A stretch of DNA of 32,000 bases from Nostoc punctiforme PCC 73102. GTDB lineage: Bacteria; Cyanobacteriota; Cyanobacteriia; Cyanobacteriales; Nostocaceae. Shown one piece after another: positions 1 to 32,000 of the stretch. A model generated the notes under the pieces. It made no database searches, was not told the origin of the DNA, and saw only the letters and a program-made list of their open reading frames with translations. Where the stretch lies: contig NC_010628.1 in NCBI RefSeq assembly GCF_000020025.1, positions 7,230,001-7,262,000 on the forward strand, read 5' to 3'. Position numbers and translations under genes: made by a program. Within the stretch, counting starts at the first letter, position 1, and the number at the start of each line of letters is the position of its first letter.

Positions 1-192
1 CTTACATTTATATGAAGCTATTTGTCAACCGTTATTTCACTTACGGTAGCATAGGATACATTATCTTGTTAATCCAAATAATGTTAAGAAATTGTTAAGC
101 TTTTTCTACTATCTCTTTGTTGACTGATTTAGCGTTTTGCTGTTAGACATTGCTAAATAGCCTGCGGAAATTTAACAGATGCTCCCATCTGT

Positions 193-510
193 TTAGACTT
201 CACGCTCTTGACGAAAGCGCATTGCGACATTCCAGCATTCTGTTACTAATTGATGCCAAGGCATTAACGTTGCCATATCAATTCCGACTTGTTTATCGGT
301 AGCAGCAAAGAGCATCTTTGCTGTACTTAGTTCTTCTTGCGCTTGTTTAACACGTAAGAGCAAATCAGATTGTTCTTGGTCACTCATAAATGATAGCTGC
401 TCAGTTTCGAGTAAATGGCGCGATCGCGTAAACCAATGCTGAAAATCTTCTAGCAGGGGTTCTAAAACCGTTTTCAGCAACTCAGTCCCTGGTAAATTTG
501 AGTCTGACAT
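193..510 (-). CDS. Conserved hypothetical protein, predicted helical. It resembles a cyanobacteria-restricted DUF family, but I cannot name it with confidence.
   Basis: The open frame is 193..531. The codon at 531 is TTG and the first ATG is at 510 (MSDSNLPG...). No catalytic motif is recognisable. Confidence 0.55.
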   Translation of the reverse strand: MSDSNLPGTELLKTVLEPLLEDFQHWFTRSRHLLETEQLSFMSDQEQSDLLLRVKQAQEELSTAKMLFAATDKQVGIDMATLMPWHQLVTECWNVAMRFRQEREV

Positions 511-746
511 AAATAAGAAGGATTTTTCCAACTTTCTTACTAATATTAACGTTATTTACGTTTCTTAATATTATTTTTATTTATTATAATCTAATAATTT
601 TGGAAAATCTAAGAAAATGTAACAAATAGCACAGATTTTATTATATAGTCTTGCTAACGGGTCTGTACAGTTCCTTTGGAGAGACCGTATATATATCGAA
701 TGGGGGGGGTAGCTGACACCGAGTTGCAATTCATAAGATAATTTAG

Positions 747-776
747 CGATGTCTACGACGGGCTACGCCTACGCCT
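747..776. repeat. Short dispersed repeat (gcgatgtctacgacgggctacgcctacgcc family)
   Basis: A reverse-complement copy lies at 8615-8648. Partial copies lie at 16484-16510 and 13838-13868. Confidence 0.7.
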
Positions 777-959
777 GGAATCCTGAATTTAATACTCAGC
801 TAACCGATCAAAAATTTATCTTTATCCCCAGCGAAAAATTAATTCGGTAGTTGGAAGATAAAGCTGAACTGGCAAAAACTAAAGTCGTTATAGTTGAGTA
901 AGCCTACAGATTCAGATAAATCACCTTTTGTAATCACCTCGCCAACGGTTCAGCAGCCA

Positions 960-2795
960 ATGTCGCCAAATTCATCAAATCAATCACAACAGTCAGAACA
1001 AGTTGAAAAAATCTATTTACCGCGTACCAGCGAATCGGAGAATTTAAAAAAGATTCGTCACACTGCTTCCCATGTAATGGCAATGGCGGTACAAAAGCTG
1101 TTTCCCAAGGCGCAAGTTACAATCGGCCCTTGGATAGAAAACGGTTTTTACTATGACTTCGACAGTCCAGAACCATTTAGCGAAAACGATCTCAAAGCCA
1201 TCAAAAAAGAGATGGCGAAGATTATCAATCGCAAATTACCAGTAATTCGAGAAGAAGTCAGCCGAGAAGAAGCCGCACGCCGGATTCAGGAAATTAAGGA
1301 ACCTTATAAGCTAGAAATTCTGGCAGATATCAAAAACGAACCAATCACGATTTACCACCTGGGGAATGAATGGTGGGATTTGTGCGCGGGGCCTCATCTG
1401 GAAAATATCAGTGAATTAAACCCGAAAGCAATTGAATTAGAAAGTGTTGCTGGCGCTTATTGGCGTGGGGATGAAACTAAAGCTCAATTACAACGCATCT
1501 ACGCCACCGCTTGGGAAAGTCCAGAACAACTCGCTGAATATAAGCGGCGCAAAGAAGAAGCGCTACGGCGAGATCACCGGAAACTGGGTAAGGAACTGGG
1601 ATTATTTATATTTTCTGATCTAGTAGGGCCGGGTTTACCTTTGTGGACACCCAAAGGTACTTTGTTGCGGAGTACTTTAGAAGACTTCCTGAAGCAAGAA
1701 CAGGTAAAACGGGGTTATTTATCTGTAGTAACTCCTCACATTGCCAGAGTAGATTTATTTAAAACCTCTGGACATTGGCAGAAATATAAAGAAGATATGT
1801 TCCCCTTGATGGCAGATGATGAGGAAGCTGCTGCACAGGAACAGGGCTTCGTTATGAAGCCGATGAATTGCCCTTTCCACATCCAAATATATAAGAGTGA
1901 ATTACGCTCTTATCGGGAACTACCAATGCGACTGGCGGAATTTGGTACTGTTTACCGCTACGAACAATCAGGCGAATTGGGTGGTTTAACGCGGGTGCGC
2001 GGTTTTACTGTGGATGATTCTCACCTGTTCGTCACCCCAGAACAGCTAGATAGTGAATTCCTCAGTGTGGTGGATTTGATTTTGTCGGTGTTCAATAAGC
2101 TGCAACTGAAGAACTTTAAAGCTAGACTCAGTTTCCGCGATCCTGCTAGTGATAAGTACATCGGTTCCGATGAAGTTTGGGACAAAGCCGAAGGTGCAAT
2201 TCGCCGTGCAGTTGAAACTTTGGGGATGGAACACTTTGAAGGGATTGGAGAAGCGGCTTTTTATGGGCCCAAACTTGACTTTATCTTTAGTGATGCCCTA
2301 GATCGGGAGTGGCAATTAGGAACTGTGCAGGTTGATTACAATTTGCCTGAACGCTTTGAGTTGGAATACGTCGCTGAAGATGGGGTTCGCAAACGTCCAG
2401 TTATGATTCACCGTGCGCCTTTTGGTTCACTGGAAAGGTTGATTGGGATCTTAATTGAAGAATACGCGGGCGATTTCCCTTTGTGGTTAGCGCCAGTGCA
2501 AGCTAGATTACTCCCCGTAGGTGATACACAGCTAGACTTTGCTAAAGATGTGGTGGCAAAGATGAGAGCGTTGGGCATCCGTGCAGAAGTTGATACCAGT
2601 GGCGATCGCTTGGGTAAACAAATTCGCAATGCAGAGAAAGAAAAAATACCCGTGATGGCAGTGGTTGGAGCCAAGGAAGTGGAAACCAACACCTTAAGTA
2701 TCCGTACCCGTGCCTCTGGGGAATTGGGAGTTATCCCTGTTGATGAGGTGGTGGATAAGATGAAGGATGCGATCGCTAAGTTCGAGAATTTCTAA
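960..2795 (+). CDS. thrS: Threonyl-tRNA synthetase (class II aaRS)
   Basis: Editing-domain HxxxH (HTASHVMAMAV). Class II catalytic motifs are present (FRYEQSGELGGLTRVRGFTVDD; HRAPFGSLERLIGILIE), followed by a C-terminal anticodon-binding region. The ORF track starts at a TTG at 894. I prefer the in-frame ATG at 960, which gives 611 aa; the start is uncertain. Confidence 0.93.
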   Translation: MSPNSSNQSQQSEQVEKIYLPRTSESENLKKIRHTASHVMAMAVQKLFPKAQVTIGPWIENGFYYDFDSPEPFSENDLKAIKKEMAKIINRKLPVIREEVSREEAARRIQEIKEPYKLEILADIKNEPITIYHLGNEWWDLCAGPHLENISELNPKAIELESVAGAYWRGDETKAQLQRIYATAWESPEQLAEYKRRKEEALRRDHRKLGKELGLFIFSDLVGPGLPLWTPKGTLLRSTLEDFLKQEQVKRGYLSVVTPHIARVDLFKTSGHWQKYKEDMFPLMADDEEAAAQEQGFVMKPMNCPFHIQIYKSELRSYRELPMRLAEFGTVYRYEQSGELGGLTRVRGFTVDDSHLFVTPEQLDSEFLSVVDLILSVFNKLQLKNFKARLSFRDPASDKYIGSDEVWDKAEGAIRRAVETLGMEHFEGIGEAAFYGPKLDFIFSDALDREWQLGTVQVDYNLPERFELEYVAEDGVRKRPVMIHRAPFGSLERLIGILIEEYAGDFPLWLAPVQARLLPVGDTQLDFAKDVVAKMRALGIRAEVDTSGDRLGKQIRNAEKEKIPVMAVVGAKEVETNTLSIRTRASGELGVIPVDEVVDKMKDAIAKFENF

Positions 2796-2808
2796 AATCT
2801 AACCGCAG

Positions 2809-2842
2809 ACGCACACTAATTATAATTGGTGTGCGTTTTTTT
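2809..2842 (+). terminator. Rho-independent terminator of thrS
   Basis: An 8-bp perfect stem (acgcacac 2809-2816 / gtgtgcgt 2829-2836) with a 12-nt loop is followed directly by a T7 run. It starts 14 nt after the thrS stop. Confidence 0.75.
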
Positions 2843-3197
2843 CGTGGATTGGAGCATGAGCTAGCTGGTAGGTTTTGGTAAGGGTGCGATCGCGTTCTAC
2901 TTACAGGCTGAAACCCTAAGTTTGTCGTTGCCAACTGGAAAACCCTAATTTTGCAGTAAACTTTAAACTTTCTGCATAAATTCATTTAAATTTATTGACA
3001 GTACTATATGCTGACATTCTCACAGTTATAAATGTTGAGAAATTTATATTTAGCTTGCAAGATTTTCAGAGTTAAGCAATTAATAAATACTTATATTTAG
3101 GTATATTTAACCCTGTTTTTATTTTGAATTAACAACTCCTAATTAATATTGAAGCACGGTTTAATTTACTAACTACAAATAAAGGAGAGTAATTATT

Positions 3198-3689
3198 ATG
3201 ACAGTCAATTTTAAATCTATGTTAGTTCCACCAGGTAAGGGTTCCACTTATTTGGTGTTGGGTGACTTATATACTATTCTGGCTACAGGAAAAGATACAG
3301 GCGGAGAGTATGGGGTATACGAGGCTGTCATGCAACCGCAAAGTATGACACCACCTCACAGCCATGACCAAACAGACGAAGCGCACTACATTCTTGAGGG
3401 AGAGGTTGAGTACCAGATTGACGAGCAGACTATCGTTGCAACTCCCGGAACCTTCGTGAATTTTGCTAAAGGTCAATGTCATAGTTTTAAAAACATTGGG
3501 TCAAAACCTGCCAAAATGCTGACTTGGGTTACACCAGCAGGGGGTGAGCAGTTTTTTGTAGAGGCAGGGCAACCTGTAAACTTACCTTTGAATGAGGAAG
3601 AACGCTCTTTGTTGGGCGTTGTGAATCCTGCCGACTTTGAAAAAGCCGTTGCCATTGCCTCGAAGTATGTTCAATTCCCGACAAGTTGA
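3198..3689 (+). CDS. Cupin-domain protein
   Basis: Two-motif cupin signature (PPHSHDQTDEAHYILEGE ... GQCHSFKN). The Shine-Dalgarno-like AAAGGAGAG at 3181-3189 precedes the ATG. Confidence 0.8.
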   Translation: MTVNFKSMLVPPGKGSTYLVLGDLYTILATGKDTGGEYGVYEAVMQPQSMTPPHSHDQTDEAHYILEGEVEYQIDEQTIVATPGTFVNFAKGQCHSFKNIGSKPAKMLTWVTPAGGEQFFVEAGQPVNLPLNEEERSLLGVVNPADFEKAVAIASKYVQFPTS

Positions 3690-3758
3690 GGAAAAGTAGA
3701 ATTTCTTAAAGAAAGCAGGGAGCTGGGGAAGCTGGGAAGCCAGGGAAGCAAAGTTAAA

Positions 3759-3800
3759 AGGTGGATTCATCCAGTTCAAATACTCATTTTAATTTTAACT
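3759..3800. repeat. Collapsed two-unit copy of the 21-bp repeat element found at 4704-4871
   Basis: The sequence aggtggattcatccagttcaa|atactcattttaattttaact matches unit 2 (aggtgcattcatctagttcaa) and the terminal unit (atactcattttaattaaatca) of the downstream array. Confidence 0.6.
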
Positions 3801-3983
3801 TTTCATGGGATTTGAAAGGTCAAAAAGTATCACAGACAACAAAAGTTTTCTCAATCACCGCACCCAAGAAAACTTTCTGATTTATTCAAGACTGATAGCA
3901 TAGATTTAAAGACTTGTGGAATCTGCTCTTCCTAAACAGACTAGACTTGCATAAATTAATGTCAATAATTTTTGACTAACATT

Positions 3984-4463
3984 ATGAACCGCTTTACCTC
4001 TATTTTGCTCGCTGGCTTGATAGCATCTGCATCAGCTTTGGCTATTTCTCCAAAAGCTGAGGCTAATACACCAGCGTCTTATCTTGTTGAGTTAGATAAC
4101 TACAACTATCAACGCAACGATGATGGTAACTACGAACGTCATAGTCGTCACTACAGAAATGGTGATTATGACCGCCAGAACGACCTTCGCAACATTCGTG
4201 ACAACGATCGCCGTTATGACCGCGATAATAATCGCCGTTATGACCGCGACAATAATCGCCGATATGACCGCGACAATAATCGCCGATATGACCGCGACAA
4301 TAATCGCCGATATGACCGCGATAATAATCGCCGATATGACCGCGACAATAATCGCCGATATGACCGCGATAACGATCGCCGATATGACCGCGACAATAAC
4401 CTTCGTAACATTCGTGATAATAACTTTCGCTATGAACGCGATCGCAACTGGGGTCGTGATTAA
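3984..4463 (+). CDS. Secreted low-complexity protein with about 8 tandem RRYDRDN(N/D) octapeptide repeats
   Basis: Sec-type signal peptide (MNRFTSILLAGLIASASALAISPKAEA). The mature part consists almost entirely of R, D, N and Y. The ORF track start at 3972 is TTG; the in-frame ATG is at 3984. Confidence 0.7.
   Translation: MNRFTSILLAGLIASASALAISPKAEANTPASYLVELDNYNYQRNDDGNYERHSRHYRNGDYDRQNDLRNIRDNDRRYDRDNNRRYDRDNNRRYDRDNNRRYDRDNNRRYDRDNNRRYDRDNNRRYDRDNDRRYDRDNNLRNIRDNNFRYERDRNWGRD
4200..4391. repeat. 24-bp tandem repeat x8 inside the CDS (consensus gacaataatcgccgatatgaccgc)
   Basis: I counted eight head-to-tail units directly. They differ only at a few mostly synonymous positions (gat/gac, cgt/cga); the first and last units read DNDRRYDR rather than DNNRRYDR. 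Confidence 0.9.
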
Positions 4464-4703
4464 TCCCTGTGCCTATTTATTAAGCTTAGTTCCAAGTGAA
4501 CTGAGCATTGATTCTACTTGGCGCTAGGACAGACACAATCTCTTTTTCCACTCATTGCAATATCTGACTTTTCACTCTTCTCTGGAAAACCTCGCTTCCA
4601 TTCCCTAGTAATGAAGTTTGCTCAGGGCTTAGGTTTAGCGTTAGCTTTTTTACATGACGTGAAAAGTCAGATTTTTATTAAATCAAGAATTTACCTTCAA
4701 CCT

Positions 4704-4871
4704 AGACTCATTAATGGAGTTGAGAGGTGCATTCATCTAGTTCAAAGACTCATTAATGGAGTTCAAAGGCTCATTAATGGAGCTAAAAGACTCATTAATG
4801 AAGTTCAAAGACTCATTAATGAAGTTCAAAGGCTCATTAACGAAGCTAAAATACTCATTTTAATTAAATCA
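4704..4871. repeat. Intergenic 21-bp tandem repeat, about 8 units (consensus agRctcattaatgRagYtMaa)
   Basis: Units counted from 4704. The array lies in the convergent intergenic region between the stops at 4463 (+) and 4941 (-). Confidence 0.85.
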
Positions 4872-4904
4872 AAAATTTTTCCTCAGACTATAAGTCTCTT
4901 TCTT

Positions 4905-4932
4905 AATTACGAATTACGAATTACGAATTACA
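4905..4932. repeat. Heptanucleotide tandem repeat (AATTACG)x4
   Basis: Read directly: aattacg aattacg aattacg aattaca. It is the reverse complement of the AATTCGT arrays at 8403 and 13793. Confidence 0.9.
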
Positions 4933-4940
4933 AATTAATA

Positions 4941-7900
4941 TCACGACCTTGGTCGCAACAATTGCACAAAGGTATCACTCACAGTATGGTCTTTGGTATC
5001 GGCGGCGTATTGAACTAATTTTTCCTTTAGTTCTTTAGCAGCATCTAACGGGAGTAAGGTTGCTAGCAAAAAGTAGACACCACGAAAACGGGGGTCGTCC
5101 ATGTGGTCAAGGAGACGGTTTTTAGCTTCCTCACTCTCGCCGAGAAAGCTTTGCACCAAAAAAAAATCCATAATCTTATCGTGGCGGAAGTACCATTCTC
5201 TCTTGGCTTCGCCTTTTTCGTCTTGCCACTGACGGCTGACAACCATTTTATATTTATCGTCTTCCAAAGACTGTAATACCTGGTAAAATTCATCCGCAGG
5301 TAACGCCTGTTCATCATTCAGCCGCATTTGATAGACAGCATCGGAGAATTTTTTCAGAGGAAATTCTTGTTTCCATTCTTGCAAATATTCTGCTGCCATC
5401 AATTGATATTGATGTTGTTGCAAGTGAAACAAATCGGGGTATTCGCCTTGGGATAGCATCAGGGCTACCACAGTTAAATCCATTGGATTAGAGAGAACCT
5501 TCTCGATGGCGCTTAATTCTTGTGGTGATTGCTGATTACTAAGGGCTTTGGTTAAAAAACTAGCAGTGGCTTGCTCATAATCAGTACCTTGAACTTTGGC
5601 ATTTTTGGGCAGTCGTGGCTGACGGGAAATCAGAAATTGCTGAATTTGTGGTTCCTCAAGGGGCAGCAATTTATATATTTTGGCTGTTGAGGGTGGTGTC
5701 CACTCTAGCGGTTGGGTGGTCATGATGATGTTACCCCGGAAATAGCTTTCGGCAAACTGACAGATTTTTGCTCTAGTGTCGGCGGTAACTTCATTGAGTC
5801 CGTCAATGCAAATATCTAATGCGCCACTGTAAATTAAATTCTTGAGAAAATCAGCATCTTGTGCTTGTCCGTGCAGCTTGGCTTGAATTGCCTCAATTAC
5901 CCCTTTGTCACACTTGCGCGCAGGTAGATAAACCACAAGCCGCCCAGAAGTTTTTACCAAATAGCGCAGAAACATTGACTTACCCAAGCCAGAATCACCT
6001 TCTAAGATGACTTGTCCTTTGATGTTAGGTAGCACTTGAGTAATTTGTACGGGTTCGTCTACACCGGGAACTTTCACTTTAGAATTTGGGAAGTAAGCTT
6101 CGGGGTTAAAATTATCTAACCCGGCATCGGCTAGTAGGGAAGGCTTGAAGGGTTCAAATAACTTTTCGCGAAAAAAAGGAACCCAGGTGAGAATTAAGCC
6201 GACGTAGCCGACACCGAGAATACGCCTCACCCAAGGGTTCCAGAAGAAGATGGCTTGAACTTGGGGAAATTTGGGATAAGCAAAGATGAGGACAAGCCAA
6301 AAGGCAGCGTGAATCAAAATAGTAGTTCTGGCGTTGAACAACCACTGCCAAGTTTTGAGGTTAATTATTACTGATTGCAACGAATCAGCTTCGTTGTAGC
6401 CGACGTTTTTAAGGTTGTTGTAGTGAGTTTCTAAGATAACAATATCTTGTGGTTGCCAAGAGACTTTTCTCGCAACCACAGCAATTTGCTTTGCCAAGTC
6501 TTCCTGTAAACGCACTAATTCTTTACTAGGTTCCCAAATTTTGCGAAAAACCTCTAGTGTTTTCACTCCTTCATCGTGGTTTAGCTTCTCAGGAATTGTT
6601 TTAGGTCTGCCTAGCCATTTAAGCAGTGTTGTGACATCTTCAGTGCCACCCCCCAGAAAATATGTAGAGAATCGCCACTGTTGAAATTCAGATTGTCCCA
6701 CGTAATAAACGTTATCCAAAATGACAATAACGCTATTCAGGTCTAGTTGTTCTATTTTTTCTAAAGCTCTTGCAAGGTTAGAACGAAGTGAAGTTTCAAT
6801 AGATTTATCCTTGAGAATCTTAACAATATCTTTCACGTAAGGTTGAGCAACTTTTCCCAAATTACCTAAGGCATATACTGCCATTGATTTATCAACTTGA
6901 CTAGAGATTTGATTCTCAATGGTTTTATCTTGGATGAAATCGAGGATATCTTTGATATATGGTTGAGCTGCTTCTTCCAAGTAACTCAATGCATAAGCGG
7001 CGCTAGAGCGAAATGAAGGCTCAACAGATTTATCCTTAAGGATGTCAGTAATATCTTTGGCGTAAGGTTTAGCAGCATCTCCTAAATCGCTCAATGCATT
7101 AGCCGCACTGGAACGAAGCGAATTATCGACGGATTTATCCTTAAGGATGTCAGCAATATCTTTGACGTAGAGTTTAGCAGCATCTCCTAAATTGCTCAAT
7201 GCATTAGCCGCACTAGAACGAAGCGAATTATCGACGGATTTATCCTTAAGGATGTCAGCAATATCTTTGACGTAAGGTTTAGCAGCATCTCCTAAATTGC
7301 TCAATGCATTAGCCGCACTGGAACGAAGCGAATTATCGACGGATTTATCCTTAAGGATGTCAGCAATATCTTTGACGTAGAGTTTAGCAGCATCTCCTAA
7401 ATTATCTAAGGTAGGAGCTATCTGGGAACGAATAGCGGAGTCAACAGATTTATTTTTGAAGATATTAACAATATCTTGAGCGTAGGGTTGGGTAGCTTTT
7501 CCTGTGTTAACCAAAGCATCAACTACAGTGGAACGAACATCAACATCAACAGTTTTATCTTGAATGAAGTTGAGGATATCTTTGATGTATGGTTGGGTAG
7601 CTTGTCCGAAATATGCAAATACAAATGCTGCACGGGAGCGAACTTGGGCATCAGCTGTTTTATCTTTAAGGATGTTAGCAATCTCTTTGAGATAGGGTTT
7701 GGCAGCATCTCCCAGATTTGCTAGTGGGGAAAATCTACTAGCAGAATAGTTACCACTACTGAAATAAATAGTAATAGAGGAGTCGGTGTTTTTATGCTTA
7801 AGAAAATCGGTTATATCTTTGATATATGGTTTGGCCGGTTCTCCCAAGTTGGCCAATACCAATATCAAATTGAAACCAGTAGAAAAATCAACAGATTGAT

Positions 7901-8396
7901 CCTTAAGAATATCAACAATATCTTTGACGTAGGGTTTAGGAGCATCGCCCAAGTTTCCTAATACAGATGCTGCACCAGCGCGAACCGAAACTTTCACAGA
8001 TTTATCTTTAAGGATAGCTGCGATATCTTTGACATAGGGTTTAGCCAAATCCCCCAGATTGCTTAACGCGTATCCTGCACTAACACGAATCGATGTTGCA
8101 ACAGATTTATCTTTAAAAATACTGAGAATTTTTCTGGCTATGTCTTCTGGTTTTTTCACCAGAGTTTTTAAGTCTTGCATCTCATATTGACTGACTTGAT
8201 CCAGAGCCAGAGACTTCACTCCCTCATGTCTATCATCAAGAGCAGCAACAATACCGTTAATCTGCCATGCTTCTGGTTTAGGCTTGGGCTGTTCTTTGGC
8301 GCTTACCCAAGGCAGCGCGAGGAGGAGTGTCAATAGCAGGATAAAGGGAAAAAGGAAAAATGGCGACGATCGCTTTTTAATTATGTGCAGATACAT
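4941..8396 (-). CDS. Membrane-associated HEAT-repeat / NACHT-type (STAND) P-loop NTPase, 1151 aa
   Basis: N-terminal hydrophobic segment (KKRSSPFFLFPFILLLTLLLALPWVSA). About 13 HEAT/PBS-lyase-like repeats of roughly 35-37 aa follow (xKDIxxILKDKSVxxxxRxxAAxALxNLGxxAxPY), at nt ~6760-8150. Two hydrophobic helices lie at nt ~6170-6335. Walker A is GDSGLGKS (nt 5977-5999). The NACHT-style Walker B is LDICIDGLNEV (nt ~5791-5823). An IIMTTQP motif and an NPMDLTVVALM winged-helix-like motif are also present. Confidence 0.8.
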   Translation of the reverse strand: MYLHIIKKRSSPFFLFPFILLLTLLLALPWVSAKEQPKPKPEAWQINGIVAALDDRHEGVKSLALDQVSQYEMQDLKTLVKKPEDIARKILSIFKDKSVATSIRVSAGYALSNLGDLAKPYVKDIAAILKDKSVKVSVRAGAASVLGNLGDAPKPYVKDIVDILKDQSVDFSTGFNLILVLANLGEPAKPYIKDITDFLKHKNTDSSITIYFSSGNYSASRFSPLANLGDAAKPYLKEIANILKDKTADAQVRSRAAFVFAYFGQATQPYIKDILNFIQDKTVDVDVRSTVVDALVNTGKATQPYAQDIVNIFKNKSVDSAIRSQIAPTLDNLGDAAKLYVKDIADILKDKSVDNSLRSSAANALSNLGDAAKPYVKDIADILKDKSVDNSLRSSAANALSNLGDAAKLYVKDIADILKDKSVDNSLRSSAANALSDLGDAAKPYAKDITDILKDKSVEPSFRSSAAYALSYLEEAAQPYIKDILDFIQDKTIENQISSQVDKSMAVYALGNLGKVAQPYVKDIVKILKDKSIETSLRSNLARALEKIEQLDLNSVIVILDNVYYVGQSEFQQWRFSTYFLGGGTEDVTTLLKWLGRPKTIPEKLNHDEGVKTLEVFRKIWEPSKELVRLQEDLAKQIAVVARKVSWQPQDIVILETHYNNLKNVGYNEADSLQSVIINLKTWQWLFNARTTILIHAAFWLVLIFAYPKFPQVQAIFFWNPWVRRILGVGYVGLILTWVPFFREKLFEPFKPSLLADAGLDNFNPEAYFPNSKVKVPGVDEPVQITQVLPNIKGQVILEGDSGLGKSMFLRYLVKTSGRLVVYLPARKCDKGVIEAIQAKLHGQAQDADFLKNLIYSGALDICIDGLNEVTADTRAKICQFAESYFRGNIIMTTQPLEWTPPSTAKIYKLLPLEEPQIQQFLISRQPRLPKNAKVQGTDYEQATASFLTKALSNQQSPQELSAIEKVLSNPMDLTVVALMLSQGEYPDLFHLQQHQYQLMAAEYLQEWKQEFPLKKFSDAVYQMRLNDEQALPADEFYQVLQSLEDDKYKMVVSRQWQDEKGEAKREWYFRHDKIMDFFLVQSFLGESEEAKNRLLDHMDDPRFRGVYFLLATLLPLDAAKELKEKLVQYAADTKDHTVSDTFVQLLRPRS
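7026..7410. repeat. Intragenic 105-bp (35-aa) near-identical tandem repeat, about 3.7 copies
   Basis: The anchor ggatttatcc recurs at 7131, 7236 and 7341, with a diverged copy at 7026. Copies differ at only a few bases and encode VKDIADILKDKSVDNSLRSSAANALSNLGDAAK(P/L)Y. Confidence 0.9.
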
Positions 8397-8402
8397 TTGT
8401 AT

Positions 8403-8437
8403 AATTTGTAATTCGTAATTCGTAATTCGTAATTTCT
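8403..8437. repeat. Heptanucleotide tandem repeat (AATTCGT)x3 with degenerate flanking units
   Basis: Read directly: aatttgt aattcgt aattcgt aattcgt aatttct. It starts 7 nt upstream of the start codon at 8396. Confidence 0.9.
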
Positions 8438-8614
8438 TTAGTAGGGAAAGAGAAGGGAGTTAGATTTTTTACTAGTAAATCAGGAACCGCTACAGTTATC
8501 TTTTTATCGTCTGATAACTCAACCTAGCTAGAAATGGAATATTAATGTAAATACTACAGGTACAGGAATTTAAAAAGATACGCCCAAAGTATAATAATGA
8601 GCTTGCTTGAGCGA

Positions 8615-8648
8615 TGGTGCGTAGGCGTAGTCCATCGTAGACATCGCC
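8615..8648. repeat. Short dispersed repeat, inverted copy of the element at 747-776
   Basis: The sequence gcgtaggcgtagtccatcgtagacatcgc is the reverse complement of gcgatgtctacgacgggctacgcctacgc with 2-3 mismatches. Confidence 0.7.
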
Positions 8649-8706
8649 TACTCAAACCACTGCACGAGATAATAACAATACTTCGTTTGATTGTTGGCGA
8701 TCGCTA

Positions 8707-9564
8707 ATGTCTTTTGATAACCTCTGCAAACTACTGTCCGAAAAACATCCTGCTACCTTTGCCAGTTGGGTTTTAGGTACACCACAAACTTCTGTCAAAG
8801 TCCTCAAAACCGAATTGAGCATTGAACCAATTCGCGCTGATTATGTAACATTCTTACAACTACAAGGACGCATTCTCCATCTGGAATTTCAAACCAAACT
8901 CGAATCTACGCCACCCCTACCCCTGCGGATGCTAGATTATTGGGTACGCTTATATCGTTTGTATCGTCTGCCAATAACGCAAGTTGTCGTATTATTGCTT
9001 CCCCCTGCACCAGGAACAGTAATTGAAACTGTTTTCTGTGTCGAAACTACCCGTCATGAATATCGCGTGATTCGCCTATGGGAAGAAAATCCTGAACTAT
9101 TCCTCAATGAGCCAGCTTTGTTACCCTTAGCACCACTGGCGGCAACCACGCAACCCCAAGCATTGTTGCAACAAGTTGTGGGCAAAGTTAATCAACTTGA
9201 GCCAAGACAACGACCAGAAATTTCCGCGTATACCCAAATCTTAGCGGGGTTAAAATACAATCAAGACTTGATTCGACAATTATTTCGGGAGGGTATGATG
9301 CGCGAGTCAGTAATTTATCAAGAAATTCTCGCTGAAGGCGAACAACTAGGAGAACTAAGAGGACGAAAAGCAGAAGGGCAATTGCTCATTCTCCGTCAAC
9401 TTACTCGACGGGTGGGAGAATTACCCCAAGAGATGCTAAACCGGATTGAAACTCTCTCCTTAGAACAATTAGAAAATCTCGGTGAAGCATTGTTAGATTT
9501 TCAGGCGATCGCGGATTTAGAAGCCTGGTTTGGTACATTAGACATAGGAGTGAAAATGACGTAA
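8707..9564 (+). CDS. Rpn-family recombination-promoting nuclease / putative transposase-like protein with a DUF4351-type C-terminus
   Basis: The N-terminus (MSFDNLCKLLSEKHPATFASWVLG...LKTELSIEPIRADYVTFLQ...ILHLEFQT) and the C-terminal ESVIYQEILAEGEQ...LSLEQLENLGEALLDF match my memory of a multi-copy cyanobacterial family. This is recognition by recall, not by search. Confidence 0.65.
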   Translation: MSFDNLCKLLSEKHPATFASWVLGTPQTSVKVLKTELSIEPIRADYVTFLQLQGRILHLEFQTKLESTPPLPLRMLDYWVRLYRLYRLPITQVVVLLLPPAPGTVIETVFCVETTRHEYRVIRLWEENPELFLNEPALLPLAPLAATTQPQALLQQVVGKVNQLEPRQRPEISAYTQILAGLKYNQDLIRQLFREGMMRESVIYQEILAEGEQLGELRGRKAEGQLLILRQLTRRVGELPQEMLNRIETLSLEQLENLGEALLDFQAIADLEAWFGTLDIGVKMT

Positions 9565-9737
9565 GCACAATTTATGAATTATGCCTACCGAGAATTTCGG
9601 ATAACGCATAATTAATTTCACTCCTATGTCTATTGTCTATTAGATAAATTTTTCCATTTGAGCCAATGTCTGATGGTGCTAAGGGAAAAAATAGTTTCAG
9701 AAGAACGAAAGCGAGTTGAGCTTGTCAGATTGCCACA

Positions 9738-10076
9738 TTAGAGTTCAATTAGCTTGAATCCCCAAGGTTTGAGAGCTGCTAAAGCTATTTCTTCACTTAC
9801 ACCCTCATAAGCTTCCCATTCCAACGGATGCTCTTTTGGATGTCCGTCGCCGACATTACCTGCAACTTTAATTATCGGACAGTTGGCGATGCGATCGCGC
9901 TCCAACCCTTTTGGCACTACTAGTTGGATTTTGTGACCGATAAACTTCGCTGTACTTTCTTCAGCAATCGATTCACGGATTAAACAAATATCACCAGCAG
10001 TTCCCCAAGTAGTTTGGTAAATGTGGAGGAATGATATATAGGTTGCTGGTTTAATGGATCTTTTTAGAACATGCAT
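9738..10076 (-). CDS. Hypothetical protein (112 aa)
   Basis: Uninterrupted ATG-initiated frame with ordinary composition. No motif recognised. Confidence 0.45.
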   Translation of the reverse strand: MHVLKRSIKPATYISFLHIYQTTWGTAGDICLIRESIAEESTAKFIGHKIQLVVPKGLERDRIANCPIIKVAGNVGDGHPKEHPLEWEAYEGVSEEIALAALKPWGFKLIEL

Positions 10077-10240
10077 TATCTGTAATCCTTACACTATGAA
10101 TCAAAAATCATAAATCATATAAGTATTTTCTATCACGTTCGTAGGGAAGAAGAATGTTTTTAACTCACTTTTTGCACCTAGACAAGGTGATTATAAACCG
10201 CTTGCGGGAATATGGCGGCTTTCAGTTGAGTCTAATAAAG

Positions 10241-10292
10241 ACCTAACTCCCAACCCCTTCCCTACAAGGGAAGGGGAGTAAGATTCAAAGCC
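10241..10292. repeat. Dispersed hairpin element with core ccccttccct-aca-agggaagggg
   Basis: Perfect 10-bp stem at 10254-10276. A second copy in the same orientation, with matching flanks (acctaacYcccaa ... agYaagaWtcaaagcc), lies at 28431-28484. Confidence 0.85.
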
Positions 10293-10299
10293 TTACAAA

Positions 10300-10430
10300 T
10301 AAGCGTAGACGCATTAGCGTTGGCGTTCGCGGAGCGTGTCGCAGACAAGCCTCTCGTAGAGAAGCGGTAGCGACGTTCGCGTAGCGTCTCCCCTTGGGAG
10401 AAAGAGCGTCAGCGGCTTGTCGTAAGACAT
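10300..10430. repeat. Cluster of degenerate GC-rich short repeats (gcgtagacgc / gcgttcgcg / cgtagagaagcg / gcgtagcgtctc)
   Basis: Seen directly. It is related to the cgtag/ctacg dispersed family and lies just downstream of the stop at 10433. Confidence 0.5.
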
Positions 10431-10432
10431 CG

Positions 10433-12958
10433 CTAAAATACGATAATCGCCCACATACTAGCTCCCAAAGCGATCGCTGCTAAGTGTTGCCAGAGGAGGG
10501 ATTTCACTGGTTGCCGTGCAATCTTTTGCGTTAATAACATAGTCATCAACACTGAGAAAATTATTGTTGTACCTTGCAAAAAGGCAATTACAGCCGGGTG
10601 AGCAACCAATATTGGCAATTGTTCACCACTCAAACCAAGGGTAGCAAAGGTAACAGGTAAAATTCGCCCACCTTCGCCTAAACCCAAACGCAGATAGTGA
10701 GCCAAGTTTCCCCCTAACACCAATGGTAGGTAGCTATACGCAAGTTCGACAAATTTTCGAGGCTTACGGTTAACGTTGAACACTTGTAGCAAGCCATAAG
10801 CCCCAAAGGTAAATATCGCTGGAATAATTAATACTAGCAGCGATAATCCGAAGTGCAGCCAAAACTGAGTTAAATCCAGTTGTAAACCCAACCAAGATTG
10901 CAATTCTGGCAAGCGATGCAGATATATCCCACCCAACAGCAAAAACAATAATGCTACTTCATAGGTGCGAGGTACATGAGTTGTCCACAATTCAATTCCA
11001 GGGGGACGCAAGTTGAACTCAACAGAACGATGGGGACAGGCTTTAAGGCAAGTCATACACAGTACGCAATCTCTGTTATCTTCTAATTGCGCTGGGTGAG
11101 AATACAAGGGACATCCATTAGTTTCTAGCCCTTCGCCCTTTTGCGGTCCACCTTTATAGCATTGATAAGTAGTACAACTAGCAGAACATATCCCTTGCTG
11201 TGCGCGAAGTTCCGTCATTGAAAGTTTGGCAAACAAACCATTCATTCCACCAATGGGGCAAAGATAACGACACCAAAACCGCCGCTCAAAAAGAGCAGAG
11301 AAAATCATCGCCCCAGCAGTAATTAATAGCAGCAAACAAGCACTGAGGTAGGCGGTATTTTCTAAATGCCAGAGTTCTTCCCATAAGAAAATTAGGGTGA
11401 ACAAACCAAACATGAACCATCCGCCCCATTTCTCAGCTTGCTCTCTCGGCCAGCGTTTGAGTTTTCGAGGCCACAGCCAGAGAGATAACTTTTGGGTAAT
11501 TTCCCCGTAAATCATGAAGGGACAAACAGAACACCAGATACGTCCCAAAAAGGGAAAGAGAAATAAGAAGAAAGGCCACCACCAAGCCCAAAATAGATTT
11601 AATACGAAATTGCGATCGCGGGTTTGCGGCCCAATAAATAAAACTGCAACAATAATCGCAAAAGCTGTTGCAGTAAAACCATAGTTAATGCGATCGGGCC
11701 ACCAAGGACTACGCAAAAACCGCCGCAAATTAGGATAGGCATTTAACAGATTCACCCGAAATCGTTTTTTCTTCGCTTCGGCTGGCCAGAAAATTTCTTC
11801 TGTTAATTCATTAGCACCTTCCGCTTGCACGATCGCTCTTTCAACCAGATTTTTCAATTCCTTGAGGTTCCCAGGAAAATCATAAGACTGGAGGCGACGC
11901 AAAGCTTCTGGGGTAATATGCGGTTTCGGAACGCCTCTAGAGCGAATGTAGAGACTTGTATAATACTCAACCTGCGCCTGAATATCAGCTTTCCGCACCC
12001 GTAGCGGCGGTACTTTAATAATGTGACCAATACAGCGTTCAATTGTCGGCTGAGTTTTTTCGGAAACAATCAGAATTCTGGCTTTACTAGGGCGAGGTTC
12101 CGGTGCTGGTTCTCCAGAACGAGCCACGGGGGTATATGTGCCAGTTTTGAGTAACTGCGTCACGGGAGGCAATAATTCTTCGGGCAATTCTTGGATGTTG
12201 TTGAGAACTAGAGTACCTTCCCCCAACCATTCCAATAGTCCTGGTTTACCGCCAGCGCGACCAAATAAGTCTGCGCCGCTAGTTTGCAGAATACCGCAAT
12301 TTACTTTAATGATTGGTTCTCGCCGTTTTGGAGAACCAAAGTGGATGAGAGCTGCTATATTGTCTTTTTCTAATCCTGGTTCTCCGAAAATATCCACTGA
12401 TTTGCGGTCAGCAGCCGCTTCTCGAATTTGCTCCCGCAGACGCACAGCATATCGACTTGTACCGACAATACCTCGTTGGGCTTTGGTAACTAAATATGGC
12501 CGCAAAGCTACAGAACGTTCTTGTTCATAGCCAAGTGCAGATGTTGCCTGAGCTAATTCTTGAGCCAATTGACGCGAAAAAGCCTGAGCAATTTCGGGGT
12601 ATTGGGTGACTAATTTCCGAAATTTATCAGCAGGTACAACCCACAAATGACATTCAGTTACTGTAGTAATTGTGAATGGAGTTAATTCTTCCAGCAGCAA
12701 TTCTTTGAGTTCAATCACTGCACCGGGGAGAAATCCACAAGCTAAGGCTGGGTTGCTTTGATTGGTGCTATTGCTTTCGAGTTGACCTTCTACAAGAATA
12801 TAAAGGGCTTCTGGAGAATTGCCTTCACTAACCAAGTCAGTTTCGGCTGGTACAACTTGTTCTTCAATTACTTGTGCGATCGCATTTAACACTTCAGGCG
12901 AGAGAATTCCTAAAGTGGTGCGTTCTTGTAGCCATATAACCGTTTCTGGAGATGTCAT
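10433..12958 (-). CDS. Fusion protein: cyclic-nucleotide-binding domain + degenerate sigma54-interaction-type AAA+ module + polytopic membrane domain with Fe-S cysteine motifs
   Basis: aa ~15-125 look like a cNMP-binding fold. aa ~163-380 are colinear with NtrC-type AAA+ domains (IVGTSRYAVRLREQI..., YDFPGNLKELKNLVERA). Within that module the P-loop is GEPGLEK (nt 12365-12385), Walker B is LVLNNI, and no GAFTGA motif is present. aa ~420-841 contain about 9-10 TM helices with WCSVCPF, FWCRYLCPIGG and CVLCMTCLKACP motifs (NapH/NosR-like plus ferredoxin-like). Confidence 0.8.
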   Translation of the reverse strand: MTSPETVIWLQERTTLGILSPEVLNAIAQVIEEQVVPAETDLVSEGNSPEALYILVEGQLESNSTNQSNPALACGFLPGAVIELKELLLEELTPFTITTVTECHLWVVPADKFRKLVTQYPEIAQAFSRQLAQELAQATSALGYEQERSVALRPYLVTKAQRGIVGTSRYAVRLREQIREAAADRKSVDIFGEPGLEKDNIAALIHFGSPKRREPIIKVNCGILQTSGADLFGRAGGKPGLLEWLGEGTLVLNNIQELPEELLPPVTQLLKTGTYTPVARSGEPAPEPRPSKARILIVSEKTQPTIERCIGHIIKVPPLRVRKADIQAQVEYYTSLYIRSRGVPKPHITPEALRRLQSYDFPGNLKELKNLVERAIVQAEGANELTEEIFWPAEAKKKRFRVNLLNAYPNLRRFLRSPWWPDRINYGFTATAFAIIVAVLFIGPQTRDRNFVLNLFWAWWWPFFLFLFPFLGRIWCSVCPFMIYGEITQKLSLWLWPRKLKRWPREQAEKWGGWFMFGLFTLIFLWEELWHLENTAYLSACLLLLITAGAMIFSALFERRFWCRYLCPIGGMNGLFAKLSMTELRAQQGICSASCTTYQCYKGGPQKGEGLETNGCPLYSHPAQLEDNRDCVLCMTCLKACPHRSVEFNLRPPGIELWTTHVPRTYEVALLFLLLGGIYLHRLPELQSWLGLQLDLTQFWLHFGLSLLVLIIPAIFTFGAYGLLQVFNVNRKPRKFVELAYSYLPLVLGGNLAHYLRLGLGEGGRILPVTFATLGLSGEQLPILVAHPAVIAFLQGTTIIFSVLMTMLLTQKIARQPVKSLLWQHLAAIALGASMWAIIVF

Positions 12959-13158
12959 CTTAAGTTCTCCGTGTAGGCTGTTATGTATAACTGTTTTAAA
13001 TTCGGTGGAATACAGTAGGGGTGTAGAGCTGTACGCCTCTACCGGGTATCACATCCAAACAAGAACCGCTATCAAAGAAATTATCCTCTGAAAGGAATGC
13101 CAAAATATCTGTGTGTGGCTGTTATAGATTAATATCTGAGAATTCATGGGGACGAATT

Positions 13159-13794
13159 ATGGCAATTTATCTAGACTCAGCGATCGCATCTGAAGCCAAA
13201 GTTGTTAAGCTTTGGGGATGGGTGAAAGGCATTACAACCAATCCCACGCTGTTGTCTCAAAGCGATACTCCACCAGAAACCACGCTCAAAAATTTGGTTG
13301 CCTTGACTTCTGGCCCTTTATATTATCAACTTGTGGCATCTGATAAAGCTGGGATGCTAGCTGAAGGTAGAAAAGCTTTCGAGATTATTGGTTCACAAAC
13401 AATTTTAAAGATTCCCGCAACACCGTTAGGTTTTGAAGTAGTGGCGAGTCTATCACCAGAAATTACCTGTTCAGTGACAGCAATTTACAGTGCAGCACAA
13501 GCAGCAGTAGCACGGGAGGCGGGAGCGAAAATTGCCATAGCTTATGTAAATCGAGCTACGCGGTTGTTAGGTGACGGTATTGCCTTAGTGCGGGATATGG
13601 CTAGCGTCCTCAAAGGCAGTGATACAGAGATTTTGGCAGCTAGTATCAAATCTCCTGAAGAAGCAGCCGCATCATTGCAAGCCGGGGCCCATCATTTGAC
13701 TTTACCATTGGCAATGTTGCAAGCGATCGCAACTCATGAATTTTCACAGAAAACGGTTGAAGAATTCGCTAAAGGAGGCATTGGTTTAAGATAA
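13159..13794 (+). CDS. Transaldolase / fructose-6-phosphate aldolase family protein (short form, 211 aa)
   Basis: GITTNPTLL and ILKIPAT (Schiff-base Lys context) motifs. The ORF track start at 13111 is GTG. The ATG at 13159 (MAIYLDS) fits the family N-terminus. Confidence 0.8.
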   Translation: MAIYLDSAIASEAKVVKLWGWVKGITTNPTLLSQSDTPPETTLKNLVALTSGPLYYQLVASDKAGMLAEGRKAFEIIGSQTILKIPATPLGFEVVASLSPEITCSVTAIYSAAQAAVAREAGAKIAIAYVNRATRLLGDGIALVRDMASVLKGSDTEILAASIKSPEEAAASLQAGAHHLTLPLAMLQAIATHEFSQKTVEEFAKGGIGLR

Positions 13795-13882
13795 TTCGTA
13801 ATTCGTAATTCGTAATTCGTAATTCGTAATTCGTAATGATACTCGTAGACTCGCTACCGCTACGCTAACGTAATTCGTAATT
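13793..13882. repeat. (AATTCGT)x5 heptamer array, interrupted by a ~38-bp dispersed repeat, then 2 more units
   Basis: 13793-13827 holds five perfect units. 13831-13868 reads gatactcgtagactcgctaccgctacgctaa. 13869-13882 reads cgtaattcgtaatt. The array overlaps the TAA stop of the preceding gene. Confidence 0.9.
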
Positions 13883-13886
13883 AAAT

Positions 13887-13979
13887 ATGAGTTTGTCAGA
13901 TATCCCTAATCTCTGGGTTCCCTTGGTACTTTTAGGTTTAATTATTGTCGCTGCTGTATTTTTTAGTCGCAGCAATTAA
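13887..13979 (+). CDS. Candidate 30-aa single-TM mini-protein (MSLSDIPNLWVPLVLLGLIIVAAVFFSRSN)
   Basis: ATG-initiated ORF below the ORF-track length cutoff. It has a 19-residue hydrophobic core with a basic C-terminal flank. No family recognised. Confidence 0.3.
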   Translation: MSLSDIPNLWVPLVLLGLIIVAAVFFSRSN

Positions 13980-14096
13980 AGCTTTTGTTGCAGTGCTTAA
14001 CAGTTGAGTATAGCTACAGTTTATCCAAAGCATTACAGTGAAGGTGGAGGTTAAGTTGTATGTTCGCTGTTGTCACATCCTATACAATTTATTGGG

Positions 14097-16295
14097 CTAC
14101 ATACGTTTTAAATCTTGTAAAACTGCGGCGGCTGATTGATAGCGATCGCTAAAATGATAGCAAACCATTTTATCTAAAATGACCGCCAATTCTTCCCTGA
14201 CTGGCACTGTTTGCCGCCACATCACATTCCCCGTTTCTGGATCTGGGTGGAGTTCTTGCGGTGGTATTCCAGTTATGGCTTGAATACCAATCATTCCTAA
14301 AGCGTAAATGTCACTGCATAGACGGGGATGACCGGCAAATTGTTCTGGAGGTGCATAACCCCGCGTCCCAATGGCTACTGTGGCTAATTCTGTTTGGTCG
14401 CTAGTCGGTGGTTGCATTAATTTGACTGCACCAAAGTCAATCAATACCAGCCGATTATCTTGAGCGCATCTAATAATATTAGTTGGTTTGATATCACGAT
14501 GAATCACTCGATGCTGGTGAACAAATTCTAGAACTTCTAAAACTTGTTTGAACATCTCTATGACAAATAATTCGCTTTGCACATCCTGTACAGGTGGTAA
14601 TTCTTCACTTAAAGTATGTCCTTCAATATATTGTTGAATTAAATAGAATTCTTGGTCATCTTCAAAATAAGCAAGTAATTCAGGAATCTGATGATGTTTA
14701 CCCAAAGATTCTAATATTTCAGCTTCACTATGAAACAATCTACGAGCAACTTGCAAAAATCGTGTATCTTGACGGGCTGGCATTAACTTTTTAACTACAC
14801 AAGTAGGATTACCCGGTCGTTGAGTATCCTGTGCTAAATAAGTGCGACCAAACCCGCCTGAACCAAGAACTTGAGACATTTTGTAGCGTCCACCCAAAAG
14901 CAAATCACCTGATTTTATTTCTGGTGAATCAATTGGAGCAGGAAAGTCAAGAGACGAATCGGGAATTGCGGTTTTGTCTTCTAAGAGTATATTTAATTGT
15001 GCGATCGCTTCTTGTTGTTTTTCAACTTGCAGAATAATCACCTGAGTTTGTCGCTGATTTTGGTAGCTAGTATAAGCAATTACACAAATACTACTAACAA
15101 CCAAAGTAAGAGCAGAGGGAATTAAAGGCACCCATCCAGCCTGCAAAAACAAACCAATGCAGATTCCTACTAACCCAAGTAGAGCTGTTCCTCCCACCAC
15201 TAGCAACAGCAAGGGATTTTGCCACCGCCATACGATAATTCCACCTAAAAGCGACCAGCCCCACATCCAAATAAATTCTACCCAGTCGGGCCAATACCAA
15301 ATTAAAGGTCGCCCATCCAACACTGTACTGATGAGTTGACTTGCTATCTGTGCATGAATAAACAGAGCAGGCATTCTGGCTGGTTGATCTGGCAAAGTGC
15401 TGTAGGGTGTATAAAATCCGCCTGGGGGTAAATTAGCCGCAGTAGTGCCGATAATTACAAGACGGTCTTTGAATAAACTGGAGTTAACTTGACCACTGAG
15501 GACTTGCGTAAGGGTTACTTGATCGGCAAAACTGTTAGGGTGACGATAATTTAATAATATTTGATAGCCATCTGTATCCAGATGTTGATAGCTACCGGAA
15601 TTAGGTTGTAAACGCGGAAAGAGGGTTTTACCTAACTGTAATTCTTTTTTATTAGTAAACTTGTATTCAATACCTTGTTTCTCTAGATAATTAATTCCTA
15701 TTAGCGCCCCAAAAGCAAATGATGTTGTACATTTATTGTCTGTAGAGTAAGCAAATAACAAACTACGACGGAGAATTTGGTCGTTTTCATTGTCAGAAAC
15801 AACATCGCTAAACCCAACATTATCTATAGGAAAATTGGGTGGTGGTGGAATTTCATCTCTACCCAAACTGCTGAACAAACAAGTGCTGACAATGTTATCT
15901 TGATTTTGAAAATTAATTGCCAAATTGTTATTTTCTGGTTGAAAAAGATATAAACCAACAATTCGCGGTTGATAAGACTCGATTTTTTTTAATAGCTGAT
16001 TAATTGTCCGATCTGATAAAGCCCATTTCTCTCGTTTGAGATCGTCGTCAGTGATTTTTACTAGTAAAATCCGCCGATCGGGTGCTTGTGCTGGACGCGA
16101 TCGCAACATTTCATCATAAACTCTTAACTCCCAAGGCTGTAACCATTTGAGTTCCCGAATTCCCCAGATAAACACGGTGACTCCCACACTGGTAACTAAA
16201 ATAATTTGCAACCAGCTTTTGTTGTTGGAAGTTTCACGGGAATCCTGAACTTTGACAAAAGGGACACGGAGTTTTTTTAATAGTCCACTAATCAC
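14097..16295 (-). CDS. CHASE2 sensor-domain Ser/Thr protein kinase
   Basis: N-terminal TM, an extracytoplasmic CHASE2-like region, then 3-4 TM helices. The C-terminal Hanks kinase (nt ~14097-14888) has GSGGFGRTY, VVKKL, HRDIKPTNI, DFG and GTRGYAPPE. The start codon at 16295 is GTG. Confidence 0.88.
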   Translation of the reverse strand: MISGLLKKLRVPFVKVQDSRETSNNKSWLQIILVTSVGVTVFIWGIRELKWLQPWELRVYDEMLRSRPAQAPDRRILLVKITDDDLKREKWALSDRTINQLLKKIESYQPRIVGLYLFQPENNNLAINFQNQDNIVSTCLFSSLGRDEIPPPPNFPIDNVGFSDVVSDNENDQILRRSLLFAYSTDNKCTTSFAFGALIGINYLEKQGIEYKFTNKKELQLGKTLFPRLQPNSGSYQHLDTDGYQILLNYRHPNSFADQVTLTQVLSGQVNSSLFKDRLVIIGTTAANLPPGGFYTPYSTLPDQPARMPALFIHAQIASQLISTVLDGRPLIWYWPDWVEFIWMWGWSLLGGIIVWRWQNPLLLLVVGGTALLGLVGICIGLFLQAGWVPLIPSALTLVVSSICVIAYTSYQNQRQTQVIILQVEKQQEAIAQLNILLEDKTAIPDSSLDFPAPIDSPEIKSGDLLLGGRYKMSQVLGSGGFGRTYLAQDTQRPGNPTCVVKKLMPARQDTRFLQVARRLFHSEAEILESLGKHHQIPELLAYFEDDQEFYLIQQYIEGHTLSEELPPVQDVQSELFVIEMFKQVLEVLEFVHQHRVIHRDIKPTNIIRCAQDNRLVLIDFGAVKLMQPPTSDQTELATVAIGTRGYAPPEQFAGHPRLCSDIYALGMIGIQAITGIPPQELHPDPETGNVMWRQTVPVREELAVILDKMVCYHFSDRYQSAAAVLQDLKRM

Positions 16296-16569
16296 AGCGT
16301 TGTGGCAGAGTAGCCTGAATTGGGTAGATGTTGCAGGCGCAAAAGTTAATTTTTGGACTCTAGGTTAAAAGCTAATTAACCTGAGCTTCTCTATTAATGT
16401 AGCAATTTACTTGCTGGTGAGGAACCTTGGCGTATTCTTACTCTTAAAGCAAGCTAACGCGCGGTATTAACCAAAGAAATAAGCCATGTCTACGACAGGA
16501 TATGACGCTCATTCGTTCTTAGCGTCTCCCTTTTGGTAAAAGACTTGCCATCAGGGTCGCGCACTGACA

Positions 16570-16854
16570 CTAATCATCTGTTTGAGATGTTGGAGTATCT
16601 TCAACAGCACTGGCAATAGGTAAAGAAATAGGATTAGTAGATGGTGTTAGTGAATCTAACCGGGGTTGTTCAAGCGATGCTTCGATACTTGGATCGTCAA
16701 AATAGGAGCCAACAATCTTATCATAGTTAGAAGCAACAGCTAGAAAAGCGCCACCCAAAATATAGATAGGTAATGGCAGATTAAATTCTTGCAACCAATC
16801 AAACAATTCCGCCAAGGCAAACAGGACTAAAAAGCAAGCAAGCCAAACTCTCAT
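16570..16854 (-). CDS. Small membrane protein (two predicted TM helices, acidic/Ser-Thr-Pro-rich tail)
   Basis: ATG start, with two hydrophobic segments (VWLACFLVLFALAELF; IYILGGAFLAVA). Confidence 0.5.
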   Translation of the reverse strand: MRVWLACFLVLFALAELFDWLQEFNLPLPIYILGGAFLAVASNYDKIVGSYFDDPSIEASLEQPRLDSLTPSTNPISLPIASAVEDTPTSQTDD

Positions 16855-17030
16855 ATTCTCTATTTCCTAGATTGAAACAACTCTATTAATAGCTTAAATA
16901 GCTTGCATGATAGTTGATGTAGTACATAACAATCAACTTACAACCTTTATAACCATAGAATAGGTGCAGTCAGAGTTATAGCATCTGCTATATTGCAATA
17001 TCTTGTAAAAAAATAAAATATATTTAGCTT

Positions 17031-17258
17031 ATGCCTGCAATCAAACAGCCAAGTATTGCACTATTGGTTCGTGAGACTCGTCAATACCTCAAACTATCAC
17101 AGGTAAAACTGGCAACGATGTTAGGGGTTTCATTCCACACTGTAAACCGATGGGAAAACGGACGAACACGACCTTCACCACTCGCTATGAAACAAATTGA
17201 AAAGTTACTATACCAGATGGGGGAATCCGGTGAGGCACTTTTAGCGAAATATTTTTAA
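17031..17258 (+). CDS. XRE-family helix-turn-helix transcriptional regulator (75 aa)
   Basis: LSQVKLATMLGVSFHTVNRWENGRTRPS is a canonical HTH_3/XRE motif. Confidence 0.8.
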   Translation: MPAIKQPSIALLVRETRQYLKLSQVKLATMLGVSFHTVNRWENGRTRPSPLAMKQIEKLLYQMGESGEALLAKYF

Positions 17259-17481
17259 TGGCAAATGTGGTACCAGTAACATCATAGATGAAGTACTACT
17301 ACCCCATTCGTGAGAAATTAATGCCAAGCAACTACTTTAAGCCTGATTTCACAGGGATCTTGCCAAATTATTAGAGCAAGGTAAATTAGTAGAAGCGATC
17401 ACTAACTTAATAGCTGAATAAACCTGGCTCTATGTGATGTCGCTTTAGACTTTAGGTGTGTAATGCTCCCTAAAATGCTCT

Positions 17482-17507
17482 GGTGTACACAGAGATGTGT
17501 GTACACC
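17482..17507 (-). terminator. Perfect 10-bp stem-loop downstream of the binding-protein gene; possible terminator
   Basis: ggtgtacaca / tgtgtacacc with a 6-nt loop, 76 nt past the stop at 17583. No clear U-tract follows. Confidence 0.3.
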
Positions 17508-17582
17508 GAAGAGAAGGGTTGGAAGAGAAGTCCTTCCAAAATTATTGAATTGGTGTTCTAGGTATCATATCTGAATTAGTTT

Positions 17583-18671
17583 CTATTTTTCACTTATCAG
17601 TGTTGGTGGAGTAATAGCTGCATATTCTTTGGATGTCAGCAGTGCTTCCTGAACATCAATCTTTTTGGGCAAGATTTTTTCGTTATAAAATAAATCGGCA
17701 ACACTTTGTTGAGCTTTCATCAACTCTGGATTAATTCCTTTTAATCGATAATTAGCGCGTCCAGAAATTATTTCTTGAATGGGTAAATCAATTTTAAGTA
17801 TGGGTGATATGAGTTTGGCTACTTCTTGACGATTTGCTTCCGCCCATTGACCATTTTTATCAATCTCTTCCAAGATAATCCGAAGTAATTCGGGATTTTC
17901 CTTAGCAAACTCCCGTGTTCCTACATAGTATCCGCCTGGAGTACCAATATTAGTAGCATCTCGCAGTACCCGCGCACCGTGGAGTTTTTCTACCAAAGCT
18001 AAATGAGGATCGCCAGTTACCCAAACTGGAATAGTGCCCTGAATAAATGCACCACGGGCTTCGACATTGGGCATACTCAGAACTTGAATATCATTGTATT
18101 TCAAGCCCACTTCTTCTAAAGCTTTGATAATGAAATAGTGAGAAGCTGAACCTTTTTGAAAGACTACTTTTTGTCCTTTGATTTGTGCTAAACTCTTAAT
18201 TGGAGAACCTTTAGGAACTACGATCGCACTCCCTTTCCCAGAAGTGGCAGTAATTCGTCTACCAGCAAGATAGACAATTCTTGCACCAGCAGCTTGGGCA
18301 AAAATAGGAGGGGTTTCTCCAACTGAACCAACATCAATTTTGCCGACATTCATCGCTTCTATGAGTTGCGGCCCTTGGGCAAATTGTGCCCATTCAACTT
18401 TCACACCCAAGGGTTCCAAACGTTTTTCTAAAACTCCTCTCACTCTAACTAAATCACCAGAACTTTGATATCCCATTCTCAGAAGTTTTGTTTTAAAACT
18501 AATGGTTTTTGTTGCTGCTGGATCTGCTTTTGGTTCGGTTGCGCTATTTATATTATCACTGGGTGATGTACAACTGGTTAGTGTGGTAGATAAAGCCAAA
18601 AAACCAGGCATTACAAACAATGCCAATCTTCTAATAATTGGTGATTTTTTTACTACAGTATTGCTCAACAT
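17583..18671 (-). CDS. SsuA/NMT1-type (aliphatic sulfonate family) ABC substrate-binding lipoprotein, copy 1
   Basis: Lipobox LTSC after an RR-containing signal peptide. Family-typical GYQSSGDL...WAQFAQGPQLIEAMNVGKIDVGSVGETPPIFAQAAGA. Confidence 0.8.
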   Translation of the reverse strand: MLSNTVVKKSPIIRRLALFVMPGFLALSTTLTSCTSPSDNINSATEPKADPAATKTISFKTKLLRMGYQSSGDLVRVRGVLEKRLEPLGVKVEWAQFAQGPQLIEAMNVGKIDVGSVGETPPIFAQAAGARIVYLAGRRITATSGKGSAIVVPKGSPIKSLAQIKGQKVVFQKGSASHYFIIKALEEVGLKYNDIQVLSMPNVEARGAFIQGTIPVWVTGDPHLALVEKLHGARVLRDATNIGTPGGYYVGTREFAKENPELLRIILEEIDKNGQWAEANRQEVAKLISPILKIDLPIQEIISGRANYRLKGINPELMKAQQSVADLFYNEKILPKKIDVQEALLTSKEYAAITPPTLISEK

Positions 18672-18762
18672 TTCTACAACTCCAGGCTAAATTAATCTCT
18701 GCTCTTAAGAAAAGATAAGTTTTTAAATTATTAAATTCAAGCTTGATAACTTTAATAATTTA

Positions 18763-19968
18763 CTATTTTGATTTAATTGATTCTGGTATAAAAGCCGCAT
18801 ATTCTTTTGGAGTTAATACACCATCTCTAACATTAACTTTCTTTGGTAAGAGTCCTTGGCTGTACCACAAATCGGCAATTTGTTGTTGCTTAGTGACAAC
18901 CTGTTCAGTAATTGGTAGCAACCCATAAACTGATTTAGCTTGAATCTCCTTCAAGGTAGGAACATCAATACCAACATCAGGAGAAACAAGTTCTGCTAAT
19001 TTATCGGGGTTCTTTTTAGACCACTCGTCTGCTTTTGTAAGCTCCTCCAGGAAAATTTTGAGAACTTCAGGATGCTCTTTTGCAAATTTACGCGAGGTAG
19101 AATAAAAGCTTCCAATATCCTGGAGTCCTTGCCCATCTATTAATACACGACCAATATTTTTTTGTATGGCTCTTGTAATATATGGTTCCCAAGTTACCCA
19201 AACATCAAGTCCACCCTGGCTAAAAGCAACATTTGCATCTGGAGGTGGTAAAAAAATAGATTGAACATCAGTGAGCTTTAGCTTATCTTTTTGTAGTGCT
19301 TTCAGTAAAACATAGTGAGCAATAGAAGCTTTTTGAAAAGAAACTTTTTTGCCTTTAAAGTCAGCAGCACTTTTAATTGGAGAGTTTTTTGGCACCAGAA
19401 AAGAAACTCCTCTACCATTAAATGCTGTAGTTACTACATAGACAAGTGGTGTACCTGCTGCTTGAGCAAATATAGGTGGTGATTCAGCTGTGGCTGCAAT
19501 GTCAAGAGAACCTGCGTTTAATGCTTCTAAAGCTTGCGGCCCAGCAGCAAACTCTAACCACTTAACAGTAAAATTCTTCGCTACCAAACTTTTTTCTAAA
19601 GTTCCTTGTTTCCTCATAACTGCAAGAGAACCAAGCTTAGAAGAAACAATTCGCACTTCTTGCTTTTGGGGAGTATTAGAAACTGATTGGCTTTGAGCTT
19701 CTGTACTAATTGGAGATGCTTCGTTTTGAGTTGTTTTATTTTCTTGGCTGCAACCAACTATGCTTATTGGGATTGTGAGAGAGAAAGCAGCTACAAGTAA
19801 AGATAAATAGTTACGTTCAATTTTATATTTAGCTTCTGCTTTGATAGCTAGGCTTTTATTAGATATCAGATTTACTGTTCGCAAAAAATGCTTTAAATTC
19901 TCGATTTTAGATTTTATCGGCTTGTTAATAGATATATGAGATTGCTGCAAATCTTTAAAAAATGCCAT
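18763..19968 (-). CDS. SsuA/NMT1-type substrate-binding lipoprotein, copy 2
   Basis: Lipobox IVGC. Family-typical WLEFAAGPQALEALNAGSLDIAATAESPPIFAQAAGTPLVY. Close paralog of 21433..22539. An unusually long Lys-rich segment of ~50 aa precedes the signal helix, so the true start is uncertain. Confidence 0.78.
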   Translation of the reverse strand: MAFFKDLQQSHISINKPIKSKIENLKHFLRTVNLISNKSLAIKAEAKYKIERNYLSLLVAAFSLTIPISIVGCSQENKTTQNEASPISTEAQSQSVSNTPQKQEVRIVSSKLGSLAVMRKQGTLEKSLVAKNFTVKWLEFAAGPQALEALNAGSLDIAATAESPPIFAQAAGTPLVYVVTTAFNGRGVSFLVPKNSPIKSAADFKGKKVSFQKASIAHYVLLKALQKDKLKLTDVQSIFLPPPDANVAFSQGGLDVWVTWEPYITRAIQKNIGRVLIDGQGLQDIGSFYSTSRKFAKEHPEVLKIFLEELTKADEWSKKNPDKLAELVSPDVGIDVPTLKEIQAKSVYGLLPITEQVVTKQQQIADLWYSQGLLPKKVNVRDGVLTPKEYAAFIPESIKSK

Positions 19969-20100
19969 AAAACTCTATTGTCTCCTTCAATAGAAAACTT
20001 TTTACTGTAATATTGTGTTTAACCAAATTGGTTATTAAATACAGTTTATATCTCAATACGGTTCAGTTAAGGTTAGCGCTCTTTGCCAAAGTCATTTTTT

Positions 20101-20147
20101 TTAATGAACCGCAGAGGCACAGAGTACACAGAGAGAATAAAGAGAAG
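20101..20147. repeat. Half-copy of the aacgaaccRcagaggcRcagag dispersed element
   Basis: ttaatgaaccgcagaggcacagagtacacagagagaat is similar to the left arm of the element at 23713-23843. Confidence 0.7.
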
Positions 20148-20531
20148 GGAAAAATTGCTTGATTGAACTGTATTGGTTTATATATTATCGGATTTGGTCT
20201 TGGAATAAAGTGTTAATAAACACTACCTGGCAGAGATAATAATATTTTTTGTAAATTTACTTTTGTGAGTGTGCTTTATCAATATTTATTTTACTAGCCA
20301 AAGGTAAAATAGAGTTTATATTTGGTTTTTTAAAAATCTGCACAACTCAAAAAGGTTTATTTACTATTATTAATATTAGGTTTCACGATAAAAAGAGATT
20401 ACTATATAGATCGTTATGATAAATTAGGGTTTTTTATTGTCTAGTTTAGGAACGAGGGTGGTAGTCATCCACCCTATCTTTAAAAGCAGATTTTAGGTTT
20501 TAAAAGCGTTATAACTGTCTAAAGAATAAAC

Positions 20532-21395
20532 CTAAAAAGGACGGCTACCTGCAAGACTAACTCGCTTCAAAACCCGTCGCTCATTTGGATCAAATGCTTG
20601 ACGGTAATGCAAGGTAGCTTGATTATCCCAGTAGACAATATCACCTACAGACCATTTATGTTGGTAGTAGAATTTGGGTTGATTTAGATGCTGGCGCAAC
20701 TGCTCAATCAGTTTAGATTCTTCTTCTGGCTCTAACCCGACAACTTCCACTTCTGTAGCTGCATCTAAGTAAAGATGCTTTTTACCACTTTCTGGATGTG
20801 TTCTAACTAAAGGATGGGGAAAGATCGGACTGATTAAAGGAATAGTTTTGTCTAAACGATATAAAGAGCGGGGTGCATTCCGATCTCGCAAAAATGGGTT
20901 GTAGGTAATCAACTGCAAATCTGCAATCCGTTCTTTGGTGGTTTCATCTAACGCCTCATAGGCCAAATTTGTATTTAACCAATAAGTATTTCCACCTTGA
21001 GAAGGTATTTCCAAAGCATAAAGCAGCGAACCACTAGATGGAGTGGGAGTCCATTTGTGGTCAGAATGGAAAGTTAGTTCTCCAGTACCGGTATAGCCGC
21101 CATCGACATTAGAAATCGGAATCACCACTGGGGTTTCTCCTGGTTTAGAAGCCAATACTGGAGTTTCATCAGATGGTACAAAGAGTGCGCCAAAGTAGAG
21201 AGAAAAGTTCAAAAGTTCTTTATCGGAGAGCTTTTGGTCTTTGAAAATTAAGATGTGGCGATCGCGCAGTGCTTGCTTAAGTTGTAATATAACTTCAGGT
21301 GCGATCGCTTGACTGGCATCAAGATCGGTAACTATCGTTCCCAAAGGAGCATCGATAGGACTTATTTTAACCTTGGTCAAAGTCGAGGTAGGCAT
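20532..21395 (-). CDS. TauD/TfdA-family Fe(II)/2-oxoglutarate dioxygenase (taurine/alkylsulfate dioxygenase-like)
   Basis: HxD iron ligands in TFHSDHKW. The distal motif VYWDNQATLHYRQ resembles the WDNRxxxHxA of TauD. It starts 37 nt downstream of the preceding binding-protein gene. Confidence 0.8.
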   Translation of the reverse strand: MPTSTLTKVKISPIDAPLGTIVTDLDASQAIAPEVILQLKQALRDRHILIFKDQKLSDKELLNFSLYFGALFVPSDETPVLASKPGETPVVIPISNVDGGYTGTGELTFHSDHKWTPTPSSGSLLYALEIPSQGGNTYWLNTNLAYEALDETTKERIADLQLITYNPFLRDRNAPRSLYRLDKTIPLISPIFPHPLVRTHPESGKKHLYLDAATEVEVVGLEPEEESKLIEQLRQHLNQPKFYYQHKWSVGDIVYWDNQATLHYRQAFDPNERRVLKRVSLAGSRPF

Positions 21396-21432
21396 AATAT
21401 TCTCCTGTCTTTTAATTTCTTCTTGGGTATAA

Positions 21433-22539
21433 CTACTTATTAGCTAATACATCTGAAGGAGTAATTTTGGCGTATTCTTCAGGCGTTAAAAAGCCATCTC
21501 TAACATTCACCTTTTTCGGGATAAGTCCGAGGCTGTACCACTTATCTGCAACTTCTTGTTGCTTGGTAATAGTTTTCTCAGTAATTGGTAACAACCCATA
21601 ATCATATTTATTGTGCATTATTTCTAGAGTCGGCGGATCTAGCTGAGTTACAGGAGCAAGCAGTTGTGCTACTTCTTTCGGATGATCCTTAGTCCAGATT
21701 TCTGACTTTTCTAACTCCTCTAAAAACACTTTGATTACATCAGGATGAGCCTGATAAAATTGGTGTGAAGTTGAGTAAAAATTGCCAGTATCCCGCAACT
21801 TATCACCATCTGCTAAAACACGAGCTATTTTATTTTGTACATTTCTGGTACCGAATGGCTCCCAAATATACCAAGCATCCACCTTATTTTGACTGAATGC
21901 TGCATTTGCATCTGCTGGTGCTAAAAAAACTGATTGGACATCGCTTAGTTTCAACCCTGCATCTTCTAATGCTTTAACTAATAAATAGTGCCCAATGGAA
22001 GCTTTCTGAAAAGCCACTTTTTTACCATTCAAATCAGTAACATTTTTAATTGAAGAATTTACAGGAACTAAAAGTGAAATAGCTTTACCACTAGGACGTG
22101 TAGTAGCTAGATAAACAAGGGGCGCTCCTGCTGCTTGTGAAAATACAGGAGGCGATTCGGCTGTAGATGCAATATCCAATCCATTCGCATTCAGGGCTTC
22201 TAGCTGTTGTGGCCCAGCCGCAAACTCAGCCCACTGTACTTTAAAACCCAGAGGCTCTAATCGCTTTTCTAAGGAACCCTGCTTTTCTAAAATTGCTAAA
22301 GCGGAAAGTTGTTTGGAACGTACAATCCGTACTACTTGCTTATCAGTTGACTTCTCTGTAGCGCTAGATGAAACTACTGATCCAGGGGAAGCTGCTGACT
22401 GTTGAGTGTTATTTTTGGCTTGACTACAACTTGATAGGGTCGTCGATAGCATTAAGCAGTAACCCAAAGCAAATAACAAAGAACGACGTGTTGTTCTGGG
22501 GCTTTTTCTGAATTCAAACTTTCCTTTTAAAGCTGGCAT
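21433..22539 (-). CDS. SsuA/NMT1-type substrate-binding lipoprotein, copy 3
   Basis: Signal peptide with TTRRSLLF (Tat-like RR) and lipobox LSSC. Family-typical WAEFAAGPQQLEALNANGLDIASTAESPPVFSQAAGAPLVY. Confidence 0.82.
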   Translation of the reverse strand: MPALKGKFEFRKSPRTTRRSLLFALGYCLMLSTTLSSCSQAKNNTQQSAASPGSVVSSSATEKSTDKQVVRIVRSKQLSALAILEKQGSLEKRLEPLGFKVQWAEFAAGPQQLEALNANGLDIASTAESPPVFSQAAGAPLVYLATTRPSGKAISLLVPVNSSIKNVTDLNGKKVAFQKASIGHYLLVKALEDAGLKLSDVQSVFLAPADANAAFSQNKVDAWYIWEPFGTRNVQNKIARVLADGDKLRDTGNFYSTSHQFYQAHPDVIKVFLEELEKSEIWTKDHPKEVAQLLAPVTQLDPPTLEIMHNKYDYGLLPITEKTITKQQEVADKWYSLGLIPKKVNVRDGFLTPEEYAKITPSDVLANK

Positions 22540-22678
22540 GGGTTGTTTTATTGATTTCCTTTAGGTGGTTAGAAAATGATGATTAATTGCAGTATCAAGA
22601 ACGAAAATGTTTTTTTGAAAACTCCAATCAGTAAATGTTTTTATAACTTCAAAAACTTTACTTATGAAATTAGGGAAG

Positions 22679-22774
22679 AGAGTGGGTATTACCCACTCTG
22701 CAACGACTCGAGGAACTGAAACTTTAATACTTAGGAGGCAAAAATTTAGGAAATGGAGTGAGAAAGGCTCACTC
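22679..22774 (-). other. Two perfect stem-loops in the methyltransferase / binding-protein intergenic region (possible terminators or RNA elements)
   Basis: The first is agagtgggt-att-acccactct at 22679-22699. The second is ggagtgag-aaagg-ctcactcc at 22754-22774. Both lie downstream of the stop at 22841. Confidence 0.3.
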
Positions 22775-22840
22775 CAGTGTCGTGCTAGTGGAAGATTGAA
22801 ATTTTTGAGTGAAACTCTGTTTTGTCAGCGTTCAATTTTG

Positions 22841-23662
22841 CTAGTGCTTGCAAGCGACTAGGATTGTAGCTTTGAGTTCTTCTGTAAAATGTCCAGATGG
22901 CTCAACTGCTAGCAGCGCTTCTCTGAGATCCTTTTCAAATGCTGGAGCTTTATCGCCATAGAAAATTTTCAGAGAGAAGGCTGTAGTGTATAAATAGCCG
23001 AGATAACTATCGATAGTCCAAGATTTTTCAAATGGCACTTCATAGTTTTCTTGACGAGCAAAAGCCGAATTGCCAATGACGACTTCATGGGGAGGATCGA
23101 CTGGCTTACGAGTTCCTTGTCCTTGTTGTCCAGTCCGTCGTTCTTCACCTAACCATTTTTTTACTACTCCAACAGCAGCTTGTTTCCAAGGTAGATTGCT
23201 TTCCCAAGGGTTGTCACCAGTCTGAAGCAGTGCTAATCCACCATCATCAGTTAGCAATTCATAAAGGCGTTCAAGCACTAATTCGCGTTCCATCCAGTGG
23301 AAGGCTCTACCAATAGTAGTTAAGTTAAATTTCCCTAAACTAGAGTCGATTAATTCTGCTCCTTGTTCTAACCAAGTAATATTATTTGCTCCGACTGCTG
23401 CTGCTTGGCGTTTAGCTTCTGCAATCATTTCTGGATCGGGATCGATCGCAACAACTTCTTCAAATTGGGTTCGTAGGGGAATTGAAATTAATCCTGGGCC
23501 GGTACCTAAATCGAGGAGTCGTCCTTGACCATTGAGATTAAATATTTCGGCTAGTTTATCGAATACAACAGGTGGGTATTTGGTTCTATATTGAGCGTAG
23601 CCCTCAGCGGCTCCCTCAAATAAACTTGGGTCGTAAGTTGGAAGTGTTTTTAGTTGAGTCAT
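22841..23662 (-). CDS. Class I SAM-dependent methyltransferase
   Basis: Motif I LLDLGTGPGLISIPL, followed by an acidic residue in VVAIDPDPEM. Confidence 0.8.
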   Translation of the reverse strand: MTQLKTLPTYDPSLFEGAAEGYAQYRTKYPPVVFDKLAEIFNLNGQGRLLDLGTGPGLISIPLRTQFEEVVAIDPDPEMIAEAKRQAAAVGANNITWLEQGAELIDSSLGKFNLTTIGRAFHWMERELVLERLYELLTDDGGLALLQTGDNPWESNLPWKQAAVGVVKKWLGEERRTGQQGQGTRKPVDPPHEVVIGNSAFARQENYEVPFEKSWTIDSYLGYLYTTAFSLKIFYGDKAPAFEKDLREALLAVEPSGHFTEELKATILVACKH

Positions 23663-23712
23663 ATCAATTTTGGATTTTGGTAAGGGATTTCCAAGAAATA
23701 ATTTATTTATCC

Positions 23713-23843
23713 AAATAAACGAACCACAGAGGCGCAGAGAACGCAGAGAGAGGAGAAATAGAGAGGATCTTTACGTCGGTTTTTGGGGTATTTTTTTAAC
23801 TCTCATTTCTCCGTGTCCTCTGCGCCTCTGCGGTTCGTTATTT
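23713..23843. mobile_element. 131-bp MITE-like element with ~35-bp imperfect terminal inverted repeats
   Basis: Left arm: aaataaacgaaccacagaggcgcagagaacgcagagag. Right arm: ctccgtgtcctctgcgcctctgcggttcgttattt. Single arms also occur at 20101 and 27258. Confidence 0.7.
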
Positions 23844-23978
23844 AAGAGAAATGTAGAGTGGGCAAGGCCCACGCTACAAGTGAACAGAGGAAATGGAACA
23901 TGGAACGTTGTAAAGATGGGCATTGGTCATTGAGAATGGGGCATAGTCATTCTTTCCCTACTCCCCATTCCCCATTTC

Positions 23979-25478
23979 CTATTTCCCAGCTAGATATTCG
24001 TTTGCGGCTTTCTCAACACCTGTACCTTTGAAGAAGTCTTGATTGAGGCTGGTGTACAACTCCAAGGGATGGATGGAGAGGAAGTAGCGGAGGTCTTCTT
24101 CGGTAATGATTTCGCGTTCTGCCATTGAGTAAGCGTTGGCGGTGACGGCGGTGATATCAGGCACATCCCAGTGACCGGAATCTGAACCCAAGAAGGCTTT
24201 AATGCGTTGGCTTTGCCCGCCGTAGGCATCGCCGAAGGGATTAGCTGCACGATTAAAAGCTTGGCTGACACGGGTATCGTCTGATTCTGTACCGAAGTAG
24301 AAATGATTCAAGAAGCGATCGCGCACATCTTCTGGTTTCTCTATTCCCGCTAGTTCAAATTCGTCGAGTTCACCCGGATTTTCTGGAGCTAATAGTTGAT
24401 GGTGGAATCCTAAACCGTCACCAATTTTATCTAAGCGTCCATCTACCAGTTCGCTACCGTAGCGAGTATATAACTCTACTAATGCTTCCTTGTCGATAAT
24501 AGCAGGATTGTTATTTGATAACAAATGTTGTTTGTTGCGGGTTTCCCAATGCCAAATAATATCAGCGTATAGACTAGCACCCCAAGCGGAACCACCTTCC
24601 AAAAAGGCAAATTTTAATTGCGGAAAGCGGTGGGTAACTCCACCAAAGAACAGCGATTTGCATAATGCTTCTGCTGCAAAGGCAAAGTGATTAATGTGAT
24701 TGTACTGGGCGTTGGTGACAGAACGCTGAGTTGTCCAACCTTGGCTAGAAGCGTGGGTTGTGGGTACAACTTTCAGTTCTACGCACTTAGCCCAGAATGA
24801 ATCGTAATTATACTCGCTATCTAAGCCAAAGTTATCAATCCAAACCACTTCGTTAGCGACTTCTTTGCCGTATTTTTCAAAGGCAGGAATTGGACGACGA
24901 ACGTAACCAGGGATTTGAATTGCTTTGAGTCCTAAAACATTCACTGCATATTCCAACTCTTCAATCCCTTCTTCGGGAGTGTGTAGGGGAATGGCGGCAA
25001 TGGGTGTTAGGCGATCGCTATAAGGACGGAAAATATCAGCATGGTAAGTATTAACTGCCCGACAAACAGCCCGCCGCATTTCTTCGTTGCCGATATTTGG
25101 GGCCATTGTTGCCAAATTGGGGTAGACAACGGCAAAGTCTGTACCTGCTTCTTCCAAGCGCTCATGCAGCAACTTGGGTAAGCTAATGGTAGCCAAATTC
25201 AAAGTATTTTTAGTTGGACGACCCCACCAGTTAGGGCGATTGGTGCGATAAGCAAAACGTTCTTCCCAACTTTGCTTGTACCACTTAAAGCGGGAAGATC
25301 CTGGCAAATTCTCTTTGAAACGTTCAACAAGTGCAGTTCCACCAACTTGCTCTAAATAATCCAAGACTGCTGGTTCAAATTCTTGGGTATGTACATCGGT
25401 GTCAATGATCGGATAACCAAGTTTTTCCCGAATTTGAGCAGACCTGGTTTTTTGTGGGCGGTCTAGAGCGATCGTCAT
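23979..25478 (-). CDS. Amidohydro_2-family metal-dependent hydrolase/decarboxylase-like protein, paralog B (499 aa)
   Basis: N-terminal IIDTDVHT metal-site motif and C-terminal FLGSDSGHWD (strand-8 Asp context). About 80% identical by eye to the upstream paralog. Confidence 0.75.
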   Translation of the reverse strand: MTIALDRPQKTRSAQIREKLGYPIIDTDVHTQEFEPAVLDYLEQVGGTALVERFKENLPGSSRFKWYKQSWEERFAYRTNRPNWWGRPTKNTLNLATISLPKLLHERLEEAGTDFAVVYPNLATMAPNIGNEEMRRAVCRAVNTYHADIFRPYSDRLTPIAAIPLHTPEEGIEELEYAVNVLGLKAIQIPGYVRRPIPAFEKYGKEVANEVVWIDNFGLDSEYNYDSFWAKCVELKVVPTTHASSQGWTTQRSVTNAQYNHINHFAFAAEALCKSLFFGGVTHRFPQLKFAFLEGGSAWGASLYADIIWHWETRNKQHLLSNNNPAIIDKEALVELYTRYGSELVDGRLDKIGDGLGFHHQLLAPENPGELDEFELAGIEKPEDVRDRFLNHFYFGTESDDTRVSQAFNRAANPFGDAYGGQSQRIKAFLGSDSGHWDVPDITAVTANAYSMAEREIITEEDLRYFLSIHPLELYTSLNQDFFKGTGVEKAANEYLAGK

Positions 25479-25544
25479 GATAGTTTACCCTAAATTATTC
25501 AAATGTTTGTAGGGATTGGCAAAGACCCAGAATCAATCCTTTGT

Positions 25545-25569
25545 AGAGACGGCGATTTATCGCGTCTCT
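25545..25569 (-). other. Stem-loop abutting the stop codon of paralog A (agagacgGcga-ttta-tcgcgtctct)
   Basis: A 10-bp stem with one bulged G and a 4-nt loop. It lies in the 90-nt gap between the two amidohydrolase genes and resembles a dispersed Nostoc-type hairpin. Confidence 0.45.
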
Positions 25570-27077
25570 TAGCTTAATTTCCCAGCCAAAAATTCATCTG
25601 CGGTTTTCTCCACAGCCGTACCCTTAAAAAAGTCACGATTCAGGCTGGTGTACAACTCCAAGGGATGAATTGACAGAAAATATTGCAAATCTTCTTCGCT
25701 GATAATCTTGCGTTCTACCATTGAATAGGTATTAGCTGCGATCGCAGTAATATCAGGTACGTCCCAATGACCGGAATCAGAACCCAAAAATGCTTTAACT
25801 CTATCGCCATAAGGGTTAGCTTTCCGGTTAAAAGCTTGAGCTACACGGGTATCATCGGATTCTGTGCCGAAGTAGAAATGATTCAAGAAGCGATCGCGGA
25901 TATCCTCTGGCTTCGTTACTCCTGCAACAGCGAATTCATCCAAATCACCTGGTTCTAGGGGAGATACTAAGTCAGCGTGGAAACCTAAACCACTGCCTAG
26001 TTGATCCAAACGACCATGTACTAATTCACCACCATAGCGGGTATAAAATTCTAGCAGTTCTTCATAATTAACATTGGCAGGATTGTTATTTTCCACCAAA
26101 TGATCTTTATTGCGAGTATCCCAGTGCCAAATCAAATCGGTGTACAAACTAGCACCCCAAGCTGCACCTCCTTCTAAAAAGGCAAACTTGAGTGTGGGGA
26201 AGCGGTGAGTTACACCACCAAAGAATAAAGATTTACATAGTGCTTCCCCAGCCGATGCAAAGTGACCAATATGGTTGTATTGGTAATTGCTAATGGAACG
26301 CCGATTGATCCAGCCCATACCGGAAGAGTGGGTGGTGGGGACAACTTTCAGTTCTACGCACTTCGCCCAGAAGGGATCGTAATCATATTTACTATCTAAG
26401 CCAAAAGTGTCAATCCAGATGGCTTCGTTGGCTACTTCTTCGCCATACTTCTCGAAGGCGGGAATTGGGCGGCGGACATGTCCGGGGATTTGAATAGCTT
26501 TGAGTCCCAGCACTTTCACCGCATATTCCAATTCTGCGATCGCCTCTTCGGGCGTATTCATGGGAATAGCGGCAATGGGTGTTAAGCGATCGCTATAAGA
26601 GCGGAAAATATCAGCGTGATACGTGTTAGTTGCACGACAAACAGCTCGCCGCATCTCTTCATTGCCGATGTGTGGAGCCATCGTTGCCAAGTTGGGGTAC
26701 ACAACGGCAAAGTCTGTACCAGCTTCTTGCAAGCGTTCGTGCAGCAACTTCGGCAAACTAACGGTGGCTAAATTTAAAGCGTCGTTAGTGGGACGAGTCC
26801 AGAAAGGAGGGCGGGCGGTGCGGTAAGTGCGGCGTTCATCCCAAGATTGCTTAAACCATTTAGAGCGAGATGCACCGGGTAAGTGTTCTTGAAAACGCTG
26901 TGCGATGCCTTCGGCAAGAGCAAAGCTCAACGCAGTTCCAGCAACTTGCTCTAAATAATCCAAGAATGCTGGGGGAAACTCTTGGGTATGCACATCGGTG
27001 TCAATGATCGGATAACCTAGTTTTTCCCGAATTTGAGCAGACTTGGTTTTTCTGGGACGGTCTAATGCAATAGTCAT
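25569..27077 (-). CDS. Amidohydro_2-family protein, paralog A (502 aa from the internal ATG)
   Basis: MTIALDRPRKTKSAQIREKLGYPIIDTDVHT aligns with the N-terminus of paralog B, so the start at 27077 is preferred over the ORF-track start at 27119. Confidence 0.75.
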   Translation of the reverse strand: MTIALDRPRKTKSAQIREKLGYPIIDTDVHTQEFPPAFLDYLEQVAGTALSFALAEGIAQRFQEHLPGASRSKWFKQSWDERRTYRTARPPFWTRPTNDALNLATVSLPKLLHERLQEAGTDFAVVYPNLATMAPHIGNEEMRRAVCRATNTYHADIFRSYSDRLTPIAAIPMNTPEEAIAELEYAVKVLGLKAIQIPGHVRRPIPAFEKYGEEVANEAIWIDTFGLDSKYDYDPFWAKCVELKVVPTTHSSGMGWINRRSISNYQYNHIGHFASAGEALCKSLFFGGVTHRFPTLKFAFLEGGAAWGASLYTDLIWHWDTRNKDHLVENNNPANVNYEELLEFYTRYGGELVHGRLDQLGSGLGFHADLVSPLEPGDLDEFAVAGVTKPEDIRDRFLNHFYFGTESDDTRVAQAFNRKANPYGDRVKAFLGSDSGHWDVPDITAIAANTYSMVERKIISEEDLQYFLSIHPLELYTSLNRDFFKGTAVEKTADEFLAGKLS

Positions 27078-27149
27078 AGGTTCTACCTGATTTTTCAATT
27101 GGATTGGGTAGATAGTCAATGCTGATTCAGAAGGTTGTTTACTCTCTTC

Positions 27150-27254
27150 TCAACAGCAATTCTTTTGAAGAAGTTGGGATTTTTCTTTATATGTGGCGTG
27201 ATTAGTAAAGATAAAATCTCGAAAATCAGCTTCACTGATAATTTCCTTCTCCAT
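27150..27254 (-). pseudogene. C-terminal remnant of a third amidohydrolase-like gene
   Basis: MEKEIISEADFRDFIFTNH... aligns with MAEREIITEEDLRYFLSIH / MVERKIISEEDLQYFLSIH of the two intact paralogs. The frame begins 3 nt from the dispersed repeat at 27258. Confidence 0.45.
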
Positions 27255-27257
27255 AAA

Positions 27258-27295
27258 TTCTCTCTGCGTTCTCTGCGCCTCTGTGGTTCGTTAAA
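27258..27295. repeat. Half-copy (right-arm orientation) of the aacgaaccRcagaggcgcagag element
   Basis: ttctctctgcgttctctgcgcctctgtggttcgttaaa. Confidence 0.7.
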
Positions 27296-27323
27296 AAAAC
27301 TTTAATCAACAAGATAAATAAAA

Positions 27324-28384
27324 TTAATGCGGCTGTTCATTAACAACCCAATCTGTTAATTTAAAGTCCGACTTTGCTAAACCCTGCGAGACTAAAAATT
27401 TCTTCGTCCCCTCTAAAAGTTTCACTCCCTCGGCTGGTAATGGTTCTTCTGATACCTGTTTGAGTGGGAACGATACTTTTATAATATCGATGGGATATTT
27501 AGTAATTTGAGCATGATACTGATAATCTTCTTCAGAATTAGCTTTTAAATCCTTCGCTGCTTCTGTCATGTCAGAATTGCATTAAATTTTTCTGGGAAAT
27601 CAGGCTGTTTCACCAGAAAACTTTCAGTTGCGACAACTAATGATGTCCCTGATAGACCCTGATGATTTGCAGAAGAATCAATCACTGGAAACCCTTGCGA
27701 TTTCAAATAAGGCCCCATATCGCTAGACGTTGCATAAGCTGCTACATCACCACGTTCTAAAGCCGCTTTTGCCTCAGTAGTCATCAAGTGGACAACTTTT
27801 ACATCTTTGGCAATTTTAGCTTCAGCTAATAGACCCAGCAGGTATCTATGCATATAAGAACCTTTTTTAGTAGCTATTTTTTGACCCTTAAGTTCAGCAA
27901 GCGATCGCGGCCCATTTTTTTTCGCCACCAACCAGGCGGTTGTATTAAATTGGCTAATCCTTAACAACCGGGTTTCCTGACCCCTAGCTTTCAAAACTAT
28001 GGCTGGTGTATCCCCTAAAGAACCAACATCTAATTGTCCAGCGACAAGCGCCTCATTTAGATTCGGCCCATTAGGAAACCTTGCAAAAGTAATGTTTTTA
28101 AATCCTGCTTTTTGCAACTCACGATCTAAAATTCCTTTTTTCTTGGCCCAACCCAGCGATCCTGTAGGTTCTGAATTACCTACATAACCTATTCGTAGGG
28201 TAGAAATGTTGTTAGATGCAACAGCATTATTCACATTAATAGCCTCAATGGATTGAGCAGATTTAGTTTTGTCTTGGCTACACGCTGTAGTTAGTAGCAG
28301 TAGAATACAAGCCACTGAGGTTGATAATCTGGAAGTAAATTTATTTTTACTGATAGAACCTGTTCCTACTTTGAACGACAGCAT
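27324..28384 (-). pseudogene. SsuA/NMT1-type substrate-binding lipoprotein, copy 4, split by a frameshift at ~27566-27569
   Basis: ORFs 27566..28471 and 27324..27569 are colinear with one paralog: ...FLVKQPDFPEKFNAILT|TEAAKDLKANSEE... versus ...FAKEHPEVLKIFLEELTKADEWSKKNPDK.... The junction is ACATGACAG. The likely start is the ATG at 28384 (MLSFKVG..., lipobox TTAC). The upstream part of the ORF-track frame runs through a repeat element. Confidence 0.6.
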
Positions 28385-28430
28385 GACTTTTTTCTCCGCC
28401 GTACTATACGCCGTGTGTAACTTTCTCTCA

Positions 28431-28672
28431 GACCTAACCCCAACCCCTTCCCTACAAGGGAAGGGGAGCAAGAATCAAAGCCTCTCTACCTGTGCTGTGG
28501 GGGCTGCGGTGTATACACAAGTCTGAAATACCTGATGAATCTGGATTTTACCCCACCCTAACCCTCCCCTTGGAAACGGGAGGGAACTAGATTTCCTATT
28601 TCCCCCCTTTATAAGGGGGGATTAAGGGGGGTAATTCGAGTTGTGTAACACCGTAGCCCTGTGGGGGAGAGG
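28431..28672. repeat. Nest of miniature hairpin repeats
   Basis: The ccccttccct-aca-agggaagggg copy is at 28444-28466. Imperfect inverted repeats (ggctgcggtgtatacacaagtc / gagttgtgtaacaccgtagcc) flank two internal hairpins: ccctcccc..gggaggg and cccccctttataagggggg. Confidence 0.7.
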
Positions 28673-28713
28673 AATGGAAGCAGGTTTCTAAGGATAAGTT
28701 GCACATTGCATTA

Positions 28714-29043
28714 CTATTTCATCTGCTTCAGAATTTGGAATGTTTGATCCGCTTTTGCTGTTGATGTACGTTTGTGTCCCCAACCGATTTTTTCCCGATA
28801 ACTACCCAGTAGCCCAACTTGTGCCAATTCTGCCTCGTTGACTGAAGCCGTCACATCGCTTTCTGGTGCAACATAAAGAGCATCAACTGGACAATACAAT
28901 TCGCACATATAACAGGTTTGGCAGTCACTCTGTCGAGCAATGGTTGGCGGCGCATCAGCTATACGGTCAAACACGTTGGTTGGACAAATATTCACGCAGA
29001 TATTACATTTTATGCACCGCGATTCGCTGACCAACTCAATCAC
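28714..29043 (-). CDS. 2x[4Fe-4S] ferredoxin-type protein (109 aa)
   Basis: CIKCNICVNICP and CQTCYMCELYCP. The GTG start overlaps the upstream stop by 4 nt (GTGA). Confidence 0.85.
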   Translation of the reverse strand: MIELVSESRCIKCNICVNICPTNVFDRIADAPPTIARQSDCQTCYMCELYCPVDALYVAPESDVTASVNEAELAQVGLLGSYREKIGWGHKRTSTAKADQTFQILKQMK

Positions 29044-30662
29044 ACTGCTGCTCCTATTTTAGATAAAGGCTTTTCTGTACTTAGTGGCTGATTCTTCACC
29101 CAGACTCGATCTAATCCGCCACTAATCAGGTGATGTTGCAGGTTAGCATCAAGTTCTGGATAGTCTTGATGTTTGTGCATACCACGAGTTTCTTTACGTT
29201 CAATGGCACTGCTATACATCCATCGTGCTGTGGCTACCATTGCCGTAGCTTCTCGCGCCCGGATTAGCTCTTTATCTGATGTTACCTGGCTACTGCGGAG
29301 TTCTTGCCAAAGATAATTTAGCTTACCCAAAGACTCAGTTAAGCCTTGTTCTGTACGGAAATAGTTCTTTTCGTAAGGGAATACTTCGGCTTGGACTGCC
29401 TGAATAATTTCATCAGTTGCCAAGGTTTGAGAGCGATCGCTCCCACTCTGTAATCCTACCTCTCCAACACCCTTAACATGGCGTTTAGTTTTGTATTCTC
29501 CCAGACTGCGGCTATATTCGGCAGCCGATTTCCCCGACCAATAGCCAGAAGATATTGCCCAAGCCGCGTTGTGACTACCACCGCCAGTAAATCCGCCACA
29601 AATCAGTTCCCGTGTAGCGGCATCTCCAGCCGCATAGAGTCCCCGTACAGAACTGGCACAACTCTCATCTACAATCCGAATTCCACCCGTACCGTGCACA
29701 GTTCCTTCTAGGCGCAGAGTCACAGGAAAACGTTGAGTAAATGGATCGATACCTGCACGGTCAAAGGGTAAAAAGAAGTTGGGCTGTGCTAAACGCATAG
29801 ATGGCCGCATCGATTCTGCCGCTTTGTCTATGATGGCGTAAACTGGCTGTTGTAGTAATGTCTGAGCAATTACTGACCGTCTATGAGAACTTGCCCCCGG
29901 AATCACAGTACCGTCTTCGTAGGTGAAGGTTGCCCAATTATAAAACAGGGTTTTGGTGACTGAAGAAAAGGCGGGAGAGATGCCGTAAGCATTGGAAAAT
30001 TCCATACCCGACATCTCGGCTCCAGCTTCTGCCGCCATCAGATAACCATCCCCTGTCAGGACGTTGCATCCTAACGCTTTACTGAGAAACGCACAGCCAC
30101 CAGTTGCGATAATTGTGGACTGCGATCGCACTATCCATTTACTACCTGTCTGACGGTTCACACCTGTTGCACCAGCAACAGCATCATCGTCATCTACCAG
30201 TAGTTCTAAGGCGGGGCTGTTATCTAAAATCTTGACTCCTGCCCGTTGAATTTGTCGCCGCATCAGCCGCATATACTCAGGCCCTTGCAGCGATCGCCGG
30301 TAGGGTTTGCCTTCATCGTCGGTAGGGAAGGGATAACCCCACTCTGCTAACTGATTGACGTTTGCATAGGTCCGATCCAGTACTCGATCCATCCAATTGC
30401 GATCGGACAAAAACCCACCCAATGATTCCCGACTCGCCTTTGCAGTTTCTCGTGCTTCTGGATCGGGTGGCACATACCACACACCATTACCAGATGCCGC
30501 AGCACATCCAGTCGTACCACAGTATCCTTTGTCTACGAGGATAACTCTAGCTCCACTTGATGCAGCACTCCAAGCCGCCCAAGTTCCAGCTGGCCCGCCT
30601 CCAATCACAAGCACATCTGCTTCTAAGTCGAGTTCAAAATCGGTTGTTAACGTCTTCAGCAT
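29040..30662 (-). CDS. FAD-dependent oxidoreductase of the SdhA/FrdA/NadB/AprA flavoprotein superfamily (540 aa)
   Basis: N-terminal DVLVIGGGPAGTWAA dinucleotide fold. C-terminal ERKETRGMHKHQDYPE resembles the RxESRGxHxRxDYP motif of this superfamily. Confidence 0.8.
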   Translation of the reverse strand: MLKTLTTDFELDLEADVLVIGGGPAGTWAAWSAASSGARVILVDKGYCGTTGCAAASGNGVWYVPPDPEARETAKASRESLGGFLSDRNWMDRVLDRTYANVNQLAEWGYPFPTDDEGKPYRRSLQGPEYMRLMRRQIQRAGVKILDNSPALELLVDDDDAVAGATGVNRQTGSKWIVRSQSTIIATGGCAFLSKALGCNVLTGDGYLMAAEAGAEMSGMEFSNAYGISPAFSSVTKTLFYNWATFTYEDGTVIPGASSHRRSVIAQTLLQQPVYAIIDKAAESMRPSMRLAQPNFFLPFDRAGIDPFTQRFPVTLRLEGTVHGTGGIRIVDESCASSVRGLYAAGDAATRELICGGFTGGGSHNAAWAISSGYWSGKSAAEYSRSLGEYKTKRHVKGVGEVGLQSGSDRSQTLATDEIIQAVQAEVFPYEKNYFRTEQGLTESLGKLNYLWQELRSSQVTSDKELIRAREATAMVATARWMYSSAIERKETRGMHKHQDYPELDANLQHHLISGGLDRVWVKNQPLSTEKPLSKIGAAV

Positions 30663-30668
30663 TTACAA

Positions 30669-30717
30669 TTTTCCCCCATCGATAAAGTCTTAAGCATCAA
30701 GTTTTCACCCCATCGAT
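30669..30717 (-). promoter_or_regulatory. Direct repeat TTTTC(C/A)CCCCATCGAT x2, spaced 33 nt, immediately upstream of the flavoprotein start
   Basis: Copies at 30669-30683 and 30702-30717. The second contains the 8-bp palindrome catcgatg. gcatc (30693-30697) and gatgc (30715-30719) could pair. Confidence 0.3.
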
Positions 30718-30983
30718 GCTGCAAAATATTCAGAAATCTGTTTGCCCATTTACTTGAGGACTTCTCAGTAGCCTCGATTTATGGCTTTTTAAGCCAGACA
30801 AACTTAAATACTTTAACTCGATCAATAAACCGTAGTTTTTGACATAACAAAGCTTTTCACAGTTTGAGGTAAAAAGCAAGTATTTTAACAAATTCAAATG
30901 TAAATTTATCAAAACAGAATTTAGGAGTCAGAATGGATTCTGTACAACTAGCAGATAGCGAACCCGCGAATGGTAAAAATATT

Positions 30984-31994
30984 TTAAGAATCCTCATCCC
31001 TTTTAGAGTAGGGAGCCTCAACTAGTTTGTCGGCATTATTTGTTGAATTAGAGGATTTGGGATAGAAGCCACCTACCTCTGCCAAAGTATAAAGGGGTCT
31101 AGCTTTAACTTCTTCATAGATACGCCCTATATATTCGCCTAAGATGCCAACACTGACTAACTGCACAGATCCGAGAAAGAAAATTGCCATCAAAATAATC
31201 GTGAACCCAGTTAAAGGTGAATGGGGGAGAAAAAGCCGCCAATACAAGATTAATAAAGCCATGAAGATGGCTGCCGCCGCCGCTATTAAGCCTAAGTAAG
31301 TTGATAACCGCAGTGGCACTATTGAAAAGGATACTAGACCATTAATGGCAAGGGCCAAGGATTTGCTAAAAGTGTATTTAACTTCCCCAGCAAAGCGGGG
31401 ATCGCGCTCAAATCGAATTGCCGTTTGCTGAAAGCCAACCCAAGAACGCAGACCACGAATATAGCGGGTGCGTTCTGGCATAGAATTGAGAATATCTACG
31501 ATTTGTCGATCCATTAAACAAAAATCACCAGTATCAGTAGGAATATCTACATCTGCAAGCTTCTTGAGGAGGCGATAAAAGGAGTAGGCAGTAAAACGTT
31601 TAAACCATCCTTCCTTGAGGCGTTGAGTGCGTTGAGCGTAGACGACCTGATAGCCTTGTCGCCATTTTTCAATCATGTCTGGGATTAGTTCTGGCGGATC
31701 TTGTAAGTCAGCATCAAGGATGATAATAACTTGACCTCGAACAAAATTGAGACCGGCAGTAACTGCAATTTGATGACCAAAGTTACGAGCAAAGCTCAGG
31801 TAGCAAATGCGTGGGTCTTTTTGATGGAGTTCTCGCAGTAGTTGTAAGGAGCGATCGCGGCTACCATCATTGATTAAAATTAATTCGACAAGACCATCTA
31901 GCCGATTCATTACTGCACTTAGTCTGCGGTATAGTTCGGGTATAATTTCTTCTTCGTTATAAATTGGAACAATCAATGAATACTTTGGTAGCAT
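30984..31994 (-). CDS. Family 2 glycosyltransferase, polyprenyl-phosphate sugar transferase type (GtrB/ArnC/DPM1-like)
   Basis: [17 protein letters not shown] and DADLQDPPE (DxD), plus two C-terminal TM helices. Confidence 0.85.
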
Positions 31995-32000
31995 CTAGGA

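Follow-up and report, generated by a model that had tools for sequence, protein, structure and literature searches.

The window, a stretch of 32,000 nucleotides of DNA from Nostoc punctiforme PCC 73102, carries a gene whose product combines an N-terminal array of HEAT-like repeats, a membrane anchor and a C-terminal NTPase module of the NACHT type of STAND proteins (Table 1). The open reading frame and this order of its parts agree with a preliminary description of the locus made from the sequence alone. The gene is bracketed by a perfect 33-nt inverted repeat. Its neighbors in the window are genes for ThrRS, a cupin, transaldolase, a CHASE2 kinase and sulfonate transport, and a divergent open reading frame (8707..9564) is separated from it by 310 bp. 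Rfam detected no RNA family in the window. In the literature searched, no description of the exact architecture, a putatively exported HEAT array followed by a membrane span and a NACHT module, was found.

Table 1. Features of the gene and of the repeat that flanks it
Feature	Position	Strand	Remarks
Whole gene	4941..8396	-	1151 aa + stop codon; at least 50 loci with full-length relatives
Residues 1-33, predicted Sec-type signal peptide	8298..8396	-	Kept in all full-length relatives
Residues 34-118, N-terminal solenoid cap	8043..8297	-	Family-wide W-Q-I-x-G (44-48)
Residues 119-552, HEAT array	6741..8042	-	12 HEAT_PBS-type units of ~35 aa
Four tandem 105-bp copies in the HEAT array	6985..7403	.	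92% matches; residues ~338-442
Residues 553-686, helical juxtamembrane domain	6339..6740	-	Exported side (predicted)
Residues 687-707, TM-A	6276..6338	-	Sole convincing transmembrane helix; conserved H..FW..LI..YP
Residues 708-745, most conserved stretch of the family	6162..6275	-	Contains the second hydrophobic segment, 726-742
Residues 746-1151, NACHT-type STAND module	4944..6161	-	NBD, helical domain, winged helix, C-terminal helical bundle
Inverted repeat, 33-nt arm, heptamer (AATTACG)n array	4905..4937	.	4 nt past the stop codon
Inverted repeat, other 33-nt arm	8402..8434	.	5 nt upstream of the start codon

The NTPase module

The C-terminal part of the protein contains a Walker A motif (GDSGLGKS, residues 800-807), a Walker B motif (LDICIDGLNE, 860-869), TTQP (893-896), SNPMDL (969-974) and FRHDKIMDFF (1070-1079, with FRHD at 1070-1073). 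The motifs on which the preliminary description had based its assignment (GDSGLGKS, DGLNE and NPMDL) are all present, and their key residues do not vary in the family. In alignments with 19 and with 47 relatives, S, G, G and K of Walker A do not vary; N-P-M and the winged-helix histidine (H1072 in FRHD) are family-invariant as well. In NACHT proteins, as reportedly described by Koonin and Aravind in 2000, the Mg-binding aspartate of Walker B is followed by a tiny residue and then by acidic ones (D-[GAS]-h-D-E). The Nostoc sequence, D865-G-L-N-E, has the tiny residue and one of the two downstream acidic residues, and its D, N and E are invariant.

The secondary structure elements of the AlphaFold2 model follow the order NBD, helical domain, winged helix, and the C-terminal 60 residues form a helical bundle. 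A Foldseek search with the predicted model (pLDDT 83) placed NLR-family proteins at all of ranks 1-13 (NLRC4, NOD2, NLRP3 and related chains; E 3e-8 to 5e-5, about 450-490 aligned columns), and ORC/RFC ranked next. NLRC4 was the first match of the family profile to PDB sequences (E 1.2e-4) and was reached by the family profile only; a single-sequence search of the same set gave nothing meaningful. The Pfam NACHT model PF05729 aligns to the P-loop region only and does not reach its threshold (13.6 vs 26.7 bits, E 0.059), and the NACHT assignment therefore rests on the predicted-fold and profile matches. The NACHT label of the preliminary description thus failed at the Pfam cut-off and held in these two comparisons. 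Some relatives carry a precomputed PF05729 match. On this evidence the nearest relatives of the NTPase within the STAND and AAA+ clades appear to be the NACHT proteins.

The constant half of the family lies outside the Pfam, NCBIfam and PADLOC models, which detected no domain besides the HEAT repeats and the NTPase, and no fused effector domain. PADLOC found similarity in the HEAT region only (RT_UG20, 3.2e-6; HEAT_CxxC_PDDEXK, 2.2e-4) and nothing for the NTPase. A KAP P-loop NTPase was also considered and rejected because the membrane segments are wrongly placed: the two hydrophobic segments precede Walker A by 58-110 residues instead of lying between Walker A and Walker B. The Pfam scan gave no KAP match.

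Putative export signal and membrane topology

The protein begins with MYLHIIKKRSS, which is followed by 20 hydrophobic residues and by P-W-V-S-A-K-E. By inspection, KKR forms the n-region, the hydrophobic run the h-region and P-W-V-S-A the c-region of a signal peptide, with predicted cleavage between VSA and KE; the same basic, hydrophobic and VSA elements had been picked out in the preliminary description. Distant relatives have textbook AXA signal peptides ahead of the same TM+NACHT cassette, and in some of them GspD-N0 or PDZ+N0 takes the place of HEAT. GspD-N0 and PDZ domains are typically periplasmic. The N-terminus of the Nostoc protein is likely a Sec-type signal peptide.

Both of the central hydrophobic segments reported earlier exist (~688-707 and ~726-742), but only the first, TM-A, has a TM-like hydropathy (KD 1.65 vs <1.4). 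Summed on the Hessa scale, the second segment comes to about +7 (19-mer) and TM-A to +1.3. AlphaFold2 places TM-A within one continuous 41-residue helix and breaks the second segment into short helices with pLDDT <50. The second segment, about 17 residues long, is weakly hydrophobic and basic on both flanks; in a few relatives its KD rises to 2.0, at which it would count as a TM helix. The stretch around it has the motif PxxxxVQAxFFWNPWVRR - xGxGYVGxxLTWVPF - RRKLFxPF. The loop after TM-A contains on average 3.2 K+R and 0.1 D+E, and K+R is 3.6 after the second segment. Cysteines are absent from residues 1-686, and three are present in the C-terminal part.

The second segment may be read as lying at the cytoplasmic face of the membrane or as re-entrant, rather than as spanning. 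Because the N-terminus probably carries a signal peptide and only the first central segment looks like a true span, the HEAT arm most likely faces the periplasm, with a single membrane helix and the NACHT module inside the cell. Of the two options that the preliminary description had left, a cytoplasmic HEAT array or an odd number of spans, the latter is favored by the conserved signal peptide-like N-terminus, the one convincing span and the positive-inside loops.

The HEAT array and its hypervariable positions

The repeats score above the Pfam thresholds of HEAT_PBS (1.6e-14, 53.1 vs 20.9 bits), HEAT_2 (3.6e-13, 50.1 vs 27.7 bits) and HEAT_EZ (2.7e-10). The array consists of 12 units with a K-P-Y-x-K-D-I anchor, 10 of them exactly 35 aa long, and of an N-terminal cap, so that the earlier count of about 13 was a fair one. 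Residues 34-686 are modeled by AlphaFold2 as an all-helical solenoid (pLDDT 81.8), which matches karyopherin, importin and CAND1. The scores and the predicted alpha-solenoid fold indicate HEAT-like repeats of the PBS-lyase type. The four tandem 105-bp copies are recently duplicated or homogenized units.

Within the unit, the helix-B positions 18, 19, 22, 23 and 26 are hypervariable (entropy 2.2-3.2 bits), and most of the other 30 positions have the consensus residue in 75-100% of the units. At these five positions, which were picked after looking at the data, the ratio of per-site dN to pooled dS is 2.4-3.4; it is below 1 at 27 of the 30 others. Identity between strains is 11-47% at the hypervariable positions vs 60-93% in the scaffold in 50 of 51 pairs, the exceptional pair (L013/L064) having 71% and 93%, respectively. 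In the gene of the window itself dN is close to dS at the hypervariable sites (0.87 vs 0.83, saturated). The number of units varies from 4 to 13 among loci with a C-terminal module 85-97% identical to that of the window; in draft or MAG assemblies some of the repeats may have been collapsed. Differences from repeat to repeat in one protein are expected whenever a repeat protein binds an asymmetric ligand. In the alphaRep HEAT-like proteins, the binding surface seen in crystal complexes is made up of these structural positions (PMC3754942).

The gene is, judging from its divergence along the sequence, a mosaic of a constant TM+NACHT cassette and a variable exported cassette. Outside the repeats, dS amounts to 0.62-0.83 in the exported cassette vs 0.15-0.17 in TM+NACHT, and a sharp step in identity marks a recombination breakpoint near codon 630-644 (about nt 6465-6507), inside the juxtamembrane domain. 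TM+NACHT is 66-97% identical across filamentous cyanobacteria, with dN/dS of about 0.07-0.12. Typical defence genes evolve fast, unlike this strongly conserved half. The hypervariable, recombining and apparently exported HEAT cassette suggests a role in recognition.

Family and gene neighborhood

The family comprises 860 clusters at 50% identity and is found in filamentous cyanobacteria, Corallococcus, Planctomycetota, Entotheonellia, Bipolaricaulia and Competibacteraceae, with at least two paralogues kept per genome. A second profile search returned mostly the same cyanobacterial set, and in a third one generic HEAT proteins swamped the list after about 26 true members. The NACHT cassette, being conserved, syntenic and present in several paralogues, resembles core genes more closely than typical defence genes. 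It is unlikely that the gene was brought in by phage, as 2.9 million viral contigs gave one match, a contig of 74,417 bp, the same size as the Corallococcus carmarthensis contig that carries the relative P0154.

The divergent open reading frame has a clear DUF4351 match (6.8e-24). Its alignment to the Rpn model TIGR01784 of NCBIfam spans residues 4-257 of the protein, with E 1.3e-4 and 21.9 bits against a cut-off of 52.1. The divergent Rpn-like pairing of the preliminary description is thus correct as to the gap and below the cut-off as to the family. An Rpn-like neighbor occurs in 24 of 80 loci, all of them close Nostoc orthologues. Aulosira (L030) and Nostoc CCCryo (L022) lack it but keep the next gene, and in L054 it is rearranged. 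The neighbor is missing from all paralogue loci and distant relatives. On these comparative grounds the Rpn-like gene was rejected as a functional partner and is probably a lineage-specific passenger.

All-against-all clustering of 1348 ORFs from the 80 loci gave no conserved neighbor. Nor did a neighbor prove conserved across 10 diverse loci, where no PADLOC family recurred in more than two of 88 neighbor ORFs and the Pfam content is housekeeping; the proposed enrichment in defence islands was not borne out there. The surrounding genes are housekeeping or metabolic ones, and within Nostoc the gene stays in synteny with housekeeping genes. The gene contexts of the Competibacteraceae relative and of a distant relative also differ, and a TIR gene and an endonuclease gene lie nearby in one distant locus.

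Possible function

It is somewhat probable that the protein is a single-pass transmembrane NLR-like receptor, the exported and diversifying HEAT sensor of which recognizes non-self. The signal peptide would send the N-terminal ~650 residues, with the HEAT solenoid, into the periplasm or perhaps into the thylakoid lumen. The helix 687-707 would cross the membrane, and the conserved aromatic and basic segment followed by the NACHT module would lie in the cytoplasm. The exported solenoid would serve as the recognition surface and would diversify by gain and loss of repeat units, by substitution at five helix-B positions per unit, and by recombination of the whole exported cassette onto the constant TM+NACHT cassette. 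A ligand bound outside might alter the juxtamembrane helices and release the NACHT switch through ADP to ATP exchange and oligomerization. As there is no recognizable effector domain, the output might come from the clustered membrane segments, by permeabilization as in plant resistosomes, or from an unlinked partner. The likely role is recognition of phage, competitor or kin in multicellular bacteria. The conflict or defence role suggested in the preliminary description is thus plausible in view of the hypervariable HEAT array, and its argument from the nuclease neighbor fails.

A placement of the HEAT array in the cytoplasm is improbable. The N-terminal segment would then be a reverse anchor or not inserted, and the central segments would form a helical hairpin that returns the chain to a likewise cytoplasmic NACHT module. 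Most PBS-lyase-type HEAT proteins characterized so far do sit in the cytoplasm, and the relatives with a strongly hydrophobic second segment fit such a hairpin. The KKR N-terminus and the basic loop would face outwards, against the positive-inside rule, and the cleavable signal peptides of relatives, the N0 or PDZ domains in the same position and the short, basic-flanked and poorly modeled second segment all argue against it. Still less credible is a defence system of two genes in which the divergent Rpn-like/DUF4351 gene supplies the nuclease effector: the shared 310-bp region and the weak full-length Rpn match speak for it, and against it stand the patchy occurrence of the neighbor, its losses and rearrangement, its absence from paralogues and distant relatives, and the low Rpn score.

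The recognition of non-self has itself to be weighed against a non-immune role, which is not very likely. The protein would then act in signaling or as a scaffold at the envelope of multicellular bacteria, filamentous ones included, with NACHT as a regulatory switch and a HEAT solenoid whose ligand is a polymer or protein of the cell's own periplasm (cell wall, septal or exopolysaccharide machinery). The repeats would vary through concerted evolution and relaxed constraint rather than through an arms race. The conservation of TM+NACHT across many genera, the housekeeping synteny and the paralogues in each genome agree with this. So does the absence of an effector and of a defence context. This absence, the lack of a conserved partner and of a PADLOC match, and the core-gene-like cassette count against an immune receptor. 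Among STAND proteins, clades without a defence role are known to lie scattered between defence clades (10.64898/2026.01.04.697583). An endogenous conserved ligand, however, should keep the binding surface constant. The elevated dN/dS is confined to the known binding face, identity at the hypervariable sites is near random between closely related strains, the exported cassette is swapped by recombination, and the type of sensor is swapped within the family.

A more specific version of the receptor reading is rather doubtful. It combines the topology of a Toll-like receptor with NLR parts: foreign proteins that reach the periplasm would be sensed there by an exported HEAT surface, alphaRep-like and specific to the strain, NACHT would oligomerize at the cytoplasmic face, and the membrane-spanning and re-entrant segments, conserved in the protein itself, would assemble into a resistosome-like pore, so that sensor, switch and effector are one polypeptide. 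Candidate ligands would be phage tail or lysis proteins, competitor toxins and non-kin material in the shared periplasm of the filament.

To our knowledge, the characterized NLR-like defence proteins of bacteria sense phage proteins in the cytoplasm. If the receptor reading is true, NLR-type surveillance extends to the periplasm through a diversifying sensor outside the cytoplasmic membrane, and the array is a natural in vivo case of the diversification of the alphaRep binding surface. The clean split between constant signaling and swappable sensor cassettes makes the idea directly testable by domain swaps. A link of NLR expansion with multicellularity in bacteria has been proposed, and the occurrence of the family in filamentous cyanobacteria, myxobacteria and planctomycetes is relevant to it.

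Comparison with known systems

The bacterial bNACHT proteins mostly have C-terminal sensors and N-terminal effectors, and the survey of Kibby et al. includes a class with 'TM regions', for which sensing of membrane or periplasmic signals was proposed (bioRxiv 10.1101/2022.07.19.500537). The Nostoc protein shares with them the NACHT-type STAND module, repeat 'antigen receptor' sensors that include HEAT, and enrichment with paralogues in cyanobacteria and other multicellular bacteria. It differs in that its sensor is N-terminal, behind a putative signal peptide and predicted to be exported, with a single span before NACHT, and in that it has no effector domain, Pfam NACHT pass, PADLOC match or defence-island location.

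NLRC4, NOD2 and NLRP3 are the best predicted-fold match over NBD, HD1, WHD and HD2 as well as the best profile match, and they share the Walker B pattern D-G-h-x-E and the conserved winged-helix histidine. Identity is 11-15%, however, and the animal proteins are soluble proteins of the cytosol that carry LRRs at the C-terminus and a CARD or PYD at the N-terminus. The sensor-1 position is an invariant Gln (TTQP) in the Nostoc family.

Fungal NLRs have highly internally conserved (HIC) WD, ANK or TPR repeats with a few positively selected positions on the binding face. Near-identical tandem units, a varying number of units and a few variable binding-face positions are common to both, but the Nostoc repeats are HEAT, N-terminal and predicted to be exported, whereas the fungal proteins are cytosolic. 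The alphaRep proteins (PMC3754942) agree with the Nostoc array in the motif xxVRxxAAxALGxxG and in the variable positions 18, 19, 22, 23 and 26. Their unit is 31 aa long vs 35 aa in Nostoc, position 30 is not among the variable ones in Nostoc, and the Nostoc array is joined to a membrane NTPase.

The predicted order of a signal peptide, an extracytoplasmic solenoid sensor, a single span and a cytoplasmic signaling module is that of Toll-like receptors and plant receptor kinases. This likeness is one of analogy without homology, as the signaling module of the Nostoc protein would be an NLR-type NTPase rather than a TIR domain or a kinase.

Gene organization and neighborhood

The open reading frame, HEAT repeats, hydrophobic segments, motifs and 310-bp divergent gap of the HEAT-NACHT gene were accurately given in the preliminary description (see the table). 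HEAT_PBS, HEAT_2 and HEAT_EZ all exceed their Pfam cut-offs, at about residues 100-600 of the product. The protein starts with MYLHIIKKRSS, 20 hydrophobic residues and P-W-V-S-A/K-E. An N-terminal cap precedes the HEAT array, in which 12 units with a K-P-Y-x-K-D-I anchor were delimited by eye (residues 119-552), ten of them exactly 35 residues long. Two hydrophobic segments follow, at about residues 688-707 (TM-A) and 726-742.

Features of the HEAT-NACHT gene and its surroundings (nucleotides are those of the window, residues and codons those of the HEAT-NACHT gene)
Feature	Position	Strand	Remarks
ORF with signal peptide-like start	3972-4463	+	163 aa; convergent to the HEAT-NACHT gene
21-bp (and 63-bp) tandem repeats	4704-4859		between the 163-aa repeat-protein gene and the HEAT-NACHT 3' end
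33-nt perfect inverted repeat	4905-4937 and 8402-8434		AATTACG heptamers; brackets the HEAT-NACHT gene
HEAT-NACHT ORF	4941..8396	-	1151 aa
Recombination breakpoint	~6465-6507		codons 630-644
Four consecutive tandem 105-bp DNA copies	6985-7403		92% identical; within the HEAT array
GDSGLGKS	residues 800-807		Walker A
LDICIDGLNE	residues 860-869		Walker B
SNPMDL	residues 969-974		
FRHDKIMDFF	residues 1070-1079		additional to the motifs of the preliminary description
Divergent ORF with DUF4351 (6.8e-24)	8707..9564	+	Rpn-like gene; 310 bp from the HEAT-NACHT gene
cNMP-binding, sigma-54-interaction AAA+ with lid, C-terminal polytopic membrane region	10433-12958	-	841 aa

The arms of the inverted repeat are located 4 nt past the stop codon and 5 nt ahead of the start codon, and the mRNA ends could pair as a 33-bp duplex (-43.9 kcal/mol versus -7.2 +/- 2.7 for shuffled sequences). 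The AATTACG array, which is probably a STRR-type Nostocales repeat, is also found after the transaldolase gene (13790-13838) and at corresponding sites beside some orthologues, on both sides in one of them (locus L008). A probably spurious ORF with RLINEVQ repeats (4518..5018) reads through the 21-bp array. The 163-aa ORF contains eight tandem N-N-R-R-Y-D-R-D octapeptides (24-bp DNA repeat at 4200-4399, 92% matches), has no match in Pfam, and is kept downstream of the HEAT-NACHT gene in about 20 close Nostoc loci. The 841-aa protein has an unusual domain combination, with 4Fe-4S (Fer4_5) motifs in the membrane region, and is 84-97% identical at syntenic loci.

A defence role had been proposed from the pairing with the Rpn-like gene, whose full-length match to the Rpn family model is weak and under threshold. 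This argument fails, because the pairing is confined to the window gene's own Nostoc orthologues (24 of the 80 fetched loci) and no neighbor is conserved: clustering of 1348 ORFs from the 80 loci gave no neighbor family common beyond local synteny. The Rpn-like gene was not found at any locus of the second paralogue group. Aulosira (L030) and Nostoc CCCryo (L022) lack it but keep the next flanking gene, and in another locus (L054) it is moved or rearranged; such patchy presence in otherwise syntenic Nostoc loci fits a mobile or decaying element. Its matches are truncated in L008, L010, L032 and L062.

Enrichment in defence islands was likewise not borne out, as among 88 neighbor ORFs from 10 diverse loci each Pfam or PADLOC family is seen at most twice. 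The neighbors at these loci are housekeeping genes (Gly-tRNA synthetase, PntB, Mur ligase and others). Those in the window encode ThrRS, a cupin, the secreted repeat protein, the cNMP/sigma-54-type/4Fe-4S membrane protein, transaldolase, a CHASE2 Ser/Thr kinase and sulfonate-uptake proteins. The contexts of the Competibacteraceae relative and of another distant relative are unrelated. The sole defence-like neighborhood observed is that of the distant relative P0224 (locus L082), where genes for a TIR-domain protein and an Endonuclease_NS (2953-6089 of that locus) lie 2-5 kb upstream.

The NTPase module and its family

The claim that the NTPase core is of the NACHT class does not hold at the Pfam threshold and is upheld by the predicted fold and by profile matches to NLRs. 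The Pfam NACHT model matches the P-loop only, at 13.6 bits where 26.7 are required; the AAA_16 and AAA_22 matches are as weak, and NCBIfam and PADLOC give nothing further for this half. The AlphaFold2 model of residues 641-1151, built from 47 sequences (pLDDT 83, pTM 0.70), has a P-loop alpha/beta domain, a helical domain, a winged helix (two strands plus helices) and a C-terminal helical bundle, in this order. When this model is compared with the PDB by Foldseek, ranks 1-13 are all NLR-family chains, NLRC4, NOD2 and NLRP3 among them (E 3e-8 to 5e-5, about 450-490 aligned columns), followed by ORC and RFC AAA+ proteins. Independently of the fold comparison, the best PDB sequence for an HMM of 19 diverse family members is NLRC4 (E 1.2e-4), with a match running from N-terminal of Walker A up to the sensor-1 strand. 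Across the family there is no variation in Walker A (S-G-x-G-K), Walker B (D...N-E), N-P-M or the FRHD His. Because of these fold and profile matches and the invariant motifs, the NTPase half is accepted as a predicted NACHT-type STAND module despite its Pfam score, with the caveats that the fold matches are those of a predicted structure and that an invariant Gln takes the place of Arg at the sensor-1 position.

Grouped at 50% identity, the family defined by the TM+NACHT cassette comprises 860 clusters, 486 of them with E <1e-30. The cassette is C-terminal in every case and is preceded by about 100-1250 residues. The named cyanobacterial members come from filamentous forms (Nostoc, Anabaena, Dolichospermum, Calothrix, Rivularia, Scytonema, Tolypothrix, Microseira, Coleofasciculaceae and Phormidesmis); named members from elsewhere belong to Corallococcus, Planctomycetota, Entotheonellia, Bipolaricaulia and Competibacteraceae. 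Several Nostocales genomes carry a pair of paralogues whose modules share about 75-80% identity with that of the window. Among 2.9 million viral contigs, only one has a family member.

Membrane topology

The same kind of N-terminal segment starts every full-length relative, at least 50 loci, and in distant representatives (41-60% identity) it is a textbook signal peptide, for example ...LLLANPVQA/EC and ...LFAGNAWA/KTC. In three distant members (P0208, P0175 and P0262) the HEAT array is replaced by a GspD-type N0 domain or by PDZ plus N0, positioned between the signal peptide and the shared TM-NACHT cassette (Pfam E 2e-23, 4e-20 and 4e-7). N0 and PDZ domains are periplasmic as a rule. The signal peptides of the relatives and these substitutions suggest that the N-terminal part is exported; as the three proteins bear N0, with or without PDZ, where HEAT otherwise stands, sequence comparison indicates that sensors are swapped within the family.

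The two hydrophobic segments were compared in 127 family members by summed biological hydrophobicity (scale of Hessa et al.). TM-A scores +1.3, versus +7.2 (as a 19-mer) or +3.2 (as a 17-mer) for the second segment. Lys+Arg averages 3.2 and Asp+Glu 0.1 in the 18-residue loop between them; Lys+Arg is 3.6 in the 20 residues C-terminal to the second segment. In the AlphaFold2 model TM-A lies within a single unbroken 41-residue helix, and the second segment forms short helices with pLDDT <50. The exported part has no cysteines and the cytoplasmic part has three. The preliminary description had left a choice between a cytoplasmic HEAT array and an odd number of spans. The signal-peptide relatives, the N0/PDZ swaps, the segment scores, the charges and the model favor the latter, and the simplest reading is a predicted single span once the signal peptide is cleaved, with HEAT outside and NACHT inside. 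The outside would be the periplasm or the thylakoid lumen. The second segment and its flanks (FFWNPWVRR...GxGYVG..LTWVPF.RRKLF.PF), the most conserved stretch family-wide, probably lie on the cytoplasmic face of the membrane or enter it partway.

A mosaic gene with a variable HEAT array

The window's TM+NACHT cassette (464 aa) is 97% identical to its closest orthologues, gap-free, and under strong constraint (dN/dS 0.07-0.12). The corresponding identities in the exported part are 67-71% (N-cap), 55-60% (HEAT array) and 74-77% (juxtamembrane domain). dS is about fourfold higher in the exported non-repeat parts (0.62-0.83) than downstream (0.15-0.17), and DNA identity rises from 65-80% to 93-98% at the breakpoint (full ranges on either side 60-81% and 90-100%), which falls where the region alignable across the whole family begins. 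The dS contrast and this sharp step identify the gene, at the sequence level, as a recombinant mosaic. The donor of the exported cassette is absent from the 80 fetched loci.

In 202 exact 35-aa HEAT units from 32 genes (192 distinct), the scaffold is well kept, most positions being 75-100% conserved. Positions 18, 19, 22, 23 and 26 hold 14-16 residue types (entropy 2.2-3.2 bits); in a model of residues 34-686, unit positions 18-29 fall in helix B. Within-gene unit pairs have a dN of 0.56-0.87 at the five positions and a scaffold dS of 0.125-0.35. Omega at these positions, which were chosen post hoc from the data themselves, is 1.6-4.9 in five other genes (2.5 pooled) and about 1 in the window's own, more diverged array, some divergence between repeats of a single protein being expected anyway. 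Per-site dN over pooled dS at the five positions is 3.35, 2.47, 2.69, 2.42 and 2.93, respectively; it also exceeds 1 at position 8 (3.2) and positions 34-35 (1.25-1.55) and is <1 at the 27 others. Of 51 strain pairs matched for unit number, 50 share 11-47% of residues at the five positions versus 60-93% in the scaffold; the exceptional pair (L013/L064) has 71% and 93%. Among loci with C-terminal modules 85-97% identical to the window's, the unit count varies from 4 to 13. Repeats may be collapsed in draft assemblies, but each of the two near-complete genomes has 11 units, 11 and 10 of them, respectively, exactly 35 aa long.

Possible mechanism and comparison with known systems

These results strongly support an exported HEAT solenoid, a single span and a NACHT-type module in the cytoplasm whose nucleotide-binding motifs are intact; the signaling cassette is constant and the sensor cassette is variable and recombining. 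Binding of a ligand on the exported side would be transmitted through the last two exported helices, which are conserved, to TM-A, the membrane-proximal segment and then the NACHT switch, which would oligomerize. The protein has no effector domain. The most economical guess for the output is that the membrane segments might cluster into a membrane lesion, as they are extremely conserved and are positioned like the pore helices of plant CC-NLRs, which are directly N-terminal to the NBD. Alternatively, an unlinked partner could be recruited. The main rival to an immune receptor is a non-immune envelope signaling protein. The conservation, synteny and genomic context favor this rival, and the diversification of the binding face counts against it.

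The published literature already covers bacterial NACHT proteins, their repeat-type 'antigen receptor' sensors, variants with TM regions, and the idea that sensing may take place in the periplasm. In the literature searched there was no account of a signal peptide, an N-terminal hypervariable HEAT array, a single span and an effector-less NACHT module in one protein, and the arrangement is missed by the Pfam NACHT model and by PADLOC. With the function standing as a proposal, the arrangement makes NLR sensing toward the periplasm testable.

Positions 18, 19, 22, 23 and 26 are variable in natural HEAT-like repeats and were randomized in the alphaRep libraries, where crystal structures show that they make up the binding surface (PMC3754942). 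Aligned on the motif xxVRxxAAxALG, the five hypervariable positions of the present family coincide exactly with them. Fungal NLR sensors are known by their repeats, which are highly conserved internally apart from a few positions under positive selection, and a similar signature has been proposed for bacterial NLR repeats (10.1101/2020.01.06.895854); the HEAT units described here likewise combine conserved repeats with a few hypervariable positions.

What the first reader, a model, noticed from the sequence alone, without database searches (positions are those of the whole stretch)
10433..12958. cNMP-binding + catalytically degenerate sigma54-activator AAA+ module fused to a Fe-S membrane domain, in a phylum without sigma54
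The central ~220 aa are colinear with NtrC-type enhancer-binding-protein AAA+ domains, down to YDFPGNLKELKNLVERA. Every catalytic or coupling signature is nonetheless altered. Walker A GESGTGK becomes GEPGLEK. Walker B LFLDEI becomes LVLNNI. The sigma54-contacting GAFTGA loop is replaced by RAGGKPG. The C-terminal DNA-binding HTH is replaced by ~420 aa with about 9-10 TM helices and NapH/NosR-like CxxCP / CxxxCP plus ferredoxin-like CxxCxxCxxxCP motifs. Cyanobacteria encode only sigma70-family sigma factors, so this module cannot act as an enhancer-binding protein. A cyclic-nucleotide-gated, redox-active membrane protein that uses a pseudo-AAA+ scaffold would be an undescribed signalling architecture.
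Basis: partly seen in the sequence, partly recalled or inferred. Interest (0 to 1): 0.7.

Follow-up and report, generated by a model that had tools for sequence, protein, structure and literature searches.

The report
Membrane iron-sulfur protein with dead ATPase
This Nostoc gene encodes an unstudied membrane protein, probably iron-sulfur binding, attached to an ATPase-like domain that can no longer burn ATP; the protein is conserved from cyanobacteria to green algae, and its "cyclic-nucleotide sensor" has lost the residues needed to bind cyclic nucleotides.

Summary
ORF 10433-12958 (-) encodes an 841-aa protein identical to Nostoc punctiforme PCC 73102 ACC84161. It has four parts: a cNMP_binding-like domain, a Sigma54_activat/AAA_lid module, a NapH-like Cys-rich core of four membrane helices with a ferredoxin-like segment, and five more membrane helices. 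The Walker A, Walker B, GAFTGA and sensor II changes are all real.

The interpretation needs three corrections.
1. The cNMP domain is also degenerate. Its phosphate-binding cassette has no Gly-Glu and no Arg, and many algal orthologs lack the domain. "Cyclic-nucleotide-gated" is therefore unsupported for this protein.
2. The architecture is not specific to cyanobacteria. Full-length relatives (27-33% identity) occur in anammox Planctomycetota, Desulfobacterota, Nitrospirota, Bacillota and Acidobacteriota. None of 79 keeps the Walker B Asp-Glu, so the dead ATPase is ancestral and not a consequence of lacking sigma54.
3. The clade extends to nuclear genes of green algae (45-52% identity) and Chromera. 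No land-plant ortholog was found.

Conservation peaks in the Cys/ferredoxin membrane core, and the N-terminal input domains are interchangeable. The best reading is a NapH-type membrane redox effector organised by a non-hydrolysing AAA+ scaffold derived from enhancer-binding proteins. I found no publication on it. The physiological role is unknown.

The parts
10433..12958 (-). Complete gene, 841 aa plus stop codon. Identical to Nostoc punctiforme PCC 73102 ACC84161.1.
   Evidence: Orthologs share the same N-terminus and length.
12599..12856 (-). CNB-like domain, residues 35-120: the cyclic-nucleotide-binding fold without a functional binding cassette.
   Evidence: Pfam cNMP_binding E 1.5e-11. 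It is the least conserved part of the protein: identity to the query is 0.43 overall and 0.15 in algae.
12659..12727 (-). Residues 78-100, PGAVIELKELLLEELTPFTITTV: the segment holding the degenerate phosphate-binding cassette (residues 82-95). The Gly-Glu pair and the Arg-Ser/Thr-Ala triplet are all substituted.
   Evidence: Alignment to PKA 5j3u and MloK1, comparison with the distant tier's FGEMALLTGEPRSASV, and clade-wide conservation of the loss.
12494..12595 (-). Long linker helix, residues 122-155, joining the CNB-like domain to the AAA+ module. It ends in the conserved EQER..ALRPY junction.
   Evidence: AlphaFold2 helix H122-155. L152, P154 and Y155 are invariant or nearly so. In the long variants this helix is duplicated together with the AAA+ module.
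12023..12469 (-). EBP-type AAA+ alpha/beta subdomain, residues 164-312, with its catalytic residues lost.
   Evidence: Sigma54_activat E 2.8e-11, PDB sequence matches to VpsR, NifA and PspF, and Foldseek target-normalised TM-scores of 0.65-0.73.
12362..12385 (-). Walker-A-like GEPGLEKD, residues 192-199. The P-loop Lys is kept, but the Gly before it is Glu.
   Evidence: G192, E193, G195, L196 and K198 are invariant. Position 197 varies across orthologs: E in 202, G in 25, D in 6, others Q/C/R/N/M, out of 257.
12239..12259 (-). RAGGKPG, residues 234-240: the shortened L1 loop in place of the GAFTGA sigma54-contact loop.
   Evidence: An 8-residue gap relative to NifA and PspF. Distant relatives keep a full-length loop, some with GAFSFA remnants.
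12191..12214 (-). Walker-B-like TLVLNNIQ, residues 249-256. Asp-Glu is replaced by Asn-Asn.
   Evidence: The pair is NN in 191 orthologs and never DE. It is DE in 0 of 79 distant-tier representatives.
11798..12001 (-). AAA+ lid subdomain, residues 320-387, including the sensor-II-like GNLKEL (363-368, window 11855-11872) in which Arg is replaced by Lys.
   Evidence: AAA_lid_14 E 1.6e-13. Invariant residues are listed and sensor II variants.
11204..11704 (-). NapH-like membrane core, residues 419-585: membrane helices 1-4, with CSVCP (476-480, window 11519-11533) and CRYLCP (563-568, window 11255-11272) on the cytoplasmic face.
   Evidence: Two Fer4_5 stretches, NapH/MauN TIGR02163, topology, and identity to the query of 0.77.
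11009..11203 (-). Ferredoxin-like Cys-rich segment, residues 586-650: C591, C595, C600, C616-P, then C631xxC634xxC637xxxC641-P. It probably binds two [4Fe-4S] clusters.
   Evidence: Weak Fer4-family hits and a weak profile match to dicluster ferredoxins in the PDB. This is the most conserved part of the protein, at 0.85. AlphaFold2 models residues 587-634 poorly.
10436..10978 (-). C-terminal bundle of five membrane helices, residues 661-841, with invariant H661, E667, H681, H702, Y741, Y743 and P745. It matches no known family.
   Evidence: AlphaFold2 helices, invariant residues, no Pfam hit, and homology across the superfamily.

Best explanation
The gene encodes a member of a large, uncharacterised superfamily.

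The conserved working part is a NapH-type membrane module. It has nine membrane helices and twelve invariant cysteines, all on the cytoplasmic face (stromal in algae). These most likely bind two [4Fe-4S] clusters, plus a third cluster, metal or thiol site formed by the CxxCP and CxxxCP motifs. This module probably moves electrons between a cytoplasmic donor and the membrane, either to the quinone pool or to a substrate at the membrane surface.

A conserved linker helix couples this module to an AAA+ domain derived from sigma54 enhancer-binding proteins. That domain lost ATP hydrolysis (the Walker B Asp-Glu) in the common ancestor of the superfamily. It now acts as a non-catalytic oligomerisation or transmission scaffold and may still bind nucleotide in some members.

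The N-terminal domain is an interchangeable input. In distant relatives it is a genuine cNMP, GAF, FHA or receiver sensor. In the cyanobacterial and algal clade, to which this protein belongs, the CNB-like input has lost the cNMP cassette and is dispensable in many algae. This protein is therefore probably not gated by cyclic nucleotides and is certainly not a transcription activator.

Shown: domain identities, motif states, conservation pattern, phyletic spread and topology. Inferred: cofactor binding, the direction of signal flow, oligomerisation and the redox function.
For: - Domain calls and motif alignments.
- The conservation gradient puts the functional centre in the membrane Cys core. 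Identity to the query is 0.85 for the ferredoxin-like segment, 0.77 for the TM1-4/Cys core, 0.62-0.65 for AAA+, and 0.43 for CNB (0.15 in algae).
- The four Cys motifs are near-universal across 92 representatives and invariant in alignments A1, A2 and A3.
- Inputs are shuffled in front of a constant AAA+/Fer4_5 core: CNB, CNB+GAF, FHA+GAF, FHA+CNB, HisKA+REC and AIM24+CNB.
- Anammox loci have a CHASE2 adenylate/guanylate cyclase gene 34-36 nt upstream on the same strand. This supports an input-to-output direction, and real cNMP control where the cassette is intact.
- Walker B Asp-Glu is absent in 0 of 79 distant representatives and in all 257 orthologs, while the fold is EBP-like and the EBP structural signature residues stay invariant.
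- Positive-inside topology places all Cys motifs on the same side as the AAA+ domain.
- Identity of 45-52% between Nostoc and green-algal nuclear orthologs shows strong purifying selection.
Against: - No cofactor, redox activity, oligomeric state or partner has been measured for any member.
- The match to NapH is far below the family cutoff (52.7 against 213 bits), and NapH's own mechanism is poorly understood.
- The invariant Cys-rich segment is modelled with pLDDT below 50. No solved structure resembles the membrane module, so the fold-level argument rests on sequence motifs alone.
- There is no conserved gene neighbourhood in cyanobacteria to hint at a pathway.
- The invariant P-loop Lys and the 10% of orthologs with a canonical GEPGLGK leave open that nucleotide binding, rather than mere scaffolding, is central.
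- Signal could flow the other way, with the Fe-S module as the sensor.
- A knockout of the probable Synechocystis ortholog slr1529 (orthology unverified) grew at a rate not different from the wild type under standard autotrophic conditions.
Confidence: 0.55

Rival explanations
1. One reading: a cyclic-nucleotide-gated redox membrane protein. cAMP or cGMP binds the N-terminal domain and, through the pseudo-AAA+ scaffold, switches the Fe-S membrane domain.
For: The cNMP_binding Pfam match passes its cutoff. Distant relatives often keep a canonical cassette, FGEMALLTGEPRSASV: 24 of 79 by a strict pattern. Anammox relatives sit directly downstream of a cyclase gene. The model is therefore plausible for part of the superfamily.
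Against: In this protein and its whole clade, the cassette lacks the Gly-Glu pair and has no Arg in any alignment register. KCNH-type CNBHDs, which do not bind cNMP, are among the best PDB matches. Chlorophycean algae and Klebsormidium have lost the domain entirely while keeping the rest of the protein.
Confidence: 0.1
2. Reverse signal flow. The membrane Fe-S module is a sensor of quinone-pool redox state, O2 or iron status. The pseudo-AAA+ and CNB-like domains are the output, acting by binding or sequestering a cytoplasmic partner.
For: NosR and NirI, relatives of NapH, were first described as membrane-bound regulators (general knowledge; NCBIfam still names the NosR model 'transcriptional regulator'). 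The EBP signature residues and the P-loop Lys are invariant, as expected for a surface that still binds something. Transcript changes under iron and copper stress are reported for slr1529, whose orthology is unverified.
Against: Variable, interchangeable N-terminal sensor domains and an upstream cyclase indicate that inputs enter at the N-terminus. The most conserved part of a signalling protein is usually its output, which here is the Fe-S core. The L1 loop that contacts partners in EBPs is deleted.
Confidence: 0.2
3. A membrane-tethered, sigma70-dependent transcription regulator, comparable to the atypical EBP-like proteins NtrX, VpsR and TyrR. This is what the database names imply ('sigma 54-interacting transcriptional regulator', 'nitrogen assimilation regulatory protein').
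For: The best sequence and structure matches in the PDB include VpsR and NtrX. From general knowledge, not tested here, both lack a functional GAFTGA loop and act without sigma54. Automatic annotations use these names.
Against: No DNA-binding domain is detected. The position of the HTH is taken by 440 residues of membrane protein. The protein is retained as a nuclear gene in green algae, where several orthologs carry transit-peptide-like leaders; a bacterial-type activator has no evident target there.
Confidence: 0.05
4. A CcoG-like metal reductase or cofactor-assembly factor. The cytoplasm-facing Cys motifs would reduce or hand over Cu or Fe for delivery to membrane or lumenal metalloproteins.
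For: From general knowledge, not tested here, Fer4_5 is shared with the cupric reductase CcoG, and plastocyanin and cytochrome oxidase need Cu(I) delivery. slr1529 mRNA falls to 0.29-fold in 3 uM copper, but its orthology is unverified. Invariant His and Glu residues sit in the C-terminal membrane helices.
Against: No CcoG/FixG NCBIfam or Pfam model (FixG_C, Fer4_18) matches, even at E = 1. The nearest family is NapH/MauN. No metal transporter is a conserved neighbour.
Confidence: 0.1

Closest known systems
NapH / MauN family (membrane ferredoxin-type subunit of the NapGH quinol dehydrogenase)
   Same: Residues ~467-649 align with positions 73-254 of the 255-position NapH/MauN model. The shared features are membrane helices each followed by a cytoplasmic Cys-x(2-3)-Cys-Pro motif, then a cytoplasmic dicluster-ferredoxin-like Cys segment, and two Fer4_5 repeats.
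   Different: The score is far below the family cutoff (52.7 against 213 bits). The first motif is CxxCP rather than CxxxCP, and the first ferredoxin motif has unusual spacing (Cx3Cx4C...CP). There are five extra C-terminal membrane helices and a 400-residue N-terminal CNB/AAA+ extension. There is no NapG or nap operon context.
Bacterial enhancer-binding proteins (NtrC1, PspF, NifA, ZraR)
   Same: The central ~230 residues are colinear with the EBP AAA+ domain and lid in sequence (E 1e-17 to 1e-19) and in fold (target-normalised TM-score 0.65-0.73). They include the GxS, PPLRxR and FPGN..EL signatures. The organisation is input domain, then AAA+, then a C-terminal domain, with a long linker helix.
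   Different: No GAFTGA loop (an 8-residue deletion). Walker A Gly is replaced by Glu, Walker B Asp-Glu by Asn-Asn, and sensor II Arg by Lys. A membrane module replaces the HTH.
Atypical, sigma54-independent EBP-like regulators (Brucella NtrX 5m7n-5m7p; Vibrio VpsR 7v2b)
   Same: They are the top sequence hit (VpsR) and the top fold hit (NtrX). From general knowledge, they are precedents for EBP-type AAA+ domains that have lost GAFTGA and sigma54 coupling and act mainly through ligand-controlled oligomerisation.
   Different: Those proteins are soluble, keep a C-terminal DNA-binding domain and regulate transcription. NtrX was crystallised with ATP and with ADP bound (entry titles). The present family has no DNA-binding domain and is an integral membrane protein.
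Cyclic-nucleotide-binding homology domains (CNBHD) of KCNH/EAG/ELK channels
   Same: They have the CNB fold without a functional phosphate-binding cassette, and they are attached to a membrane protein. They rank third and fourth among PDB sequence matches to residues 1-149 (2mhf and 3ukn).
   Different: The similarity is weak (E 2e-4 to 6e-4). The partner here is a redox-type membrane module, not an ion channel. Whether an 'intrinsic ligand' occupies the pocket is unknown.
NosR / NirI and CcoG (other Fer4_5 membrane polyferredoxins)
   Same: They share the CxxxCP-after-membrane-helix motif family. There is a weak NosR match over residues ~547-596.
   Different: There is no FMN-binding periplasmic domain (NosR) and no FixG_C or Fer4_18 domain (CcoG). 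Neither family model matches significantly.

Membership tests
Sigma54 enhancer-binding protein (bEBP) | AAA+ domain of the Sigma54_activat type (PF00158) | tested here: met
   PF00158 E 2.8e-11, 43.8 bits against a cutoff of 20.2, but only profile positions 1-128 of 168. AAA_lid_14 E 1.6e-13. EBP fold by Foldseek.
Sigma54 enhancer-binding protein (bEBP) | GAFTGA sigma54-contact loop (L1) | tested here: not met
   The loop is 8 residues shorter and reads RAGGKPG. This holds across the clade.
Sigma54 enhancer-binding protein (bEBP) | Catalytic ATPase motifs: Walker A GxxGxGK, Walker B hhhhDE, sensor II Arg | tested here: not met
   GEPGLEKD, TLVLNNIQ and GNLKEL. The Walker B pair is never DE in 257 orthologs.
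Sigma54 enhancer-binding protein (bEBP) | C-terminal DNA-binding HTH | tested here: not met
   No HTH family is detected. Residues 400-841 are a nine-helix membrane module.
Sigma54 enhancer-binding protein (bEBP) | rpoN (sigma54) present in the same genome | not testable with these tools
   Only a 32-kb window is available. Two surveys report that cyanobacteria lack rpoN, with the exceptions Gloeocapsa PCC 7428 and Leptolyngbya O-77. Nostoc punctiforme is not among the exceptions.
Cyclic-nucleotide receptor (functional CNB domain) | CNB beta-barrel fold (PF00027) | tested here: met
   PF00027 E 1.5e-11, residues 35-120. The AlphaFold2 model has beta strands followed by a C-helix.
Cyclic-nucleotide receptor (functional CNB domain) | Phosphate-binding cassette: F-G-E...R-[ST]-A | tested here: not met
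   IELKELLLEELTPF aligns to FGELALLYNAPRAA, and there is no Arg anywhere in residues 78-110. The loss is conserved across the clade.
Cyclic-nucleotide receptor (functional CNB domain) | Measured cAMP or cGMP binding | not testable with these tools
   This needs ITC or equilibrium dialysis on residues 1-150.
NapH / MauN quinol dehydrogenase subunit | Family-level sequence match (TIGR02163 / PRK09477 at or above the cutoff) | tested here: not met
   52.7 bits against a cutoff of 213, and 36.2 against 234. The module is homologous but is not an ortholog.
NapH / MauN quinol dehydrogenase subunit | Four membrane helices with two cytoplasmic Cys-x3-Cys-Pro motifs plus two ferredoxin-type Cys clusters | tested here: inconclusive
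   Membrane helices 1-4 are present with CSVCP and CRYLCP on the 'in' side, along with eight further Cys. However, the first motif is CxxCP, the spacing of the first ferredoxin motif is unusual, and five more membrane helices follow.
NapH / MauN quinol dehydrogenase subunit | NapG partner and nap (or mau) operon context | tested here: not met
   The neighbours are a transaldolase, a CHASE2 kinase and a DUF4351 protein. No nap genes are present, and there is no conserved synteny in other cyanobacteria.
NapH / MauN quinol dehydrogenase subunit | Bound [4Fe-4S] clusters and quinol oxidation | not testable with these tools
   This needs spectroscopy and an activity assay.

The most novel reading that the evidence does not exclude
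The protein is a previously overlooked Fe-S oxidoreductase of oxygenic-phototroph membranes, inherited by green algae with the plastid. It would accept electrons on the cytoplasmic or stromal side and pass them into the membrane, for example an input to the plastoquinone pool or a reductase needed for cofactor or metal delivery. It would be assembled into an oligomer by an AAA+ ring that has been a non-hydrolysing scaffold since before cyanobacteria acquired it. This would be a new functional class: a pseudo-AAA+-organised membrane redox enzyme.
Probability: 0.15. Interest if true: 0.85.

Novelty: new variant of a known kind. Interest (0 to 1): 0.6.

Why it matters
Every domain belongs to a known kind. 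The combination does not: as far as I could find, no member has been characterised in which an AAA+ module derived from enhancer-binding proteins, dead for hydrolysis since the family's origin, is welded to a NapH-type membrane polyferredoxin.

The family is large. In the library of 1.84 billion representatives clustered at 50% identity, 423 match at E <= 1e-30; this count is an upper bound, because it includes partial-length and possibly single-domain matches.

Its cyanobacterial branch is conserved at about 50% identity into green-algal nuclear genomes. That level of constraint usually marks a core function of photosynthetic membranes.

Databases currently name it 'sigma 54-interacting transcriptional regulator' or 'nitrogen assimilation regulatory protein'. 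The first name is contradicted by the tested motifs, and nothing found here supports the second. In Synechocystis the probable ortholog was knocked out as a presumed transcription factor.

Correcting this, and showing that the cNMP domain is a non-binding homology domain in this clade, changes which experiments make sense: Fe-S spectroscopy, redox assays and membrane localisation, rather than DNA binding or cAMP titration. For AAA+ biology, it offers a natural test of what an EBP ring does when it cannot hydrolyse ATP.

Tried and rejected
- **Conserved gene neighbourhood, cyanobacteria.** The window and two long contigs share no neighbours.
- **Conserved gene neighbourhood, distant tier.** Among the 48 distant-tier loci analysed (47 with a full-length gene), clustering the flanking ORFs gave no universal neighbour. 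One Desulfobulbales subclade has an upstream operon of housekeeping genes (hisD, gidB, prs, leuB), which is uninformative.
- **Verifying that Synechocystis slr1529 is the ortholog.** I could not obtain its sequence. The only link is the shared legacy name 'nitrogen assimilation regulatory protein', also carried by family members in Richelia, Volvox and Edaphochlamys. All slr1529 data are therefore treated as leads only. The proteome-map supplements were not held.
- **Land-plant orthologs.** None appeared in the top 120 hits with Trebouxia or Klebsormidium queries. The plant 'Sigma54_activat' class in transcription-factor surveys was not traced to sequences; nine genes expressed in all tissues fits generic AAA+ ATPases better than this family.
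- **Literature.** Ten searches found no description. Subscription journals are not covered.
- **Promoter and terminator scan.** Nothing above chance.
- **Rejected: a decaying pseudogene or relic.** The altered motifs are themselves invariant over more than a billion years of divergence.
- **Rejected: the degeneracy results from cyanobacteria lacking sigma54.** Walker B is lost in all 79 distant-tier representatives, whose genomic relatives lie largely in lineages generally known to use sigma54.

Full report
**What is there.** Window 10433-12958 (minus strand) is a single 841-codon ORF. Its product is identical to ACC84161.1 / WP_012412104.1 / UniProt B2JA86 of Nostoc punctiforme PCC 73102, annotated only as 'cyclic nucleotide-binding protein'.

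Pfam finds these domains:
- cNMP_binding, residues 35-120, E 1.5e-11.
- Sigma54_activat, residues 164-281, E 2.8e-11, above the cutoff but matching only profile positions 1-128 of 168.
- AAA_lid_14, residues 320-387, E 1.6e-13.
- Two Fer4_5 repeats, E 6.7e-9.

NCBIfam aligns residues ~467-649 with NapH/MauN at E 4e-14, far below the family threshold. No DNA-binding domain is found. Hydropathy and the AlphaFold2 model (mean pLDDT 81.5) give nine membrane helices.

**The motif substitutions are real.** HMMER alignments to VpsR, NifA and PspF show four changes:
- GESGTGKE becomes GEPGLEKD.
- TLFLDEI becomes TLVLNNI.
- The L1 loop carrying GAFTGA is 8 residues shorter and reads RAGGKPG.
- PGNVRELEN becomes PGNLKELKN, so the sensor II Arg is Lys.

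Foldseek places the module on EBP AAA+ domains, with target-normalised TM-scores of 0.65-0.73 to NtrC1, PspF and FlrC. This is an EBP-derived AAA+ fold without the catalytic or sigma54-coupling residues.

Against PKA, MloK1 and CAP, the segment 78-100 (PGAVIELKELLLEELTPFTITTV), which holds the cassette, lines up with PGDAFGELALLYNAPRAATVTSV. The Gly-Glu pair and the Arg-Ser/Thr-Ala triplet that hold the cyclic phosphate are all replaced, and no Arg lies in the region under any register. The third and fourth best PDB matches are KCNH-channel CNBHDs, which do not bind cyclic nucleotides. The loss is conserved in all 28 cyanobacterial orthologs examined. The domain is the least conserved part of the protein, with identity to the query of 0.43 overall and 0.15 in algae. 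Many Chlorophyceae and Klebsormidium have dropped it, with only 55-119 residues before the AAA+ module. 'Cyclic-nucleotide-gated' is not supported for this protein.

**The architecture is a large superfamily, not a cyanobacterial oddity.** An exhaustive phmmer search of 1.84 billion representatives gave 423 proteins at E <= 1e-30. They fall into two tiers.

- The close tier (41-64% identity) comprises cyanobacteria, nuclear genes of green algae (Trebouxia, Coccomyxa, Micractinium, Chlorella, Chlamydomonas incerta, Volvox, Gonium, Monoraphidium, Ostreococcus, Picocystis and the streptophyte alga Klebsormidium) and Chromera velia.
- The distant tier (27-33% identity, full length) lies in anammox Planctomycetota, Desulfobacterota, Nitrospirota, Bacillota, Acidobacteriota, Armatimonadota, Elusimicrobia and Dehalococcoidia. 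Several of these lineages, including Desulfobacterota, Planctomycetota, Nitrospirota and Acidobacteriota, are generally known to use sigma54.

No land plant appeared, even with the Klebsormidium query. Several algal proteins start with Ala/Arg/Ser-rich, acid-poor leaders typical of transit peptides. That reading is an inference; I ran no targeting predictor.

**What the comparison says about each module.** Across 79 full-length distant representatives:
- None keeps the Walker B Asp-Glu.
- 42 keep a canonical Walker A.
- 24 keep a strict cNMP cassette.
- 14 keep the sensor II Arg.
- 10 keep a GAFTGA remnant such as GAFSFA.

Loss of hydrolysis is therefore ancestral to the family and independent of whether the host has sigma54.

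Within the cyanobacterial and algal clade the altered P-loop is itself under selection. G192, E193, G195, L196 and K198 are invariant. Only the position before the Lys varies: E in 202 of 257 orthologs, G in 25, D in 6, and Q/C/R/N/M in the rest. The Walker B pair is Asn-Asn in 191 and never Asp-Glu. Hydrolysis is effectively excluded. Nucleotide binding is not.

A 1115-1121-aa cyanobacterial variant (Trichocoleus) carries a tandem duplication of the linker helix plus AAA+ module. Both copies have a canonical GK.

**Where the function sits.** Conservation rises from the N-terminus to the membrane core. Identity to the query is 0.43 for CNB, 0.62-0.65 for AAA+, 0.77 for TM1-4 with the Cys motifs, 0.85 for the ferredoxin-like segment, and 0.59 for the C-terminal membrane bundle. 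Twelve cysteines are invariant or nearly so from Nostoc to algae, and the four Cys motifs are conserved into the distant tier:
- C476 and C479.
- C563 and C567.
- C591, C595, C600 and C616.
- C631, C634, C637 and C641.

By the positive-inside rule, all of them face the cytoplasm, on the same side as the AAA+ domain.

In the distant tier the N-terminal region is swapped freely in front of the same AAA+/Fer4_5 core: CNB, CNB+GAF, FHA+GAF, Zn-ribbon+FHA+CNB, HisKA+REC and AIM24+CNB. In two anammox genomes a CHASE2 adenylate/guanylate cyclase gene ends 34-36 nt upstream on the same strand. This is the pattern of interchangeable inputs feeding a conserved output.

**Mechanism proposed.** The membrane module is a NapH-type redox device. 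It probably holds two [4Fe-4S] clusters plus a CxxCP/CxxxCP site at the membrane surface. The EBP-derived AAA+ domain is a non-hydrolysing oligomerisation or transmission scaffold, controlled through the conserved linker helix 122-155. The N-terminal domain is the input. In this clade the input is no longer a cNMP receptor.

The steps shown are domain identity, motif state, conservation, topology and distribution. The steps inferred are cofactor binding, oligomerisation, the direction of signalling and the physiological redox partners. I put 0.55 on this general model.

The main rival (0.2) reverses the flow, with the Fe-S module as the sensor. A CcoG-like metal reductase role gets 0.1, and a transcription regulator role 0.05.

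**Limits.**
- No solved structure resembles the membrane module.
- AlphaFold2 is least confident exactly at the invariant Cys-rich segment 587-634. A possible reason is that the model is built without cofactors.
- No conserved neighbourhood exists in cyanobacteria.
- The Synechocystis gene slr1529 ('ntrX, nitrogen assimilation regulatory protein') is probably the ortholog, judging by the shared legacy name, but I could not verify this.
- For slr1529, a knockout grew at a rate not different from the wild type and showed metabolite shifts at 72 h. Its mRNA falls under iron deprivation and 3 uM copper.
- Surveys report no sigma54 in cyanobacteria, with two exceptions that are not Nostoc. I could not scan the source genome.

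**Verdict.** The protein is not an enhancer-binding protein, and the current database names 'sigma 54-interacting transcriptional regulator' and 'nitrogen assimilation regulatory protein' are not supported: the first is contradicted by the tested motifs, and the second has no support in anything found here. It is also not demonstrably gated by cyclic nucleotides, and its peculiarity is not tied to the absence of sigma54. It is a member of a widespread, unstudied family whose cyanobacterial branch was inherited by green algae. I found no publication on it in ten searches of the open-access library. I rate it a new variant of known kinds, with interest 0.6.

Noticed in passing
window 14097-16295 (-); L001 49-2301; L036 5551-7965: A CHASE2 + Ser/Thr protein kinase gene lies two genes upstream of the target on the same strand, with a transaldolase gene on the opposite strand in between. 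In anammox relatives, a CHASE2 + adenylate/guanylate cyclase gene sits 34-36 nt upstream of the homologous gene. A recurring CHASE2 association could be coincidence, since other cyanobacterial loci lack it.
   Followed up: partly
P0075, P0107 and P0109 (Trichocoleus and relatives), residues ~120-690: Cyanobacterial variants of 1115-1121 aa carry a tandem duplication of the linker helix plus AAA+ module. Copy 1 has GEAGVGKV / TLVLDHLQ and copy 2 has GEPGLGKD / TLLLNNIQ. Both have a canonical P-loop Gly-Lys, unlike the window protein.
   Followed up: partly
P0122, P0343, P0344, P0337, P0290 and P0171 (proteins): Nuclear-encoded orthologs (38-52% identity) exist in green algae, including Ostreococcus, Chlamydomonas, Volvox, Trebouxia and Klebsormidium (two paralogs), and in Chromera velia. 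No land-plant ortholog was seen. Several carry transit-peptide-like leaders.
   Followed up: partly
P0128 (Spirulina major, 901 aa): A divergent cyanobacterial member (41% identity) keeps a canonical Walker A (GAPGTGKT) and a different cassette region. It may be a second cyanobacterial subfamily or a lateral acquisition.
   Followed up: no
window 17583-30662 (-): A long same-strand cluster that looks like organosulfur or sulfonate scavenging. It has four NMT1-like substrate-binding proteins (17583-18671, 18763-19968, 21433-22539, 27566-28471), a TauD dioxygenase (20532-21395), a methyltransferase (22841-23662) and two Amidohydro_2 proteins (23979-27119). It also has a 540-aa FAD flavoprotein of the fumarate-reductase/AprA type (29040-30662) whose end overlaps by 4 nt the start of a 109-aa 2x[4Fe-4S] ferredoxin (28714-29043).
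   Followed up: no
window 4941-8396 (-): A 1151-aa protein made of HEAT / PBS-lyase-like repeats, with a Vitellogenin_N-like match.
   Followed up: no
window 8707-9564 (+) and 9738-10076 (-): A DUF4351 protein, and a 112-aa ORF without any Pfam match directly downstream of the target gene. A contig carrying the identical target protein (L081) has a different downstream neighbour, so this flank varies between strains.
   Followed up: no
residues 587-634 of the protein (window 11057-11200): AlphaFold2 gives pLDDT below 50 for exactly the invariant Cys-rich segment, in both the full-length and the domain-only models. The surrounding membrane helices are modelled confidently. A possible reason is a fold that depends on its cofactor.
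   Followed up: partly
literature (PMC12316311): A 2025 survey reports rpoN genes in two cyanobacteria: Gloeocapsa sp. PCC 7428 (Glo7428_4143) and Leptolyngbya sp. O-77. The statement that cyanobacteria have no sigma54 is therefore not absolute.
   Followed up: no
window 12138-12530 (+): A 130-aa ORF lies antisense inside the target gene. It is probably spurious. Separately, an antisense RNA co-regulated with the mRNA was reported for Synechocystis slr1529, the probable ortholog (PMC3516471).
   Followed up: no

Follow-up and report, generated by a model that had tools for sequence, protein, structure and literature searches.

The block of minus-strand genes at 17583-30662 of the window (the whole 32-kb stretch of DNA analysed in the present study) is likely to be the binding-protein and enzyme arm of a divergent locus for the assimilation of sulfonate sulfur (ssu/asf/tau type) in Nostoc punctiforme PCC 73102, operating by the mechanism proposed below. 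The locus is of a known kind joined by an uncharacterised enzyme clade, that of twin PF04909 proteins of ~500 aa. The twin proteins are the new element, most other parts being known kinds, and they and the methyltransferase remain uncharacterised members of the locus. The ORF listing of the window gave ten co-directional genes in the block, and Pfam and NCBIfam profile searches assigned them to families. The features are as follows.

17583..18671, minus strand: SBP1, SsuA-family lipoprotein binding protein (ACC84166); TIGR01728 199 bits; lipobox LTSC34
18763..19968, minus strand: SBP2, SsuA-family lipoprotein binding protein; TIGR01728 225 bits; lipobox IVGC73
20532..21395, minus strand: TauD/TfdA-family Fe(II)/2-oxoglutarate dioxygenase (ACC84168); PF02668 2.1e-53; H110-x-D112...H263
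21433..22539, minus strand: SBP3, SsuA-family lipoprotein binding protein; TIGR01728 233 bits; lipobox LSSC38
22841..23662, minus strand: class I SAM-dependent methyltransferase (ACC84170); Methyltransf_25/12/11
23705..23852, no strand: inverted pair of a ~34-nt dispersed repeat (AACGAACCACAGAGGCGCAGAGAACGCAGAGAGA); repeat search (I1-I3, D7)
23979..25478, minus strand: PF04909 protein B (B2JA96, ACC84171), 499 aa, paralogue of A; Amidohydro_2 6.4e-11
25569..27077, minus strand: PF04909 protein A (B2JA97, ACC84172), 502 aa, candidate dinuclear oxygenase (ARO-like); Amidohydro_2 3.4e-14
27119..27290, minus strand: C-terminal ~50-codon remnant, with a frameshift of its own, from a third PF04909 gene; family profile search
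27324..28384, minus strand: SBP4, pseudogene of a divergent lipoprotein binding protein (SsuA/AsfC-like); 117 bits with TIGR01728, under the cut-off; lipobox TTAC35
28714..29043, minus strand: asfB-like 2x[4Fe-4S] ferredoxin, 109 aa; Fer4 families; C10-x2-C-x2-C-x3-CP and C41-x2-C-x2-C-x3-CP
29040..30662, minus strand: asfA-like FAD flavoprotein (540 aa, Sdh/Frd/Apr/NadB superfamily); FAD_binding_2 4.7e-25, Succ_DH_flav_C 1.1e-11 (Pfam)

The minus-strand series and gene order given in a preliminary description of this DNA were reproduced exactly by the ORF listing, and the two damaged genes that it had claimed, a frameshifted fourth binding protein and an amidohydrolase remnant, were both recovered. 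SBP4 appeared as a pair of NMT1/SsuA-type ORFs in two frames (27566-28471 and 27324-27569, minus strand), separated by an insertion of 5 bp near 27569 that is absent from the intact orthologue of Nostoc sp. C110 (350 aa, locus L005, 12126-13178), and the split recurred in an independent read-assembly contig (Logan L002). In hmmsearch, the family HMM matched 27119-27290 on the minus strand in two frames, at profile positions 435-461 and 463-485 (E 3e-5 and 6e-3), and the third copy of repeat family D5 (27147-27181) lies inside this remnant. The island is thus partly decaying in PCC 73102, given the SBP4 pseudogene and the PF04909 remnant. Extra copies of the ~34-nt repeat were found at 20102-20134 and 27259-27292, all copies being in intergenic gaps of the island. 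The gene set is kept in order across many Nostoc genomes, with the same gene order in at least 11 Nostoc loci.

SBP1, SBP2 and SBP3 exceeded the cut-off of the curated SsuA_fam model TIGR01728 (163.5 bits). SBP1 matched N. punctiforme ACC84166.1 exactly, which is annotated as 'putative aliphatic sulfonates-binding protein', and SBP3 was 56% identical to SBP2. The HMM searches assigned the binding proteins to the sulfonate family rather than to the nitrate, bicarbonate or thiamine families. Furthermore, Cys plus Met made up 0-1.6% of SBP2 (0.5%), SBP3, the TauD-like protein, the methyltransferase and the PF04909 proteins, compared to 2.4-3.1% in most flanking genes, and the TauD-like protein has no Cys or Met beyond its initiator. 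Judged from composition, this sulfur sparing points to use under sulfur shortage. The family of the binding proteins and the Cys/Met-poor proteins agree with the organosulfur-scavenging gene set that had been suggested.

ORF and domain annotation of the entire 32-kb window revealed no gene for an ABC ATPase, a permease, SsuD or SsuE, since the window ends 1.3 kb upstream of the gene for the flavoprotein; the 'no transporter, no SsuD' finding is a window-edge artefact. Proteins of the window matched N. punctiforme ACC84166, ACC84168, ACC84170, ACC84171, ACC84172 and ACC84175 exactly. Consecutive N. punctiforme accessions run from a GT2 protein at the window end (ACC84175) to a porin (ACC84177) and SsuC (ACC84179) past it, so that, by GenBank accession order, SsuC lies four genes past the right end in the same genome. 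ACC84177 and ACC84179 share 90% clusters with the porin and SsuC of Nostoc sp. C110, in which the syntenic block comprises porin, ssuD, ssuC and ssuB with divergent transcription, the order being ssuB-ssuC-ssuD, porin, VTT, GT2, then asfA-asfB-SBP-PF04909x2-MTase-SBP-TauD-SBP. The C110 SsuD and SsuC scored 600 bits (cut-off 518) and 349 bits (cut-off 347), respectively, and no SsuE-type FMN reductase was seen at this syntenic C110 locus. By synteny, we infer that ACC84178 is SsuD/Npun_F5882. The transporter and SsuD previously taken as absent are thus represented nearby by SsuC and, at the syntenic place in C110, by ssuD-ssuC-ssuB, and the transporter thought to be 'encoded elsewhere' begins to appear just four genes beyond the window. 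That the binding proteins are true orphans with a distant transporter, or that the locus handles a nutrient other than sulfur (for instance nitrate, bicarbonate or a precursor of thiamine), would suit a 32-kb window lacking any transporter gene and the fact that NMT1-type folds also serve other solutes. However, syntenic ssuDCB genes are present in C110 and other Nostoc, and the taurine, urea, phosphonate and SaoX models scored SBP1-3 far below their own cut-offs, making either version highly improbable. The SsuA_fam scores, the C110 synteny and the accession position of SsuC already contradict it.

The flavoprotein and ferredoxin are, by sequence comparison, orthologues of the AsfA/AsfB pair. 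The AsfA-like protein was 61.7% identical over 97% to the single chromosome-2 homologue in Cupriavidus metallidurans CH34 and the AsfB-like ferredoxin 53% identical to its CH34 partner; the 4-bp overlap of the asfB start with the asfA stop is common to the CH34 pair, which bears the names AsfA/AsfB in the literature (PMC2864759). In Pseudomonas putida S-313, asfAB belongs to a 'tool-kit' for arylsulfonates (Vermeij 1999, via PMC4267179, PMC2864759), and the literature has AsfAB transferring electrons in a reaction of the oxygenolytic type (PMC4267179, PMC2864759). AsfAB occurred near the PF04909 clade in 21 of 32 cyanobacterial loci and in one of 47 others, and a dedicated AsfAB-PF04909 partnership is unproven because AsfAB also occurs without that clade. 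Alternatively, AsfAB may itself release sulfur, cleaving a sulfonate or sulfate ester in an AprAB-like manner through a flavin-sulfite adduct with reduced ferredoxin. AsfA, a member of the Sdh/Frd/Apr superfamily, matches the alpha subunits of PAPS- and APS-reductases in addition to FrdA and lacks the dicarboxylate-binding residues of FrdA/NadB (FrdA His44 is lacking; His232 is Tyr and Arg390 is Gly), and Calothrix PCC 7507 has AsfAB, the methyltransferase, four SBPs and SsuBC with no SsuD, TauD or PF04909 protein within 10 kb. We nevertheless consider this role unlikely, as the literature ascribes electron transfer to AsfAB; the AlphaFold2 model (pLDDT 53) is too poor for an active-site comparison with AprA.

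The nearest solved structures to the TauD-like protein were TauD of P. putida and E. coli, followed by TfdA and sulfate-ester dioxygenases; its substrate is not assignable because its 151 bits fall below the 313-bit TauD equivalog cut-off. The methyltransferase had only generic NCBIfam and PDB matches. It was present in 16 of the 79 loci of the PF04909-clade survey, all 16 cyanobacterial, and also in Calothrix locus L006, from which PF04909 genes are absent.

Proteins A and B, exact matches to N. punctiforme ACC84172.1 and ACC84171.1 (the ORF of A spanning 25569-27119, minus strand), are side-by-side paralogues with 77.3% identity, both kept across Nostocales. From conserved residues and modelled fold, they look like two-metal oxygenases, similar to the amidohydrolase-related dinuclear oxygenases (AROs). 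The AlphaFold2 model of A (pLDDT 87.6) gave SfbO (8SM6) as its top Foldseek match, D28-V-H30, H250, E302 and D434-S-G-H437-W-D439 are invariant in the family, E302 aligns with the AibH2 ligand Glu265, and all six ARO metal ligands are retained. The clade-wide motif is D-x-[G/S/A]-H-[W/F/Y]-D, compared to the published ARO motif D-x-P-H-x-D/E, and a published ARO motif search cannot have counted the clade because Gly, Ser or Ala replaces Pro throughout. Among the surveyed loci, at least one SsuA-type SBP, LLM monooxygenase, TauD or ACAD lay within 10 kb in 29 of 32 cyanobacterial and 29 of 47 other loci; in several phyla the clade recurs next to importers of sulfonates, LLM monooxygenases and TauD, with annotated operons in Variovorax, on a Pseudanabaena plasmid and in Bacillus benzoevorans.

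Two observations run against the ARO assignment: decarboxylases, LigJ and ACMSD score nearly as well by fold and sequence, and the published signature failed at the Pro position. It is conceivable, if somewhat doubtful, that the twins are non-redox hydrolases, hydratases or decarboxylases, either processing the carbon skeleton after desulfonation or desulfonating hydrolytically, as 4-sulfomuconolactone hydrolase does. ACMSD was the best PDB sequence match (2.4e-10), Foldseek scores of decarboxylases and LigJ were near those of AROs, the Pro defining the ARO motif is missing, no Rieske ferredoxin is adjacent, a single Zn can sit in D-x-H/His/Glu/Asp as in AibH1, and a desulfonating PF04909 hydrolase is known from the literature (Halak 2007, via PMC13154177). 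However, characterised hydrolases and decarboxylases lack the beta1 D-x-H (Liu et al.), the position of the ACMSD catalytic His224 is occupied here by the Glu aligned with AibH2 Glu265, and the second-site His437 and Asp439, absent from AibH1, are invariant here.

In Warshan 2017/2018, multiple SsuA copies are reported as a hallmark of symbiosis-competent Nostoc, TIGR01728 being the most expanded family in symbiotic strains. According to these papers and Stuart 2020, symbiotic Nostoc strains keep sulfonate SBPs, monooxygenases and TauD, and contact with moss is reported to up-regulate the gene families of transporters and monooxygenases. The latter source describes Npun_F5882 (SsuD) as required for colonisation, its mutant being unable to colonise moss, and moss-associated Nostoc as showing no sulfur-limitation signature, with SsuD itself uninduced (Stuart 2020). 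By accession order and synteny, the island and Npun_F5882 probably share a chromosomal neighbourhood. In a term search of Warshan 2017/2018 and Stuart 2020, 'amidohydrolase', 'succinate dehydrogenase' and the locus tags of this block were absent; transporters, monooxygenases and TauD are mentioned. The island might act in plant symbiosis, recognising or turning over a sulfonated signal from the host, and not in sulfur nutrition, in line with the failure of the SsuD mutant on moss although colonisers lack a sulfur-limitation signature, with the signalling role raised by Stuart et al. and with SsuA copy number tracking symbiotic competence. We regard this as quite improbable: the sulfur-poor proteins point to use in sulfur shortage, and free-living bacteria carry homologous gene sets, as does the Pseudanabaena plasmid beside cysTW.

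For the sulfonate-assimilation locus, we propose that four SsuA paralogues, lipoproteins of established family and presumed ligands of which one has become a pseudogene, would capture different organosulfonates and deliver them to what is presumably one shared SsuBC permease/ATPase ~4-8 kb upstream on the other strand, beside the porin and SsuD; accession order and synteny show the adjacency of SsuBC to the island. Sulfite may then be released inside the cell by parallel oxygenases, namely SsuD, the TauD-family dioxygenase and the two PF04909 proteins. Judging from ligand conservation, fold and gene context, the PF04909 pair might act as dinuclear (Fe/Mn) oxygenases hydroxylating a C-H bond that adjoins the sulfonate or lies one carbon away from it. 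The AsfA/AsfB-like pair would feed electrons to some oxygenase of the locus, following the role given to AsfAB in the literature, and the methyltransferase may modify a substrate or product. The locus may be used in sulfur limitation and/or plant association.

Compared to ssuEADCB, the operon for alkanesulfonate use in E. coli and P. putida S-313, the Nostoc locus likewise has SsuA-family proteins above the TIGR01728 cut-off, with SsuC, SsuB and a bona fide SsuD adjacent, and a like purpose, sulfite for cysteine synthesis. However, it consists of two divergent arms instead of one operon, has four SsuA paralogues per one SsuBC with no SsuE seen, and adds a dedicated porin and two D-2-hydroxyacid dehydrogenases. 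In asfRABC of P. putida S-313, a ~60-kDa Sdh/Frd-like flavoprotein, a translationally coupled ~12-kDa 2[4Fe-4S] ferredoxin and an SsuA-like binding protein occur in the same succession; in Nostoc, the window contains no LysR gene asfR, this strain has only a pseudogene in place of asfC, and two PF04909 genes and the methyltransferase come next. The host here is a cyanobacterium, whereas two reviews (including PMC4267179) list asfA in Proteobacteria and Actinobacteria only. The combination had been presented as undescribed, which does not hold: flavoprotein, ferredoxin and SsuA-like protein form the asfABC arrangement, and SsuA expansion with TauD and SsuD in symbiotic Nostoc is already published. 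N. punctiforme is also the organism of the symbiosis-associated 'aliphatic sulfonate' gene families and regulon (Warshan 2017/2018; Stuart 2020). Of the earlier interpretation, the organosulfur-scavenging set therefore stands, and the missing transporter and SsuD and the novelty of the combination do not. The island resembles the tauABCD/AtsK-type systems of desulfonating Fe(II)/2-oxoglutarate dioxygenases in its PF02668 protein with the H-x-D...H triad, nearest to the solved TauD of P. putida and E. coli, and differs in having no dedicated TauABC. The twin PF04909 proteins differ from AROs (SfbO, AibH2, PtmU3, DitZ; Rittle lab, Hibi 2021) in length (~490-500 aa against ~350-420) and in having no adjoining Rieske ferredoxin gene, and their sequence similarity to the sulfonate beta-monooxygenase SfbO, whose pocket binds sulfate, is insignificant (E 0.29). 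They nonetheless share with AROs the PF04909 TIM barrel and the beta1 D-x-H, beta5 His, beta6 Glu, beta8 Asp and loop His/Asp, and with SfbO a Trp at gamma4, its sulfate-contacting position.

The ten minus-strand genes at 17583-30662 of the window (the island) very probably form the binding-protein and enzyme arm of a divergent ssu/asf/tau locus. An open reading frame (ORF) map combined with Pfam and NCBIfam scans, in which the NMT1/SsuA, TauD, Amidohydro_2, FAD_binding_2 and ferredoxin families listed in the preliminary description were all searched, reproduced the gene series given there, as follows.

Genes of the island in transcription order
29040-30662, minus strand: flavoprotein assigned to asfA, with FAD_binding_2 and Succ_DH_flav_C domains
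28714-29043, minus strand: ferredoxin assigned to asfB, 109 aa, with two C-x2-C-x2-C-x3-CP motifs and a start overlapping the flavoprotein stop by 4 bp
27566-28471 plus 27324-27569, minus strand: SsuA-type binding protein SBP4, in two frames
25569-27119, minus strand: Amidohydro_2 protein PF04909-A
23979-25478, minus strand: Amidohydro_2 protein PF04909-B
22841-23662, minus strand: class I SAM methyltransferase
21433-22539, minus strand: SsuA binding protein SBP3
20532-21395, minus strand: TauD
18763-19968, minus strand: SsuA binding protein SBP2
17583-18671, minus strand: SsuA binding protein SBP1

Exact protein matches were obtained for SBP1 (ACC84166), TauD (ACC84168), the methyltransferase (ACC84170), PF04909-B (ACC84171, B2JA96), PF04909-A (ACC84172, B2JA97) and the GT2 protein at the right end of the window (ACC84175). 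The suspected frameshift in SBP4 is real: compared with Nostoc sp. C110 (C110), whose orthologue is intact, the gene carries 5 extra bp near 27569, and the split is also present in a contig from an independent read assembly. The amidohydrolase remnant was likewise recovered, as family HMM matches at 27119-27290 on the minus strand that cover profile positions 435-461 in one frame and 463-485 in another. The methyltransferase gave only generic PDB and NCBIfam matches, promoter and terminator scans returned counts no higher than in shuffles, and the Rfam scan found no riboswitch or other RNA. A natural-product cluster was ruled out, PKS and NRPS being absent.

A dispersed repeat of about 34 nt (AACGAACCACAGAGGCGCAGAGAACGCAGAGAGA), probably a small mobile or dispersed repeat of Nostoc, is present in three intergenic gaps of the island (20102-20134, 23705-23852 as an inverted pair, and 27259-27292) and could indicate sites of rearrangement. 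The gap between asfB and SBP4 (28480-28700) contains G/C-run hairpin-like sequence (ccccccttataaagggggg, aaggggagggttagggtgggg) that looks like a MITE-like insertion, and C110 lacks 70 bp near 28411 relative to the window. Outside the island, the minus-strand gene at 10433-12958 encodes an 841-aa fusion, unusual for a cyanobacterium, of a cyclic-nucleotide-binding domain, a sigma-54-interaction AAA+ module with lid and a C-terminal Fer4_5 domain (NapH/MauN-like membrane Fe-S). The following neighbours are apparently unrelated to the island.

Neighbouring genes
4941-8396, minus strand: 1151-aa HEAT-repeat protein
8707-9564, plus strand: DUF4351 protein
14097-16295, minus strand: CHASE2 Ser/Thr kinase
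17031-17258, plus strand: small XRE-type HTH protein just downstream of SBP1

The preliminary description had made its sulfur-scavenging proposal depend on placement of the binding proteins in a sulfonate family. SBP1, SBP2 and SBP3 pass the curated cut-off of TIGR01728 (SsuA_fam, 163.5 bits) at 199, 225 and 233 bits, respectively, and SBP4 lies under it at 117 bits, as does its intact orthologue at 133 bits. SBP1-3 fall far under the respective cut-offs of the taurine, urea, phosphonate and SaoX models, and a lipoprotein lipobox is present in all four proteins. The family-model scores ruled out that the binding proteins serve nitrate, bicarbonate or thiamine.

The absence of a transporter and of SsuD holds inside the window, as ORF and Pfam scans found no ABC ATPase, permease, SsuD or SsuE anywhere in the 32 kb, but beyond its end a permease is encoded and SsuD is predicted. 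In the same N. punctiforme record, ACC84177 is a SomB/OprB-type porin and ACC84179, four accessions past the GT2 protein ACC84175, is named 'aliphatic sulfonate ABC transporter permease SsuC'; both share 90% clusters with the porin and SsuC of C110, a strain whose flavoprotein is 95% identical to that of the window and whose SBP4 region shares 92% DNA identity. One strand of the C110 locus carries two D-2-hydroxyacid dehydrogenase genes, ssuB, ssuC and ssuD, and the other carries genes for the porin, VTT, GT2, asfA, asfB, an SBP, two PF04909 proteins, the methyltransferase, an SBP, TauD and an SBP. The C110 proteins scored 349 bits against a cut-off of 347 for SsuC, 359 against 395 for SsuB, and, at the syntenic position, 600 against the TIGR03565 equivalog cut-off of 518 for SsuD, which is found likewise in other Nostoc. 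The divergent core recurs in Calothrix PCC 7507 and in an Oscillatoriaceae genome, where the GT2/VTT insert is missing. Accession order and C110 synteny thus argue for an adjacent transporter in PCC 73102, and the free accession slot together with that synteny makes ACC84178 a predicted SsuD, probably Npun_F5882. Because SsuC, and by prediction SsuD, fall in the adjoining syntenic arm, the picture of four binding proteins without a transporter, and probably also without SsuD, is an effect of the window end, and the idea of 'orphan' binding proteins is wrong, SsuC being encoded just past that end. The idea that the binding proteins are true orphans, or that the locus serves a non-sulfur nutrient, is already contradicted by these results and is highly improbable. 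The PCC 73102 Logan contigs matched by the flavoprotein and GT2 proteins (L001 and L091-L094) all end at a break some 290 bp upstream of the gene for VTT/DedA, which suggests a repeat between this gene and the porin gene. One or two D-2-hydroxyacid dehydrogenase genes are conserved at the end of the cyanobacterial ssuBC arm or after asfB (positions 1-1322 in the C110 locus, L005; 2484-4731 in the Calothrix PCC 7507 locus, L006; 12359-13306 in the Oscillatoriaceae locus, L007).

When plasmid and chromid records were searched by tblastn, chromosome 2 of Cupriavidus metallidurans CH34 yielded a single asfA homologue (61.7% identity, 97% query coverage). The next gene, which again overlaps by 4 bp, encodes a 111-aa ferredoxin 53% identical to that of the island, and an NMT1-type ABC importer adjoins the CH34 pair. 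This pair has been named AsfA/AsfB (Rmet_4334/5), 'a reductase-ferredoxin' for aromatic desulfonation (PMC2864759), and asfRABC of Pseudomonas putida S-313 is the prototype, a tool-kit complementing ssu (PMC4267179). Judged by sequence, the flavoprotein/ferredoxin pair of the window is AsfAB, the link to the P. putida prototype running through the CH34 annotation in PMC2864759. Homologues of asfA with 53-64% identity were also found in Azospirillum, Shinella, Bradyrhizobium, Burkholderia, Paenibacillus and actinomycete replicons. The asfA reviews consulted do not list cyanobacteria. Fumarate reductase or aspartate oxidase was rejected as an identity for AsfA, since FrdA His44 (covalent FAD), His232 and Arg390 are all replaced; the position of FrdA His355 is Arg in most cyanobacterial AsfA orthologues. 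The AF2 model of AsfA, built from a shallow cyanobacterial alignment, is weak (pLDDT 53).

[quoted passage not shown] The defining features of AROs are D-x-H on beta1 and D-x-P-H-x-D/E in a C-terminal loop, the motif by which approximately 17,000 sequences were gathered (PMC13154177). The twin proteins PF04909-A and PF04909-B are 77% identical, score 53.7 and 43.0 bits, respectively, against the Pfam cut-off of 26.4, and belong to a clade of proteins of approximately 490 aa that comprises about 950 clusters at the 50% identity level (E<=1e-30) and ranges over Cyanobacteria, Bacillota, Proteobacteria, Binatia, Acidobacteria and Chloroflexi. Invariant in an alignment of 58 sequences (52-96% identity) are D26, D28, H30, H250, E302, D434, H437, W438 and D439; D28-V29-H30 lies within model strand 25-31, and D-x-D-x-H is present in 84 of 87 diverse representatives. 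The metal ligands of AibH2 are Asp25, His27, His211, Glu265, Asp337 and His340. E302 ('FAFLEGG') was aligned to AibH2 Glu265 ('MFVEGN') by phmmer, and H250, following model strand 247-249, aligns with the beta5 metal ligand His174 of ACMSD. In the AF2 model (pLDDT 87.6), the ligand residues are located at the ends of strands 1, 5, 6 and 8.

Foldseek against the PDB returned SfbO as the best match, then PtmU3, AibH2 and DitZ (probability 1.00 to each), with decarboxylases, LigJ and ACMSD so close behind that the fold alone is not decisive. This proximity favours the alternative that the PF04909 proteins are non-redox hydrolases or decarboxylases, which we nevertheless consider rather unlikely, because the beta1 D-x-H is present and the beta6 catalytic His is replaced by Glu (criterion of PMC13154177), E302 ('FLEGG') of PF04909-A occupying the position of ACMSD His224 ('FAHGG'). 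PDB searches with short N- and C-terminal PF04909 fragments, aimed at an alignment with SfbO, gave chance matches only. The C-terminal loop, D434-S-G436-H437-W438-D439, is missing the signature Pro, whose position is occupied by Gly in 115 and Pro in none of 116 close homologues, and by Gly in 68, Ser or Ala in most others and Pro in none of 87 diverse full-length representatives. The three metal-interacting loop residues (Asp, His, Asp) are retained despite the missing Pro, and the Trp after the loop His is at the gamma4 position, a sulfate contact in SfbO. As the clade carries D-x-[G/S/A]-H-[W/F/Y]-D, it does not match the published signature and must be missing from the 17,000 sequences. 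No gene for a Rieske ferredoxin, the partner of low-potential AROs, is present. We infer that PF04909-A and PF04909-B are candidate dinuclear oxygenases keeping every metal-interacting residue.

The gene context of the clade was surveyed with one genome per species, giving 79 loci (32 cyanobacterial and 47 other) whose six-frame ORFs were searched by HMMs. At least one gene for an SsuA-type SBP, an LLM monooxygenase, TauD or an acyl-CoA-dehydrogenase-like protein lies within 10 kb in 29/32 cyanobacterial and 29/47 other loci. Several arrangements appear mutually independent: asfA-asfB-(SBP)-PF04909x2 in Nostoc, Calothrix and Heteroscytonema; PF04909-SBP in Tolypothrix, Aulosira and Scytonema; PF04909 divergent from an ssu-like operon and beside TusA/DsrE genes in Bacillus benzoevorans; PF04909-SBP-permease-ATPase-LLM in Achromobacter; LysR, PF04909, SBP (4-bp overlap), two permeases, ATPase and TauD in Variovorax paradoxus; and, in Pseudanabaena, a PF04909-bearing plasmid with sulfonate SBPs, TauD, LLM and cysTW. 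AsfAB, as a 2[4Fe-4S] ferredoxin and flavoprotein directly upstream, accompanies the clade in 21/32 cyanobacterial loci versus 1/47 others, and occurs without a clade gene in the Calothrix PCC 7507 and Oscillatoriaceae loci. Given this rarity outside cyanobacteria and these occurrences without the clade, a dedicated partnership is only possible. The Calothrix sp. PCC 7507 locus (CP003943 1340496-1362124) contains AsfAB, the methyltransferase, four SsuA, SsuBC, the porin and two 2-hydroxyacid dehydrogenases, with no SsuD, TauD or PF04909 gene within 10 kb. This lack of a recognisable desulfonating oxygenase favours AsfAB itself being an AprAB-like sulfite-releasing enzyme, an explanation that we regard as unlikely.

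Other neighbours recur around PF04909 genes. A second PF04909 clade (approximately 50% identical) adjoins an NtaA/DmoA-type LLM monooxygenase gene in cyanobacteria, directly downstream in most loci (L062, L063, L071, L072, L074, L076 and L084, with second copies in L031, from the same region as L010, and in L033 and L035), which suggests a two-enzyme module; this arrangement, too, looks independent of those listed above. In many Nostoc, an acyl-CoA-dehydrogenase-like gene, of a family that takes in SfnB/DszC-type sulfur-scavenging flavoenzymes, lies between PF04909-B and the methyltransferase gene at about 13.2-13.6 kb (L012, L014-L017, L023, L024, L032 and L034); the corresponding 317-bp gap in PCC 73102 is without this gene and holds the dispersed repeat. 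Amidohydro_3 (PF07969), which adjoins asfAB in CH34 (L090, 10036-11709) and directly follows the PF04909 gene, with two LLM monooxygenases, in Binatia (L047, L051 and L067), may be another recurrent partner.

Several island proteins are poor in sulfur: TauD (287 residues) has no Cys or Met beyond the initiator, and Cys plus Met amount to 0.5% in SBP2 and 1.1-1.6% in SBP3, the methyltransferase and the PF04909 proteins, compared with 2.4-3.1% in most flanking genes. Low Cys/Met content is expected for proteins made under sulfur scarcity. In symbiosis-competent Nostoc, TIGR01728 is the most abundant differentially retained family (4-11 copies), alkanesulfonate monooxygenases and a TauD are kept in all facultative symbionts, and moss contact raises the expression of sulfonate transporter and monooxygenase gene families (Warshan 2017/2018; Stuart 2020). 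Furthermore, the mutant of SsuD (Npun_F5882) lost colonisation (Stuart 2020). A role of the locus in symbiotic signalling rather than nutrition is, in our estimate, quite unlikely. Term searches of these papers found no mention of an amidohydrolase, the flavoprotein or the island locus tags, and a search of full texts and supplements for locus tags around Npun_F5882 returned nothing beyond Npun_F5882 itself.

On the preferred reading of a divergent ssu/asf/tau locus, a single SsuBC would serve several paralogous SsuA lipoproteins, and parallel oxygenases, namely SsuD, TauD and putatively the PF04909 pair as dinuclear oxygenases, would free sulfite with reducing power supplied by AsfAB. More specifically, the clade of B2JA96 and B2JA97 may represent unrecognised two-metal AROs that attack organosulfonates for sulfur assimilation and are fed by AsfAB in Nostocales, a putative assignment that we advance tentatively and with low confidence. 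If true, the clade would become a candidate both for the asf arylsulfonate oxygenase, an enzyme unnamed in the cited asf papers, and for the enzyme processing the host-supplied sulfonate 'currency' in the Nostoc-plant symbiosis. Sulfonates are a dominant form of soil sulfur and a proposed payment by mosses to their nitrogen-fixing Nostoc partners, and a locus of the model strain, probably beside the SsuD gene required for colonisation, holds an AsfAB-type pair and two enzymes with ARO ligands. The published ARO sequence rule misses these enzymes, which points to a wider superfamily boundary, and a second lead is a candidate partner oxygenase for AsfAB, whose electron acceptor is unnamed in the cited papers. 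The locus type, the organism and the binding-protein multiplicity are already documented; the cited literature describes neither cyanobacterial AsfAB nor a large ARO-like clade that is linked to sulfur scavenging and has an altered signature.

The locus can be compared with three known systems. With ssu it has SsuA-family binding proteins and SsuC/SsuB in common, whereas the NAD(P)H:FMN reductase SsuE is absent from the Nostoc locus, with no FMN_red-type gene called within 10 kb in the C110, Calothrix PCC 7507 and Oscillatoriaceae loci or in the window. As in asfRABC, an AsfC-like SsuA-type protein directly follows asfB, though this protein, SBP4, is frameshifted in PCC 73102 and intact in C110; asfRABC has the divergent LysR regulator AsfR, whereas no LysR gene was found in the island, in the rest of the window or in the gene calls of the three comparison loci. 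The clade and the AROs have the PF04909 barrel, the beta1 D-x-H, the beta5 His and the beta6 Glu in common, and differ in the loop Pro, which only the published AROs carry.
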